NCBI GenBank assembly: GCA_963752155.1
Contig: CAVVXH010000006.1
Coordinates: forward strand, 217,809-281,808
Source: an uncultured Parachlamydiaceae bacterium
GTDB taxonomy: Bacteria > Chlamydiota > Chlamydiia > Chlamydiales > Parachlamydiaceae
DNA length: 64,000 nucleotides
Direction: 5' to 3'
Part shown: piece by piece, positions 1 through 64,000 of the stretch
How positions within the stretch are numbered: position 1 is the stretch's first letter
How the letters are laid out: every line of letters begins with the position of its first letter
Translations under genes and position numbers: made by a program
Notes under the pieces: generated by a model
Told to the model about the DNA's origin: nothing
Databases searched by the model: none
What the model saw: the letters and a program-made list of their open reading frames with translations, nothing else

Positions 1-8934: not shown

Positions 8935-10260
8935 TTAGCAAATAGTGGACATTTTCACTAAGCGAGGAATTTCTTGTATCATGTAAAAAGGCACAGAAAG
9001 TACATTTCCTTCAAGAGTAAGAGGTGCTTGAGAAATACGTAAACCGAGGATCGATTTTTTTTCTTCCATGAATTTTTTGAGTGATTTTAATCGCCCTTTA
9101 GCACCTGCCTTTACTTCAATAGGGATCACATGAGATCCCACTTCAACAACATAATCAACTTCAGCATCCGATCCTTTTTTCTCTCGTTCCCAATAGTAGA
9201 GAATGGCTCTTGTATAAGGTTGAGCATAAGCAATGAGTTCTTGACCGACAAATTGTTCCGCCAGAACTCCTCCATTGATAAGAGTAAGATCTTCTGGAGA
9301 AAGCAAAGCTTGTGTAACTTGTGGAATAAGACCGATATCAAGAAATAAAAGTTTAAATCTCTTATCATTTAACTGCGATGATAAAGGAATTCCTGAAGCC
9401 GCATTGGCAAAAACTTGGTGCAAAATTCCTGTGCGACTAAGGACATCCAATGACTCTAGATAATCTCGGGATTGCGCATGGGCATGTATTTTTGCATACT
9501 TAAAATGTTCTCCGATTAACCTTGGAGTCGCCTCAAAAAGCAATTTCATAAATTTTTGTTGCGAATTTTTCGGATATTTCCCCAGATCAGTTTCGTATGT
9601 ATTCAGAAGATTATAGTGTATTCGATCAAGATCTAAAAACTGTCCACTATTTATGACTGAAGCAATAGCTTCAGGCATCCCTCCTATCATAAAATACTCT
9701 CTGACAGATGAAATGAGGCTTGCATGCGTTGCTGCTCCAATCGGCTTTAACGGGGTGGCCTCTTTGATCCAAGAAAGAGCTAACTCATCTCCCTTTGCCT
9801 CTAAAAACTCAATAAATGATAACGGTCTCATATATAAATACTCTATTCGACCAACAGGGAAAGAAAATCGTTCATCACCCATCATAAATTCAAGGAGTGA
9901 TCCTGCACCAATCACATGCATCTCAGGCATCTGTTCTTTAAAAAAACGTAAAGAAAGAAGAGCGTTCGGACAAACCTGAATCTCATCAAAAAATAAAAGC
10001 GTTTTACCTGGAACAATAGGTTTTCTTAATCGTGCAGACAGATCTCTTAATATATAGGAAGGACTGAGGTCTCCATCAAAGGAAAATTTCGCATCTCGCA
10101 ATTCTTCAAAATTTACAGTGACAAGGGATTCAAAATGATCGTTTCCAAATTTTTCAATCGAGAAACTTTTTCCAATCTGTCGTGCACCTCGCACGAGAAG
10201 TGGCTTCCGATCTGATCTTTGTTTCCAATTGATAAATTCTTGTTCTATTAGCCTCTTCAT
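8935..10260 (-). CDS. AAA+ ATPase of the AAA_14 / DUF4143 type
   Basis: Walker A GARQIGKS, Walker B LLFFDEIQ, and a C-terminal EVDYVVE...IPIEVK module typical of this family. Confidence 0.8.
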   Translation of the reverse strand: MKRLIEQEFINWKQRSDRKPLLVRGARQIGKSFSIEKFGNDHFESLVTVNFEELRDAKFSFDGDLSPSYILRDLSARLRKPIVPGKTLLFFDEIQVCPNALLSLRFFKEQMPEMHVIGAGSLLEFMMGDERFSFPVGRIEYLYMRPLSFIEFLEAKGDELALSWIKEATPLKPIGAATHASLISSVREYFMIGGMPEAIASVINSGQFLDLDRIHYNLLNTYETDLGKYPKNSQQKFMKLLFEATPRLIGEHFKYAKIHAHAQSRDYLESLDVLSRTGILHQVFANAASGIPLSSQLNDKRFKLLFLDIGLIPQVTQALLSPEDLTLINGGVLAEQFVGQELIAYAQPYTRAILYYWEREKKGSDAEVDYVVEVGSHVIPIEVKAGAKGRLKSLKKFMEEKKSILGLRISQAPLTLEGNVLSVPFYMIQEIPRLVKMSTIC

Positions 10261-10281
10261 CTTGAACCATCTTTTTGTTTT

Positions 10282-10347
10282 TGCAGAAAATTGACGGGTA
10301 TTTTTTCACAATTATGCAGAAAATAAGGGGGTATTTTTTCACAATTA
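10282..10347. repeat. 33-bp direct tandem duplication upstream of the AAA ATPase gene
   Basis: TGCAGAAAATTGACGGGTATTTTTTCACAATTA / TGCAGAAAATAAGGGGGTATTTTTTCACAATTA. Confidence 0.8.
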
Positions 10348-10551
10348 TGCAAAAAAAAAGGTAGATGTCAAGTTAAAATCTTTAAAAAGTAACCAAATAG
10401 GTTGAGAAAAAGTCTCATAAGAAAAATCGTGTTCATCATTTCTAAATTTGAATTTTCAATCATAAATAAAAAATAGAGCTTTTATGTTTGATTTAATTAT
10501 GAGTTAGATTACAATTTCATTATGTTTAAAAAAGTAAAAACGGAGTTATAA

Positions 10552-11268
10552 ATGGATATTTTAAATTTTATTGTTAATAATAGATGCCTAGCTTTTTCTG
10601 CATGTTTTGTTGGGGGTTATGCACTTAACAGTGCCTCACTAGTAGTTAATAGAATGGCTGTTAAATATTTGGGTCTACCTATAGATGTACACAATCACCA
10701 AGAGTATGATGAGTGGTCCGCCAATTTAGTTAAAGCTAACAAAAGATTCGCAATTTTAAATGGTATTGAATTCGATAGACAACTAGGAGCACTTTTATAT
10801 GATTTCACTGCTATAGCAATTCGTGAAGAAATTTCGAATCGTTATCTTTTGGAAACAATTGTATTACCGTGTATTTGTCCTCAATTTGCGGCTTTTTCAA
10901 TCGCCCGTACATGCGTTTCTAGCCTGTTATTTGCTGCAGCACATTTACAAAATAATCACCCTAGTGAAGCCTTAGCGGGACAGTTTTTCGATACAGCTCT
11001 TTTAGGTCTGGTGTGTTCATTAGCCCAACAAAAAATAGGTTTAGTGGGTTCGATATTTATTCATGTAGGATATAACTTGTATGGTTGGCAATACACGTAT
11101 AATCAAAATTTTGTAGATGTGGCAAAAAAAATAAAAGCAATCCAATTAATAGATGTTATTCATCCTCTAAAGATTGTCACATTATTAGGCCTTTTTATTG
11201 ATGATGCACTTTCTCCTGCTATTCTGGCCTATCAAGGCACTAAGAAAATAGTAAGCTCTTTTACTTAA
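10552..11268 (+). CDS. CPBP-family (CAAX-type) intramembrane metalloprotease
   Basis: Ordered motifs EExxxR (REEISNR), FxxxH (FAAAH) and HxxxN (HVGYN) within hydrophobic segments. Confidence 0.65.
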   Translation: MDILNFIVNNRCLAFSACFVGGYALNSASLVVNRMAVKYLGLPIDVHNHQEYDEWSANLVKANKRFAILNGIEFDRQLGALLYDFTAIAIREEISNRYLLETIVLPCICPQFAAFSIARTCVSSLLFAAAHLQNNHPSEALAGQFFDTALLGLVCSLAQQKIGLVGSIFIHVGYNLYGWQYTYNQNFVDVAKKIKAIQLIDVIHPLKIVTLLGLFIDDALSPAILAYQGTKKIVSSFT

Positions 11269-11276
11269 AAAATAAG

Positions 11277-11410
11277 GCTATGTTCACCTGTACACGAGAA
11301 ACTTTCGCTCAATTATTCCTCCTCTGTGATCTCTGTGGTAAAAAAAATCTACCACAGAGATCACAGAGAACACAGAGGAGGAATAATTAAGCGAAGAAGT
11401 GAACAAGGCT
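11277..11410. repeat. Palindromic repeat family D, full copy, between convergent genes
   Basis: Arms ...CAATTATTCCTCCTCTGTGATCTCTGTGGTA / TACCACAGAGATCACAGAGAACACAGAGGAGGAATAATT... The right half recurs at 477-525. Confidence 0.8.
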
Positions 11411-11456
11411 AAAAATAATTTTGGCAAAAAAGAACTCCTGGGAGGCTTGGGGTGGT

Positions 11457-12482
11457 TCAGACCCAATCTAGAATAACTTTTCCTGAGTTGCATGAAAGCA
11501 TGATATCAAATCCCTTCTGAAATTCATCAACAGGGAAATGATGCGTAATGATCGGGGTTATATCGAGTCCACTTTCGAGCATATGGGTCATCTTATACCA
11601 TGTCGAAAAGATTTTGCGACCATAAATCCCCCTAAGAACCAACATCTTGAAGATCACTAAATTCCAATCGATGGGGCAATTTGAAGGCAATATTCCTAGT
11701 AAAGAAATTTTAGCTCCGGATTGTGCCTTCTCCAAAAGTGTGTTGAGTCCATCAGGATGACCGGACATTTCCATTCCTACTGTAAAGCCATCTTCAATCC
11801 CAAGTCGTTTTATAGCCTGCGAAAGTGAATCTTTAGACACATTGACTGCACATGTAGCTCCAAGTTTTTTTGCAAGATCGAGTCGATAGTCGTTTACGTC
11901 TGTAATAACAACATGGCGCGCTCCTGCTTTCCTTGCAATAGCCGCAGCCATACAGCCAATTGGACCTGCACCTGTAATAAGAACATCTTCCCCTGCAAGA
12001 TCCGCAGAAAGTGCTGTATGCACAGCATTACCCAAAGGATCAAATATAGCTGCAAGATCGTCGCTGACGATGGGAGGAAGTAAAAAAACATTTTCAGCAG
12101 GAAAATTAAAGTACTCTGCAAAACATCCATGACGATGAACACCTGTTCCCAATGTATCTTTACAAAGATGTCTTCGTCCTGTACGACAGCCTGGACAGAC
12201 TCCGCAAGTGATGTGTCCTTCTCCACTGACCCTCTCGCCTACCTTTAGCCCCTTCACATTTTTACCGACTTCAACGATTTCTCCCATAAATTCATGTCCG
12301 ATGACAGTTGGAATAGAAATAGTCTTTTGAGCCCATTCATCCCACTTATAAATATGTACATCGGTTCCACAAATAGACGTTTTGCGAATTTTAATGAGGA
12401 CTTCATCATCTTTCAGGATTGGTATTGGAACATCTTCCATCCAAATCCCTTCTTTAGAGTAACTTTTAATCAGAGCTTTCAT
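11457..12482 (-). CDS. tdh: L-threonine 3-dehydrogenase
   Basis: ICGTDVH, GHEFMGE and GAGPIG motifs. Lies directly downstream of kbl. Confidence 0.92.
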
Positions 12483-12490
12483 TCTAATCC

Positions 12491-12553
12491 TTTAGGGATT
12501 GGGCAAAAATAACTTGCACGATTGAGCAAGTTATTATTGCTCAGTCCCTTAAA
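12491..12553. repeat. Family C hairpin (short form) in the kbl-tdh intercistronic gap
   Basis: TTTAGGGATTGGGCAAAAATAACTTGC-ACGATTGA-GCAAGTTATTATTGCTCAGTCCCTTAAA. Its base touches the kbl stop codon and the tdh SD. Confidence 0.8.
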
Positions 12554-13751
12554 TAACTCTAAGTTTTTTTCCAACCTGAGCAAACGCTTCAAGAGCAATG
12601 TCAAGGTCCTCTCGAGAATGAGCTGCCGACATTTGTGTGCGAATGCGAGCTTTTCCTTGTGGAACGACCGGATAACTAAATCCTATGACATACACTCCTA
12701 GTGTAAGCATTTCTTTGGCAAAGTTTTGAGCTAATGTAGCATCTCCTAACATAACAGGAATAATAGGATGACTGCCAGGAACAAGTTCAAACCCTAAATC
12801 CGTCATTTTTTTTCGAAAATAGAGACTATTTTCATGCAACCTTTTGCGCAAATCACCTCCAGATCCAAGCATATCAAGCACAGCGATAGATGCAGCAACA
12901 ATGGAAGGAGCTAATGAATTCGAAAATAAATAAGGGCGTGATCGCTGACGAAGCCATTCAATGATTTCACGACGACCTGAAGTATATCCTCCGGATGCAC
13001 CTCCAAGGGCTTTTCCCAATGTTCCTGTGATGATATCGATGCGATCTTGCACACCGCAATATTCCGGAGTTCCACGCCCAGTTTCTCCAATAAATCCAAC
13101 AGCATGACTATCGTCGACCATCACCAGGGCATTGTAGCGATCGGCAAGATGACAAATTTCCTGAAGATTAGCGATGATTCCATCCATCGAAAAAACGCCA
13201 TCTGTAGCGATAAGCCTAAATCGAGTATCTGAACAGCTTTTAAGTTTTTCTTCGAGATCCGCCATCTCATTATTAGCGTACCGCAAGCGTCTTGATTTCG
13301 AGAGTCGAATCCCATCGATGATACTTGCATGGTTAAGGCTATCGCTGATAATCGCATCAGCTTCTCCAAACAACGTCTCGAATAGACCTCCATTGGCATC
13401 AAAGCATGAAGAATAAAGAATCGTATCCTCGGTACCTAAGAATTTTGAAATCTGTTTTTCAAGTTCATGGTGAATTGTTTGTGTACCGCAAATAAAACGC
13501 ACTGAAGCCATTCCAAAGCCATAAGATTCATAACTTTTTTTGGCTGCTTCGATGAGGGAGGGATGATTGGCTAAGCCTAAATAATTGTTTGCGCAAAAAT
13601 TGATGACAGTACGTCCATCAGCTATTTTGATGTGTGCTTGCTGTGGAGAAATAATTTCTCTTTCATACTTATACAACCCATTTTTTTTTAAATCTTCAAT
13701 TTGTTCACGAATAAATTCTTTAAATTGAAGCCTATAAGTTAACTTGTCCAT
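12549..13751 (-). CDS. kbl: 2-amino-3-ketobutyrate CoA ligase (glycine C-acetyltransferase)
   Basis: PLP-dependent alpha-oxoamine synthase pattern, including DDSHAVG and TLGKALGG (PLP lysine). Classic kbl-tdh pairing. Confidence 0.92.
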
Positions 13752-13984
13752 AGTTTTACCGATACTACAAGGAAATTTTATTTGCTATTAGAATTCTGCA
13801 TTTTTTAGCGGAAAATAACAGGTTGTTTAATAGATGTGTTTAATTTTTCCTAAATTCGAAGTTTTTTTGACCAAACAGGCAAAAGATATTCTCAAAAAGA
13901 TGCCGTCGTGTTATGACTGTTTTGTAAGACTCAAAATCATTGATTCAAAATTTATTTTGCTTTACCCGTATAATGGAGAGTTGC

Positions 13985-15199
13985 ATGCGTCATTTGTGTT
14001 TACCTTTTATATGTGGAGCTCTTTTGAGCCAAATTCAAGCTTCCGACTCCTCTTCAAATCATCATTTACGAACAGATCTCTACCCCATACTACGTTTGGA
14101 ATCTACATCGCGGTTCTTTGATGATGAGGCTGCTTTCTTATTTGTGGGAGAACTTGGACAAAAACTCAATCGGGTAAATGCGACATTTGGCTTTTTAACA
14201 TCATGTGGACATCATTTTAAATTTGGAGGGGAAATCTTGAATCAAGAAATCAAGTATTTTTTTCCAAGTGCAAATGACAAAGGATGGGTTCGACAATATG
14301 CTGCCGGAGGTGTCTATCAAACAACATTTGGTTGTGGAAAGTTCTTTAAAAGCTTCGATATTGCAGGGCAATATTCTGATGTCTCTCGTTATCGTATTCA
14401 TGATTTTTATGAAGACCCTAAAGAACGTGATAAAGACAAACATGGAGAACACCACCACCACCATTCGGACGTATTTAACCGCACAATTGCCGGAACTCGA
14501 GCCTATGCATTTTCAGTGGGTCTTACAGTTGCACCCTGGTATGGGGCCCTCTTGACTGGAGCAGCCGTCTATGATAGAGTAGACTATCTCCTCAAATTTT
14601 CAAAAAATAGAATTGTTGAAGGAGCAGGAGGCACGGTCAACTACGAACAAAGACTTTTTTTTGATACGAACCTAGTATTAAAGGCTGAACTGCGAGCACC
14701 TTACGATTATTATGAAGGGAAATTGCAATGGGGAACCACGTTTTATTATGGAGATGTAACCTTGGGACTTTATGGAGGTTGGACTAAGGGCAAAAGAGGA
14801 TTGCCAGACACAACTGTTGCAGGAGTGGAAATCGATTTAGATTATGCGCTGACCAATTACTCGCGAAAAAGCTCTGTAGGAGTTTGCGGAGATTCCCCTT
14901 ATGGTTTTAACGCTACTTGGGGAGAGGATCCTTATTACATGGCGTGGCTAGCTCAACCAGCAGTCTATATCCCTCAAGTCTTAGCCATCTCCGAACAACG
15001 TTTAATTGTTCCTCCTGAAAAACCCTTGCACCACCATCGTCATCACCACAGAGATGGAAAACATAAACATTGTCGATGCCGATGCATTAAAAATACAATT
15101 CCTCCAGGCACAGTAATTAACGATGGAAGCTTCCCTCTTCGTGATGAAATTGATATTGTAGATGAAAATGATAATTTTATAGATGATCCCTACAACTAG
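13985..15199 (+). CDS. Histidine-rich secreted protein, possibly an outer-membrane beta-barrel
   Basis: Start moved to ATG 13985 (GGAGAG upstream; signal peptide MRHLCLPFICGALLSQIQA). His tracts HGEHHHHHSD and HHHRHHHRDGKHKHCRCRC. Aromatic/Gly-rich alternating segments. Confidence 0.55.
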   Translation: MRHLCLPFICGALLSQIQASDSSSNHHLRTDLYPILRLESTSRFFDDEAAFLFVGELGQKLNRVNATFGFLTSCGHHFKFGGEILNQEIKYFFPSANDKGWVRQYAAGGVYQTTFGCGKFFKSFDIAGQYSDVSRYRIHDFYEDPKERDKDKHGEHHHHHSDVFNRTIAGTRAYAFSVGLTVAPWYGALLTGAAVYDRVDYLLKFSKNRIVEGAGGTVNYEQRLFFDTNLVLKAELRAPYDYYEGKLQWGTTFYYGDVTLGLYGGWTKGKRGLPDTTVAGVEIDLDYALTNYSRKSSVGVCGDSPYGFNATWGEDPYYMAWLAQPAVYIPQVLAISEQRLIVPPEKPLHHHRHHHRDGKHKHCRCRCIKNTIPPGTVINDGSFPLRDEIDIVDENDNFIDDPYN

Positions 15200-15208
15200 A
15201 TATGAAAT

Positions 15209-16027
15209 ATGTTAAAAAAAGATACTGAAATGATGCCTGTCCCTGGGACTTCCTTGTCATCCCTCGATATGGCTCGGTTGAGAAATTATCTCATTGAGAT
15301 TATTAATGATCCTGAAATTCCTGAGAACGATGTCCAGTGGGAGGAAAGACTCATTGGCCTTGGACTCCTTACAAAAACTCAAATACGAGAAGTCGTTTGC
15401 ACCATTGCCGGTTTGGTATTGTTTGGAATATCTCCTAGACGCTATTTAAAGCAAGCTGGGCTAAGAATTATGGCATTTTTCGATAATGAAAAATCCTATA
15501 ATGCAGTTCTAGATGAAGTCTTAGACGGGCCAATTGTCGGTCGATTTGCTAAGGATGGTTCAGGAAATAAACAAATCATTGACGGAGGTTTAATCGGAAA
15601 AATGACAAATCTTCTTCGTCCTATTGTTTCGCGAGAAAGTGATACAATTGATGAATACATGCGAAAAAATAAAATATGGCTATATCCTTGGGATGCCATT
15701 CGAGAAACTGTCATCAATGCAATCGCTCACCGCGATTGGACCCGATCTGTTGACATAGAAATTACAAGTTATCTCGATCGTCTTGAAGTGACTAGTCCAG
15801 GATCCCTTTCTAATTCGATGACTATAGAAAAAATGAAAGCAGGACAAAGATCTCCACGAAATCCCACGATTGTTAGCATTTTACGTGATTATGGCTATGT
15901 CGATGCAAGGGGAATGGGTGTTCGCACTAAAATTGTTCCTTTAATGATAAGAGAAAACCATGTTGAACCAAAGTTTAACGCAACTGAAGATTTTTTAAAA
16001 ACAATTCTATATCAGAATCCCCGTTAA
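15209..16027 (+). CDS. HATPase_c_4 (RecG-C-terminal-like / AlbA_2-associated) domain protein, apparently lacking the usual N-terminal domain
   Basis: IRETVINAIAHRDW...LEVTSPGSL...RSPRNPTIVSILRDYGYVDARGMGV matches the family signature. Confidence 0.65.
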   Translation: MLKKDTEMMPVPGTSLSSLDMARLRNYLIEIINDPEIPENDVQWEERLIGLGLLTKTQIREVVCTIAGLVLFGISPRRYLKQAGLRIMAFFDNEKSYNAVLDEVLDGPIVGRFAKDGSGNKQIIDGGLIGKMTNLLRPIVSRESDTIDEYMRKNKIWLYPWDAIRETVINAIAHRDWTRSVDIEITSYLDRLEVTSPGSLSNSMTIEKMKAGQRSPRNPTIVSILRDYGYVDARGMGVRTKIVPLMIRENHVEPKFNATEDFLKTILYQNPR

Positions 16028-16096
16028 TGAACTTGACAAAGCAAGCGAATTAGTATAACGTTTACTTTCCTATACAGTACTTTAGCAAGGAAATTT

Positions 16097-17224
16097 ATGG
16101 CTATGAAATTTGTAATCTCCACACCGCAATTAATCTCACTCGTCTCAAAATGTCTCAATGTTGTTCCCGCAAAAACAACAATACCGCTACTGTCAAATTT
16201 GCTCATTGAAGCGGTTCACGATGAACTGATTCTTACAGCAACTGACCTCACAGTAGGCATCCGATGCTATGCAGATGCAAAGATATTGAATGAGGGAGCA
16301 ACAACATTGCCCGCACGACGTTTCTCACAACTCATTAAAGAACTCACTGCTGCAAACTTAGAAATTTCTACCAATTCAAACGAAACAACAGAGATCTTGG
16401 CTGATTCTTCTCGTTTTAAATTAAATGGGATGAGCAAGCTAGAATTTCCCACTTTGCCTGAATTTAAAGAGGCTTTTCATTTCAAGGTCAAGCAATCTAT
16501 TTTACGCGATATGCTTTACTATACCTCTTTTGCTGTCTCGAGAGAAGACAACCGATACACCCTCACAGGTGTATGTCTGACTTTAGCCAATTCCACAGCA
16601 ACTTTTGCAGGGACAGATGGCAAACGTTTAGCTAAAGCGCACATGCCCATAGAAATCGATTCCACCTTTCGAAATAGCTACATCATTCCATTAAAAGCTG
16701 TCGATGAAATCCAAAAAAACCTAGGAGATGATGGAGATGTAACCGTCTATCTTATGAAAGATAAAATTGCCATCGAAGCTGGGCAAACGATAATTATCAC
16801 GAAACTTCTTACAGGCGATTATCCAGATATCGATCGCATCATTCCACAAAACATAGAAGCTACCGTCATTTTGCATCGCGAAGAGCTTATGACGCTTTTA
16901 AGACAAATTTCTCTTTTTACAGCAGACAGCAGCAATTCGGTGCGTTTTACCTTCACAGAAGGGACATTACAACTCAGTGCAAATACAATGGAAATCGGAG
17001 AAGGCAAGGTTAGCATGCCAGCGAATTATCATGGCAATAAGCTAGAAATAGCTTTTAATCCAGGATTTTTCTTAGATATTTTGCGCCATAGTAAAGGTGA
17101 AACGATCAATTTGGGGGTGACAGATGCATACAATCCAGGGCTGATTACTTCAACTGAGGCCACTCCAATGACCACAGCCTCTCCTTTATTTGTCTTGATG
17201 CCGATGCGACTTAATGAAGATTAG
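16097..17224 (+). CDS. dnaN: DNA polymerase III beta sliding clamp
   Basis: Typical length, N-terminal FVISTPQL...LSNLLIEA pattern, and position directly upstream of recF. Confidence 0.9.
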   Translation: MAMKFVISTPQLISLVSKCLNVVPAKTTIPLLSNLLIEAVHDELILTATDLTVGIRCYADAKILNEGATTLPARRFSQLIKELTAANLEISTNSNETTEILADSSRFKLNGMSKLEFPTLPEFKEAFHFKVKQSILRDMLYYTSFAVSREDNRYTLTGVCLTLANSTATFAGTDGKRLAKAHMPIEIDSTFRNSYIIPLKAVDEIQKNLGDDGDVTVYLMKDKIAIEAGQTIIITKLLTGDYPDIDRIIPQNIEATVILHREELMTLLRQISLFTADSSNSVRFTFTEGTLQLSANTMEIGEGKVSMPANYHGNKLEIAFNPGFFLDILRHSKGETINLGVTDAYNPGLITSTEATPMTTASPLFVLMPMRLNED

Positions 17225-18307
17225 ATGTATTTAAAATCACTCTATCTCTATAACTTTCGGTTATACCAAGAAGCGGTTTTTGATTTCTGCCCGCATCTCA
17301 ATATGATCTGTGGGCCTAATGCAGCTGGCAAAACATCGCTCATCGAAGCTATTTGTTTTCTAGCTGCCGGTCATTCTTTTCGTTCACATCAGACAGCTCA
17401 CCTCATTAGAAATGGGTCTTCATACTTCTATCTCGAAGCGATCTTTGTAAAACATGGAATCGAACAACGCCTTAAAATTACACACAGCCATAAAGAACGC
17501 AAAATATTTATTAATAACACAAGTTATTCTACAACCTCCAGCCTTGTTGGACTTCTCCTCACCGTGGTTTTTTCTCCGGCCGATATCGATCTCATAAAAG
17601 GAGGGCCACAAGGTCGAAGACAGTACCTAGATGAACAGCTGGCTCAGGCGGATCCTCTTTATCACTACCATTGTAATCGCTATGCACGGGCCATGCGTCA
17701 AAGAAATTGCCTTTTAAAAGCAAAAAATTTCAATTCAATTCACAGTTGGGAATATGAAATGGCGGTATCAGCCGCTTATCTCGTACAAAAACGTCTGGAG
17801 TTGCTTGAAGAGCTTCAAAAACACGCAAAGCTCTTTTATGAACAGATTGCTGAGGCAGACGAAGCTTTATCATTGGCATATCGTTCAGCATCCGGAAAAA
17901 TAAGCAACGATCAATCCGCGTTACGAATACATTTTCTTGAACAATATGAAAAAAATAGAGAACGAGAGGTCTTCTTTGCTAGTACACTTGTGGGACCTCA
18001 CAAAGACGAATTGACCGTTTCAATTGGAGAAAATGAAGCCCGCTATTTTGCAAGCGAGGGGCAAATGCGCTCCTGCGCAGCAGCACTGCGTTTAGCAGAA
18101 TGGAAGCGTCTAGAAACCTTTACAGGAGAAAAACCGTTAATGTTACTAGATGATATTTCAACAAGCTTAGATCAAAAGCGTACTGAACATTTGTTTCGAT
18201 TGTTAGATTCTCTGGGACAACTGTTTTTAACAGGCACAGAGGAACCTATTTGCTATCCTGACAATATTGAACGTAAAATGATTTCATTACCTAATTCAAT
18301 CTTATAA
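17225..18307 (+). CDS. recF: DNA replication and repair protein RecF
   Basis: Walker A GPNAAGKTS, signature ASEGQMRS, Walker B LMLLDDI. Start abuts the dnaN stop. Confidence 0.9.
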   Translation: MYLKSLYLYNFRLYQEAVFDFCPHLNMICGPNAAGKTSLIEAICFLAAGHSFRSHQTAHLIRNGSSYFYLEAIFVKHGIEQRLKITHSHKERKIFINNTSYSTTSSLVGLLLTVVFSPADIDLIKGGPQGRRQYLDEQLAQADPLYHYHCNRYARAMRQRNCLLKAKNFNSIHSWEYEMAVSAAYLVQKRLELLEELQKHAKLFYEQIAEADEALSLAYRSASGKISNDQSALRIHFLEQYEKNREREVFFASTLVGPHKDELTVSIGENEARYFASEGQMRSCAAALRLAEWKRLETFTGEKPLMLLDDISTSLDQKRTEHLFRLLDSLGQLFLTGTEEPICYPDNIERKMISLPNSIL

Positions 18308-18314
18308 AAAAGGA

Positions 18315-18823
18315 CGATATTAGAAGCGAGACAAGTTGCCTGCGGCGCGCCCTATCAGAGAATAACAAATGTTTAAAGCGCCTTGCCATTGGTGCCTGAC
18401 CTGATATTCTGACATTTGCCGATGCAATAACATTGCTTCCTAAAGGGCAAATGTCAGAATGTCAGGTCTGGAACCAAGGCCAGAACATTACCCCCAAGAG
18501 GACAGCAAGGACAACAGGAAACGCGGAACAAATCGGTCAATAGAAATTTTTAATATCATTAAGGATGCTTGTTTGCTTGCTGTCCTTGCCGTCCTTGCTG
18601 TCCTCTGAGAGGTAACGTTCTGGCCTTGGTTCCAGACCTGACATTCTGATATTTGCCCTCCCGGGAGGTTATGTCATCATTTTAGGCAAATATCAGAATA
18701 TCAGGTCAGGCACCAATGGCAAGGCGCTTTAAAATTTTGTTATTTCCCAATAGGGGCACCGCAGACAACTGTCTCGCTTTGTGTTTAATTTTTCCTATAC
18801 TTCGTATCCCGATATCGCAGCAC
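18315..18823 (-). repeat. Family A element, copy A2 (inverted relative to A1), carrying a nested AAGGAC palindrome
   Basis: Same arms as A1, with hairpin loops that are the reverse complements of the A1 loops. The central module is replaced at ~18498-18606 by GAGGACAGCAAGGACAACAGG...GCTGTCCTTGCCGTCCTTGCTGTCCTC. Confidence 0.9.
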
Positions 18824-18900
18824 TTTTTTTCCCAGTTCACATAAAAATGAGGAAATGTTATTTTTATGTGAACTGAACTTTACCGAATAGGTTAAATAGA

Positions 18901-20313
18901 ATGGATTTTTTTGGACGAGAATCAGAGCTTGAAGCCCTTAGACGACATAAAAGAAAACGAATAGCTAGTTTGATTGTTATTCGTGGAAGACGCCGCATCG
19001 GAAAAAGTCGTTTAATTGAAGAGTTTGCCAAAGAATTTCCAAGAGCCTATATTTTTTCAGGATTGCCTCCAGAAGCTAAAGTAAGTGAAGAGATCCAAAG
19101 ACAAGAATTTATATCTCAAATGAAACAACAAGGAATTCCAACGATTGGAAAAGACAACTGGAGCGATCTTTTTTTCCATTTAGCCAATCATTGTCAATCA
19201 GGATCTGTATTAATTGCCTTGGATGAAATTACATGGATGGGATCAGAAGATCCTGCCTTCTTAGGAAAACTAAAGAATGCCTGGGATCTCCATTTTAAGA
19301 AAAATCTCGAGCTCATGTTAATCGTATCCGGATCAAATTCGTTATGGATCGAAAAAAATATTCTCAGCAGCACAGGATTCGTCGGTCGAATCTCTTATCG
19401 TTTAAAATTAGAAGAACTCTCATTAAGTGTGTGTAAGAATTTTTTTGGACCACACATTTCAGCTTATGAAATTTTTAAAGTTTTATCCGTTACAGGAGGC
19501 ATTCCTCGGTATTTGGAGGAAATACAACCGGAACTTTCTGCTGAAAAAAATATATCCAATCTTTGTTTTGATAAAGGAGGATTGCTTTTCAACGAATTTA
19601 ATCAAATTTTTTCGACACTGTTTTCCCACCGTGCCGAAACCTATGCATTGCTTCTTGAAGCAATGAAAGATGGATCTAAATCCTTAAAAGAATTAGCAAG
19701 CTTTCTTGAACGACAACCTGGAGGAGATTTGCTTTATTACTTGCAAGAACTCATTGAGGCAGGATTTGTTCAAAGATATCGGCAATGGCACTTGTCTGAT
19801 CCAAAGAAAGGCGAGATATATCGATTTCGTATTTCTGACAACTATTCTAGATTTTATTTAAAATTCATTGCTCCGAGACAAAGTCAGATTAAAGACAGTG
19901 AAGAAAGCAAATTGCCTTTAGGATGGCTCTCCATTATGGGACTGCAATTTGAAACTTTGGTTATCAATCATTATATAGAGTTGTATCGAGTCCTTGGAAT
20001 ACCACCTAGTGAAGTTATATCGAGTGGTCCTTTTTTTCAAACATCAACAAAGCAACGAGAAGGTTGTCAAATTGATTATCTAGTGCAAACAAAATTTGAT
20101 TCTCTCTATCTTTGCGAAATTAAATTTTCAAAAAATGAATTAGGCGTTGGAGTTATTGATGAAGTACGTGAAAAGGTGCGAAAGTTAGTTCGCCCTTCCG
20201 GAATGTCCATTCGACCAGTATTAATTCATGTGAACGGCGTAACAGATGAACTACTTGAAAAAGAATATTTTGCTCATATTGTCAATTTTTCTGATCTTTT
20301 ATCACTCCATTAG
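18901..20313 (+). CDS. AAA ATPase (archaeal-ATPase-like, with DUF234-type C-terminus)
   Basis: FFGRESELEAL...GRRRIGKS Walker A, LIALDEI Walker B, and a C-terminal CEIKFSKNELGVGVIDEV module. Confidence 0.72.
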   Translation: MDFFGRESELEALRRHKRKRIASLIVIRGRRRIGKSRLIEEFAKEFPRAYIFSGLPPEAKVSEEIQRQEFISQMKQQGIPTIGKDNWSDLFFHLANHCQSGSVLIALDEITWMGSEDPAFLGKLKNAWDLHFKKNLELMLIVSGSNSLWIEKNILSSTGFVGRISYRLKLEELSLSVCKNFFGPHISAYEIFKVLSVTGGIPRYLEEIQPELSAEKNISNLCFDKGGLLFNEFNQIFSTLFSHRAETYALLLEAMKDGSKSLKELASFLERQPGGDLLYYLQELIEAGFVQRYRQWHLSDPKKGEIYRFRISDNYSRFYLKFIAPRQSQIKDSEESKLPLGWLSIMGLQFETLVINHYIELYRVLGIPPSEVISSGPFFQTSTKQREGCQIDYLVQTKFDSLYLCEIKFSKNELGVGVIDEVREKVRKLVRPSGMSIRPVLIHVNGVTDELLEKEYFAHIVNFSDLLSLH

Positions 20314-21628
20314 CACAGATATCACCTAACAAGGTTTGATTGCTATAGCTATGGATGTGAATATTTTGAACTGTGCCAATCAAGGAAGCATCCCCAGGAA
20401 ACAAGACATTTTTCCAACAACGTGTTCGCCCTTTAAGAAGCGCAGCATTCTTGAAATTTTGCTTTTCAACCAATACCTCTGTAGAAGTCCCTAAGAAAGC
20501 CACTCTTTTTTTATTCGAAACAATATCTTGTGCCTTTGTCAAGCGCACCAAACGGTCATCTTTAACCTCTTGAGGAATGTCATCGACCCAACGCATTGCT
20601 GGAGTCCCCTTTCGCGGACTATAGGTGAAAAGAAAGGCTGTATCGTATTCAACTTGTTCGATATATTTCAACGTCTGACAGAATTCCTCTTCAGTTTCCG
20701 TAGGAAAACCTACGATGATATCCGTACCAAGAGCTACTCCAGGGACAATCTCGCGTAACATCGCAACTTTTTCCATGTACTGATCCACGGTGTAGATGCG
20801 ATGCATTTTTTTTAAAATCCTATCAGAACCAGCCTGTAAAGGGAAATGAACAAATTCACACAAACTTTTTAAGTCACGAATAGCCTCCATGAGCTCACGA
20901 GTAATGTCGACCGGATGGCTAGTCATAAATCTTACTCGTTCAATTCCCTCAATTGCGTCGACTTGATAAAGTAAATCGTGAAATAACGTTTTCCATTCAG
21001 GTTTATCTTTTCCGTAGCTGTTGACGTTTTGTCCAAGTAATGTAATCTCTTTATAGCCTTGCGATGCTAAATGTTTGCATTCTTCAATAATATTCTCAGG
21101 AGCTCTAGAAACTTCAGGGCCACGGGTGTAAGGAACAACACAATAGGTGCAAAATTTATCGCAGCCCCGAATGATCGAAACATAGGCGGTCACTTTATCT
21201 TCCCGTTTAGCTCCGATGTAATCGAGTTCATGGACAAATTGATCATCCGTGCGAATCGTTAATTTTCCTGTAGAAAGCACCTCATCGAGGACGCTATTGA
21301 GATCATGAATATTATTTGTTCCGAGAACAAAGTCTACTCGGGGAAGTTTTTGGAAGAGCGTTTCTTTTTTAGCATTGGCCATGCACCCTGTTACACCTAT
21401 CACTACATCTTTACGCAAGTCATGACCTAAACGCCCTAATTTTCCCATCGCCTTGCGTTCTGCCAGATCTCGAATGGAGCACGTATTGAAAATCAGGAGG
21501 TCAGCTGCATATTCATCATCTGTGCGTGTAAGTCCACGTTGAATGAGCTGACCGACCATGATTTCAGTATCGAGCTCATTCATTTGACAGCCATATGTTT
21601 TTACGAAAAAAGTTTGAAGACGGCGCAT
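20282..21628 (-). CDS. miaB: tRNA-i6A37 methylthiotransferase
   Basis: N-terminal FVKTYGCQMN, radical-SAM CDKFCTYC, C-terminal TRAM region. Confidence 0.9.
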   Translation of the reverse strand: MRRLQTFFVKTYGCQMNELDTEIMVGQLIQRGLTRTDDEYAADLLIFNTCSIRDLAERKAMGKLGRLGHDLRKDVVIGVTGCMANAKKETLFQKLPRVDFVLGTNNIHDLNSVLDEVLSTGKLTIRTDDQFVHELDYIGAKREDKVTAYVSIIRGCDKFCTYCVVPYTRGPEVSRAPENIIEECKHLASQGYKEITLLGQNVNSYGKDKPEWKTLFHDLLYQVDAIEGIERVRFMTSHPVDITRELMEAIRDLKSLCEFVHFPLQAGSDRILKKMHRIYTVDQYMEKVAMLREIVPGVALGTDIIVGFPTETEEEFCQTLKYIEQVEYDTAFLFTYSPRKGTPAMRWVDDIPQEVKDDRLVRLTKAQDIVSNKKRVAFLGTSTEVLVEKQNFKNAALLKGRTRCWKNVLFPGDASLIGTVQNIHIHSYSNQTLLGDICANGVIKDQKN

Positions 21629-21785
21629 AAATTAATTCCTGTGCTAGGTGACGAAAGAGATAAAGCCAATTTTATCAGAAACAACCTTCTCATGCAAGGT
21701 TATTGCTAAGCCCTTTTGAAGAAGAAATTCAAAAAAGGCCATTTTTTTGTTGGCAAAAAGTGTACAAACACATATGATAAGCATT

Positions 21786-21950
21786 TAAGGGATTGGGCAA
21801 TAACAACTTGTGCGATTGGGCAACGCGAAAGCTCCCGTGGTTGAACGATCGAAAGTGACCCAATATTATAATATGGGGTCACTTTCGATCGTTCAACCAC
21901 GGGGCTTTGGCGCAGCCGAATCGTGCAAGTTATTTTTACCCAGTCCCTAA
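21786..21950. repeat. Family C palindrome (long form with a second palindrome nested in its loop)
   Basis: Outer arms TTAAGGGATTGGGCAATAACAACTTG / CAAGTTATTTTTACCCAGTCCCTAAG. Inner arms GCTCCCGTGGTTGAACGATCGAAAGTGACCC / GGGGTCACTTTCGATCGTTCAACCACGGGGC. Confidence 0.85.
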
Positions 21951-21978
21951 GACTCAATTGATTTATAGGATTGAAGAA

Positions 21979-22422
21979 ATGCCAGAACAAAAAAATAAAA
22001 CATTTACGCTGAAAACAGCGGATGCAAAGCCTACTTGGTTCCTCCTAGATGCAGCAGGAAAGACTTTAGGTCGCTTGGCATGCGAAATTGCTAAGATCCT
22101 AAGGGGCAAGCACAAACCTACTTTTACCTACAATATCGATGGTGGTGATGGTGTGATTGTGATTAATGCCGAAAAGATTCATGTTAGCGGATCTAAAGAA
22201 GCACAAAAAAATTACCGATATTATACCGGCCACATTGGTGGATTGCGTGAAGTCCCTTACCGCGTCATGCAGAAGCGTAAGCCTGAGTATATTATTGAAC
22301 ACGCAGTGAGCGGCATGATGCCCAAGACTCGCCTAGGAAGAGCGCAATTGAAAAAGCTGCGCATTTATGCTGGTGAAGAGCATGAACAGGGTGCGCAAAG
22401 ACCCCAAGTGGCTAATATTTAA
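21979..22422 (+). CDS. rplM: 50S ribosomal protein L13
   Basis: WFLLDAAGKTLGRLA...LRGKHKPTF...GDGVIVINAEK. Start moved to ATG 21979; the track start 21907 lies inside the family C repeat. Confidence 0.9.
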   Translation: MPEQKNKTFTLKTADAKPTWFLLDAAGKTLGRLACEIAKILRGKHKPTFTYNIDGGDGVIVINAEKIHVSGSKEAQKNYRYYTGHIGGLREVPYRVMQKRKPEYIIEHAVSGMMPKTRLGRAQLKKLRIYAGEEHEQGAQRPQVANI

Positions 22423-22441
22423 TTAACGAATAGGGTTAAAC

Positions 22442-22828
22442 ATGGAAGAAAAAGTTGCAACAGGTCGTCGCAAAACAGCTGTGGCCTCACTCCGCCTAAG
22501 GCCTGGAAGTGGCAATGTCAAAATTAATGGCAAAGGATTCGAAGTCTATTTTCCAAATGAACTTCATCGTAAAGTTGTACTCTCCCCTTTTGCAAAATTA
22601 GGTGGAAACCAAAAGCACGATATGGTCATTCGTTTGAAAGGGGGCGGGATCGAAGCTCAGGTGATCGCTATACGCTTAAGCGTCGCGCGCGCCCTTTTGC
22701 AAGAAGACGAGACTCTACACCAAGAATTCAAAGCGAACGGATATCTAACGCGAGATCCACGTAAAAAAGAACGTAAGAAATATGGTCTTGCCGGAGCTCG
22801 TAAACGGTTCCAATTCTCTAAACGATAA
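22442..22828 (+). CDS. rpsI: 30S ribosomal protein S9
   Basis: GRRKTAVA...GGG..AQ...ARAL...LTRDPRKKERKKYG...ARKRFQFSKR. Confidence 0.93.
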   Translation: MEEKVATGRRKTAVASLRLRPGSGNVKINGKGFEVYFPNELHRKVVLSPFAKLGGNQKHDMVIRLKGGGIEAQVIAIRLSVARALLQEDETLHQEFKANGYLTRDPRKKERKKYGLAGARKRFQFSKR

Positions 22829-22857
22829 CCATTTATTTCACGAAACGTACGAAATAT

Positions 22858-22912
22858 TAAAAAGCCATCCACTGAGGCTCGCTAAACGAGCGCCCAATGG
22901 ATGGCTTTTCAT
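22858..22912. terminator. Candidate bidirectional intrinsic terminator between rpsI and the Sel1 gene
   Basis: 12-bp stem AAAAGCCATCCA / TGGATGGCTTTT with A and T runs on either side and an inner GCTCG/CGAGC stem. Confidence 0.55.
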
Positions 22913-22929
22913 TGAATTATTTTGAGTTC

Positions 22930-25794
22930 TTAAGATATAACGCAGTTGTCAACAGGTTGATTTTCCTGACGAATACCTCGAGCCTCCAAAGCTTTCTGCA
23001 GAGCAAGTACATCGCGCATAATACTTTGTTTGGCAGCCAGTTCAGCATTAATGAGTGATTGGTTCCCACTTGAGCAAGCTTTCTCAAAACTGATCCTTGC
23101 AGCTTGGAGCTTTTGATTTGCAACTACTAACCTCGTTTGAAGGTCCAAAGTTGAGACTGCTGCTAAGCTCGAATCATGTGAAGTAGCAGCCGCTACCATT
23201 CTTCCAAATCCTACAAAAGGACTCGTTGGTTGATCAACTTTTCGAGGTTGTTTTTTTTGCGTAGCTAAGAATTCAATTGCATCCTCATACCCTTGATCGG
23301 CAGCCTTTTGGTACCATTTGAGTGACTTTTGCACATTCCTTTGACATCCCATTCCTTCGTAAAAACATTGAGCTACTTCATATTGAGCCACAGCATCCCC
23401 CGCTTTCGCCCCTTCTTTAAATAATTGGAAAGCTAAACGATTATTTTGTCTACATCCGCTCCCCTCTTGATAACAATAAGCCAGATCTATTTTTGCTGCG
23501 ATATGTCCATCTTTGGCCAATTCTTCATACATTTTAAAAGCAAGTGTTTCGTCAGGATCACATCCTATTCCATCACAATAACAATTTGCAAGTTCATATT
23601 TTGCCTCTAAATAAACGGGTGAAATGCGTTGTAAAATAGACACACCTTTTGCTTCATTTTCATCGCAACCAGTCCCTCTAAGATAGCAAAGAGCCAATTG
23701 ATATTGCGCTGCCGGAAAATCAGATTGATCTAACTTTGTTAGAAGTTCAAAAGCTTTAACCTCGTCTATATCACAGCCTGAACCTTCGAGATAGCACATG
23801 GCTAGTTCAAATTGAGCCTCTAAATAATCGGGTGAAATGCGTTGTAAAATAGACACCCCTTTTGCTTCATTTTCATCGCAACCAGTGCCGTTGAGATGGC
23901 AAAGAGCCAATTGATATTGTGCTGCCGCAAAATCAGGTTGATCTAACTTTGTTAGAAGTTCAAAAGCTTTAACCTCGTCTATTTCACAGCCTGAACCTTC
24001 GAGATAGCAGATAGCTAGTTCAAATTGAGCCTCTAAATAATCGGGTGAAATGCGTTGTAAAATAGACACCCCTTTTGCTTCATTTTCATCGCAACCAGTG
24101 CCGTTGAGATGGCAAAGAGCCAATTGATATTGCGCTGCCGGAAAATCGGGTTGATCTAACTTTGTTAGAAGTTCAAAAGCTTTAACCTTGTCTATACCGC
24201 AACCTGAACCTTCAAGATAGCACATGGCTAGTTCAAGTTGAGCCTCTAAATAATCGGGTGAAATGCGTTGTAAAATAGACACCCCTTTTGCTTCATTTTC
24301 ATCGCAACCAGTGCCGTTGAGATGGCAAAGAGCCAATTGATATTGTGCTGCCGGAAAATCGGGTTGATCTAACTTTGTTAGAAGTTCAAAAGCTTTAACC
24401 TTGTCTATACCGCAACCTGAACCATTGAGATAACACATAGCTAATTCAAATTGAGCATCTAAATAATCGGGTAAAATGCGTTGTAAAATAAAAAATCCCT
24501 TTGCTTCATTTTTATCGCAACCAGTGCCGTTGAGATGGCAAAGAGCCAATTCAAACTCTGCTGCCGGAAAATCAAACGCTATCTCCGTTAAAAGTTCAAA
24601 AGCTTTTACCTTATTAATATCGCAACCAGTACCATTTAAAAGACACTTAGCTAATGTAAATTGAGCATCCTTGAACTCTTCCAAGTCAGGGTTTAATAAC
24701 AATGCAAATCCCTTATCTACATCTTGGTTGCATCCCGTTCCATCTAGATAACATAAGGCCAGATGATAATAGGAATAAGAGTTGCCATTCTCAGCATCGA
24801 GTTCAAAAAGTTTAAAAGCTTTGGCTTCATCTTTTTCACAACCAGTGCCATTTAAATAACATAAAGCTAAATTATAATTGGCTTCTTTTTTGCCTTTCGC
24901 AGCAACAAATTCAAAATGTTTAAATGCTTGAACCTCATCTATTTTACAACCTAGTCCACAAACCTGACATAAAGCTAATCCATACAAAGCATCTATTTTT
25001 ACAGCAAAATTATCTGATTCTGCTGCAATACTAAAATGCTTCTTCGCAATCTTAAGATTTTTCTGAAAGCAAAACTCAGCTACATCTAGATGACAATCTA
25101 AATTGTCTGCTTTTAATCTTTCAAATAAGCTTACAAGGTGTCCTGGGATTAAAAAATTAAAAGTAGAACTAAGCATTACTAAAGGTACAAATTGATTTAA
25201 ATCTTCATCATAAAGATACAAAAAAATATTAGAAATTGGTTTTCTTGTTAATGGATTCAAAGGACAAAATGGATCATTTTTAATTAATTCATATAGACTG
25301 CAACCGTCTAAAGGATATAAATGAGTGGAGTCAGTGTCATTGATAAGAGCCAAAAGATAGGGCAGTTTATTACTTTTTTTATCTTCCATGAGTTCTTTAA
25401 AACTTATTTGAGCGATCATATCAATTTCATCTACATCAATTTTTGCCTTAGACAATAGAAATTTACCGCAAATCTCGCCCAAATTGATTTTAATATAGCT
25501 CTTATTATCATCAGAAGGTTCTGAATTTGATATTTCGTTCCCTTTTAAAACGAAAATTTGTTTCTCTGAGTTAAATAAAAAATGGAAAATCTTCACTTTA
25601 GGATACAATTCTGCAATGTCAACACTTTCTTGAATCGTCATAGGAAATAGGTCTAACGAGAACTCAGTCAGTTTAACTAAAGCAAACTCCTGTGTTTTCT
25701 GATCTTTAGGGGAAATGATTTTTGCCTTAGAGACTTGAAGCGGAATAAATAAGCTTTTTGCATCTACTTTTCTAGAAAATGTATTGTCTATCAT
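22930..25794 (-). CDS. Sel1/TPR-like repeat protein (954 aa) with a distinct N-terminal domain and a C-terminal coiled coil
   Basis: More than 15 Sel1-type units (A.YxLAxCYxxGxGC..D..KAF). AAGGAG SD upstream. Confidence 0.88.
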   Translation of the reverse strand: MIDNTFSRKVDAKSLFIPLQVSKAKIISPKDQKTQEFALVKLTEFSLDLFPMTIQESVDIAELYPKVKIFHFLFNSEKQIFVLKGNEISNSEPSDDNKSYIKINLGEICGKFLLSKAKIDVDEIDMIAQISFKELMEDKKSNKLPYLLALINDTDSTHLYPLDGCSLYELIKNDPFCPLNPLTRKPISNIFLYLYDEDLNQFVPLVMLSSTFNFLIPGHLVSLFERLKADNLDCHLDVAEFCFQKNLKIAKKHFSIAAESDNFAVKIDALYGLALCQVCGLGCKIDEVQAFKHFEFVAAKGKKEANYNLALCYLNGTGCEKDEAKAFKLFELDAENGNSYSYYHLALCYLDGTGCNQDVDKGFALLLNPDLEEFKDAQFTLAKCLLNGTGCDINKVKAFELLTEIAFDFPAAEFELALCHLNGTGCDKNEAKGFFILQRILPDYLDAQFELAMCYLNGSGCGIDKVKAFELLTKLDQPDFPAAQYQLALCHLNGTGCDENEAKGVSILQRISPDYLEAQLELAMCYLEGSGCGIDKVKAFELLTKLDQPDFPAAQYQLALCHLNGTGCDENEAKGVSILQRISPDYLEAQFELAICYLEGSGCEIDEVKAFELLTKLDQPDFAAAQYQLALCHLNGTGCDENEAKGVSILQRISPDYLEAQFELAMCYLEGSGCDIDEVKAFELLTKLDQSDFPAAQYQLALCYLRGTGCDENEAKGVSILQRISPVYLEAKYELANCYCDGIGCDPDETLAFKMYEELAKDGHIAAKIDLAYCYQEGSGCRQNNRLAFQLFKEGAKAGDAVAQYEVAQCFYEGMGCQRNVQKSLKWYQKAADQGYEDAIEFLATQKKQPRKVDQPTSPFVGFGRMVAAATSHDSSLAAVSTLDLQTRLVVANQKLQAARISFEKACSSGNQSLINAELAAKQSIMRDVLALQKALEARGIRQENQPVDNCVIS
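23590..24480 (-). repeat. Near-identical 213-bp (71-aa) tandem repeats inside the Sel1 gene, about 4 units
   Basis: The landmark GAAATGCGTTGTAAAATAGACAC recurs at 23621, 23834, 24047 and 24260, with a diverged copy at ~24473. The period is exactly 213 nt. Confidence 0.9.
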
Positions 25795-25860
25795 TTAAAA
25801 ATCTCCTTTAATTGTTTTATGATTTCATTTAGAATAGCAAATGATTGGTTTAATTGAAAA

Positions 25861-25925
25861 GGGTATTTTTTACGGGTATTTTTTAAGGATATTTTTTAAG
25901 GATATTTTTTAAGGATATTTTTTAC
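25861..25925. repeat. 13-bp tandem repeat x5 upstream of the Sel1 gene
   Basis: GGGTATTTTTTAC GGGTATTTTTTAA GGATATTTTTTAA GGATATTTTTTAA GGATATTTTTTAC. Confidence 0.85.
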
Positions 25926-26012
25926 GTATTTAACATCTAAAAAAAAGTATAATTATAAGCAGGGAAAAGAATACCGAGTATACAGCTTGACACGTTCTGT
26001 TGCTACTGTAGA

Positions 26013-26305
26013 TCAACGGTATAAACGATAAAAACGATAAAAACGATAAAAACGATAAGAACGATAAAAACGATAAGAACGATAAAAACGATAAAAACGA
26101 TAAGAACGATAAGAACGATAAGAACGATAAGAACGATAGGAAAGCTAGGACGGTCCAAAAGTCTCCCCAAACTCCCTCATGACCTCGCGCTCATGGCCTC
26201 AAGACAACAGTTTCGAATGGCGCCTGTCAATTCATTGTTCCTATCGTTCTTATCGTTCTTATCGTTCCTATCGTTCTTATCGTTCCTATCGTTCTTATCG
26301 TTGAT
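26013..26305. repeat. Inverted arrays of 9-bp tandem repeats around a ~95-bp core
   Basis: Left: about 14 units of (A)ACGATAA(A/G)A. Right: about 7 units of the complement TTCTTATCG / TTCCTATCG. A unique GC-richer core lies at 26141-26237. Confidence 0.9.
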
Positions 26306-26460
26306 TACGTCTACATAAAAAAAGCATATCCAGACAACACATCGTGGTTTCATCTACAAAAAAATCCAACCTCCACTTTATGAGAAGTCACAAAAAAAAT
26401 TTGAAGTTAATTACACGGAGGTGGCAAGCCCAAGCCATCCGCCCCCAAAAAACTATTTCG

Positions 26461-27477
26461 TTATTTCTTTGCCCATTCCTTCATGAGTTCTTGGTGATAT
26501 TTCTGCACTTTTTTTGTGTCATATTTTAAATTCCTAATAGAATGGCGCAATTCTTTTTCGTAAGATTCAATCTTCTTCTTGTCCTCCATCCCCCATCTCT
26601 TGATGCACAGGTGCGAAAATGGATTCAAAGTATACCGATTATTGATTAATAATCGCAATTGATCTGAAATATCACTCGCCCCATTAATGTAATCCGATGA
26701 CATCACTTTCTTAAAATGAGATGAAATCAACTCGTCATCATAACGAAATCCCCCACTCACAGCAGGATAACATATCCTATCAGCAAAAATATAGGCTTCT
26801 TTAGAAGAATCACTCAAATGAGAATTTTCAGAGATCTGAAGTAATATGCCAGCGTCCCCCTCTATCCATTTTGCAAAAATCGCATGAAGTTTTTTCAGAC
26901 TTTTTTTGCTTATTCCCAATTTCTCATAAAATGGGACCAGTTCTTCTACATAATCCACTTCTGTTCTTGACGAATCTGAAGCAAATAAACAAACAGAACA
27001 AGATCTCTTCCTAGTAAAATTTGAATAAATCCCATAATTTAAAGAAAGAAGTTGCCTTGCTCGAAGTTCATCACGATTATTTACTGAACCCTTCCAGTAT
27101 TTTGTAAATTCTTGTATAGAATTTAAATTAAGATCTGAATCCCCAGGAATACGTAAAAATTGAAAATCCTCTCGAATTTGAATAGCTAAAATTTCTTGAA
27201 GAGTCAATTTAATGACATCTTGATAAAATCTAAATTCATGATTAGCTCCGTGATAGCCAATATGTCCCCAATCCTCATTCTTGGCGATCGAGTCAAATAA
27301 GGGAATCATTGTCAATGGGACCTTAAAATGAATCAGTGAGGATTCGATCGAATCCCAAGATTCTCGTGCAATTAACATTTCTGTCGGCCCATAGTAATCA
27401 CTTGTAAGGGGTATCCCAGCAGAAATGGAAAATGTTAAGCATAATGATAATGATGAGGATAAAAAAAATCTTGTCAT
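26461..27477 (-). CDS. Hypothetical secreted protein
   Basis: Start moved to ATG 27477, giving the signal peptide MTRFFLSSSLSLCLTFSISAG. No family recognised. Confidence 0.55.
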   Translation of the reverse strand: MTRFFLSSSLSLCLTFSISAGIPLTSDYYGPTEMLIARESWDSIESSLIHFKVPLTMIPLFDSIAKNEDWGHIGYHGANHEFRFYQDVIKLTLQEILAIQIREDFQFLRIPGDSDLNLNSIQEFTKYWKGSVNNRDELRARQLLSLNYGIYSNFTRKRSCSVCLFASDSSRTEVDYVEELVPFYEKLGISKKSLKKLHAIFAKWIEGDAGILLQISENSHLSDSSKEAYIFADRICYPAVSGGFRYDDELISSHFKKVMSSDYINGASDISDQLRLLINNRYTLNPFSHLCIKRWGMEDKKKIESYEKELRHSIRNLKYDTKKVQKYHQELMKEWAKK

Positions 27478-27746
27478 GTTAAACCTCTTATATATCTTTT
27501 TAATTGTCAGTATGAGTGGCAATTCTCAGAATGTAATGATAGCATTAAATTAAGTCAAGATCATAAAATTATGTTTAAAATTTTATGAAGTAAAATTTTA
27601 TAAAATTATTTTGATAATGTTAAATATTAAATTGAAATGACACTTTCTGAAACATCCCCTATTGAAGGATGAGTTTTAAAAAAATTATTTTGATAAGGTT
27701 AAAAAAATAATTTAACTGATATTTTTGAAAAGACAGAAAAAAATGA

Positions 27747-27910
27747 TATAGATCTTTTCACATGACTTCATAACAAAATTCTAGCAGATTTTGACATAGA
27801 TTGCAGACGAAGAAAACGTGACATACATGGATGTAGGCGCGTTTTCTTCATCCGCAAGATATGTCAAAAGATGCAGAATTTTGTTACGAAGTCATGTGAA
27901 AAGATCTATA
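27747..27910. repeat. Imperfect ~70-bp-arm palindrome upstream of tamA
   Basis: TATAGATCTTTTCACATGACTTCATAACAAAATTCT... / ...AGAATTTTGTTACGAAGTCATGTGAAAAGATCTATA. The fragment TCTTTTCACATGA recurs at ~48768. Confidence 0.75.
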
Positions 27911-28004
27911 ACATCCAAAAAGTGGTGGATCTCCTTATTTTGTTGATTATGCTCATTAACATGACGTATAATGGTGGGTGTGTTTCATTTAGATTGAGAG
28001 AGCG

Positions 28005-29786
28005 ATGCTAAAAAAATGTATATTTCTATTTACGGCAACGTATGGATTGCTATTTTTTGTCGAGGCTCGTGGGAACATTTCCTATCAAGTTAAATTTGAA
28101 GGAGTCAATGGACAAGATGTCATTGAAGCCTTAAAAATAGCCTCTCAGCTAGAAAATTTATCCGAACACTCTGCTGCTTCCTTAGGAGTACTGAAACGTA
28201 GAGCTGAAGCAGATATAGAAAATTTTGTAAAAGTCCTTCATAGCCTAGCATATTACAATGCGCAGGTTCAATACACCATTGATAAAAGCGTTGAACCCTA
28301 CCAAATTCATTTCAAAATAGACTTAGGACCCATTTATCCCTTAGCAGAATTCCGTTTAATCCCTGTTTCTAAAACATCTTCCTTTTGTCTAGATGAGATC
28401 TCTCTTGGAGATCTCGGAGTAGTATTAGGAAATCCTGCTTATCCTGAAGAGATCATTCAAGCAGAAGAAGTGCTATTACAACATCTGGCTCAAAAAGGAT
28501 ACCCTGAAGCTTCTATAAAAAAAAGAGAAGTCAAAGCTGATCAGATCAAAAAAGAGATCCATGTTACATTGGAAATAGATAGTGGGAATAAAGCTTATTT
28601 TGGAATCACTAAAATCTCCGGAACTACATCGGTAAGAAATTATTTCTTTCAAAAAAAAATTCTTTGGGAAGCTGGATCCCCCTTTAATGTAACAGATGTA
28701 GATCGCACCCAAAAGGCCCTTGAAGGAACCGGCTTATTTAGATCCGTCGTCATTACCCACGGAGATTTAGATCCTGAAACAAGTCTTTTGCCTATTGAAA
28801 TTCAGGTAATAGAATCAAAACATCGCAGTGTTGGCGGAGGAATCAGTTTTACAACTCAACGTGGCATCGGAGGATTAGCAGAATGGGATCATCGCAATGT
28901 CCGAGGGGTGGGTGAAAGAATCAATATCCGTGCAAGTGCATGGAAAGATACTCAAGATGCGAGATTTTCTTATGTGCTTCCCGATTTTAAACAGGCCAAT
29001 GAAGATCTCTTATTGTTAGCTGAAGTGGAGAATGAATCTATCAAAGCTTATAGTGAAACATCTTTCAGCTTCTCAGGGACTTTTGATCGGAAAATCAGAG
29101 AACGTTTACGATTTTCCTATGGGTTGATGTACAAATCTATTTATACACGCCGCTCCGACAATAACGGTGGTTTCCATCTTGTTAAAATGCCTCTGCAATT
29201 CCGTTGGAGCACAGCAAATGATTTGTTAGACCCCACACACGGATATTCGATCAATTTAAAGACAGAACCCACAATTCAGCTTCGAGGACATCCCTATACC
29301 TATTACCCAAGCACTTACACAGGAACGTGGTATTACCCACTTACCGATCGTTTTGTTTTTGCTGCAAAGGGCGTTCTAGGTAGCATTATTGGGTCTTCCC
29401 GTCATGAAATTCCTCCTTCAGAGCGCTTTTATGCCGGTTCTGAAAGTACTTTACGCGGCTATAGCTACTTAACAGTAAGCCCGCTAGGAGATGACGGGGG
29501 TCGTCATAATAGGCCTATTGGAGGTCGATCGATTGCAGTATTAAGCCTAGAAGCCCGCTTGCGTTTATCAGAAATCGTTGGATTTGTTGCATTTTATGAA
29601 ATAGGCAATGTTTTTAAACGCTCAGTACCAGACCTCAATCACAAACAGTTACAATCCGTGGGAGTAGGTTTGCGCTATCACACAGCCATTGGACCTATCC
29701 GTTTTGATTTAGCACTTCCTCTTAATCGAAGGAGAAAAATCGACGCCCCCTTTCAAGGATATATTAGTATAGGTCAATCTTTTTAA
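28005..29786 (+). CDS. tamA: Omp85-family outer-membrane protein, TamA-like
   Basis: Signal peptide, POTRA-like N-part, and a C-terminal barrel with FYAGSESTLRGY and terminal ISIGQSF. About 590 aa and directly upstream of tamB. Confidence 0.8.
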   Translation: MLKKCIFLFTATYGLLFFVEARGNISYQVKFEGVNGQDVIEALKIASQLENLSEHSAASLGVLKRRAEADIENFVKVLHSLAYYNAQVQYTIDKSVEPYQIHFKIDLGPIYPLAEFRLIPVSKTSSFCLDEISLGDLGVVLGNPAYPEEIIQAEEVLLQHLAQKGYPEASIKKREVKADQIKKEIHVTLEIDSGNKAYFGITKISGTTSVRNYFFQKKILWEAGSPFNVTDVDRTQKALEGTGLFRSVVITHGDLDPETSLLPIEIQVIESKHRSVGGGISFTTQRGIGGLAEWDHRNVRGVGERINIRASAWKDTQDARFSYVLPDFKQANEDLLLLAEVENESIKAYSETSFSFSGTFDRKIRERLRFSYGLMYKSIYTRRSDNNGGFHLVKMPLQFRWSTANDLLDPTHGYSINLKTEPTIQLRGHPYTYYPSTYTGTWYYPLTDRFVFAAKGVLGSIIGSSRHEIPPSERFYAGSESTLRGYSYLTVSPLGDDGGRHNRPIGGRSIAVLSLEARLRLSEIVGFVAFYEIGNVFKRSVPDLNHKQLQSVGVGLRYHTAIGPIRFDLALPLNRRRKIDAPFQGYISIGQSF

Positions 29787-29796
29787 TGGATTTCTC

Positions 29797-31461
29797 ATGA
29801 ATTTTTTACGTAATTTTATTTGTTTGCTCTTTATTATTTTAATCACCGCAATTTTGCTTGTGAATTCAGAAGCCGTTCGCAGTAAGGCCAAAGAATGGGT
29901 TCAAGCTGAATTTAAGAAAAGCACCGGTTTTACTCTTCAGGTGGATCGAGTCGAGTTCGATTTTCCACGCTCTGTAGTTCTTCACAATATTGTGCTTACA
30001 GATACACCTCAAGGAGCATTTAGCGCTAAAAAAATAACTCTGACAACTCCGATGCTAAAAATTATTTTTGGTGATAGAAATAAGTTATCCGCACTCATTC
30101 ATCTTGAAGGATTGGAATCCGATAATCCATCTCTTTCCTTTATACCGACAAGTCTTCAGACACTGCTGACATGGAGCGCTGTGGAGCGTGTTATTGAAGG
30201 AGAGATCTTTCAGTTAGAGTCTACCCGCCTTCCATTTTCCTACTCACTTGAAAACAAAGGGCCAACTGATCACTCTCAAAATCAGAATTTAGCTTCTAAG
30301 GGCAAATTTACAATCAGGCTAGCAGCACCTAATGAAACTGTTCATACTTTTTCATCCACTGTAGAAAGAGCTAAAACGATAGGCTTTATTCTTGAAGAGA
30401 TTACAGGCTCCGGAAAATGGGATATGCTTCACAATCAAGGAACGTTTTTTTTGTTAGCTAACAGTATTCACTCTAGAAACTTTTCGCTTTCAAATTTTGG
30501 AATCAATATAGAGAACGATCCAAATACAGGTCACTGGCATTATCAATTCACTACCGATGGCAAAGCAGTAGACCCCTTTAAAGCAGCACTTAAAGGTTTT
30601 TTTGGATTCGTAGATGGGGTCCCGCAATTGATGTTCAATGATTTGAAACTAGAAAGCGATGAATATTCAATTGCTCTAAAAGAGCCCTTTCATCTCCGTT
30701 TAGAAGATGATTTAGATTTCGTTATCTCCCAGGCTCACTTCAACTTTAATGATCACGATTTATACCTAAGCGGACGTGCCAATCTAGACGAAGTAGACTT
30801 AAAAATGGATCTCTTTAAACATCCTTTCAGTTACACCATCCCAGGAGAGGAATATCCCATGACAGGGGTCCTCACAGGAAGTTTTTTTTTACAAGGAACT
30901 CCAGTCAACTTACATGGAAGAGCTGAAGTTAAGGTAAGCACTTTTAGCTATACCTTGCCTGGAGAAATCTCCCCTTTAACCGGAGAATTTTCAGGAGTTA
31001 TTTCTGTGCAGAAAATGTACGATACTCTACATGGAGCTGCCGAACTTAATTTGAAGTCTTTTTGCTACGCCTTTCCAGGAACCCATTCGATTAGCTTTGA
31101 AGGACTTTCCGGAACGATTTCACTTTTAGGAACTCCAGATAATCTACATGGGGGAGCCGATATTAAAATCAATTCCTGCAGTATAACACCCCCTGGAATG
31201 GCTTCTCCTATTACCGGAGCCCTTTCAGGAGTTATTTCAGTAGAAGGTTCCCTCGAAGATTTACATGGGGGAGCTGATTTAAAATTAAATTCGATAGTGA
31301 TCAACCATCCGTTTATTAATAAAAAGACATTATTTCAAATCGGGCTCACCGCTTCACTTTTAGGAGATGCCATCGCCATTAAAGGCGATTTACAAGATCG
31401 AGACGTAAAACTTCTTGAATGGGAAGGACATTGCCCTATCAAAAAAAAAATGGATTTATGA
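29797..31461 (+). CDS. tamB: TamB-like translocation/assembly module protein, N-terminal portion (frame ends just after an A10 run)
   Basis: N-terminal membrane anchor and repeated ~38-aa beta-helix-like units (..PG....P.TG..SG.I...G....LHGGA..K..S). Confidence 0.7.
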   Translation: MNFLRNFICLLFIILITAILLVNSEAVRSKAKEWVQAEFKKSTGFTLQVDRVEFDFPRSVVLHNIVLTDTPQGAFSAKKITLTTPMLKIIFGDRNKLSALIHLEGLESDNPSLSFIPTSLQTLLTWSAVERVIEGEIFQLESTRLPFSYSLENKGPTDHSQNQNLASKGKFTIRLAAPNETVHTFSSTVERAKTIGFILEEITGSGKWDMLHNQGTFFLLANSIHSRNFSLSNFGINIENDPNTGHWHYQFTTDGKAVDPFKAALKGFFGFVDGVPQLMFNDLKLESDEYSIALKEPFHLRLEDDLDFVISQAHFNFNDHDLYLSGRANLDEVDLKMDLFKHPFSYTIPGEEYPMTGVLTGSFFLQGTPVNLHGRAEVKVSTFSYTLPGEISPLTGEFSGVISVQKMYDTLHGAAELNLKSFCYAFPGTHSISFEGLSGTISLLGTPDNLHGGADIKINSCSITPPGMASPITGALSGVISVEGSLEDLHGGADLKLNSIVINHPFINKKTLFQIGLTASLLGDAIAIKGDLQDRDVKLLEWEGHCPIKKKMDL

Positions 31462-32786
31462 TCACACCATCCGAGGATCAAGAAATGGCGATCCATCTTT
31501 CCGGCAATCTTGACATCGTTAAATATTTCCGTAAAGCGATTGCTTCAGATTTATGGCTAACAGGAGACGCGATTGCATCCATTGATATCGGAGGCCCCTT
31601 TCACGCTCCTGAAATCACCGGAAATATAAAATGGGATCGAGGCAGCCTAGAATATTGGGAAAAAGGAATTCTCTTTCATAGTGCTCAGGCAGATTTTCAG
31701 CTCAGTAATGATAAAATTGTTCTCAATTCCTTACAAGCTTATGATGAATCTGGAGGAAAAGTGGTTGCCACCGGGATCGCCGATCTCGCCTCGACATTGG
31801 ATTTCCCTTTTCGCATAAATTTAGGAGTCGAACATAGCCGTTTGTTAAATCTCGATACTGTTTCCATTTTTCTGTCTGGGAAAGGGACGCTTATCGGAGA
31901 TATCAAAGGAGCTACATTGAAAGGAGAATTTACTGCCGACAACGTGGATTACATTGTGAAAGACGGGACTTCGTTTAAAGCAAGCAACCTTGATGTCGTC
32001 TATGTGAATCAAAATCCTAATGAACCTTCTCCAACACAAGTGAATAAAATTTCCGATCAGTGGCCCATCTACTACGATGTCCATGTTCAAAACAAAGGAA
32101 ACATTGCGATCTACAATAAGGAATTTCATTCAGAGTGGAAAGGCGATCTTAAAATTGCAGGCAACAATACTCAACCTTTATTTTCCGGTGATCTTCGTCT
32201 TTTAAAAGGGGAATATTTATTTAATGGGAAAAAGTTAAAAGTTACCGAGGGAATCATCTCTTTTGCCGGAGAATTGCTTAAAAAAACGTCCCTTTATTTG
32301 ATTGTCGAAATGGAACTTGATCGCATAGTAGCTCAGATTGTTCTTAAAGGACCCATCGATAACCCTTCCATCGCTTTTCAATCAACTCCACCAATGTCAC
32401 AAAGAGAAATTCTTTCATGGGTCTTGTTTGGAAGAGGGATGCAAGATATTACACCGTTCCAAGAAACAGAACTGGTGCAGTCGCTCAACGATCTTAAGCG
32501 AAAAAGCGGTTCTGAATCAAATTTGCTCTCTCGTCTCAAAGAAAGCCTTGGACTTGACCGAATAGACATCAGCAGAGGCGATGGTGGGACCAATGAAGAG
32601 ATTTCACTACAGGTGGGAAAATACATCTTGCCAGAAGTTTTTCTAGGCATTAAACGCAATATGAATTCCGATGTCAATCGTATTGGAATTGAAGCAAGTC
32701 TAATAAAAAATGTCAAAATTGAGGCCGAAGTTGGGGATCACGATTCTGGGGCTCAATTGCATCTCAAATGGAAGCACGATTATTAA
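31419..32786 (+). CDS. tamB: TamB-like protein, C-terminal portion (DUF490-type end), shifted by one nucleotide (-1 slip or +1 A needed to fuse) relative to 29797..31461
   Basis: C-terminal ISLQVGKYILPEVFLGIKRN...IEAEVGD...LHLKWKHDY pattern. The real coding part probably starts at the A10 run (31441-31450), not at the listed ATG. Confidence 0.7.
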   Translation: MGRTLPYQKKNGFMITPSEDQEMAIHLSGNLDIVKYFRKAIASDLWLTGDAIASIDIGGPFHAPEITGNIKWDRGSLEYWEKGILFHSAQADFQLSNDKIVLNSLQAYDESGGKVVATGIADLASTLDFPFRINLGVEHSRLLNLDTVSIFLSGKGTLIGDIKGATLKGEFTADNVDYIVKDGTSFKASNLDVVYVNQNPNEPSPTQVNKISDQWPIYYDVHVQNKGNIAIYNKEFHSEWKGDLKIAGNNTQPLFSGDLRLLKGEYLFNGKKLKVTEGIISFAGELLKKTSLYLIVEMELDRIVAQIVLKGPIDNPSIAFQSTPPMSQREILSWVLFGRGMQDITPFQETELVQSLNDLKRKSGSESNLLSRLKESLGLDRIDISRGDGGTNEEISLQVGKYILPEVFLGIKRNMNSDVNRIGIEASLIKNVKIEAEVGDHDSGAQLHLKWKHDY

Positions 32787-32804
32787 CAGATTATTAACTA
32801 AAAT

Positions 32805-32833
32805 TTGACATTATATTAATTATTATATATAAA
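32805..32833 (+). promoter_or_regulatory. Sigma-70-like promoter of paralog 1
   Basis: TTGACA (32805-32810), 17-nt spacer, TATAAA (32828-32833). The equivalent box is conserved upstream of all three paralogs. Confidence 0.5.
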
Positions 32834-32913
32834 TGGAGATGTGAGGTAAATTATTTTTAATATCATTAGATTGACATTAAAAACTTACAAATAATTTTAA
32901 GTAAGGAGAAATT

Positions 32914-34698
32914 ATGGAATCATTACAACCAGCAGGCATAACAAGTATCCATTTAGGACAAACATTTCCTCAAGGAATCAAAGTAGATCTTGACAAACTA
33001 CCTTATGATGTCTTCATGAACATTATAAATTCTCTAGACAACGAAGAGGGTGTCAGCAACACACTTTCAAATGAAGAGATCAAACAATTTACATTACAAT
33101 CAAATGAAAAAGGAAGCCATTACATTAAGGCTGCAGTAGAATTATTATCTAAAAATTTGACAGAGGATAAAGACCATGAGTTGAGAGATGATATCTCAAA
33201 TATCAGCACAAATAAAATTAAAGATTCAAAAAATATAAACGAAGTAAGATCATCAATTTTAGATGCAGAAGGTCAATTAATAAAATCTCTTTCAAAATTA
33301 AATGCTCAAGACTTAAATAAACTATTGAATTCCTGTTTAGAATCACATGGTGGAATTGAAACTTATAAAGATATAATTCCATTGATTAAAGAAGTCATCG
33401 ATCAAACATCCGAACTTTTTGATCCATTAAAATTTCAATCTAAAATGGAAAATGTGAAAAAAATAGAAAACTCTGAAGATAAAGTCAATTCTTTAGTTTC
33501 TATTCTACTACCTTACCTTCATAAAAACTTAAATAACTCACCTGAATTTCGGGAATTAATATCTTCAATAGATATGGGCACCCTAGTTAATTCAGAAGAG
33601 GCCTACAGTCTTGAGGCCAAAATGGGAATTGCTGCGTTTGATAAAATAAAAAGTGGCGAAGAAAAATATAATTATTTTATGAGTCTCTGGAACGGACCAG
33701 GTAAGAGTTTAGAACTAGTTCAGTTACTTCATAAAATACCTTCCCCAGAACGTATTGCACTTGAAGTGGCAAAATATGCTTTTAAAGAAGGTGATGACGA
33801 TAAAGCACTCGAAGCTATTAAATTAAGTCCAGTAGACGAAAGGGGTAAAGTCATAATTTCATTTTGCGAACAATTGCTTAATGAAAATAAATATGATAAA
33901 ATTGAAGAGTTTCTTGCATATCTACCTGCCCAACGATCCTTGCCGCATAGTTACGAAACGGCTCTCCAGGGAATACTCCTAAGTGTTACCGAAGAGTATA
34001 TTGATCTTGGCAAATACGATGAAGCTAAAAGGTTTGTAGAAATTATTCTTTCTATTAATCATGATCAAACCGATGATAACAGAAGAGTGAGTCGTGTACA
34101 GGTCTTTTTCAACATGGCCGCACGACTTCTTCTCGAAAATACCGCTATCCCAGAAGGAATGGAGATTCTAAAGTCGCTTTTAGAAACAGAAAAAGAAATC
34201 CATTCTTTTAAAGCAATTAGCGGAGTCCGATCTTGTGTGTCATTGTCGGTAAAGCTTGCTCAACGAGGTCAATATGATGATGCTCTTAAATGCGTTAATT
34301 TAATTACCGATATTCCTTCAGGAATTAGATCTGTGCAACCAGAATTAAAGACTTCCGCTCTTTATGATATCTTTAAGCTCCTTTTCGAAAGAGGCCTTAC
34401 AGAAAAAGCATTACAAGTTGCAGAATCTCTCGATGCAGGCTCTTATAAAGATAAGGCATATAAATTAATTTCTGAAAAATATGCTAATCGTGGCGATTAT
34501 CCATCGGCAGTAAAAAATGCCCAGATAATTCAAGATAAGACAATAGCAAGTGCAACTTATACTTATATCTGTAAAAAGATTTGTTCTAGAAATGACTTTG
34601 AATTTGCTAAAATTGTAGCAAATTCTATAGAAATTGATGAAGATAAAGAAAAAGTTTTAAACTTTATAAAAGAAATGGAATTTCCAAAAAAACGTTAA
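32914..34698 (+). CDS. Paralog 1 of a tandem three-gene family (594 aa; helical TPR-like C-terminal half)
   Basis: AAGGAG SD. Collinear similarity to 34983..36761 and 37134..38921 along the whole length. N-terminal LPYDVFMNIINSLD motif. Confidence 0.8.
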   Translation: MESLQPAGITSIHLGQTFPQGIKVDLDKLPYDVFMNIINSLDNEEGVSNTLSNEEIKQFTLQSNEKGSHYIKAAVELLSKNLTEDKDHELRDDISNISTNKIKDSKNINEVRSSILDAEGQLIKSLSKLNAQDLNKLLNSCLESHGGIETYKDIIPLIKEVIDQTSELFDPLKFQSKMENVKKIENSEDKVNSLVSILLPYLHKNLNNSPEFRELISSIDMGTLVNSEEAYSLEAKMGIAAFDKIKSGEEKYNYFMSLWNGPGKSLELVQLLHKIPSPERIALEVAKYAFKEGDDDKALEAIKLSPVDERGKVIISFCEQLLNENKYDKIEEFLAYLPAQRSLPHSYETALQGILLSVTEEYIDLGKYDEAKRFVEIILSINHDQTDDNRRVSRVQVFFNMAARLLLENTAIPEGMEILKSLLETEKEIHSFKAISGVRSCVSLSVKLAQRGQYDDALKCVNLITDIPSGIRSVQPELKTSALYDIFKLLFERGLTEKALQVAESLDAGSYKDKAYKLISEKYANRGDYPSAVKNAQIIQDKTIASATYTYICKKICSRNDFEFAKIVANSIEIDEDKEKVLNFIKEMEFPKKR

Positions 34699-34708
34699 TT
34701 GAGTTCTC

Positions 34709-34850
34709 GGGCAAGCAAGGACGGCAAGGACAACAGGCAAGGACGAAAAGGACAGAGGTAGTACCCTGTCATCCATGATCTATAGTGTCGTCCTTGCTGT
34801 CCTTGTCGTCCTTGTGCCGTCCTTGCCGTCCTTGCCTTCCTTTCAAAATA
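34709..34850. repeat. AAGGAC-type palindrome (family E) directly after paralog 1
   Basis: GGCAAGCAAGGACGGCAAGGACAACAGGCAAGGACGAAAAGGACAG ... GTCGTCCTTGCTGTCCTTGTCGTCCTTGTGCCGTCCTTGCCGTCCTTGCC. Confidence 0.85.
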
Positions 34851-34878
34851 AAAGTATCAACTAAAAAATAACTAAAGT

Positions 34879-34907
34879 TTGACATTATATTAGCCACTCT
34901 ATATAAT
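34879..34907 (+). promoter_or_regulatory. Sigma-70-like promoter of paralog 2
   Basis: TTGACA (34879-34884), 17-nt spacer, TATAAT (34902-34907). Confidence 0.55.
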
Positions 34908-34982
34908 TCTAGGCAAACTATTCTTAATATCATAAGAATGACATTAAAAACTTACAAATAATATTAAATAAGGAGTGAAATT

Positions 34983-36761
34983 ATGGAATCATTACAATCA
35001 GGCATAACAAGTATCAATTTAGGACAAACATTTCCTCAAGGAATGAAAGTAGATTTTGACAAACTTCCTTATGATGCCTTCATGAACATCGTGAATTCTC
35101 TAGATAACGAAGAGGGTGTCAGCAACACATTTTCAAATGAAGAGATTAAGCAATTTACATTGCAATCAAATGAAAAAGGAAGCCATTATATCAAAGCTGC
35201 AATAGAATTATTATGTAAAAATTTGACAGATGATAAGTATAGGTATGTTAAAGATGATATCTCATCATTTCGCACAGATGATATTAAAAAATCAAAAAAT
35301 ATAAGAGAAGTTAAATCATCAATTTTACTTAAAGAAACTCAATTAATAGATAGGCTATCTAGATTAGATACTCAGGATTTAAATAAACTATTGAATTCCT
35401 GCTTAGAATCATCTGAAGGAATTGAAACTTATAAAGATATAATACCATTTATTAAAGAAGTCATCAATCAAACATCCGAACTTTTTGATCCATTAAAATT
35501 TCGTTCGAAAATTGAAAATGCAAAAAAAATAGAGGACTCCGAAAATAAAGTGAACGCAGTAGTATCTATATTCTTGCCTTATGTTCAGAGAAATCTACAC
35601 CTTGCACCTTTTTTTCAAACATTAAAAGCTTCAGTGGACAATCTATTCAATTCAGAAAATGAAGCCCGTAGTTTCGAAACCAAGATGTCAATTGCTCGGT
35701 TTGCTCAAGAAGATGTAGAAGACAGGTATGATTATTTTGTGAGTATCTGGAACGGACCAGGTAAGAGCTTAGAATTTGTTCAGTTACTTCATAAAATACC
35801 TTCCTCAGAACCTATTGCACTTGAAGTGGCAAAATTTGCTTTTAAAGAAGGTGATGAAGGTAAGGCTCTTGAAGCTATTAAATTAAGTTCAGAAAACGAA
35901 AGAGGTAAAGTCATACTTTCATTTTGTGAACAATTACTTAAAGAAAAAAAATATGATAAAATTGAAGAGTTTCTTGCATATCTCCCTACCCAACGATCCT
36001 GGGATCATAGTTACGAAACGGCTCTTCAGGAACTACTTACAAAAGTTATCGATGAGTATATTGATCTTGGCAAATACGATGAAGCTAAAAAGTTGGTGGA
36101 AACTATTTTTTCTAGTGGTCGTGATCAAACCGATGATAGCAGAAAAGTGACTCAAATAAAGATCTTTATCAACATGGGCACACGACTCCTTCTCGAAAAT
36201 AACGCTATCACAGAAGGATTGGAGATTCTAAAGTCAATTTTAGAAACAGAAAAAGAAATCCATTCTTTTAAAGCAATGAGCGGAATCCGTTCTTGTGTGT
36301 CATTATCAAAGACGCTTGCTGAACGAGGTCAATATGATGATGCTTTAAAATGCGTTAATTTAATTGCTGATATTCCTTCAGGAATTAGATCATCAGTGCA
36401 ACCAGAATTGAAGACTTCCGCTCTTAATGATATCTTTATGCTCCTTCTCGCAAGAGGATTTACAGAAAAAGCATTACAAGTTGCAGAATCTCTCGATATA
36501 GGCTCTTCTAAAGATGAGGCATATAGAATAATTTCTTCTAGATATGCCATTCATGGCGATTATCCATCGGCAGTAAAAAATGCTCAGATAATTCAAGATA
36601 AGATGAAAGCAAGTGTAGCCTTTACTTATATCTGTAAAAAGATTTGTTTTAGAAATGACTTTGAACTTGCTAAAGTTGTAGCAAATTCTATAGAAATTGA
36701 TGAAGATAAAGAACAAGTTTTAAACTTTATAAAAGAAATGGAAATTCCAAAAAAACGCTAA
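34983..36761 (+). CDS. Paralog 2 of the tandem family (592 aa)
   Basis: AAGGAG SD. Highly similar to paralog 1 from MESLQ to the C-terminal IEIDEDKE.VLNFIKEME.PKKR. Confidence 0.8.
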   Translation: MESLQSGITSINLGQTFPQGMKVDFDKLPYDAFMNIVNSLDNEEGVSNTFSNEEIKQFTLQSNEKGSHYIKAAIELLCKNLTDDKYRYVKDDISSFRTDDIKKSKNIREVKSSILLKETQLIDRLSRLDTQDLNKLLNSCLESSEGIETYKDIIPFIKEVINQTSELFDPLKFRSKIENAKKIEDSENKVNAVVSIFLPYVQRNLHLAPFFQTLKASVDNLFNSENEARSFETKMSIARFAQEDVEDRYDYFVSIWNGPGKSLEFVQLLHKIPSSEPIALEVAKFAFKEGDEGKALEAIKLSSENERGKVILSFCEQLLKEKKYDKIEEFLAYLPTQRSWDHSYETALQELLTKVIDEYIDLGKYDEAKKLVETIFSSGRDQTDDSRKVTQIKIFINMGTRLLLENNAITEGLEILKSILETEKEIHSFKAMSGIRSCVSLSKTLAERGQYDDALKCVNLIADIPSGIRSSVQPELKTSALNDIFMLLLARGFTEKALQVAESLDIGSSKDEAYRIISSRYAIHGDYPSAVKNAQIIQDKMKASVAFTYICKKICFRNDFELAKVVANSIEIDEDKEQVLNFIKEMEIPKKR

Positions 36762-36772
36762 TTGAGTTTCTC

Positions 36773-36855
36773 GGGCAAGCAAGGACGAAAAGGACAGGGG
36801 TACCCTGTCATCCTAATGATCTATAGTGTCGTCCTTGCTGTCCTTGCCGTCCTTA
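36773..36855. repeat. AAGGAC-type palindrome (family E, short copy) directly after paralog 2
   Basis: GGGCAAGCAAGGACGAAAAGGACAGGGGTACCCTGTCATCC...GTCGTCCTTGCTGTCCTTGCCGTCCTT. Confidence 0.8.
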
Positions 36856-36907
36856 AATTCTTAAGAAAAATCCAAACACAAACAAAACAAAAGTGTCAAC
36901 TAAAAAT

Positions 36908-36936
36908 TTGACATTTTATTAAATAACATGTATAAC
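36908..36936 (+). promoter_or_regulatory. Sigma-70-like promoter of paralog 3
   Basis: TTGACA (36908-36913), 17-nt spacer, TATAAC (36931-36936). Confidence 0.45.
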
Positions 36937-37133
36937 TAAAAGTAAGTAAGTATAGGACTCATATCAGTTAGCATTTTATCTAAAAACAAGAGGTGCATCC
37001 ATGGAATCATTAATAGAAATGCAATTTACAACTAACATCTTTAAACAAAATTCTCATTTAATAACATCCACATATCAACTAAATAAAAGAAATTTAAATA
37101 TCTATTTGATTCCTGTTAAAACAGGAGGAAAAT

Positions 37134-38921
37134 ATGGAACCATTAGATCCAAATGGATTGAGGAGGAGTGATAATTATGAACAGACATTGCCTCAAGAAC
37201 TCGAGAAAATAGATCCTAGAGGACTACCATTTAATGTATTTATGCACATTATAGATTTTCTAAATAATCCAGATATAAATAATCACCAAATCACCAGCAA
37301 ATTATCTATTGATCAAATCGATGAGTTTATTAATAAATCAAGTGAAAGAGGAACTCATTACATCAAGATTGCAATCGAACTTCTATGTAAAAAACTTGAC
37401 GTTAGTGATTTAAAAGAAAACATTTCAAATATCAGTTTAGACCAAATTAAAGAATCAAAAAACATAAGAGAAGTCAGGTCATCTATTTTAAAAACTGAGG
37501 ATCAATTAGTAAATTCTCTATCTAAATTAAACAATGAGGATTTAAATAGCCTGCTAAATTCTTGTCTAGAATCGGATAGAGACATTGAAAATTATAAAGA
37601 TATAATACCTTTAATTAAAGAAGTTATCAGTCAAACATTCGAACTAAAGGATATTTTTGATCCATTAAAATTTCAATCTAAAATTGAAAACACAAAAAGA
37701 ATTAAAAATTCTGAAGACAAAATAAATACTTTAGTTTCTATTCTTTTACCCTATATCTATAAAAATTTAGATGATTCGCCTGAATTTCAGAAATTGTGGA
37801 CTTCAATAAATACAGCTACTCTTTTTAACTCAGAAAAAGAACTTCATAATTTTTACTCCAAGGTGTCAATTGCAAAATTTGATAAAATAAATGATGGAGA
37901 AAAAAAATATGAAGAATTTTCGAAGATGTGGAACGGGCCAAATAAAAGTTTAGAGATGGTTGAGTTACTTCATAAAATTCCTTCTCCAGAGCGTATGGCA
38001 CTCGAAGTCGCAAGATTTGCTTTTAAACAAGGCGATGAAAATAAAGCACTTGAAGCTATTCAATTAAGTCGAATTAGCGAAAGATCTGAAGAGATCCTTT
38101 CATTCTGCCAACAATTATATAATGAAGGGAATTTTGATAAAATTTTGAAATTTCTTTCTTATTTACCTTCTCACCGCCCATGGCATTTTAGCTATGAAAA
38201 ATCTCTTCAGGCACTCATCTGGAAAATTATCATTGAGTTCATTGATCTAGGTAAATTCGATGAAGCTGAAATGCTAACAAATCACATTCTTTACATTCAA
38301 AATGATGAAATCTCTGAGGACAGCAAAAATGCACGAATAGAGATGCTTTGGAAAATGTCGGAACGACTGCTTCTTGCAAACAACAGGATCCCCGAAGGGA
38401 TGACCATTTTAGAGTCGATTTCAGATACACAAAAAGGAATCGTTTATTGTGCAGAATTGGCAAAAAAGCTCGCCCAGCAAGGCAAATACGATGAAGCTTT
38501 AAAATGTGCAGGTCTTATTGCTGATGTCCATGTAGGAATTGGAGGACCTCGGCAGCCGAAAGAAAAGTCTGAAGCTTTTTTTAAAATCTTTAATGTTCTT
38601 TTTGAAAGAGGACTTATAGAAAAAGCATTGGAAGTTGCAGAATCTATTGATAAATCCCCTTATAAGGATGAAGCCTTTAAATTAATTTCTCAAAAATATG
38701 CTGATCGATGCAAATATGTAGAAGCAGTAAAAATTGCTCTCCTCATTGAAGATAAAAAAATTGGAAGCCAAGCCTTTGTATATATTTGTAGAAAGCTTTA
38801 TTGGAGAAATGAATTCGAATTTGCTAAAATCGTCGCAAATAGCATAGAAATCGATGAAGATAAAAAACAAACTTTAGAAGCTATAAAAACGGCAATGGAG
38901 CAACCAAAAAATCGCAAATAG
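37134..38921 (+). CDS. Paralog 3 of the tandem family (595 aa, more diverged)
   Basis: AGGAGG SD. Collinear with paralogs 1 and 2 (e.g. HYIK.A.ELLCK, DIIPLIKEV, LHKIPSPER.ALEVA.FAFK.GD, IVANSIEIDEDK). Confidence 0.8.
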   Translation: MEPLDPNGLRRSDNYEQTLPQELEKIDPRGLPFNVFMHIIDFLNNPDINNHQITSKLSIDQIDEFINKSSERGTHYIKIAIELLCKKLDVSDLKENISNISLDQIKESKNIREVRSSILKTEDQLVNSLSKLNNEDLNSLLNSCLESDRDIENYKDIIPLIKEVISQTFELKDIFDPLKFQSKIENTKRIKNSEDKINTLVSILLPYIYKNLDDSPEFQKLWTSINTATLFNSEKELHNFYSKVSIAKFDKINDGEKKYEEFSKMWNGPNKSLEMVELLHKIPSPERMALEVARFAFKQGDENKALEAIQLSRISERSEEILSFCQQLYNEGNFDKILKFLSYLPSHRPWHFSYEKSLQALIWKIIIEFIDLGKFDEAEMLTNHILYIQNDEISEDSKNARIEMLWKMSERLLLANNRIPEGMTILESISDTQKGIVYCAELAKKLAQQGKYDEALKCAGLIADVHVGIGGPRQPKEKSEAFFKIFNVLFERGLIEKALEVAESIDKSPYKDEAFKLISQKYADRCKYVEAVKIALLIEDKKIGSQAFVYICRKLYWRNEFEFAKIVANSIEIDEDKKQTLEAIKTAMEQPKNRK

Positions 38922-39632
38922 TACCTTAAGTATATTCTGCAGGATTTGTTTTGCTAACTGTAAATCAAGATATTTTTCATCGTCATTTCCAAGATAACCT
39001 TGAAATGCCGATTTCAACTCCTCACTTGCTGCTGCAGGGTCCATTGATTCGCTTTTCACAGCCTGGTAAAGTCTATTACGCGTTTCAATGACGTTACTCA
39101 CAGCACTTCGGTCGTTAAGCAATGCCTTAAGGAGCTCGGTTGAAGCTAAATATACCCTAATTTGAGTCGTTTTTTTCAATGTGATATAGTTCAGGAGAGA
39201 ATCATATCCTTCAGGGACAGTATATTCCATTGCTTCTTCAGCGACTTCCGCTTCATCTTCTTGACTCTCACCATCATTAGGATTAATGGTTAAGGGTCTT
39301 TCTATGACTAACACCGATTGTTTAGCCTCTGTTTCTCTGGGACATCCTTTAAGCATTAAATAGAAAACCTCTTTTAGTTCAGGTCCGAGATCGAGATTAG
39401 AAAGATCAATAGTGCTTTTAAGTTTTTGCGTCTTGGGTAACGCGTCAGCAGCTTGGATGAGTTTTTCGATGATAAGATCCATAAAATGTGGATTTTTCGC
39501 TTCAGCTTCTTTGAAAAATGTTTTGTCGCCATATAAGCTTCTCATCAGATCTTTAGTCCACTTAACTGTTTTTTCAAAAAGTTCAGGATTTTTTTTTCTT
39601 TCTGTTTCATCAATAAGAACATGAAAGCTCAA
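38874..39632 (-). CDS. Hypothetical acidic protein (TTG start overlapping the upstream stop)
   Basis: ORF with TTG start at 39632 overlapping the TGA of 39629..39991 (TTGA). Its 3' end overlaps paralog 3 by 48 nt. Confidence 0.45.
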   Translation of the reverse strand: MSFHVLIDETERKKNPELFEKTVKWTKDLMRSLYGDKTFFKEAEAKNPHFMDLIIEKLIQAADALPKTQKLKSTIDLSNLDLGPELKEVFYLMLKGCPRETEAKQSVLVIERPLTINPNDGESQEDEAEVAEEAMEYTVPEGYDSLLNYITLKKTTQIRVYLASTELLKALLNDRSAVSNVIETRNRLYQAVKSESMDPAAASEELKSAFQGYLGNDDEKYLDLQLAKQILQNILKVLFAIFWLLHCRFYSF

Positions 39633-39991
39633 ACGAGATAAAGATTTGCCTGGACTTTTCCCTTTGGTGGGATTCTAGGCTTAGATTTAGTACTGGCCAT
39701 CGTCGTTTTATACCAATCTATGGCCTTTTCACTAGTATAAGAACGTTCAACCGAACTCATATAGCGCTCAAATTGAGCATCCATGCCAAGGAAATAACGA
39801 AAACCATCTAATTTGGCGTAAGTTAAGAGAGATAAGATCATTAGAAGTGAAGTAACAAATAATAAGACATTCATACAATAATAGTATCTATTGTGCACAT
39901 TTCTGATCAAATGAAATCTTCCGCTATGTATAGGGGTCATCGACCCAAAAATTAAATATTTTGCAAAAGTCTGTTTTTTCACGTTTTGCAA
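39629..39991 (-). CDS. Hypothetical small membrane protein
   Basis: One hydrophobic segment, MNVLLFVTSLLMILSLLTY. The true start may be this internal Met (about 39874). Confidence 0.4.
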   Translation of the reverse strand: MQNVKKQTFAKYLIFGSMTPIHSGRFHLIRNVHNRYYYCMNVLLFVTSLLMILSLLTYAKLDGFRYFLGMDAQFERYMSSVERSYTSEKAIDWYKTTMASTKSKPRIPPKGKVQANLYLV

Positions 39992-40064
39992 TTCACCCTT
40001 TTTGTAGTAGAATAACGATTGGGTTCATTGTATATGCCCAGTCCCTTACTTTAGGTTCAGATAA

Positions 40065-41264
40065 ATGCTTTTTAAAACTCGGTATAACGTTCTTTCAGCT
40101 ATTTTTATTCTATATTTTCTCCCTTTGACTGCATTAGGATTGTATTGCAGCAGTAAAGGTCTTGGAATTAATTGGATGATTGTCACTGTAGGGTTATTGT
40201 TAACAGCATTGGGATCACTCTGTTTGTTTTTATTGATGCAATATTGGGAAAATGAATTGAGAATTAAAACGGAAGATGAACCTCCATTGGATAAGGCCCC
40301 TATAGCAACCCTTGAAGAGATCGCTGACCTTCAACAGCAGATCGAAAAATTAGAACAACAGATTCTGGGACTGGAAACCCAAAAAATAGATCTGACTCAG
40401 CAAATCGAACAATTCCAGCTTGAGCTAAATGATGGTGAAAGAATTGTCTTTGATCTAAAACTTCAGAAAGATCAGTTACAAAAAATTACAGATACATTAC
40501 GCAACGAACTCCATCAAGTCAAAGAAACTTCAGAAGAAAAACTCGAGCAAAATCAAATTTTTCTTCGCGAACATCAACAGACGATTAATGAGCAACGTCA
40601 GGTCATCGAGGTAAAGCAACAGCATATTCAACAGCTTGACGATAAGGTGCGGGATTTAACCTATGAAATTAAAACTTTGCTACATTTAGCAGAGAAATCA
40701 CAAATTCAAGATCAAAAGAATTTTACCCTCAATCCTCTTCAACCTGAAAATGGTATTGAGGCATCAGTACAACCATTTATTCATAATCCACAAGTCGGTA
40801 AAGAATCTTTGGCAAGCTCTCACCTTAAGCATTGTATCGATATTGCTCAAAAAATGACAGGAGCTAGCCATTATGGCAATCGATCGGGAAAAAGGGCTGA
40901 ACTCTCCGCAGAGCATTACGTTCTCGATCTTCGCTGCCTTATCGATAGCCTGAGAAACGAAAATAGCTGTGCGATATTAATTTATTCTCAGAAAGAAAAT
41001 AAGATTATTTTTGCCAACAATCAAATTAAACCTTTGCTGGGGTGGAATTCAGAAAAATTCATTCAGAATTTTCCTACGATTATAGAGGAAAGTGCAACTG
41101 ATTGGAATGCTGCCCTATCTCAACTAGCTTATAAAAATGAATGCCAAACAGATTTATTAATGAGATCTAAAAATGGAGCTATGGTGCAAGTTAATTGTCA
41201 ATTAGGCGTAATTGCAACAGGTATCTTCCGAAGCAATATCCTTGCTTTGTTGTATACTCGGTAA
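40065..41264 (+). CDS. Membrane protein with an Inc-like bilobed hydrophobic N-terminus, a long coiled coil and a PAS-like C-terminal region
   Basis: VLSAIFILYFLPLTALGLYC + short loop + WMIVTVGLLLTALGSLCLFLLMQYW. A Q/E/L-rich heptad region follows. Confidence 0.6.
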   Translation: MLFKTRYNVLSAIFILYFLPLTALGLYCSSKGLGINWMIVTVGLLLTALGSLCLFLLMQYWENELRIKTEDEPPLDKAPIATLEEIADLQQQIEKLEQQILGLETQKIDLTQQIEQFQLELNDGERIVFDLKLQKDQLQKITDTLRNELHQVKETSEEKLEQNQIFLREHQQTINEQRQVIEVKQQHIQQLDDKVRDLTYEIKTLLHLAEKSQIQDQKNFTLNPLQPENGIEASVQPFIHNPQVGKESLASSHLKHCIDIAQKMTGASHYGNRSGKRAELSAEHYVLDLRCLIDSLRNENSCAILIYSQKENKIIFANNQIKPLLGWNSEKFIQNFPTIIEESATDWNAALSQLAYKNECQTDLLMRSKNGAMVQVNCQLGVIATGIFRSNILALLYTR

Positions 41265-41278
41265 TAAGGATAGTTAAT

Positions 41279-41431
41279 TCAAGCCTTACTTTCTTTTCTT
41301 TTTTTGTCCATACTTCGTTTCCAACCTTCAGCAGTTTGAATTTTATTTGGTTTAATGTGAAGTGATTCCACACTTTCTACAGTTGGGCCTTTTAATTCTT
41401 CAGACTTAGATGATTTTTTCTTATGTATCAT
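41279..41431 (-). CDS. Candidate 50-aa lysine-rich small protein (below the ORF-track cutoff)
   Basis: GGAGG 5 nt upstream of the ATG at 41431. Hand translation: MIHKKKSSKSEELKGPTVESVESLHIKPNKIQTAEGWKRSMDKKRKESKA. Confidence 0.3.
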   Translation of the reverse strand: MIHKKKSSKSEELKGPTVESVESLHIKPNKIQTAEGWKRSMDKKRKESKA

Positions 41432-41550
41432 GATAGCCTCCTTTTAGCGCAGCCAAATCCCTAGTTGCAAATTCGATGCCAAAAGTTATGGTTTCCAATT
41501 ACTATTTCTGATACTATGAGTAAAAACTTGTTTTAAAAATTGGAGAAATC

Positions 41551-42591
41551 ATGATTTTTTTTAAAAATTCATTTAACTATTTATGTCTACTTTTGCTTTT
41601 AACATGTTCATTAGGAGCAAAAGTAACTTTTAATATCGAACATCAACCTGCAGCTTTGGAAAAAGCTATAAGCTTACCTTGCTCTGGAGTATTAAAGAAA
41701 AATGATAAAGGTCTCGTGTATTTAGATGTTTCCAATGAATTTATCTCTTTGGCTGATAGGATAGATTTACCCGGACGACTTCAACTTCCTCCCATAAAAT
41801 CTAAATCTATAGGTGCCCATATTCCTGTCTTTTTAGCTTCCGAAAACGTCACTCCTGAAGAATTAGGAATTGAAATTCCCTTCAGTGTAACAGAGATCAG
41901 AAGTTCTTTAGTGAAGTCAAAAGAGGGGATATTTAAGCCCTGGGAAATTGCCGTCGATTCTTCAGCTTTAAGTGATCTAAGACAAAAATACGGCTGCTCA
42001 CCAGATATAAAAGGCGATTTTTGCATCCGAATCGGTAAGCAATTTCCTGTTGCACCCGAAGGATCTGAAAATATTGAGACCCTTTCCATCTATAATTTCT
42101 CAGAAGAGCCTACTTTACCTATGGCTTCAAAAGGGGATTTTGTCACTGTCCTCAACGAAGAAATGCTCGCCACGGCAATCAAAGTGGATGCTATCGGACA
42201 ACTACGCTTAAAAAATAATGGATTCGTCTATCTGGACGTTGAGAATGATTTTATCAAGTCTATTACTCCTTTTCTAGAAATTAAAGGAGACTTTGCTCCC
42301 TTATCGATAAAAGGTAAAGCCATGGGAGCACACATTAGTGTCCTTCATGAAAACGAAACGATCACCAACGAAATTTGGACCCTTCAAAATGCCGGAGAAT
42401 GGTTTCACTTTAAGGTTAAAGAGCTTCGTTATGTCGACAGAAAAACCGAAAAAGGGTTGCAACGGTTGTGGCTGCTTGCTGTAGATTCTCCAGCTCTTCA
42501 ACGTTTGCGTTCAAGCTATGGCCTAAAGCCAAAGCTTCAGGGACATGATTTCCATATCACCATTGGGACCGAGAAGTGCGCAAGCTTTTGA
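41551..42591 (+). CDS. Secreted protein with tandem 2H-phosphoesterase-like domains (C-terminal domain intact, N-terminal degenerate)
   Basis: GGAGAA SD and signal peptide. Internal duplication. The second half carries two H-x-[ST]-x motifs (GAHISVL, FHITIG); the first half has AHIPVF and FCIRIG at the equivalent positions. Confidence 0.5.
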   Translation: MIFFKNSFNYLCLLLLLTCSLGAKVTFNIEHQPAALEKAISLPCSGVLKKNDKGLVYLDVSNEFISLADRIDLPGRLQLPPIKSKSIGAHIPVFLASENVTPEELGIEIPFSVTEIRSSLVKSKEGIFKPWEIAVDSSALSDLRQKYGCSPDIKGDFCIRIGKQFPVAPEGSENIETLSIYNFSEEPTLPMASKGDFVTVLNEEMLATAIKVDAIGQLRLKNNGFVYLDVENDFIKSITPFLEIKGDFAPLSIKGKAMGAHISVLHENETITNEIWTLQNAGEWFHFKVKELRYVDRKTEKGLQRLWLLAVDSPALQRLRSSYGLKPKLQGHDFHITIGTEKCASF

Positions 42592-42617
42592 AAAAATTAA
42601 CAGGAACTGCTACTCCT

Positions 42618-44001
42618 TCAGCTGTTCCATAAGCGTTTTAATGTTTCAAATTGAGCACGTGGGATTCTACGATCAGGAATAAAGGGGTAAGGGAAATCTG
42701 AGGGGCTTGCACGTTCCAATTCTACAGCGTTGATTCCAAAACCTGCTTCATCCCAGCACCCTCCAGGAAAATTGACATTAACCCCTGAGGAGGGTTGCTG
42801 GGCATTTTTACTTTGTTTTCCTCCACAACTTACTTTCCAATATTCATCTTGCCATTCAAACACAATGCCTCCAAAAACAAGAGGCGCGTGATCTAAAATA
42901 TCTTTCCAATGCCCTTCAATATAATCTGAAACATGTCTTGAATCTAAAATGGCCAAAGAACCTGTCGGACAAGTTTGAAGGAGGTTCTTATGATCTTGAA
43001 AACTGCAGGGAAGCATCCCTTGATCAATCATTTCTTGCCTTGTAGTAGAAGGAGCACCAATATTCTGTAATAATCAAGGGTTTATTCGTATATTTTTTAT
43101 ACTCAACAAATAAGTTTCCTTCTCCTTGACCAAAAATGATTAAATCCTGGTTGAACGCTTCCTCGATAGCAATTAATCCCCCAAATATCAATATTTGAAA
43201 CATCGACATTAAGTTGATTCACCCATCGAAGAGTTTCCATACCATCATCGATGAGTGCTACCATCGTGAGCTTATTTGGAGCAATCTCTTTTAACTGTCC
43301 AGCTAAAGTGTTCAGGTAATTCCAGTATTTTGGATTCGTGCGATTTTGCGCGAATTCAATTCATTGCCTAAAATCTACCGAAAAACAGCATCATGTTCTC
43401 CATATTTTCTTGCAATTTCAAGATAAGCTTCCGCGTCTGACATTCTGCGCTCTTCGGCTGTTTGAGATTTTAACCAGCTAAATCCAGGTTCTGATCGATC
43501 ATCCTCGACCCAGTATTTATCAGAAGCTTTCACAAACCAATCTCCATCGGGTTTTCCCTTTGCAACTTTATAGCGAAAAATGCTGTTGCTAATAGGATAA
43601 GAAACCCAAACATAAATTGGTTTTTTTCCTTTATTGTAAGCTAAATCAAAAAAATTCTTATGGTTACGAGGTTCAAGCTGACCCCTTCTAGGGTGCCAAA
43701 AGGAAACAGACATAAATGGAATCTATTTGACTCCCATCTCCCTCATTCTTTTCAAAATCTATCTTGTGTAACAGGATTGAAAAAATCGAAAAAAACGTCC
43801 CCAATTTTATCATCGTCATCAAGAGGCGCCGATCGGAATGGGAGAATAGTTCACACCCTGAACCGTAAAGGGGCGATCATTTACATGAAGACCTTGGTCT
43901 GTGATTTTGAAATCTGTTGTGGATTCGGCTTCCAGAGAACATAAAAAAAATCCTATACTTACTACAGCAATAAATGCCCTTAACTGATAAACTATCGACA
44001 T
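42618..44001 (-). pseudogene. Decayed clan GH-A (TIM-barrel) glycoside hydrolase gene
   Basis: Collinear fragments in different frames: signal peptide + VNDRPFTVQGVNYSP (43819..44001), 43375..43713, NPKYWNYLNTLAGQLKE... (43210-43370), PLIITEYWCS (43024..43209), and GGIVFEWQDEYW (42618..43031). Confidence 0.7.
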
Positions 44002-44151
44002 CCTTCCTCCACTGCTTATTTACACAACCCATAAACTTATGGGTTTTTTGAAGCAAGAAATATATAAATATATTAGCTTTCTAAAAGAAACAACCATAGA
44101 GGAATGAGTTTACACTCTATAGCAAGTTTCTTACTGGTAATGTCTTAGTGA

Positions 44152-45371
44152 TTATAAATGCTTCAGCCTGAGGAAACAATTCTTTTGCTTCTTCATTGTT
44201 TTAAGCTCTCGATTAAATACTTCAGGAGAATCTAATTTTCCTGTAACTACCTGCCAGATTGTGATTGTGTCCCCTTCCCTTACGATAAAATCAATTTCGA
44301 CTGCACTTTCCAATTCCACAAATACATCATCATCAAATGCTTCGCGTAAGCCAAAGCACACCATAGGATTCTCAGACGGAAGACGTCCCTCATCAGTTGA
44401 ATGAGCAAGACTAACAACATTGCTGTAGTTCTCCTAGGTCCATGGCATGAATTTTTTGAGGATGGCGTCGTCGTATGGCTGCTTTTGAGGCTAAAAAAAG
44501 GGAGGGTTTCAATCAGAAGTCAAAAGATTCTCTCTTAAGATAACGACAGTAGCTTGTAGCAATTCGGTGGAAATTTGAAAATATTCGCAATCCTTTGAAA
44601 CGAGACAAGATTTCCTGTTTGCGTAAGTAAATGAACCGCTATATTGCGCAATAAAACTGGATCGCGGATATTATACCGTAAAACGATGTCCTTATATAAA
44701 ATATCATCAAAATACTGCTTCAAAAGATTTTGTTTATGCTCTATCGTCTTTGCAAGTGTTACCGCTGGAAACCCACCCCATTGTTGATAGTCATTAAGTG
44801 CTTGACGGATAACAGCTGAAGCTTTCACCGATAAACGATGCTTCGGAATTGGAATTTGATGGAATTCAAATATTCGGTAAAGTTTAGAGGTGATACTTCA
44901 AATGAAAGATGACGTCCTGTCAGTAATGTGGCGATCTCTCGAGACATCAACTTTGCAGAAGATCCAGTGATAAAAATTTTAATATTTTCAGTTTGACTTC
45001 TGGCGCGACCCAACGTTCCCATTCAGGGACATTCTGAATTTCATCCAGAAATAAATAAGTTTTTCCTGTGGAAAAACATGCTCTCGATAAATATCATAAA
45101 TTTCATCTAATCCTTCAAGGGTTAAGAATGGGATTAATTGCGGTTCTTCAAAATTAATATGCAAGCATCGCTTGTTGGGACACACCATCCTTTTCTAGTA
45201 GTCCATAATTTGATATAACATAGTGCTTTTACCTGAACGACGAGGTCCTACTAAAACAATCATTTCTGAGGTATTTATATAGGGCAGAATTTTTCTCGTC
45301 ATTTGTCGAAAAATTCCACTATTAAGTAAATTGGAGCCCCAACGATTCCACATAAAAAGAGTATTTATCAT
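44152..45371 (-). pseudogene. Decayed AAA_14/DUF4143 ATPase gene (paralog type of 8935..10260)
   Basis: Hand translation from ATG 45371 gives MINTLFMW...LVGPRRSGKST, then stops and frameshifts. The remaining fragments (44988..45188, 44825..45022, 44535..44828, 44152..44364) are collinear with the family. Confidence 0.75.
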
Positions 45372-45457
45372 GAAAATTTAACCACTATAACAGTTGAATA
45401 TGACCTATATATAACCGTTATAACCGATGAATGCAAGCATATAGTGGCAGGCCTTAG

Positions 45458-45754
45458 ATCTGGCGCTATTTCAAGTTGACTTGGTAAAATTTTTTTGGAG
45501 TGCGTGTGGCTCTGCCACCGCAGAACGCAGCCTCTATACGAGTCATGCCGGTAGACGTTGCCTCCACTAACTCATACTCATACTATCGTTGTTACAATTT
45601 GAATTCTCCTTTGTTGTAGCGGTTAGAAAACTTGCTTGAGTTCTATCGAGGCTACGTCTACCGGCATGACTCGTATAGAGGCTGCGTTCTGCGGTGGCAG
45701 AGCCACACGCACTCCAAAAAATTTTTATCGAGTCAACTTGAAATAGCGCCAGAT
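45458..45754 (+). repeat. Family B long-arm palindromic element, copy B1
   Basis: ~107-nt arms, ~95% complementary by eye (ATCTGGCGCTATTTCAAGTTGAC...GCCGGTAGACGTTGCCTC / GAGGCTACGTCTACCGGC...GTCAACTTGAAATAGCGCCAGAT), around an ~83-nt core. Confidence 0.9.
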
Positions 45755-45874
45755 TTCGCTAGATTCCAAAAAATTGTTCTGATTTCATATGCCCTGGCAG
45801 GCCACGCCAAATCATTTGACAAAATTTTTGAAGTAAAGGATAAGAAAACTTGGTCATTTTAATGGAAGCTTGCT

Positions 45875-46666
45875 TTGGAAAACCCCCTACATCTTGCAGT
45901 CCTCAATGAAGATTTTGAAACCCTTCAACAACTTTCTAAAAACTCTAAACTAAGGGGATGTAAAAACTCATTGGGTTTTACAGCTTTAGAACTTGCTAGG
46001 TTCTTAGGAAAAGATCAATGTATTGAAATTTTATCCCCTAATACTAACAAAGAAATCCTTGTTATTAAGCCAGGAGAACATAAAATCACAAAATTTACGC
46101 CCGAGCTCTTTACTACCCATTTTAATATTAAGTATCGCAGCCACTTAAATTTTCGCGATTATGATTTTCTAAAACAAATGATTAAAAACTGTCCCTGGAC
46201 ATTACATACAAGCTTTTTAGGAGAAGAAAATCGTGCACAAGCCATTACATTCCGAAAAGAATTATCTACCGGACATATTGCCCCTACGACCATCCAATGG
46301 ATCGACAATGAACTGGGTTATGGATTATTTGCACGTACAAATCTAGCTCCAGGAACATTTGTAGGAGAATTCACAGGGGTCGTCCGCCGCTTATATAGAC
46401 TCAGCCCAGATCAAAATGAATACTGCTTCCATTATCCAACGCGCTTTTGGTCTTGGAATTACACGATCATTGATGCTATTGCCGAAGGCAATGAAACACG
46501 GTTTATCAATCATAGCGATACTCCCAACCTTAAACCTATATGCCTTTGTGAAAGAAGGCTTTTACATACGGTCTTTATGACCAATTCATTTGTGAAGGCT
46601 GGAACACAACTTACTTATAACTATGGCAAAGACTTTTGGAAGCATAGAACAAAAAATGAATCATAA
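45875..46666 (+). CDS. Ankyrin-repeat + SET-domain protein (putative protein lysine methyltransferase effector)
   Basis: ANK-like PLHLAVLNEDFETLQQL...GFTALELARFLGKDQCIEIL. SET motifs GYGLFA, RFINHSDTPN and QLTYNYG. The listed start is a TTG. Confidence 0.75.
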   Translation: MENPLHLAVLNEDFETLQQLSKNSKLRGCKNSLGFTALELARFLGKDQCIEILSPNTNKEILVIKPGEHKITKFTPELFTTHFNIKYRSHLNFRDYDFLKQMIKNCPWTLHTSFLGEENRAQAITFRKELSTGHIAPTTIQWIDNELGYGLFARTNLAPGTFVGEFTGVVRRLYRLSPDQNEYCFHYPTRFWSWNYTIIDAIAEGNETRFINHSDTPNLKPICLCERRLLHTVFMTNSFVKAGTQLTYNYGKDFWKHRTKNES

Positions 46667-46679
46667 GTCGGGAATTGCC

Positions 46680-46755
46680 AGCAATTGTGGATAAAAGTGA
46701 TTTCCTCGAAGGAAAATCACTCATCCACAATTGCTAGGGAATTGCTGCTGTTTTA
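46680..46755 (+). terminator. Hairpin plus T-rich tail after the SET gene
   Basis: AGCAATTGTGGATAAAAGTGATTTCC-TCGA-AGGAAAATCACTCATCCACAATTGCT, followed by TGCTGTTTTATTATTT. Confidence 0.5.
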
Positions 46756-46829
46756 TTATTTAACTTGACTACATTATCGAAATAATATACTCTTCAAAAA
46801 ACAACCTAACAATACTAAAGGTTATAATT

Positions 46830-48758
46830 ATGTTTAATACTTCTACTTGGATGAGTTGCGCTAAATGGCTCGACAAAAAAACATTTGGTGAAAATAAAAT
46901 ATTTCTTAAGGAAAGAAAAAATGGAGAATTAACTACTTGTCATCGTGGGCACTTTTGGTCATTTCTTTCTTATATGATTGGTAGAAAAGAAAACTATGAT
47001 TTATGGCAATTATTTGGTTTAACAAAAACCGATTCCTACCACTTCAACTTTCGTTTAGTAGCAAGAACTTTTTTTCGTTGTTCGGATGCAAGCGTTATCA
47101 AAATCGCATTAGAAATTTTGAATTTAAATCAAAAGAAAGATGTCCGTCAAAAATTCCAAAGTGTTTTCATAGAATTTAATAAGGCCAACATTGATCTAAA
47201 TAAATTCAAGCGCAGTTACGAGTATTTTATACCGACAAATATTAGAAATGAAGCACAAGATACAGAGTTAAAACATAGTTTTTACACATTCATTAATCAA
47301 TGGATACGTCTTCACCAGGGTTTTAATCAAAAAAATTTATCTGAACCTCTAGATACACTCATCGATTTTCTTGAAGCAATTTATCCGATTGGAAGTGAAG
47401 AAGATCCACATTCTTATGACAAGAATAAGATCTTAATAGCTACGGAAATTCTGGACACACTCAAATATATGGGAAATGACATAAATTTAAAAAACTTATC
47501 CACAAATATCATTTTATTAAAAGAAGACAAACTTTGGTCAGGACAGGAAATAATCTCGTGCATTAAAAAAATGCACACCAATTACTCGAACAATATTTTT
47601 CATCAAAGCATCCTTCAAGAAAATTTCATTATTTTTTGTGATTCTGATACATTAGATGAAAAAATTCAGTTTATACGAGATTGTCCCCTATTTTCAACCC
47701 CTTTTATCAAAGATGTTCTACTCAATTTAAGAGTAAATAATATTAAACTGGGAAATAAAGTTCATGTACTTCCAAACAAAAATTTTAATGATAATGTATT
47801 TTTTTTGGATAAAAGTCCAATAATAAGTCTTATTAATGAATATATGGAATCTTCAACCCTTTGGGAAAAGTTTACTCTTTTTAACAACCTTTGTCAACTT
47901 CAAGTTAAAATTGACTATTCATTGCTAGAACCTTTCTTCCTATTTTTCAAAACTTATAACTTCACTTCAAAAATGCATTTACAACTTATTCAAATGGGCT
48001 GCTTGCTCGCACTTCGCAAATGTAAAAAGCCCAGCTCCATCATTTATTTATTGGAAAATTTGGAAAAAATCATTGTTTATGCTGAAAAATTCGATGCTCG
48101 CGCTCTTTCTGCACCAATGAACTCAGTTTTTGAATTCGAAATAAATGAAAAAGGGCATGTGTATTCAAATTTATTAACCTGTTATGTTAATGATCAATTT
48201 ACCAAACCGAACTCATTTAATTATATTTCAGGAATTGCCACAACTCTTGAGTCCTCACCTAGCGGAACAGATGTAATTAAATCCTTGCTAAGTTCTCATT
48301 TCTTCGAAGACTACTATATAAAAGCTTTTACAAGCTATGTTCAAGAGAATCACCTTAAAAAAGAGGCAAAATATGCCGTTGGAAGACCACTGCTTGATCA
48401 TCACATTGAACAAAAATTTAAAAAAGCCCAGCAAGAATGTAAACTTATAAGACGGTTAGCTAAAATTCCTGCGACATGGCAAGGATTAATCTCACCGTTA
48501 ATTAACAGAATTTCAACTATCCATGACTTTTCCACTACATTTAAATCATTAGTAAAAGCAGGAGCTTTAGTATTTAGAGAGGCAATGGATTTCGAAGAAG
48601 CTACTCTAAATGATAAGATTAAAACTCTTTTTTTGACATTACATCATGCAGCTGTTTTGCAACCAAGAGGTATCACCTCAACACTTAGTAATGATATCGT
48701 TATAAAAATCTTATCAAATTTTATTATGCTTCGTTATAAAGATTCGCTGCAGCCATAG
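46830..48758 (+). CDS. Hypothetical protein (642 aa)
   Basis: Long ORF with AAAGG upstream. No motif recognised. Confidence 0.6.
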   Translation: MFNTSTWMSCAKWLDKKTFGENKIFLKERKNGELTTCHRGHFWSFLSYMIGRKENYDLWQLFGLTKTDSYHFNFRLVARTFFRCSDASVIKIALEILNLNQKKDVRQKFQSVFIEFNKANIDLNKFKRSYEYFIPTNIRNEAQDTELKHSFYTFINQWIRLHQGFNQKNLSEPLDTLIDFLEAIYPIGSEEDPHSYDKNKILIATEILDTLKYMGNDINLKNLSTNIILLKEDKLWSGQEIISCIKKMHTNYSNNIFHQSILQENFIIFCDSDTLDEKIQFIRDCPLFSTPFIKDVLLNLRVNNIKLGNKVHVLPNKNFNDNVFFLDKSPIISLINEYMESSTLWEKFTLFNNLCQLQVKIDYSLLEPFFLFFKTYNFTSKMHLQLIQMGCLLALRKCKKPSSIIYLLENLEKIIVYAEKFDARALSAPMNSVFEFEINEKGHVYSNLLTCYVNDQFTKPNSFNYISGIATTLESSPSGTDVIKSLLSSHFFEDYYIKAFTSYVQENHLKKEAKYAVGRPLLDHHIEQKFKKAQQECKLIRRLAKIPATWQGLISPLINRISTIHDFSTTFKSLVKAGALVFREAMDFEEATLNDKIKTLFLTLHHAAVLQPRGITSTLSNDIVIKILSNFIMLRYKDSLQP

Positions 48759-48791
48759 ACTGTAGGTCTTTTCACATGAAATCAGAACAAG

Positions 48792-49058
48792 TTTCAAGTT
48801 GACTTGGTAAAAATTTTTTGGAGTGCGCGTGGCTTTGCCACCGCAGAACGCAGCCTCTATACGAGTCATGCTGGTAGACGTTGCCTCCATTAACTCATAC
48901 TATCGTTGTTACAATTTGAATTCTCCTTTGTTGTAGCGGTTTAGAAAACTTGCTTGAGTTCTATCAAGGCTACGTCTGCCGGCATGACTCGTATAGAGGC
49001 TGCGTTCTGCGGTGGCAAAGCCACGCGCACTCCAAAAAATTTTTATCGGGTCAACTTT
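48792..49058 (+). repeat. Family B long-arm palindromic element, copy B2 (same orientation as B1)
   Basis: Near-identical to B1, including the core TAACTCATACTATCGTTGTTACAATTTGAATTCTCCTTTGTTGTAGCGGTT. Ends 3 nt from the nrdA stop codon. Confidence 0.9.
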
Positions 49059-49061
49059 CAA

Positions 49062-51419
49062 CTACCCACTACAACTTAAACAACCGGGTTCAAGAGAACA
49101 CACCCCAGAACTACTGCTGCTACTACTGCCATTGAGTCCTACACTCTCTACATTTTTCTTTAATGTAAACTTGATGGCCTCAGCTGCAGCCTTAGTTCTC
49201 AAATAATACATTCCTGTCTTCAACCCTAGCTTCCACGCATAAAACAACATCGATGTCAATTTCGAATAAGAAGGATTCTCAATAAACAGATTCAAAGATT
49301 GCGTCTGACAAACATACGGCCCACGTCCCTCAGGACCAGCCATATCAATTAATACTTTTTGCTTAAGTTCCCAAACAGTTCTATAGAGCAATTTAATATC
49401 TTCCGGTATCCCCTCAATCCCTTGAACAGAACCATTAGAGGCAAAAAGTTCATTCTTAACCCTTTCGTCCCACAATCCTAGGTCAACAAGATCACGCATG
49501 AGATCTTTATTAGCAACGATAAACTCCCCAGATAAAACCCGCCGAGTGTAAAGATTTTGAGTATACGGCTCAAAACATTCATTGTTTCCAAGAATTTGCG
49601 AGGTCGATGCCGTTGGCATCAAAGCAACCAATAAAGAATTGCGCACTCCAAATTTAGCAACAATCTCTTTCAATTTCTTCCAATCCCATCGTGGACCTGG
49701 TGTAACATTCCACATATCATACTGAAAGATTCCTTTTGATACGGGAGAACCTGGATATGTTTCATAAGGACCAAATTCCTGAGCAAGTTCACACGAAGCT
49801 GTCATCGCCCCGTAATAAATAGTTTCAGCTATTTCTCGATTTAATGCTCGAGCTTCATCTGAATCAAAAGGCATCCTTAATCGAATGAACGCATCCGCTA
49901 ACCCTTGAACACCTATGCCAATGGGGCGGTGCCGAGAATTAGAAAGCTTAGCAGCTTCAACTGGATAACTATTCCCATCAATCACTCGATTTAAATTCTT
50001 TGTGATCACTTTAGTGACTTCAAAAAGCCGTTGATGATCAAATTTCCCATCGAGAATAAATCGCGGCAAAGCAATTGAAGCCAGGTTGCAAACAGCTATT
50101 TCATCCGGTGAAGTGTACTCGACAATCTCAGCACATAAATTGCTTGATTTGATCGTTCCTAAATTTTGTTGATTTGATTTACCGTTACAAGCATCCTTAA
50201 ACAAGATATAGGGGGTTCCCGTTTCAATTTGGGACTCTAAAATCTTAAACCACAGATGCTGGGCTTTTACCACCTGCTTAGCTTTTCCTTCACTTTCATA
50301 ACGCCTGTACAGATCGACAAATTCTTGCCCCCAGCAATCATCAAGACCCGGAGCTTCATTAGGACAAAACAGAGACCACTCTCCATTTTCTTCTACGCGT
50401 TGCATAAAGAGATCCGGCACCCACAGAGCCGTAAAGAGATCGCGCGCGCGCACCTCTTCTTTTCCTGTGTTTTTTCTTAAATCAAGAAATGCGTAAATAT
50501 CAGCATGCCATGGCTCCAAGTAGACTGCAAAAGATCCTTTTCGTTTTCCTCCCCCTTGATCGATGTAACGTGCTGCATCATTAAACACGCGAAGCATAGG
50601 AATAATTCCATTAGAAGTTCCTCCTGTACCTCGAATATAAGAACCGGTTGCACGCACATTGTGAATGCTTAAGCCAATACCACCGGCAGATTGAGAGATT
50701 TTAGCACAGGCCTTAAGGGTATCAAAAATTCCATCGATACTGTCTTCTTTCATTTGCAATAAAAAGCAGGACGACATCTGCGGATTTGGCATTCCTGCAT
50801 TGAAAAGCGTGGGGGTGGCGTGAGTAAACCACCGTTCGCTCATTAAATGATATGTTTCAAGGGCGGATTGAATGTCCTTTTTATGAATCGCTAAAGCCAC
50901 CCTCATTAACATGTGCTGAGGGCGTTCTACGACACGACCATTCATCCTTAATAAATAAGAACGCTCCAGGGTTTTAAAGCCAAAATAATCGTATCCAAAA
51001 TCACGATCATAGATGATTGAAGCATCCAGAATTTCTGCATGCTCTTGAGAAAGATCATAAAGCTCTTCCGATATTAAGCCCGATTTCTTTTGAGTTTTAC
51101 TATCGACGTAGTGATAAAGCCCTTTCATCGTTTCAGAAAACGATTTGAGTGTATTTTTTTGTAAATTGGAAATGGCTATACGTGCAGCCAATATCGCATA
51201 ATCAGGATGACGCGTTGTCATTGTAGCTGCGACTTCAGCGGCTAAATTATCGAGTTCACTCGTTGTCACCCCATCATACAAGCCTTCAATCACCTTAAAA
51301 GCCACTAATGACGCATCAATATGATCACGATCGAGGCCATAAGAAAGTTTTTGTATTCTGGCGGTAATTTTATCAAATTTGACAGACTCACGCCTACCAT
51401 TTCGTTTTATGACATCCAT
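49062..51419 (-). CDS. nrdA: Ribonucleoside-diphosphate reductase, alpha subunit (class Ia)
   Basis: N-terminal ATP cone [16 protein letters not shown]. Catalytic SNLCAEI and [12 protein letters not shown]-terminal redox tail CLSCSG after a poly-Ser linker. Confidence 0.93.
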
Positions 51420-51444
51420 GTTTATCCCCTAAGTTGACTAAATT

Positions 51445-52416
51445 CTAAAAATCATCGGTAAGAGAGAAGGAAGCCCCCTCTTTCGAACCCATCACGCCAG
51501 ATTTCTGATATTCTGAAACACGTCTTTCAAAGAAATTTGTCTTTCCAGGGATAGAAATAAGGTCCATGAAATCAAATGGATTTGTCGCTTGATACAGTTT
51601 AGGAGCTCCAAGAGCCTCTAAAAGCCTATCCGCAACAAACTCAATATACTGACACATCATGTCGCTGTTCATTCCAATCAGACGCACCGGCAATGCATCA
51701 GAAACAAAAGCATGTTCAATTTCTACAGCTTTAGAAATGATCTCTTGAACTTGTTTGTGGCTTAATTTGTTCTGCAATTGAGAATAGAGCAAACAAGCAA
51801 AATCACAATGAAGTCCTTCATCACGTGAAATAAGTTCGTTAGAAAAACTCAATCCAGGCATTAACCCCCTTTTTTTCAACCAGAAAATAGAGCAAAAGCT
51901 TCCTGAAAAAAAGATTCCCTCGACTGCCGCAAAAGCGACTAATCGTTCTGCAAAACTCCCTTGTGAGATCCATCGTAGCGCCCAATTAGCCTTCTCACCA
52001 ACACAAGGAACAGTCTCAATCGCATTAAATAAGAAATTTTTTTCTGCAGTATCTTGGATATACGTATCGATCAAAAGAGAATAGGCTTCTGAATGGATAT
52101 TCTCTATCATGATTTGAAAGCCATAAAAACAACGCGCTTCAGGATACTGAACTTCTTTCATAAAATTAATTGCCAGATTCTCGTTGACAATGCCATCACT
52201 GGCGGCAAAAAAAGCTAACACATGCTTGATAAAGAACTTTTCATCAGGCGTCAGCTTCTTTTCCCAATCTACAATATCGGTCGATAAATCAATCTCTTCT
52301 GCTGTCCAAAAGCTAGCTTCGGCTTGCTTATACATTTGCCAAATGTCTTTATGCTTAATAGGGAAAAGCACAAAACGTTCTTTGTTTTCCTTCAAAATGG
52401 GTTCGATAAACGACAT
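51445..52416 (-). CDS. nrdB: Ribonucleoside-diphosphate reductase, beta subunit (eukaryote-like class Ia, tyrosyl-radical type)
   Basis: [22 protein letters not shown] (E-x-x-H-x-x-x-Y) and [20 protein letters not shown]. Confidence 0.93.
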
Positions 52417-52476
52417 AAATTATCTCCTTAAATTCGGGTTCTTTCAAAAGTACAAGTTACCAAAAAAATAAATATA

Positions 52477-52510
52477 ACACTAGATATAGATTTTACAAAC
52501 AACCTGTTGT
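52477..52510. promoter_or_regulatory. Candidate NrdR-box-like palindromes upstream of nrdB
   Basis: ACACTAGATATAGATT (52477-52492) matches about 13/16 of my recollection of the consensus acaCwAtATaTwGtgt. It is followed by the palindromic ACAAACAACCTGTTGT (52495-52510). The spacing is atypical. Confidence 0.3.
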
Positions 52511-52659
52511 GAGAAGTCAGTAGCATTTTGACCTAAGTAGGACCAAAAAGTCAATCTCTTTTGCATTTTTCTGACTATTTTTATTCACCAAAAGGAAGCT
52601 TTCACCTACACTTATACAAAGAGGGGGCACAAGCTATAGATCCTTTGATATGAGGTCAT

Positions 52660-53475
52660 ATGAAAAGGAAGCTTGAATATGCGATGATTGATAAAATTCT
52701 TAATTTTTTAGTCGAGGTAAGCCAGTACTTTTTCCTGATTTTAAACGTGATCTGGCTGATCATTCGTCATCCCCCCAGTTATTATCTCACTCGCGATCAG
52801 ATGTTTGAAATTGGTGTAAAATCGCTACCTGTGGTGGCTGTTACGGGCTTTTCCACCGGATTAGTTCTTGCTGCGCAATCTTTTTTCCAACTTTCAGATA
52901 AGGGACTCGCCAGTGCAACAGGGCTCATGGTCACGAAAGCAATGATGGTTGAACTCGGCCCTGTCCTTACGGCATTTATGGTCACAGGCCGAGTCGGAGC
53001 AGCAATGTGCGCAGAGCTTGGAAGCATGCGAGTGACGGAACAAATCGACGCAATACGTTCTATGTCAGTTAACCCCTTACGTCATCTTGTAGCCCCCAGA
53101 TTTATTGCAGGGATCACTATGCTCCCCCTTCTGACTGTTTTTAGCTGTTTAATGGGAATTATTGGAGGCTTTGTGATCTCTGTTTACTATTATAAAATGG
53201 CTCCTTCAAGCTTCTTGGACCCTCTACCGGATCACATTAACACGTTTGATTTTCTCAGCGGCCTCATCAAAGCTTTTGTTTTCGGTTTTATTATCATCAC
53301 CATTTCCTGTTACCGTGGAATGTCGACAAAAGGAGGGGCTGCAGGGGTTGGGCGAGCGACAACAAATAGTGTGGTGATTTGCTACACCGTCATTTTAATC
53401 GGGAATTTTCTATTAACTATTGCCATGAACAATTCCTATGGTTATATATCAGAACTCATGGAAAAATGGCTCTAA
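52660..53475 (+). CDS. mlaE: Mla-type ABC transporter permease
   Basis: MlaE/YrbE-like multi-TM pattern (MRVTEQIDA...). Followed by ATPase and MCE genes. Confidence 0.85.
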   Translation: MKRKLEYAMIDKILNFLVEVSQYFFLILNVIWLIIRHPPSYYLTRDQMFEIGVKSLPVVAVTGFSTGLVLAAQSFFQLSDKGLASATGLMVTKAMMVELGPVLTAFMVTGRVGAAMCAELGSMRVTEQIDAIRSMSVNPLRHLVAPRFIAGITMLPLLTVFSCLMGIIGGFVISVYYYKMAPSSFLDPLPDHINTFDFLSGLIKAFVFGFIIITISCYRGMSTKGGAAGVGRATTNSVVICYTVILIGNFLLTIAMNNSYGYISELMEKWL

Positions 53476-53485
53476 GGATACGAAA

Positions 53486-54247
53486 ATGATCGTTGTAAAA
53501 AATTTATGGAAAAGTTACGGGGCTCTCTCAGTTCTCAAGGGGCTAGATCTAACTGTCAATGATGGCGAAACGGTCGTCATATTAGGTCGCTCCGGAGTCG
53601 GCAAAAGTGTTCTTTTACGCCAAATTCTCGGTATTGAACTTCCCGATCAAGGGCGCGTAGAGGTCAATGGAATGGTGATCTCAGAAATGAATGAAGCCCA
53701 GCGTTACGAGGCTGTCAAAAGTATGGGGATGCTTTTTCAAGGGTCAGCGCTTTTCGATTCCATGTCTGTAGGAGAAAATGTGGCTTTCTACTTGAGGCAA
53801 CATAACAAAGAACTTTCCGAAAAAGAGATTCAAGGGCGCGTTGCCCATGCTTTAGCAGAAGTGAACCTTTCCAATATGGAATCAAAGATGCCTTCTGATC
53901 TTTCAGGTGGAATGCGAAAAAGAGCCGCTTTGGCACGTGTCATCGTCTATAATCCACGAGTCATCCTTTACGATGAACCTACTACAGGTCTCGACCCTAT
54001 AACGGCTCAACATATTAATGAACTTATCAACGATACCCAAGAAAAACTGAAAGCGACAAGCGTCGTTGTCACACACGATATTCGATCTGCCCTAGAAGTT
54101 GGGGACCGCTTAGCTTTCCATCACGAGGGGAAAATTTACCTCATTGCTGATAAAAAGGAATTTTTAGAAAGCAAAGATCCTATTTTGCAAGAATTTTTTG
54201 CTAATGCCATTTTGTCAGAAAAATATTTGCAAAAGATAATAACCTAA
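53486..54247 (+). CDS. mlaF: Mla-type ABC transporter ATP-binding protein
   Basis: Walker A GRSGVGKS, signature LSGGMRKR, Walker B ILYDEPTTGLD. Start moved to ATG 53486, which follows AAGGAT. Confidence 0.88.
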   Translation: MIVVKNLWKSYGALSVLKGLDLTVNDGETVVILGRSGVGKSVLLRQILGIELPDQGRVEVNGMVISEMNEAQRYEAVKSMGMLFQGSALFDSMSVGENVAFYLRQHNKELSEKEIQGRVAHALAEVNLSNMESKMPSDLSGGMRKRAALARVIVYNPRVILYDEPTTGLDPITAQHINELINDTQEKLKATSVVVTHDIRSALEVGDRLAFHHEGKIYLIADKKEFLESKDPILQEFFANAILSEKYLQKIIT

Positions 54248-54261
54248 AAGGCGCGCATCCT

Positions 54262-55515
54262 ATGTCAAATCAACTTAAAAATGTTATGATCGGAATTTTT
54301 GTTCTCGCCGCATTTGCAATCATCGTTTTTATCCTCCTTTTTTTGCATCCAAATATTGGCAACGAAGGGAAAACTCTTCGCGTACGCTTTGCCGATATTG
54401 ATAAAATCAATCCAGGAACACGCGTGACTTTTGCTGGAAAACCTATTGGAGAAGTCCTTCGAATCGATGAGATCGATAATGGAAAACGGATAGAACGTGA
54501 TGGAATTATCTATGTCTACGAACTTTTACTTGCTATTGATACGGGCGTTCAAGTTTATGTCGGGGACGAAATCTCCTCACGTACTTCTGGGCTCTTGGGT
54601 GAGAAATCTGTGGCTATTATTCCTGCACCACCCCAAAAAAATGAACCTCAAATTCCAGTCACAGATCAAATCATTTATGCCCGAGAAACGGGGTCCTTGG
54701 AATCTACAATTAAAGAGGTTAAATCCCTTTCAAATAAAATCCAAGTCACCCTCGATGGTTTTATTGAGGCTCTCAATACCCTTCACGATCAACATGCCTG
54801 GGAAAATTTGAGCAAAACAATTAATAATCTTAACGAGATGATCTCCGGAATCAACGAAACTAAGGCCTGGGAACCCCTCAACAATGCCATCCGCAAAATT
54901 GATTCAATGATGACAACATTCACAGAATCAAATTCAGCTGAACGATTAAACAAAACAATTTCTAATCTAGAAGAGATGTCGGCCTCTCTTAATCAACCGG
55001 AAAAAATCTCACAAATTTTAAACAATATTTCTTCTGTTTCTAGCTCCGTCAAAAATATCACTAGTTACATTGAGCAGGGTGAAGGAACTTTGGGCAAAAT
55101 CATTATGCGCGACGATTTAAATTTAAGTCTTGCATCCATAATGAGTAAAGCAGAAGTGATTCTTAACGACATTAATCACTACGGCATCCTCTTTCATCAA
55201 GATAAGGGATGGCAGCGTTTGCGGGCACGACGGCTTAATTTGTTGCAAAAGCTCAGTACCCCTCAGGAATTCCGCAATTATTTCAATGATGAAATAGACT
55301 CTATCTCAACATCGTTAGAAAGAGTCTCGATGGTCATTGAAGAGATCGATGCGCTTCCTTGCTGCTGCGATTTGCTGGAGGATTCACGCTACTCTAAAGT
55401 CTATGCTGAGCTTTTACGACGCGTTGCAACTTTGGAAGAATACTTGCAAATGTATAATCAGCAGGTTATGCAATCTAAGGTAGGTTTGACAGAATTTATT
55501 AACCCATGTGAATAA
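54262..55515 (+). CDS. mlaD: MCE-domain (MlaD-like) protein with a long helical C-terminal extension
   Basis: N-terminal TM segment and MCE core (GTRVTFAGKPIGEVLRID). About 300 aa of helical extension. Confidence 0.8.
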   Translation: MSNQLKNVMIGIFVLAAFAIIVFILLFLHPNIGNEGKTLRVRFADIDKINPGTRVTFAGKPIGEVLRIDEIDNGKRIERDGIIYVYELLLAIDTGVQVYVGDEISSRTSGLLGEKSVAIIPAPPQKNEPQIPVTDQIIYARETGSLESTIKEVKSLSNKIQVTLDGFIEALNTLHDQHAWENLSKTINNLNEMISGINETKAWEPLNNAIRKIDSMMTTFTESNSAERLNKTISNLEEMSASLNQPEKISQILNNISSVSSSVKNITSYIEQGEGTLGKIIMRDDLNLSLASIMSKAEVILNDINHYGILFHQDKGWQRLRARRLNLLQKLSTPQEFRNYFNDEIDSISTSLERVSMVIEEIDALPCCCDLLEDSRYSKVYAELLRRVATLEEYLQMYNQQVMQSKVGLTEFINPCE

Positions 55516-55531
55516 GGATTGAGGACAAACT

Positions 55532-56101
55532 ATGGAAAGCATTCCCTACTCTCAAATTGAAAAAGGGACTTTTCTTATTTCGACACCGGATATCGAGATA
55601 GGGATATTTTTTCGTTGCGTTATATTGATCTGTGAGCATAATCCAAACGGCTCGTTTGGCCTCATACTCAATAAACTCCTCCATTTGGATCTACCACCTG
55701 AAATTGTCAATTTGAATACTTTAATCAATCCACATGTTTCCATTCATGCCGGAGGCCCAATCCAAACCAATCAAATGATGCTGCTTCACAATAGTGGAGA
55801 GATCTCTTCCCAGACGCTAAATATTTGTGAAGGCCTATATTTAGGTGGTGATCTTCCCTTTTTACAAGAATCCTTAATGGATAAAAATGGCCCTCAACTA
55901 CTCTTATGCTTTGGTTATACAGGATGGGGTCCGGGACAATTAGAACGGGAATTTCTGGATGGTAATTGGTTTGTTTGTCCCGGTAGTGCAAAACATGTTT
56001 TTAATACCCCTGCAGACAAGCTATGGCCTACTCTATTGCGTGAAATGGGTGGGCATTATGCTTCTTTGTCAATGATTCCCGAAGATTTATCGCTAAATTA
56101 G
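55532..56101 (+). CDS. yqgE: YqgE/AlgH family protein (UPF0301)
   Basis: [22 protein letters not shown]...GGP...[11 protein letters not shown] pattern. Confidence 0.85.
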
Positions 56102-56198
56102 GAAGTGGCATAAGTACTTAGGGATCATTTGGTTAGTAGGTAGGAGACTGTACAAATGATAAAAAAGTGGCAGTCAAGTTATTATTGCACAGTCCCTT

Positions 56199-56440
56199 AC
56201 CCCCAAGATTTACGCAACTGAAAAAAGCGTCGTTTTCAATTAATAACAAGATACTAAATTCTGAGAGGTAACGTTTAGCCTTGGTTCCAGACCTGACATT
56301 CTGACATTTGCCCTCCTGGGAGGTTACGTTATCATTGTAGGCAAATGTCAGAATATCAGGTCAGGCACCAATGGCAAGGTGCTTTAAAAATCTGTTATTT
56401 CCCGATAGGGGGCGCCGCAGGCAACTGTCTCGCTTTGCAG
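56199..56440 (-). repeat. Family A element, half copy A3 (inverted orientation), preceded by a family C fragment at 56169-56198
   Basis: Reverse complement of the left half of A1, from ACCCCCAAGATTTACGCAACTG to GGCGCCGCAGGCAACTGTCTCGC. Confidence 0.85.
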
Positions 56441-56471
56441 TAAAAAAAATTAAACTTTACAGTGTACTACT

Positions 56472-56837
56472 CTATTCCGCTTTTTTGATTTTTTGATCAG
56501 CAGTTAAAATGCAGCATTCCTTCGCATGAAGAATTTGTTCAATTCCATATACTCTTTTATCAATATCTGAAACTTTATTAGAAAGAGTTCTTACATCGTC
56601 CTTGACTTGTGTTATTTCAAGTTTTAACTCATCCTTGACTTGTTTTATTTCAAGTTTTAACTCATCCTTAACATCTTTTAACTCCTCCTTAACTTCTTTT
56701 ATTTCAAGTTTCAGATCATTCTTATTGTCTTTATTCTGTTTCCATAGAAACACCACTCCTCCAACGATCAAAATTGCGAGAGCTAGGATACCATTTGATG
56801 TGGAACAATTGGTTAAGATTTCGGCAGCATTATCCAT
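56472..56837 (-). CDS. Small membrane-anchored coiled-coil protein with internal tandem repeats
   Basis: GAAGGA SD. One TM segment (GILALAILIVGGVVFLW). Repeats LKLEIKEVKEE / LKDVKDE / LKLEIKQVKDE / LKLEITQVKDD. Confidence 0.55.
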   Translation of the reverse strand: MDNAAEILTNCSTSNGILALAILIVGGVVFLWKQNKDNKNDLKLEIKEVKEELKDVKDELKLEIKQVKDELKLEITQVKDDVRTLSNKVSDIDKRVYGIEQILHAKECCILTADQKIKKAE

Positions 56838-56929
56838 TTTTGTCCTTCTGAATTATGTTACACCCATTCTATGGAATTTTAAATTTTTACGCAAGGGATA
56901 GGCAATTTCAATTTCAAAAAATAGCGGAT

Positions 56930-58207
56930 TTACTCACTTGGAAGAATAATCCCCTTTTCTTTTTCAAGAAATTTCTCAAGCGAAAGAAGACAAACCTCAT
57001 CTCCCTGCCTTTCCCCCATATACCCATTCGCTTTATCTTTTTCTATCTTTTTCATCAATTTCCTTAACTGATCTATTGCTAATTTTAAATTTGCTTCATC
57101 CACCTCGTTCAGCTCTTCTTTACTCAACATATCAATCTTTTTCTTCAAAATTTCCACCATTTTAGAAATTCCGTGCTCTAAACCAAACACTTCATTTTCT
57201 TTTGAGTAAACTGAATTATTTCCTTCTATTTTTCTTAAATTTGCCATAGCTTCTTTAAATAATTTTATATCCGACTTATTTATATTTTCTCGTCGAGGTT
57301 CAAGTTTTACACTAAAACTAGACTTTACGCCTGTAATACCTTTTACATAATTCATTGAATGCCCAAGAAATTCATTAAAATTTTCTTTATTTCTAAATTT
57401 TTTTTTCCAAAAAGGAGGACAACCGAACTCTTCAAGCTTCACAAATGTCGTTGCATTAGAACCTGGCAATCTTGAAAAAAGAACGGAATGCTTACTCGCA
57501 GGTAGCTTGATCTCAGAATCAAAATCAACGCCACGTTGCCCTACCTTATATCCCTTGTAATGTGAAGAAATTCGACCGTAGGCTCCGCATGCGTTAAGAA
57601 AATCAGCCACACTGCCTTTTGGATCGTCAATTCTGAGCGTTCCGGAATGGTGCTCCTCTCCTTGAGAGGCGGCCATATACATTATAAACCAAACGAGCTT
57701 TTGCGCATTTTCTTTTGAAGGTTCTAACTGATTCTGTTCACCTTTTTCGTTCTTTACAAGTTCTTCTGCAATTTTCCTTCCATCATTTACTAATATTTTC
57801 ATTTCGACTTCAGTTATGTGTGAATCTGGAAGTAATTTCCTCATTCCTTCTAGGCCAACGGGATTAAAATGCATTGAACGATCTTTTTCTTCAGTGGAGA
57901 AAGAAGGTTTTGCTGCATTACGTGCTTTTTCTCTCACAGATTGATTTAAATTATTATTTAATTTACCTAAATTACAATCAGCACCTGCAAACATTTTCAA
58001 TAATTTAATAAAAGGAAAATTCATTTGTTTATTAATTCTCCGCTTATTTTTTAATTCTTTCTTTTCTACATTATTTTCATCAGCTTTCACATATAAATGA
58101 GAAGTCACTTTCTTATTTAAAGACGATATGTTTTTTTTAATTTTATTTTCATCTAACCGAATATTTGCTAATTGCTGAGATTCATGAGGTTGTTTCGGAT
58201 TAATCAT
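56930..58207 (-). CDS. Hypothetical protein (about 425 aa)
   Basis: Start moved to ATG 58207, with GGAGG 5 nt upstream. No family recognised. Confidence 0.6.
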   Translation of the reverse strand: MINPKQPHESQQLANIRLDENKIKKNISSLNKKVTSHLYVKADENNVEKKELKNKRRINKQMNFPFIKLLKMFAGADCNLGKLNNNLNQSVREKARNAAKPSFSTEEKDRSMHFNPVGLEGMRKLLPDSHITEVEMKILVNDGRKIAEELVKNEKGEQNQLEPSKENAQKLVWFIMYMAASQGEEHHSGTLRIDDPKGSVADFLNACGAYGRISSHYKGYKVGQRGVDFDSEIKLPASKHSVLFSRLPGSNATTFVKLEEFGCPPFWKKKFRNKENFNEFLGHSMNYVKGITGVKSSFSVKLEPRRENINKSDIKLFKEAMANLRKIEGNNSVYSKENEVFGLEHGISKMVEILKKKIDMLSKEELNEVDEANLKLAIDQLRKLMKKIEKDKANGYMGERQGDEVCLLSLEKFLEKEKGIILPSE

Positions 58208-58354
58208 AGCACCTCCAAAATGATTATTTATCACCACCTTTATTATATTATAAATATAATTTTTTATTATATAAAAATAACCCGAATAACCGGGCAATAA
58301 ATAAAACAATATCTATAGGGTATAGAGGAAGGCACAAAGGGATCTTACATGTAA

Positions 58355-58405
58355 AGTATCGTAACAGCTAAGAAATTGCGCAAATTTCTTAGCTGTTACG
58401 ATATC
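58355..58405. repeat. 20-bp-stem hairpin (family H)
   Basis: ATCGTAACAGCTAAGAAATT-GCGC-AAATTTCTTAGCTGTTACGAT. A half copy, AAGTATCGTCACAGCAAAGAAATTGCGCAAATT, lies at 62235-62275. Confidence 0.8.
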
Positions 58406-58478
58406 AGTCGATTTTGTTATTACTTGCGTTAATCCCGAGATCGGTTTAGAATGATATCTTTATTAACTCTGGTATCTC

Positions 58479-59519
58479 ATGAAAAAAATCGGCATTTTGT
58501 TGGTCAATCTGGGAACTCCCGCATCGCCACATCCTAAAGACGTCCGTCACTATCTCAATGAATTTTTAATGGACGGCCGCGTCATTGATAAACCCTGGCT
58601 TACCCGTTTTTTTTTAGTGCGAGGGCTCATCGTTCCCTTCCGTTATAAGAGCTCTGCAAAAGCCTATCAACAAATTTGGACGAAAGAAGGGTCTCCCCTC
58701 CTTGTCCACGGAGAAAATCTACGCAGGGACTTACAACAAGAACTCGGTGAAGACTTCATTGTAGAGATTGGGATGTGCTATCAAAATCCCTCCCTCAAAA
58801 AGGCCCTAGACACCTTACTCAAAAAAGAAGTTTCCCGTCTTTTAGTGCTCCCTCTCTATCCTCATTACGCTTCCGCCACTACAGGCTCAGTCCACCAGAA
58901 AGTTATGGGAATTTTATCCAAACAACAACTTATTCCTGAAGTCACCTTTGTAGATCACTTTTTCGATCACCCTGGCCTGATTAATGCTTTTTGTGAAGTG
59001 GCGAAAAAGCATTCTCTTTCAACATTCGATCACTTTCTATTTAGCTTCCATGGTCTGCCTGAACGTCAGCTCACAAAAGTAGATTGCCATGGCCGTTGCC
59101 TAGCCTCAAACACCTGCTGCAAAACGGTTACTCAATATAATCGATCCTGTTATTCAGCTCAATGTCATGCTACAGCGACAGCTATTGTCAAAGCCTTAGA
59201 AATCCCCCAAAAAAGCTACTCAATTTCCTTCCAATCTCGTTTAGGTAAAGAACCTTGGCTATCGCCCTATACCTCAAAAACAATTACAACTCTTGCCAAA
59301 GAGAAAAAAAACAAAATTTTAGTTTTTTGCCCTTCTTTCGTCTGCGATTGCTTAGAAACTCTCTATGAAATTGGAATTGAATACTCTCATGAATTTAAGG
59401 CCGCGGGTGGAGAAAACCTTACTCTCGTCGAAGGGCTCAACAACCATCCTAGCTGGATTCAAGGGATAAAAAACATCATTTTAGATCGCCTTCCACATCA
59501 ATATCAACAATACAAATGA
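58479..59519 (+). CDS. hemH: Ferrochelatase
   Basis: GILLVNLGTP...YLNEFL.D..VI, LPLYPHYA, and FSFHGLP motifs. Confidence 0.9.
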   Translation: MKKIGILLVNLGTPASPHPKDVRHYLNEFLMDGRVIDKPWLTRFFLVRGLIVPFRYKSSAKAYQQIWTKEGSPLLVHGENLRRDLQQELGEDFIVEIGMCYQNPSLKKALDTLLKKEVSRLLVLPLYPHYASATTGSVHQKVMGILSKQQLIPEVTFVDHFFDHPGLINAFCEVAKKHSLSTFDHFLFSFHGLPERQLTKVDCHGRCLASNTCCKTVTQYNRSCYSAQCHATATAIVKALEIPQKSYSISFQSRLGKEPWLSPYTSKTITTLAKEKKNKILVFCPSFVCDCLETLYEIGIEYSHEFKAAGGENLTLVEGLNNHPSWIQGIKNIILDRLPHQYQQYK

Positions 59520-60445
59520 TGACTTCTAGACTATCAGACAACGATCTTTTATCTTACAACCGACAAGGACTTATCCCTTCACCTGAAGAAGACGAAGACG
59601 CTTTCCTATCGCGAGTCCAATTATGCCTTGGCTTAAAGTCCCTTATAACATCTGAATGTGATCAACTCCTTCCTTTTAAACCGGAAATTCTTGATTCACA
59701 TGAACCATTTGAAGAGGCATTCAAGATCACTGGGGAACTTTACGATATATGCCCAACTTGGCTTCCTCTTTTTTTTAGTAATTATCAACTGACTCCATGG
59801 CATGGGGGCTGTGCCTGGATCTTTCAACTGCAAGAAACAGGTCCGCGAACAGCCTTTCTACAACTTCGTAAAGCCTTTGCATATAAAGATAAGTTTCTCG
59901 GACTTTACCCTCGAAATGAGCTTGTTGCCCATGAATGCGCTCATGTAGGACGCATGGGATTTGACCAAGAACAATTTGAAGAACTCCTAGCCTACCGCAC
60001 GAGTCACTCAAGATTGACTCGTTGGCTTGGGCCTATTGTTCAGTCAGCTAAAGAAAGTCTATTGTTCATAGGAATCCTAATCATACTATTTATGTTAGAC
60101 CTGTATTTCTTAGTAACCGAAAACTATGAAACTTATTTCTGGACCATGGGATTAAAAATCATTCCGTTAGGTCTTTTTATGTATGCATTAAGAAGGCTTT
60201 GGAAACGGCATCACCTCTTCAAGCGATGCCACGCTAACTTAAGTGAGGCTGTAGGAAATAACAAAACAGCTAATCACATTATTTATCGATTGACAGATGA
60301 AGAGATACGAGTATTTTCAAGCTTATCTTCAAGCAAAATACGGGATTATGCTGCAAATCCGATTTATTCATCTTCATTACGTTGGAGGGTTATTTGCTTG
60401 GCGTATCTATCTTTTTCTTTGTTAATGACTCCCACAACTTCATAA
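59516..60445 (+). CDS. Hypothetical membrane protein with an HExxH motif, coupled to hemH by an ATGA overlap
   Basis: ELVAHECAHVGR (H-E-x-x-H), followed by C-terminal hydrophobic segments. Confidence 0.55.
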   Translation: MMTSRLSDNDLLSYNRQGLIPSPEEDEDAFLSRVQLCLGLKSLITSECDQLLPFKPEILDSHEPFEEAFKITGELYDICPTWLPLFFSNYQLTPWHGGCAWIFQLQETGPRTAFLQLRKAFAYKDKFLGLYPRNELVAHECAHVGRMGFDQEQFEELLAYRTSHSRLTRWLGPIVQSAKESLLFIGILIILFMLDLYFLVTENYETYFWTMGLKIIPLGLFMYALRRLWKRHHLFKRCHANLSEAVGNNKTANHIIYRLTDEEIRVFSSLSSSKIRDYAANPIYSSSLRWRVICLAYLSFSLLMTPTTS

Positions 60446-61692
60446 CTAGGGTTGTTAAGAAAATGATTTAAGGTGTCCTGAGGAGATGTCCTTACCAAAT
60501 CTACTCTTGTATTAACAATATTATCCATCTCAGCAGAATATTTGTAGCTCATTTTTAAACTCCAAAGAGCTCTTCTTACGACATAAGAAATCTTTGCGAA
60601 AAACTTCGCAACTCCGCTCTTTTCATTTTCATCACTTTTTGGAGCAGGATTGACTTCCATGATTTGTTGGAACCGCTCATTTTTCTTCAGTTCAGCCATT
60701 TGTATCGAAAGTAATACAAATTCACTGCAAAAGAAATTTCTTCGATCCGTTATATATTGGAAAGGGACACCGTTTTTTAAATCAGAATAATATTTGAATG
60801 CACGTTGTTTAGCAAAAAATCCAAAATGACTAGAATGCCACAGCGAGCGTAATGCTTCCAAATGATTATAAGAAAATGCCGAATTTTTATCGTCTTCCGT
60901 TGACTTAACCTCGGCATCCAAATTCATTTTTAATGCACTTTGTCTTGCTTGACGCACCGATTCAACTGCAACCTCCTCATTTTTATTGCGCACAATCATA
61001 TACTGATTTTTATCAGCTAAATTAAATCGAGGATCATCAATTCTTAGACGTCGGACTTGCGGGTCATTTCCGTTCGGAAGCACAGCTTCTGCAACCCAAT
61101 GCTCTCCATTTATTTTTCCTAAATACATCGCAGTATGCGAACACTTATAGGCTTCACGATATCCTTTTTTTCCAAATAAATTCGCAAAAAAACCTTGCAG
61201 ATCACAAATAACATTATGATTATCCTCGTGATATTTTTTTACAAGGATATCACCAGGCTTAAGCATATTAGTGATTTCAGAAAGATTTTCATTATAATAA
61301 ACTTGTGTAAATTCAGAATTTGCTTGTTTTTGGGCTTCTAATTGAACCATTCCTTTTTCAAAACTCTCCGCTGGAATCTTAAATCCCATATAAGCATCTT
61401 TATATACATCCATTGTTAACTGCTTATCTGTATATGGATTAGCAATTTCAATGAATTTATTAGAAATTTTAGTTTGTTGAGCAGAGGATAAATTTCCATT
61501 CACAAGAGATTTTGCTAGTTGTTTTTTATCAATATAAAAAAAATTTTTTGATTTTTCATCCCAGACTTTCTCTGTTTGTCCAAAAAAATGTAAAAATTTG
61601 CCTACTAAACCTGTATGTTTTGCAACTGCATCAAATCGTGATGCCTGAATTGCAACGGTGAGTTGCCCTATGTTGTTTATATGTGTAATCAT
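60364..61692 (-). CDS. Protein with a permuted papain-like (YiiX / peptidase C92-like) domain
   Basis: Ordered PGDILV ... SHTAMYLG ... VAEAV ... MIVRNKN ... FFCSEFV. The His-then-Cys order is typical of permuted NlpC/P60-type folds. Confidence 0.5.
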   Translation of the reverse strand: MITHINNIGQLTVAIQASRFDAVAKHTGLVGKFLHFFGQTEKVWDEKSKNFFYIDKKQLAKSLVNGNLSSAQQTKISNKFIEIANPYTDKQLTMDVYKDAYMGFKIPAESFEKGMVQLEAQKQANSEFTQVYYNENLSEITNMLKPGDILVKKYHEDNHNVICDLQGFFANLFGKKGYREAYKCSHTAMYLGKINGEHWVAEAVLPNGNDPQVRRLRIDDPRFNLADKNQYMIVRNKNEEVAVESVRQARQSALKMNLDAEVKSTEDDKNSAFSYNHLEALRSLWHSSHFGFFAKQRAFKYYSDLKNGVPFQYITDRRNFFCSEFVLLSIQMAELKKNERFQQIMEVNPAPKSDENEKSGVAKFFAKISYVVRRALWSLKMSYKYSAEMDNIVNTRVDLVRTSPQDTLNHFLNNPSYEVVGVINKEKDRYAKQITLQRNEDE

Positions 61693-61841
61693 TTAAATCC
61701 CTATTAATATAATATTATTTATTAATCGCAAACAATCAAACTATAGTATATCATAAAATAAAATTTCAGACAAGAGCAAAATCAGTACCAATCCCTAGAC
61801 TTTTTAATTGCCATTTGATAGTGGTAAATGCTACATTTAAT

Positions 61842-62245
61842 GTATAGGAAAAATTAAACGCAAAGCGAGACAGTTGCCTGCTGCGCCCCCTATTGGGAAA
61901 TAACAAATTTTTAAAGCGCCTTGCCATTGGTGCCTGACCTGATATTCTGACATTTGCCTAAAATGTAACGTAACCTCCCAGGAGGGCAAATGTCAGAATG
62001 TCAGGTCTGGAACCAAGGCCAGAACGTTACCTCTCAGAATTAAGTATCTTGTTATTAATTGAAAACGACGCTTTTGCTTCTTTCAGTTGCGTAAAACTTG
62101 GGGGTAACGTTCCAGCCTTGGTTCCAGACCTGACATTCTGACATTTGCCCTTTAGGAAGCAATGTTATCGCATCGGCAAATGTCAGAATGTCAGGTCAGG
62201 CACCAATGGCAAGGCGCGAACTTGTTATTTAGGAGGCACAAAGAA
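61842..62245 (+). repeat. Family A element, copy A4 (same orientation as A1; right terminal repeat replaced by a family H fragment)
   Basis: Collinear with A1 from GTATAGGAAAAATTAAACGC to GGCGCGAACTTGTTATTTAGGAGGC. Confidence 0.9.
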
Positions 62246-62281
62246 GTATCGTCACAGCAAAGAAATTGCGCAAATTGTAGC

Positions 62282-64000
62282 TCATTTCCATTGAGACCAG
62301 TGATTGACACCATTATAGCTGATCTTGCGAATCGGGCCGTTCGTATACTGGAAACGTATTATTTCTTCCCCTGTACGCTCATCAATAACCACGATATTCA
62401 AACCAAAGAACAAAGCAATTAAATCTACATGTTCTAATCCCAGGTATGCTTGATTATTGCTCAAGGAATCTATAAGGAATTGAACATTCATGTTTTCTTC
62501 TTTTATACTATTATGCACGAAGGATTTTAATGTTCGATGAGTAACTCCTTCAGAATGCTTTTTTATATCCTCTGAGAGTTGTTTTCTTTTTTTAGCAGCC
62601 TCCAGGTCTTCTACTTGTCCGTAGCTATTTATCTCTCCAAAAATTGCATGGATCAAGCAATTGCCATCTCCTACTGTCGGTATTTTACCAGATAACTTAG
62701 GGCTTACCTGGCTTGTCGGAAATTGGCGCTTAGATAATGGATGCGACCCCTTCACAACTGTAGCTCCAGCAAAATTATCGCAAAAAACCCCATAAATAAG
62801 TCTTTCCGATTCATTGGCAGAGCGATAAAGATCTAATCCTTCTATAATCTTCACTAACAATTTACAATAATCATTATAAATCTTTAGTTTTGATTCAATA
62901 TTCTGTAGTTCATTTTCAACTCTTTGTTTACTATCAAGTGCTTCATTCTTCTGCCTTATGTATTCTGATTTCATCTTTTCGTTGCTTTCTGTAACTTTAT
63001 TGTGGCGTGTCCACTCTTCTTTGGCTTGCTCGATTTGTTTAATGATGCTTTTGTGTCCATTAATTATTTGTTGCTGCTGCTCAATGAGTTTTTCCAGGCT
63101 TTTTATTGTTGCTTGTTTAACTAGAATCTCATCCTTCGTAGAAAGATGATCTTTTTTCCTAACGAGGAGGTTGACTACCGCATTACAGTCTTCAGGGTAG
63201 TTATGCCATGCAGGTCTATATGAAGCCTCATAATATCCCTGAGAATGGTCATCACTAGAACTTCCACGAATATAAGCTCCCTTATAAGTTTCCTTTTTAG
63301 TTGGAATATGCTCATCTATTTTACCCAAAGGTACATCGCCTTCATGTTTGAATGGATAAGTTGTTGCCCAGCTATCCAAGTACGCAAGAAAGGATCGTGG
63401 TGCGATAGGGTTAGTTGCTTTAAGTTCTTTAAACTGGATAAGAGTCTCATCTTTACTCAAGTTATCTATTTCTTTAGATAGTTCTGATTTAATGTTTTCT
63501 AAACGAACTTTTTCCTCTTCGCACTTTTTTATCTTAGCATCATGTAGTTCTATATCTTTTTTTCTTGCTTCATTATCTCGCTGATCAGGTTGAAGTTTAA
63601 GATTTTCTAATTTGTGTAATTCAAGATCTATTCTTTTTAATTCACTATAAAGTTGTGTGAATGATTCGTTAAGTTCTGTTTTTTTCGTAAAAAGGCAGTT
63701 AAAAAACGTTGCAGTAGCACGGAGAATTGTTTTAAATGCAAAATCTCCATCGGTCACAAGATTGTTCATCATAAACGATTCAGAGGATAAGCCTCCATTG
63801 TCCTTCTCCCATTTTTCAATTTTCTCTCTAGTTTCTGACTTGCTAAAATCGGCAATAAGAATTCTTTTTTCTGAAGATTTCAAATCCTTTAAAATCTGTA
63901 TTTGTTCCTGAAAAGAGAAGATAGGCTCAGCTTGCTCTTGAGACAACACTTTTCCAATCTTATCTTTCGCATCCCTCTCCCAAACATCTGAATTGATCCA
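62282..64000 (-). CDS. Coiled-coil protein with a C-terminal OTU-like cysteine protease (deubiquitinase-type) domain; N-terminus probably outside the window
   Basis: Cys box VGDGNCLIHAIFG and C-terminal His box YNGVNHWSQW. The frame stays open from the listed GTG (63949) to nt 64000. Confidence 0.7.
   Translation of the reverse strand, partial: WINSDVWERDAKDKIGKVLSQEQAEPIFSFQEQIQILKDLKSSEKRILIADFSKSETREKIEKWEKDNGGLSSESFMMNNLVTDGDFAFKTILRATATFFNCLFTKKTELNESFTQLYSELKRIDLELHKLENLKLQPDQRDNEARKKDIELHDAKIKKCEEEKVRLENIKSELSKEIDNLSKDETLIQFKELKATNPIAPRSFLAYLDSWATTYPFKHEGDVPLGKIDEHIPTKKETYKGAYIRGSSSDDHSQGYYEASYRPAWHNYPEDCNAVVNLLVRKKDHLSTKDEILVKQATIKSLEKLIEQQQQIINGHKSIIKQIEQAKEEWTRHNKVTESNEKMKSEYIRQKNEALDSKQRVENELQNIESKLKIYNDYCKLLVKIIEGLDLYRSANESERLIYGVFCDNFAGATVVKGSHPLSKRQFPTSQVSPKLSGKIPTVGDGNCLIHAIFGEINSYGQVEDLEAAKKRKQLSEDIKKHSEGVTHRTLKSFVHNSIKEENMNVQFLIDSLSNNQAYLGLEHVDLIALFFGLNIVVIDERTGEEIIRFQYTNGPIRKISYNGVNHWSQWK

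Follow-up and report, generated by a model that had tools for sequence, protein, structure and literature searches.

Two nucleotides beyond the recF stop codon, an imperfect palindrome of ~515 nt (A2; 18309-18823) begins in the window, i.e., the whole 64-kb stretch of Parachlamydiaceae DNA that was analysed. A2 carries a different centre from the related copies and a paired substitution in one of its stems, which raises the question of what kind of element it is and why its hairpins are kept. We found that the A2 palindrome belongs to a known kind of repeat, the REP/REPIN kind, rather than representing a new phenomenon, and that a compensated pair and a swapped apex are ordinary for an element of this type. 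Family A, of which A2 is a member, is probably a dispersed, non-coding, non-autonomous REP/REPIN (TIRtron) repeat in inverted dimers, with a RAYT/TIRYT-type Y1 partner shown in relatives and inferred for this genome. Published literature on palindromic repeats, REPs, and MITEs in Parachlamydiaceae, Protochlamydia, and Neochlamydia yielded nothing relevant.

Architecture of the A2 composite

Most points of the A2 anatomy were read straight off the window sequence. The left end is a terminal remnant (..GACGATATTAG; 18309-18323), identified from the left end of A1 and the right end of A2, and lacks ~29 nt of the terminal module that A1 and A4 have. It is followed by the outer module O (AAGCGAGACA(A)GTTGCC...AAAGCGCCT; 18324-18383, + strand), whose inverted partner lies at 18722-18779. 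The first hairpin, H1, consists of arm 1 (type X, a REP/TIR-like arm; 18384-18420, + strand), a loop assigned to type beta by module alignment (18421-18445, + strand), and the inverted arm 2 (type X'; 18446-18482, - strand). The apical segment (18500-18603) is bordered by the inner flanks ...AACATTACCCCCAAGA (18483-18499) and TCTGAGAGGTAACGTTC (18604-18620), both common to A1, A3, and A4. The second hairpin, H2, comprises arm 3 (type X' with the variant T at 18650; 18621-18657, + strand), an inverted loop of type alpha with four differences from the A3 loop (18658-18684, - strand), and the inverted arm 4 (type X with the variant A at 18692; 18685-18721, - strand). The right outer module O' and the terminal module T' (..GTTTAATTTTTCCTATACTT..CCCGATATCGCAGC; 18722-18823, - strand) complete the composite.

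The centre of A1, A3, and A4 is a 51-nt module M (56209-56259 in A3). In A2, the 104 nt between the inner flanks are instead an inverted array of 9-nt GTCCTTGCN repeats, with the 9-mers AAGGACNNC and GNNGTCCTT in inverted orientation. Around module M, A3 has exactly the flanks of the A2 apex, ...CCCCCAAGA (to 18499 in A2) and TCTGAGAGG... (from 18604 in A2), and A1 and A4 have them as the reverse complement. The A2 apex is an exact replacement of module M, rather than an insertion into it. The sequence-only reading of this locus had described the central module as replaced by a palindrome of GTCCTTGCN repeats and had placed the replacement at the apex of the large structure, and both statements were confirmed: when the whole strand was folded at minimum energy, the replacement lay at the tip of a single long hairpin (-175 kcal/mol, z = -26). 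A2 retains the heterodimer of alpha and beta loops seen in A1 and A4, and an origin by fold-back (hairpin-primed) duplication was rejected on this ground.

Family A in the window and in related genomes

Three other copies are present in the window. A1 (5155-5645, + strand), in the opposite orientation to A2, has hairpins at 5255-5359 and 5440-5542 and M at its centre; its right arm carries a foreign perfect hairpin (20-bp; 5565-5608) in place of O'. A3 (56198-56440, - strand) is a half element composed of M, a hairpin at 56274-56378, and module O, and adjoins a diverged family-C copy at 56143-56196. A4 (61838-62237, + strand), with hairpins at 61920-62023 and 62111-62213 and M at its centre, is truncated at the right end. 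A1 and A4 are 95-98% identical across ~400 nt, which suggests that in this genome the whole composite, not the single hairpin, seems to be the copied unit. In total, 14 arms form seven hairpins at four sites in the window, where no arm is expected by chance, and all elements examined (21/21) are intergenic.

The family-A module of ~100 nt consists of a 36-nt arm, a ~27-nt loop, and a second 36-nt arm, the arm sequence being ...CCTGAYATTCTGAYATTTGCC. The ~0.5-kb composite combines two modules of different loop types, inverted around a short centre, to which outer modules are added. When seven window modules and 26 others were aligned (105 positions), 90.4% of the cells of the 36-bp stem were paired across the 33 modules, and stem variation was about 1-10 times below loop variation within each loop type. 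Among the matches listed from the genome scan, 24 of 26 hit stretches came from one Parachlamydiaceae MAG of a different genus, JACCRY01, which contains at least 25 homologous modules. Its proteins share ~59-68% identity with those of the window organism, yet the arms are ~89% identical; 24 of its loci hold more than 40 arms, with no Y1 gene in these 186 kb. A fixed T·T mismatch (alignment columns 17/92) is present in most copies of both genera.

A metagenome scan with the window-specific arm gave no matches, and 36 stretches were returned by a relaxed scan, the majority being single matches probably due to chance; the useful ones were L030, L032, L046, L061, and L062, with L032 containing a doublet of hairpins whose arm is the canonical GGGGTCAGGCC. 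Contigs of the window organism in Logan are short and end inside A2 and inside the long family-C copy. Assemblies of this organism and of a related one break at the repeat, and family A explains intergenic breaks in short-read assemblies of these chlamydiae. The contig of a relative with 77% RecF identity ends 58 nt past recF, and by eye its end may resemble the family-A terminal module; in the MAG, a different gene directly follows recF. Comparison of the window copies and related contigs revealed neither intermediates of excision or insertion nor an empty site or a target motif for family A.

A tyrosine transposase associated with the arm

A link to a transposase was found in related genomes. 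At L061, a truncated locus, a Y1_Tnp ORF is flanked by arm sequence and has as its best NCBIfam match the model 'REP-associated tyrosine transposase' (NF047646) at E = 4.8e-19, as against E = 0.0034 for IS200, with an NF047646 score of 68.7 bits that lies below the curated 80-bit cut-off. Full-length homologues of ~313 aa combine Y1_Tnp and Bac_DnaA_C; Pfam PF01797 and PF08299 are found on most of the 120 best homologues (precomputed matches), and the HUH (NHIH) and tyrosine (RYIHLNPxRA) motifs are invariant in all six homologues compared. A PDB sequence search with the Y1 protein returned no match. Arm copies are inverted around a Y1 gene at four independent loci, namely L069/L070 (ATTGGTGTCAGGCCTGACATTCTGACATTT ... 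AAATGTCAGAATGTCAGGCCTGGCACCAAT), L072/L073 (HEV8051168.1, 'transposase [Parachlamydiaceae bacterium]'), L076, and L079, the last with a related arm variant. The motif GGGGWSAS occurs as GGGGTCAG in L072, L076, L071, and L032, whereas it is matched at 7/8 positions by the MAG arm GGTGTCAG and at 5/8 positions by the window arms GGTTCCAG and GGTGCCTG. The MAG and TIRtron arm versions contain GTCAGGCCTGAC, and it is in the GGGGWSAS / GTCAGGCCTGAC part that the window arms have diverged from the TIR consensus, a divergence suggesting that the window copies could be relics that are no longer recognized. There is no Y1 transposase gene in the 64-kb window, and Pfam detected no transposase beside the dispersed copies among 20 window ORFs and 124 ORFs adjoining MAG copies. 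ORFs between distant arm pairs in L013 and L032 proved to be ordinary genes.

IS200/IS605 TnpA and E. coli TnpA-REP act on hairpins folded in single-stranded DNA. By analogy, we propose that in related Parachlamydiaceae a RAYT/TIRYT-type Y1 (HUH) enzyme, whose gene is bracketed by inverted copies of the arm, would act on such hairpins, and that copying would be restricted to copies in which the local hairpin still folds and the recognized bases are kept. Recognition of this kind would explain why arms, but not loops and centres, are conserved across genera, why covariation is local to each hairpin, and why fixed mismatches such as T·T in columns 17/92 persist. The apical segment would be the least constrained part, and the A2 centre may have been exchanged by recombination or template switching. 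Membership in a REP/REPIN-type family with a tyrosine-transposase partner, missed in the sequence-only reading, would provide a concrete reason for hairpin maintenance.

The paired change at T18650:A18692

The second A2 hairpin contains CTGATATTTGCC (18646-18657) and GGCAAATATCAG (18685-18696), with T18650/A18692 where the other six window hairpins have C/G; all 12 remaining window arms carry C (G) at this position. Random placement of the observed stem changes over the seven window hairpins yields 0.013 compensated pairs (P = 0.013), and the A2 paired change is unlikely to represent two random hits. The initial observation that both strands of the stem had changed with pairing kept was correct. 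The change keeps the local hairpin complementary and breaks symmetry with the other half of the palindrome, a property of all private covarying pairs, which are complementary in the local hairpin and unlike between palindrome halves. Local-only covariation is also seen in the related MAG (L005a, columns 19/90; L017, columns 11/98; and columns 40/69).

From the paired change, either selection for structure or templated repair had been deduced, and this deduction holds only in part: local pairing is indeed kept, but the following points weaken it. Among 33 modules, the corresponding columns 33/76 read UG in 25, CG in seven, and UA in one; the site is Y/R throughout the family and, in the other genus, for the most part a G·T wobble. 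Of about 29 kcal/mol, a single mismatch forfeits only 2-4. The MAG copies have 23 uncompensated stem mismatches and three independent compensated pairs, so that individual copies decay. T18650:A18692, located in the second of the two tandem CTGAYATT units, would be a variant tolerated at a Y/R position under weak constraint; the route to it may have been a G·T intermediate or a template switch from one arm to the other during replication.

The best-surviving alternative holds that the paired change and the upkeep of the hairpins are purely mutational, template-switching copying one arm of the quasi-palindrome onto the other without any selection for structure. This mechanism is established, and a single event can yield compensatory changes (PMC8794818). 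It is also in line with the MAG copies: in five of 25 modules, the outer 17 nt of the 3' arm pair perfectly with the 5' arm at three sites where mismatches are otherwise fixed, all three together, two more modules are partly converted, and the pairs in L005a and L017 are G:C-to-T:A transversions, which have no wobble intermediate. Frequent homogenization of the arms should, however, erase fixed mismatches, and those in columns 17/92 (T·T), 6/103, and 8/101 are still found in the majority of copies from the two genera; moreover, arm conservation between genera is far above neutral expectation. Template-switching alone covers the pair and not the identity of the element, and it is compatible with the transposase-based explanation as a source of variants. 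As the whole explanation, we consider it a credible candidate that falls somewhat short of an even chance.

According to a second alternative, no double substitution occurred: the ancestor of the second A2 hairpin had T·G, a single G-to-A change gave T:A, and the other copies underwent T-to-C. Any transition at a G·T wobble produces a Watson-Crick pair, so a T·G ancestor needs just one ordinary transition and the change would be neutral. The predominance of UG in columns 33/76 fits this account, as do the position of A2 as the most diverged family-A copy and the sister site 25/84, which is T·G in five of the seven window hairpins and has both resolved forms (T:A in the first A1 hairpin, C:G in the second A4 hairpin). 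Parsimony within the window nevertheless favours a C:G ancestor (two steps versus three), C:G being present in six of the seven hairpins available from this genome, in both loop types, and in H1 of A2 itself. We regard a single-step origin as rather unlikely.

Double-stranded ends or RNA structures as alternatives

Family A might also be a conventional MITE or foldback element, a DDE transposase recognizing double-stranded terminal inverted repeats and complementarity being a by-product of the matching ends. The long terminal symmetry of the element, the centres that differ between copies with common ends as in many MITE families, the neighbouring family C, which looks like a DDE-type MITE with TTA/TAA direct flanks, and the lack of a Y1 gene in the window are all in keeping with such an origin. 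On the other hand, no target-site duplication is definable around A1-A4 or the single MAG copies, and the outer boundaries vary. No DDE transposase was found among the 124 ORFs adjoining copies, the arms match repeats around Y1/RAYT-like genes at no fewer than four independent loci, and the positions that covary are partners in the local hairpin, the two arms of which do not form the ends of the ~0.5-kb element. A DDE-type origin of family A is therefore improbable.

We assign a comparably small probability to the hairpins being functional RNA or transcript elements (3'-end stabilizers, terminators, or small RNAs) under selection for RNA structure, with their spread by a transposase incidental. 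In favour of this, each of the four window copies is found at a distance of 2-42 nt from a stop codon, there are more compensated pairs than random placement predicts, and effects of REP and BIME elements on mRNA stability are known (PMC3184786). In the X-to-X' reading, G·U-type pairs occur at the two Y sites (columns 25/84 and 33/76) and C·A does not; within a composite, however, a given strand reads G·U in one hairpin and C·A in its partner. Elements occur in both orientations relative to neighbouring genes and, in the MAG, also between divergent gene starts; conservation of the sequence extends beyond pairing, fixed mismatches included; and the small energy cost of a single mismatch argues against RNA-structure selection as well. 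Rfam gave no match at gathering score in the window (miRNA-hairpin matches in a permissive scan were below half their thresholds), no terminator-like site was found, and a tRNA scan of the window was negative. The X arm contains a TTGCCA-16-TATTCT motif that faces inward. For annotators, the 0.1-0.5-kb palindromes of family A are repeats, not RNA genes. Integron attC and CRISPR readings were dropped, given that there is no integrase and no array and that the arm sequence, not structure alone, is conserved.

Palindromes at the apex and in loops

The repeats of the A2 apex had been reported to recur after paralogs 1 and 2, and this is true of the 9-mer motif. With at most one mismatch allowed, the window contains 12 matches to GTCCTTGNNGTCCTT, where chance would give 0.05, and all 12 are confined to three sites (18498-18605, 34717-34842, and 36781-36854). 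The latter two belong to stand-alone GTCCTTGCN-repeat palindromes, one at 34709-34850, beginning 11 nt past the stop codon of paralog 1, and its tandem-duplicate counterpart behind paralog 2 at 36773-36856; these arrays count as one origin because they stem from a single tandem gene duplication of ~2.06 kb. The likeness of the A2 centre to them is limited to the 9-mer motif, and the middles differ. A swapped apex was seen independently in A2 and in L011, the latter from another genus. The domain-IV-type HTH of DnaA reads 9-bp boxes; the 9-mers are unlike TTWTNCACA, and a DnaA-box reading was dropped. It is conceivable, though very improbable, that the composite apex is an exchange slot, in which RAYT/TIRYT or hairpin-stalled replication actively exchanges or takes up other palindromes at the long-hairpin tip and the arrays are bound by the DnaA-domain-IV-like HTH of the transposase. 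If so, the several 9-mer-array palindromes of this genome would be tied to the same transposase system.

Nesting of palindromes in loops, as had been suggested, was not established as a rule. In A2, the apex was precisely replaced, and in A1 the foreign 20-bp hairpin occupies an arm position. Family C, for which the long form had been taken as the short form with another palindrome in its loop, does not support it either. The short form (12495-12548; flanks TTA / TTA) and the long form (21789-21947; flanks TAA / TAA) have the same TIRs (GGGATTGGGCAA..) and ~25-nt arms in common, and the perfect inner palindrome of the long form (35+35-nt; 21834-21903) was found once in the window. The long form has an additional stem, CGATT:AATCG, whose left half is present unpaired in the short-form loop, so that insertion into a short form is not the most economical account. 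From its sequence, family C looks more like a MITE with TTA/TAA flanks that has undergone a series of central deletions. The ADH-aminotransferase spacer contains no family C in three relatives, the spacers being too diverged for an exact empty site.

Comparison with known repeat systems

Quasi-palindrome template-switch mutation (PMC8794818, PMC7202029) resembles the changes described here in its one-event paired or multi-base changes and in the patchwise perfecting of one arm in MAG copies; it is, however, a mutational process and not a family, and leaves dispersal and cross-genus conservation unexplained. The bcr1 element of the Bacillus cereus group (PMC3184786) is likewise a dispersed intergenic repeat (~155 bp) in which compensatory changes keep a cruciform-like structure, but it differs in its 5-bp direct repeats, its transcribed, MITE-like nature, its unrelated sequence, and the lack of a link to a Y1 transposase. 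The BIMEs of E. coli (PMC3184786) are, like family A, mosaics of units in alternating orientation between a few other motifs, with two alternating unit types (Y/Z in BIMEs, X/X' in family A) and 3' intergenic positions. The family-A sequence is unrelated to them, its arms are much longer, and binding of IHF, gyrase, or Pol I is not indicated.

With the REPIN-RAYT systems of Pseudomonas fluorescens SBW25 and E. coli (PMC3116915, PMC3337134), family A shares inverted conserved copies of ~20-36 nt around a less conserved spacer, hairpin formation, and an extragenic, multi-copy distribution as singlets, doublets, and higher-order clusters. In both, the same sequence flanks a Y1/HUH transposase gene (for family A, in relatives). 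REPINs also commonly show compensatory changes, occur in clusters, and may adopt a long hairpin or local hairpins ('clover') as alternative folds (PMC3116915), as family A may. Whereas a REP unit is itself a short G+C-rich palindrome with a GTAG or CGTC tag, the family-A arm lacks such a tag and in the window shows no self-complementarity; what is copied, moreover, seems to be an inverted dimer of ~0.4-0.5 kb to which outer modules have been added. The enzyme of the family-A relatives is longer (Y1_Tnp + Bac_DnaA_C) and is not a Group 2 or Group 3 RAYT. REPIN-RAYT systems are discussed as replicators that persist over long times by vertical inheritance, and most documented cases are from gammaproteobacteria with these two RAYT groups (PMC5581495), whereas the host of family A is a chlamydia relative. 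Family A thus offers a second, phylogenetically remote system for testing hairpin-dependent single-strand transposition and REPIN population dynamics, in which the architecture of two loop types in an inverted dimer is conserved and the arms are kept across ~60-68% protein identity.

TIRtrons/TIRYTs carry the TIR motif GGGGWSAS, and their TIR families occur as dimers or clusters (Di Nocera et al. 2013, PMC3733652), dispersed as such in some hosts. The resemblance extends to the RAYT-like transposase of ~310 aa, with a C-terminal HTH similar to Bac_DnaA_C, and to a gene placed between inverted repeats that carry GGGGWSAS in L072, L076, L071, and L032; the window arms have drifted from this motif. 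Chlamydial examples were not described in the literature searched. Subclass 2.1 Y1 proteins have a Bac_DnaA_C HTH domain, and in a systematic survey their genes lacked nearby REP-like families (Quentin et al. 2018, PMC6006769). In the Parachlamydiaceae, by contrast, the flanking repeat is an abundant hairpin-doublet family, to which a subclass 2.1/TIRYT-type enzyme is here tied.

Architecture of family A and the exchanged apex of copy A2

Family A is represented in the window by the copies A1 (about 5155-5645), A2 (18309-18823) and A4 (61838-62237) and by the half copy A3 (56198-56440). A full copy comprises four related arms of ~36 nt that alternate in orientation, beginning with a forward arm and ending with a reverse one; the outer two are of type X (TGCCATTGGTGCCTGACCTGATATTCTGACATTTGCC), the inner two of type X' (TGGCCTTGGTTCCAGACCTGACATTCTGACATTTGCC). 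Copies are built from a ~100-nt hairpin module, X-loop-X'(rc), and two such modules (H1 and H2) are inverted around a centre, with different but homologous loops of types alpha (TACAATGATAACGTAACCTCCCAGGAG) and beta (GATGCGATAACATTGCTTCCTAAAG). The outer modules O (AAGCGAGACAGTTGCC...) and T (AAGTATAGGAAAAATTAAAC) occur on one side or both, and A2 and A3 have the opposite orientation to A1 and A4. Each copy is a mosaic: A1 carries a foreign perfect 20-bp hairpin (5565-5608) at the position of O' in A2, A4 is truncated on its right side, A2 is missing ~29 nt of T on its left, and A3, without a left half, adjoins a diverged copy of family C. A covariance model of the module found exactly seven hairpins in the window, namely those of A1-A4.

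A recF-like gene (17225-18307, with dnaN upstream) has its stop codon 2 bases ahead of the start of A2, and the following gene begins 78 bases beyond the end of A2. The element is a long imperfect palindrome, with arms complementary at 90% (18350-18420/18685-18755) and 93% (18444-18512/18591-18659), and its single strand is predicted to fold into one long hairpin (-175 kcal/mol, z = -26). In A1, A3 and A4 the apex is the 51-nt module M (TTTACGCAACTG...ACTAAAT; 56209-56259 in A3), bordered by CCCCCAAGA and TCTGAGAGG. These flanks recur in A2, where they end at 18499 and resume at 18604, but here they surround 104 nt of inverted AAGGACNNC/GNNGTCCTT 9-mers with no remnant of M. The replacement of the module, which the sequence-only reading had described, is thus exact. 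This 9-mer has 12 matches in the window (0.05 expected), confined to the A2 centre, 34717-34842 and 36781-36854, and is the sole sequence that the A2 centre shares with the two stand-alone sites. The latter each directly follow the stop codon of one of two paralogs that arose by tandem duplication, and therefore represent one origin.

Each outer X arm of A2 also contains a sigma-70-like motif (TTGCCA-16 nt-TATTCT, with a TG extended -10), at 18383-18410 (+) and 18722-18695 (-), both facing inward to the centre.

Relatives of the module in another genus

When one genome per species was scanned with the arm sequence, the matches listed included at least 24 loci from a single Parachlamydiaceae metagenome-assembled genome (MAG; JACCRY01). 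Its RecF is 68% identical to that of the window organism and two other orthologues 59-66%, and megablast detected no DNA similarity between the two genomes; the organisms are not close relatives. The MAG nevertheless has the family-A module, both single and as inverted dimers (two loop types, ~78-nt centre), with arms ~89% identical to those of the window, whereas loops and centres are not conserved. In one MAG dimer (L011), an unrelated palindrome stands in place of the centre, which parallels A2. All elements examined (21/21) are intergenic; those of the window each lie 2-42 nt from a stop codon, and some in the MAG lie between divergent gene starts. The -35-like part of the X-arm motif shows no conservation in the MAG.

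Nesting of palindromes and family C

The long (21789-21947) and short (12495-12548) forms of family C share inverted terminal repeats (GGGAYTGRGYAA...) and are bordered by direct flanks of 3 nt, TAA/TAA and TTA/TTA, respectively; a diverged copy (56143-56196) is flanked by GTA/TTA. These features are the signature of a DDE-type MITE, and family C is distinct from family A. In the long form the palindrome is extended by CGATT:AATCG, the left half of which lies unpaired in the loop of the short form, and no further copy of its inner palindrome was found. If the short form arose by central deletion from the long one, no coincidence is needed; an insert would have had to bring along a 5-6-nt complement by chance. 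Family C is absent from the orthologous ADH-aminotransferase spacer of three relatives, a spacer whose divergence prevents an exact empty site from being defined.

The idea that palindromes nest in loops is thus not borne out: A2 is a precise replacement, family C fits a deletion, and the foreign hairpin of A1 stands in for an arm module rather than a loop. With L011 added, these cases mark the apex as the most replaceable part, but this replaceability does not show loop-targeted insertion.

Other palindromes and repeats were observed in the window. Intergenic palindromes with arms of inverted tandem 9-nt repeats lie at 26015-26311, 11304-11395, 34709-34850, 36773-36856 and 18500-18603, their repeats being AACGATAAR (14 copies) facing YTATCGTTC (7 copies), CACAGAGAA (2.8 copies) and GTCCTTGCN, the last absent from 64 loci searched outside the window. 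A two-copy palindrome family (45458-45754 and 48790-49063) has arms of 97-107 nt, 92-96% complementary, around a ~80-nt centre, and another palindrome (27743-27914) has 40-nt arms; the recurrence of TCTTTTCACATGA at 27753 and 48769 suggests further mosaic modules. A Sel1-repeat protein gene (23549-24714; 213-nt tandem repeat, about 5 copies, 85-93% identical) and three tandem paralogous genes of ~2.06-2.18 kb (32914-38921) belong to expanded families of the sort that environmental chlamydiae typically have, and bear no relation to the family A finding.

The compensated pair and evolution of the stem

The stem change reported in the second A2 hairpin is real (T18650/A18692, against C or G in 12/12 other arms), and the sequence observations as a whole were correct. 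Relative to its nearest relative, A3, this hairpin differs at 2/74 stem bases, which are the pair itself, and at 4/27 loop bases. Within the window, 7/7 stem deviations keep or improve pairing, and one compensated pair was seen where random placement of deviations predicts 0.013 (P = 0.013). In an alignment of 33 modules, the 36-bp local stem is 90.4% paired, with four positions at which a mismatch is fixed, among them columns 17/92, T·T in both genera. Two Y/R sites, one per CTGAYATT unit, are mainly G·T wobbles (columns 25/84: UG 26, CG 4, UA 3; columns 33/76: UG 25, CG 7, UA 1) and never C·A; the outer Y-site T also belongs to the -10-like hexamer of the X arm.

In the MAG, compensation arose three times independently (L005a, L017 and the subfamily pair 40/69), where 0.65 would be expected over all six cells counted; a further 23 mismatches are uncompensated and 12 changes give wobbles. 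Within loop types, stem variation is ~1-10 times below loop variation. The most telling comparison was between the halves of composites. These are better matched overall by long-range symmetry (0-5 differences) than by local complementarity (5-7), but the private covarying pairs (A2 column 33, L005 column 19 and column 40) are all complementary locally and unlike between halves, which makes the local hairpin the unit that covaries.

The pair had been attributed to structural selection or templated repair. The case for stability selection is tempered by three considerations. At a G·T site, any transition yields a Watson-Crick pair, so that one neutral transition would suffice if the ancestor of the A2 pair was T·G; parsimony within the window, however, slightly favours a C:G ancestor (2 steps vs 3). 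Predicted energies (T:A -28.4, C:G -29.8, T·G -26.4 and C·A -25.2 kcal/mol) indicate that a single mismatch costs little. Finally, in five MAG modules three fixed mismatches were perfected together on one arm, with two further modules partly converted, a pattern characteristic of template switching between the arms (PMC8794818). Variants may thus be supplied by template switching and ordinary transitions and filtered through copying by a hairpin-recognising single-strand transposase; by analogy with IS200/IS605 TnpA and TnpA-REP, such a filter could explain the conserved mismatches and the conservation of arms across genera.

Association with tyrosine transposases

A metagenome contig (L061) carries a truncated Y1/HUH transposase ORF between two copies of the arm sequence. 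The ORF matches Pfam Y1_Tnp (E = 2e-15), the NCBIfam REP-associated tyrosine transposase (E = 4.8e-19, 68.7 bits, below the cut-off of 80 bits) and IS200 (E = 0.0034). The gene ends early, at ~residue 176, at an arm-containing 58-nt repeat, and the copies (40-97 and 641-697) are in direct, not inverted, orientation; it resembles a transposase gene that its own repeat family has interrupted.

Full-length homologues (~313 aa) combine Y1_Tnp with a Bac_DnaA_C-like C-terminal domain and have invariant HUH and RYIHLNPxRA tyrosine motifs. Inverted repeats flank them at eight further loci: ATTGGTGTCAGGCCTGACATTCTGACATTT ~50 nt ahead of the ATG and AAATGTCAGAATGTCAGGCCTGGCACCAAT at the stop codon (L069/L070); GGGGTCAGGCCTGACATTCGGACATTTGGG upstream and AAATGTCCGAATGTCAGGCCTGACCCC downstream (L072/L073; HEV8051168.1, named by NCBI 'transposase [Parachlamydiaceae bacterium]'); GGGGTCAGGCCTGGCATTCGGACATTT and AAATGTCCAAATGCCAGGCCTGACCCC (L076); the related variant GGTGCCAGGCCTGAGTTCCTGAGTCTTT and its inverse (L079); and a more distant variant, GGGGTCAGGCTTGGTATTTGGGTAT, inverted (L071, L074, L075 and L030, on one side only in the last three). 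In all variants a G-rich head is retained ahead of a tandem 8-mer, and the hairpin doublet found in L032 has the canonical head, GGGGTCAGGCC. Homology can thus be followed from the transposase repeat to the MAG arm and on to the window arm, in what appears to be a REPtron/TIRtron arrangement. No Y1 transposase gene was found in the 64-kb window or in the JACCRY01 loci examined; we infer a partner transposase for the window genome.

The flanking repeats lie within short tandem arrays, such as AAAGGGGTCAG (7 copies; L072, 140-260) and CAATTTCC (L069, 3900-4000 and 4950-5060), and half-arms are duplicated upstream of the RAYT-like gene. In DnaA, the domain IV-type HTH binds 9-bp boxes; the linked transposases have a DnaA-domain-IV-like HTH and the window has 9-mer arrays, which may be coincidental. 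Short-read assemblies of the window organism (L027, L028; Logan ERR11630394) and of a relative with 77% identical RecF (L065; SRR16297629) stop in or right before repeats, at those downstream of recF and at the long form of family C, and many RAYT homologues lie on ~1-kb contigs, consistent with multi-copy flanking repeats in those genomes.

Comparison with known systems

Family A is probably a REPIN-like or TIRtron-type repeat cluster tied to a subclass 2.1/TIRYT-type transposase; the literature searched yielded no description of this Parachlamydiaceae repeat. REPINs were defined by Bertels and Rainey as REP doublets forming hairpins, with compensatory changes being common and with clusters and two alternative folds (PMC3116915). 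Neither the compensated pair nor the swapped apex is unusual in REPIN/TIRtron-type families. Of greater use is the probable link of such a transposase to an abundant family of hairpin doublets that chlamydial genera have conserved. The RAYT-like 'TIRYT' genes of Di Nocera et al. are bounded by inverted repeats containing GGGGWSAS, and some of these repeats make up dispersed families arranged in dimers or clusters (PMC3733652). Quentin et al. assigned Bac_DnaA_C-bearing proteins to subclass 2.1 and found no repeat families beside them (PMC6006769), whereas here such a transposase is tied to an abundant one.

Follow-up and report, generated by a model that had tools for sequence, protein, structure and literature searches.

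Two direct copies of a MITE-like foldback repeat bracket an ankyrin-SET gene at a synteny breakpoint beside nrdA in an uncultured Parachlamydiaceae bacterium

The ERIC/IRU sequences, the Yersinia YPAL element, and the Rickettsia palindromic elements are whole-length palindromes of ∼100 to 170 bp, present in tens to hundreds of copies in intergenic spaces and near stop codons in some host-associated bacteria, where they can affect mRNA processing. MITEs are usually AT-rich. They are shorter than 500 bp and intergenic and form a very stable hairpin, with terminal repeats typically of 4 to 30 bp (PMC10969869). REP/BIME sequences, as PMC3733652 describes them, are imperfect palindromes of 20 to 40 nt with a GTAG or CGTC tag, a high copy number, and a RAYT gene. 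Direct short repeats also surround accessory genes in integron mobilisation units/TIME-COMPs (PMC13367494) and IS26-type translocatable units.

Here, we analyzed a 64-kb stretch of DNA from an uncultured Parachlamydiaceae bacterium (the window), in which two copies of a long palindrome, B1 and B2, lie on either side of a pair of genes. The features of the locus are as follows.

44152-45371, minus strand: decayed AAA_14/DUF4143 ATPase gene, in at least 4 ORF pieces, its start 86 nt from B1
45445-45453, no strand: left 9-mer TGGCAGGCC, a direct repeat resembling a target-site duplication around B1 plus its extension
45458-45754, plus strand: B1 foldback (left arm 45458-45564, loop 45565-45647, right arm 45648-45754)
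45755-45794, plus strand: gene-facing extension of the B1 right arm (rest of a 29-nt segment, a 19-nt stretch, then CCC at 45792-45794 up to the right 9-mer)
45795-45803, no strand: right 9-mer TGGCAGGCC, second copy of the direct repeat
45875-46666, plus strand: ankyrin-SET gene, 263 aa, putative eukaryotic-type protein-lysine methyltransferase (Pfam SET, 2e-16)
46830-48758, plus strand: gene for a 642-aa, mostly helical protein of a very small lineage-specific family (GC 31%)
48773-48791, plus strand: gene-facing extension of the B2 left arm, CACATGAAATCAGAACAAG, an inverted match to 45773-45791
48790-49063, plus strand: B2 foldback (left arm 48790-48886, loop 48887-48966, right arm 48967-49063)
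49062-51419, minus strand: nrdA, first gene of a block whose order relatives share

The arms of B1 are 107 nt each, 96% complementary, and separated by an 83-nt spacer; those of B2 are 97 nt each, 92% complementary, and separated by 80 nt. An earlier note on this DNA had given both copies arms of ∼107 nt, ∼95% self-complementary by eye, around a core of ∼83 nt. These dimensions are borne out for B1; B2 is likewise a long-arm palindrome, but a smaller one than described. The note also had the arms too short, though on the gene-facing sides only, where a 19-nt inverted match prolongs the palindrome. Its statement that the copies share one orientation agrees with the alignment, which places them as direct copies 3317 to 3323 nt apart (start to start). 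B measures 274 to 297 bp (∼335 bp with the extension), with a GC content of 46% (arms, 50%) against a background of 37%. The two copies are ∼95% identical overall and 95 to 96% identical in same-side arms, and their loops share an identical 49-nt stretch; their similarity covers 48792-49057 on B2, whose own palindrome reaches 49063. An arm 22-mer occurs four times and a loop 32-mer twice in the window, versus 0 in shuffles for each. On the plus strand, the predicted RNA fold reaches −229 kcal/mol for B1 (z −25 versus shuffled sequence) and −190.6 kcal/mol for B2 (z −23.5), and the DNA fold of B1 reaches −139 kcal/mol (z −24.5). B is noncoding: ORFs inside it (all frames, up to 76 aa) have no homologue among 5.8 billion proteins.

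Like the ERIC/IRU, YPAL, and Rickettsia elements, B is nearly all self-complementary, intergenic, and located by a stop codon; it differs from them in its length (∼270 to 335 bp), its 80-nt asymmetric loop, and its lack of any known common sequence. B also fits the definition of a MITE in PMC10969869, being small, noncoding, and intergenic, with inverted ends and a very stable hairpin. As with the Correia elements of Neisseria and QMITE1 and QMITE2 of Coxiella (PMC10969869), B is a short stem-loop that occurs both in full length and as decayed or truncated copies, and a 9-bp repeat flanking one copy is a possible target duplication. In contrast to these MITEs, the arms of B are 97 to 107 nt, or up to ∼145 nt with the extension, rather than 4 to 30 bp, and make up ∼70% of the element; its GC content is above that of the genome, and no parent insertion sequence was found in the window. 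The integron mobilisation units/TIME-COMPs (PMC13367494) and IS26-type units share with this locus the direct short repeats around accessory genes, and the gene-facing extensions of B fit circle integration; however, the B unit has no target duplication or matching transposase, occurs once, and has copies that differ by 5%. Two further assignments were considered and rejected. B is ten times larger than a REP/BIME as given in PMC3733652, its 8-bp local hairpin has no adjacent tag of the kind described there, and no Y1 transposase was seen in the window. No Rfam 15 covariance model matched the window at gathering score, and the sole match to the B1 region (17 bits, E = 4.4) is at chance level.

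Comparison of the arms and flanks gives some insight into the history of the copies. The stretches 45773-45791 and 48773-48791 form an inverted match of 17/19 nt (22 nt at 91% in the inverted-repeat listing), and a 29-nt segment at the B1 right arm (45744-45772) is missing from the B2 left arm. In both copies, the outward-facing ends are the shorter, truncated ones, and the two outermost ends of B1 mismatch each other. Within the 64-kb window, 45445 and 45795 are the only two positions of the 9-mer TGGCAGGCC; a 9-mer of any kind common to the B1 flanks is expected by chance with P ∼0.01, uncorrected for the three flank pairs examined. The B2 flanks have no direct repeat (longest common word, a 6-mer at unrelated offsets), and because the longest word common to the outer flanks of the B1-to-B2 unit is 5 nt, the unit as a whole lacks a target duplication. 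B1 and B2 have in common what sets their left arms apart from their right arms, namely CTTGG against CTCGA and two sites close to the loop; the arms had therefore diverged before the copies split. On this sequence evidence, B1 and B2 appear to be a duplication of the whole arm-loop-arm unit. Two copy-specific substitutions occur in both arms (GCGTGTGGCTCTGCC in B1, GCGCGTGGCTTTGCC in B2); as the distance between these sites is 7 nt, both could stem from a single conversion tract.

No further B copies were found elsewhere in the window, and B had no match in GTDB representative genomes, JGI metagenomes, IMG/VR, or PLSDB. A contig from the same sequencing run, L087, carries two diverged B-arm fragments (nhmmer E = 1.1e-5; 84% identity over 50 nt), bringing the tally to two full copies in the window and two fragments. 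In the 1.47 Mb of loci fetched, the 12-mer TTTTTGGAGTGC is confined to B and the two ends of L087. The fragments are inverted, with their outer ends facing genes, and bracket a block containing a full-length homologue of the 642-aa protein; over their 50 nt they are 79 to 84% identical to B, and the flanked proteins are 35% identical. Judged by these matches, the B family appears to reach beyond the nrdA locus.

Between B1 and B2 lie exactly two whole ORFs (cutoff, 60 aa or more), in agreement with the earlier count of an ankyrin-SET gene and a 642-aa unknown. The N terminus of the ankyrin-SET protein matches ankyrin (Ank_2, 1.3e-3; designed ankyrin proteins, 2e-12, residues 3-56), and its SET domain aligns to EHMT1, SETD2, and Legionella LegAS4. 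The secreted SET-domain methyltransferase NUE of Chlamydia is a comparison system for it. The secreted methyltransferase RomA/LegAS4 of Legionella (PMC10653858; PDB 5czy) joins a SET domain to ankyrin repeats, as found here; the protein studied here differs in its size (263 aa), in the N-terminal position of its ankyrin repeats, and in belonging to a Parachlamydiaceae-wide orthologue group. That group comprised 127 matches (36 to 70% identity), and those with a named source came from Parachlamydiaceae, Parachlamydia, or other Chlamydiae. The SET orthologue is next to different genes in different relatives: just downstream of it are efp (L002 and L091) and uvrA (L004), and its neighbor in L006 is hemH. 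Absence of B around the same two genes in relatives had been proposed as an argument against a cassette. That argument applies in part: all five SET-orthologue loci fetched (L002, L004, L005, L006, and L091) are without B and without the 642-aa gene. The 642-aa protein has no Pfam match and an unusable AlphaFold model (pLDDT 37); its relatives are P0122, the only full-length one (35% identity; on L087), and two proteins sharing the N-terminal ∼90 aa. Both proteins of the segment (P0001 and P0121) were found only on one assembly contig and the matching Logan contig L001, with no second genomic context for the gene pair, no circle, and no empty site.

On the right, B2 touches the TAG stop codon of nrdA (49062-49064); the repeat had been thought to end 3 nt short of it, but the B2 palindrome extends to 49063 and overlaps the codon. 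The closest NrdA relatives are those of L008 (88% aa identity) and L007 (84%), and both share nrdA-nrdB-mlaE plus three more genes with the window. This shared block runs from nrdA through a 189-aa ORF ending at 56101 and is bounded by B2 and by a family-A palindrome (56197-56438). The shared gene order stops exactly at the nrdA stop codon, where B2 begins: past this codon, L007 and L008 each have different genes, with no SET gene, no 642-aa gene, and no B. The synteny comparison suggested by the earlier note thus shows differing genes and no B copy, in an order already divergent at 84 to 88% NrdA identity. On the left, the decayed ATPase gene is recognizable from an AAA_14 match (7.9e-12) in a 65-aa piece, a weak DUF4143 match, and a Walker A motif (GPRRSGKST) in a 58-aa piece. 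Of the two decayed genes previously reported there, the ATPase is confirmed as such; further left, additional short ORFs on the same strand, none of which could be assigned a name, occupy 42618-44001. With the relatives' genes differing past nrdA and decay on the left, the description of the region as a plasticity zone holds.

We favor, at roughly even odds (probability ∼0.5), the reading that B is a noncoding, MITE-like foldback repeat restricted to this Parachlamydiaceae lineage, and that its two direct copies predispose the 3.3-kb segment to recombination. B would once have been mobile, and B1 and B2 would be fairly old copies (∼5% diverged) that flank the ankyrin-SET and 642-aa genes in direct orientation. 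Complementarity of the arms may have been kept by short-tract copying between them or by hairpin repair, and selection on a folded transcript could add to it. The B pair does not behave as a cargo-carrying transposon, and its likely effect is passive. Homologous recombination could plausibly act on direct repeats this long and this similar (∼270 nt, 95% identity); together with the inverted arm pairs they would form a hotspot, at which the segment might undergo deletion, excision as a circle, reintegration, or inversion. Several observations sit uneasily with the MITE-like reading. No more than two full copies and two fragments were seen, the arms are far longer than typical MITE terminal repeats, and B is GC-rich. 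B2 is without a flanking repeat, the B1 9-mer reaches only P ∼0.01 and lies beside unmatched outermost ends, and Pfam finds no transposase domain in the 44 window ORFs scanned. Independent insertion of the two copies is also hard to square with extensions that are gene-facing in both and with the B-like arms flanking the L087 block.

The gene-facing extensions are exactly what is predicted if the module arose by recombination, that is, if a circle carrying one B with both extensions, the SET gene, and the 642-aa gene integrated reversibly into a resident B by nrdA in a Campbell or IS26-type event. Such a circle would leave extensions on the inner sides (45755-45791 and 48773-48791) and none on the outer ones. 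The direct orientation of the copies and the precise stop of shared gene order at B2 also fit, as does the L087 block, where the only full-length 642-aa homologue is again bracketed by inverted B-like arms with gene-facing outer ends. Moreover, the two closest SET relatives have efp rather than nrdA just downstream, and therefore SET has changed location. Nevertheless, we regard circle integration as doubtful. The 9-mer flanks B1 plus its extension and not the expected ends of a resident B; nothing signals current activity, and since B1 and B2 differ by 5%, any such event would be old. Circle, empty site, and second context for the cargo are all missing from the searches described above, and because SET neighborhoods vary in every relative, relocation needs no special mechanism. 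A true composite transposon of the IMU/TIME-COMP type, in which a transposase encoded elsewhere moves B1, cargo, and B2 as one, is very improbable. Two copies of one short inverted-repeat element do surround nonhousekeeping cargo genes, and MITE-bounded precedents are known (PMC13367494, PMC10969869), but target duplication around the unit is absent, both outer termini are truncated, no transposase was found in the window, the cargo pair is in no other context, and B is unmatched in the genome, metagenome, virus, and plasmid collections searched. The B pair does not behave as a cargo-carrying transposon, and its likely effect is passive.

The same extensions, the second bracketed block on L087, and the better conservation of the arms than of the flanked proteins would also be explained if B-type arms marked the boundaries of an undescribed gene-shuffling system of environmental chlamydiae, one that has no transposase of its own and brackets fast-evolving, effector-like gene blocks with inverted foldback arms, their outer ends turned toward the genes. 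Recombination between arms would then move, invert, or duplicate such blocks (the 642-aa family, here plus ankyrin-SET); we consider this a long shot. Selection on a functional structure is an unlikely explanation as well. Here the plus-strand hairpin, cotranscribed with the SET and 642-aa genes, would serve as an RNase III site, an mRNA stabilizer, or a two-way terminator. Both copies fold 11 to 12 kcal/mol better on the plus than on the minus strand, and 5/6 independent transition mismatches in the stem are G.U on the plus strand (1/6 are A.C), but that ratio is not significant (one-sided P ∼0.11). Changes are compensated between arms; arm-to-arm conversion accounts for this without selection. 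Each arm also contains a local GC-rich hairpin, GCG(Y)GUGGC-UYU-GCCACCGC, kept in L087 with a different stem (GCUGUGC-UCUG-GCACAGC), yet it does not differ clearly from shuffled sequence (z −1 to −2) and only one pair covaries. The positions are suggestive, with B2 between the converging 642-aa and nrdA genes and B1 120 nt upstream of SET; however, no U-tract follows either hairpin, and therefore B is not a classic terminator. The lack of an Rfam match and the absence of a homologous element from the relatives' nrdA and SET genes likewise argue against an RNA function.

Returning to the MITE-like reading, B belongs among several families of long palindromes in the intergenic spaces of this genome. 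The window alone holds about ten such palindromes, and bracketing of a gene pair by two of them is therefore less special. The suggestion of the earlier note, a repeat-bounded insertion or a recombination-prone module, stands for the direct copies and the rearrangement zone and is not supported for insertion as a unit, given the missing target duplication and the SET genes elsewhere without B. On current evidence, B is a well-formed but ordinary palindromic intergenic repeat family; its two copies look like ordinary MITE-like repeats at a rearrangement breakpoint, and a mobile cassette is unproven. The genomes of environmental chlamydiae are large and plastic and encode many host-mimicking proteins, and the reshuffling of the corresponding genes is poorly documented. 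If foldback repeats like B mark or cause breakpoints around such genes (here one for a putative RomA/NUE-type methyltransferase and one lineage-specific unknown), they would offer a concrete mechanism that can be tested by PCR. B is of interest mainly to those who study how chlamydial genomes evolve and, because short-read contigs break at it, to genome assemblers.

Relatives also have long palindromes unrelated to B: in L008 they lie downstream of nrdA, and in L002 they follow the SET orthologue.

In the genome of this uncultured Parachlamydiaceae bacterium, the SET-domain gene and the adjacent 642-aa gene lie between two copies, B1 and B2, of a long-arm palindrome of about 0.3 kb, here called the B repeat.

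Features of the bracketed segment and its flanks (window coordinates; B arms as given by the repeat finder)
44152-45371, minus strand: AAA_14/DUF4143 ATPase gene broken in at least four pieces, beside B1 on the left, with further short same-strand ORFs nearby
45458-45564 and 45648-45754: arms of B1, 107 nt, 96% complementary, 83-nt spacer
45875-46666: SET-domain ORF, Pfam SET 2e-16, ankyrin repeats in the N-terminal part
46830-48758: 642-aa ORF, 31% GC, no Pfam match
48790-48886 and 48967-49063: arms of B2, 97 nt, 92% complementary, 80-nt spacer
Right of B2, minus strand: nrdA and nrdB, followed by mlaE and three more genes

The presence of paired copies in the same orientation, proposed in an earlier note, was borne out by the repeat finder, alignment, word counts against shuffles, and folding. 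Same-side arms are 95-96% identical, a 49-nt segment of the loop is identical in both copies, and words from the B arms and loop occur in the window only at the B1 and B2 sites (zero in shuffled sequence). The copies differ by 10 substitutions plus indels, and the arms carry mismatches of their own; with these differences, and with 45700-48821 recovered without change in an independent Logan assembly, the pair is unlikely to be an artefact of assembly. GC content is 46% in B and 50% in its arms, compared with 37% in the window and 33% in the interior of the bracketed segment. The predicted hairpins are extremely stable (plus-strand RNA, -229 kcal/mol, z = -25 for B1 and -190.6 kcal/mol, z = -23.5 for B2; plus-strand DNA of B1, -139 kcal/mol, z = -24.5). 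The arms extend further than described earlier, on the gene-facing sides only, where an extra 19-nt inverted match joins 45773-45791 with 48773-48791; at its outer end, each copy is truncated. A 29-nt segment (45744-45772) adjoins the right arm of B1 and is missing from the left arm of B2. B2 had also been placed 3 nt from the nrdA stop codon; its palindrome in fact touches the TAG (49062-49064). Just before its conserved CxxC tail, the NrdA C terminus (49080-49110) carries a run of seven serines, absent from the orthologues in L007 and L008, the loci of the closest NrdA relatives.

The four-arm alignment records two stages in the past of B. B1 and B2 have in common the features that set a left arm apart from a right arm (CTTGG versus CTCGA, plus two near-loop sites); the whole arm-loop-arm unit was therefore duplicated once its arms had started to diverge. 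In addition, two copy-specific substitutions are found in both arms of each copy (GCGTGTGGCTCTGCC in B1, GCGCGTGGCTTTGCC in B2). Given about 4-5 differences per arm, an estimated ~0.1 matched pairs would be expected by chance; the two arms of a copy thus evolve together. The matched sites are 7 nt apart, so one short conversion tract would be enough. B is non-coding: no ORF in it exceeds 76 aa, and a single query joining the peptides of all arm reading frames, aimed at ORFs annotated by gene callers inside other B copies, had no match among 5.8 billion proteins.

No further B copy was found in the window by sensitive blastn or nhmmer, and kinship of B with the family-A palindromes or anything else in the window was rejected by the same tools. 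Searches with exact arm words of 22 and 21 nt, and with a degenerate 24-mer that also covers the arm variant on the Logan contig L087, returned zero hits in GTDB representative genomes, JGI metagenomes, and IMG/VR, and sensitive blastn found nothing in PLSDB plasmids; B is thus confined to this lineage. The ends of L001, the Logan contig matching the window, were considered as a sign of extra B copies and dropped: the nrdB-carrying Logan contig L092 breaks inside nrdA, and Logan contig ends are therefore unreliable as repeat signs. The exact NrdA protein had no record.

[quoted passage not shown] B is small, non-coding, and intergenic, with inverted ends and a stable hairpin, all of which are traits of MITEs (PMC10969869). 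Moreover, the 9-mer TGGCAGGCC flanks B1 together with its right extension (45445-45453 and 45795-45803; nowhere else in the window; chance about 0.01), and no flanking direct repeat like it was found at B2. Unlike typical MITEs, B has arms several times longer than the usual terminal repeats, and the two outermost ends of B1 are asymmetric; the lack of a transposase domain in the Pfam scan given below is a further misfit. On the MITE-like reading, it would be by coincidence that two old direct copies enclose a SET-type gene and a rare unknown gene where shared gene order breaks off, arm-to-arm conversion would be the main process keeping the two arms of a copy complementary, and the pair would render the segment prone to recombination. 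Nothing shows the 3-kb segment to be a transposable cassette.

The SET domain can be aligned with those of EHMT1, SETD2, and Legionella LegAS4, and orthologues of the gene (127 hits; 36-70% identity) are spread across Parachlamydiaceae; where a source is named for a homologue, the label is Parachlamydiaceae, Parachlamydia, or another of the Chlamydiae. The 642-aa protein has a sole full-length homologue, P0122, among 1.8 billion representative proteins (35% identity), while two further proteins match its N-terminal 90 residues; an AlphaFold model from a 4-sequence alignment reached a pLDDT of only 37. As for the broken ATPase gene, an intact AAA_14/DUF4143 paralogue in the window (8935-10260, minus strand) is too distant to allow its reconstruction. 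A related ATPase_2/AAA_14 gene lies at 18901-20313 (plus strand) and has no DUF4143 match.

The earlier note had viewed the segment as a repeat-bounded insertion or a recombination-prone module, and the comparative evidence on it as a cassette is mixed: a link of B with genes was partly supported, and insertion as a unit was not. All five SET loci fetched (L002, L004, L005, L006, and L091) are without B and without the 642-aa gene, with efp just downstream of SET in the two closest orthologues (L002 and L091), uvrA in that position in L004 and L005, and hemH adjacent in L006. Gene order around nrdA upheld a breakpoint at B2. The closest NrdA relatives, both metagenome-assembled Parachlamydiaceae genomes (L008, 88% NrdA identity; L007, 84%), share with the window the order from nrdA through a 189-aa ORF (55532-56101). 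This order is lost precisely at the stop codon of nrdA, the point at which B2 is reached, with different genes beyond in each relative; the opposite end of the block is bounded in the window, exactly where the shared order ends, by a family-A palindrome (56197-56438). The window contains none of the genes that follow nrdA in L007-L010, so a simple insertion between conserved neighbours was rejected. The arm extensions face both genes in both copies, the arrangement expected if a circle (B plus cargo) had integrated into a resident B; such an origin of a repeat-bounded module is a tentative possibility. A true composite transposon, with the direct copies as its ends, is highly improbable: no target duplication was found around the B1-to-B2 unit, both copies are cut short at the outer termini, and no transposase domain was detected by Pfam in the 44 window ORFs scanned.

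A reading of B as an agent of gene shuffling is improbable, and is kept alive because B-type arms are linked with blocks of 642-family genes. P0122 lies on L087, a contig from the same sequencing run (ERR11630394) as the window genome, and is confined to the Logan assembly, being absent from the NCBI/ENA one. There it is followed by ORFs of 786 aa and 1383 aa without Pfam domains, and the three-gene block is bracketed by inverted, diverged fragments resembling B arms (1-375 and 8878-8957), whose outer ends face the genes. Positions 112-163 match the B arm model (E = 1.1e-5; 84% identity over 50 nt), the contig ends form a 38-nt inverted repeat (79% identity; score 24 versus 9.3 ± 1.4 for shuffles), and, in 1.47 Mb of fetched loci, the 12-mer TTTTTGGAGTGC is confined to B and the two ends of L087. 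Tetranucleotide composition gave no discrimination of the genome of L087, as all Parachlamydiaceae loci correlate at 0.93-0.98. A primary function of B as an RNA hairpin is unlikely. The plus strand folds better by 11-12 kcal/mol in both copies, and five of six independent transition mismatches in the stems are G.U on that strand, a mild asymmetry that hints at selection on a plus-strand transcript and is not significant (P about 0.11). Conservation of the loop was not measurably above that of the arms (substitutions at 1 of 77 nt versus 9 of 187; P = 0.29), and B matched no Rfam family. An outward promoter, TTGAAA-16-TAGATT, is predicted at 45738-45765, upstream of SET.

About ten long intergenic palindromes of several unrelated families are present in the window. 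Unrelated ones occur in relatives, downstream of nrdA in L008 and of a SET orthologue in L002; the clade thus carries long intergenic palindromes as a general feature. The L002 palindrome (1170-1511; 72-nt arms, 86% complementary) lies about 120 nt downstream of the closest SET orthologue (70% identity), is unrelated in sequence to B, and holds a CTATC-rich tandem repeat. Family A, larger than B and with nested arms, has four intergenic copies (5148-5567, 18300-18829, 56197-56438, and 61838-62238) in both orientations, up to 99% identical, with the repeated core GGCAAATGTCAGAATATCAGGTC. A perfect-spacing 70-nt palindrome at 21834-21903 (CCCGTGGTTGAACGATCGAAAGTGACCCAATATTA plus complement) has a ~75% identical relative downstream of nrdA in L008 (8468-8535); unlike B, then, this short family occurs in more than one species.

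Other repeats were also noted. Two inverted arrays of a 9-nt tandem repeat (AACGATAAR; 25997-26167 and 26231-26313), about 100 nt apart, form a palindrome with 80-nt arms of microsatellite units between ORF 26461-27522 and a Sel1-repeat gene. The latter (22930-25794, minus strand; 954-aa Sel1/TPR repeat protein; Pfam Sel1 3e-100) contains 213-nt tandem DNA repeats, 85-91% identical, which suggests recent intragenic repeat expansion. Three tandem paralogues of ~594 aa (32914-38921, plus strand; 2.06-2.18 kb apart; 65-91% DNA identity by segment and copy pair), the first of which has no Pfam domain, look like the product of local amplification in a lineage-specific gene family. In L004 and L005, an ATPase different from the AAA_14 genes of the window (AAA-ATPase_like/PDDEXK_9) lies two genes upstream of the SET orthologue. 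In L006 (8902-10819), the SET orthologue directly follows and overlaps hemH (ferrochelatase). The window hemH (58479-59519) lies 12 kb to the right of SET; the 309-aa ORF that comes after it is unrelated and was rejected as a second SET gene. The L006 arrangement may be a remnant of an earlier linkage of hemH and SET.
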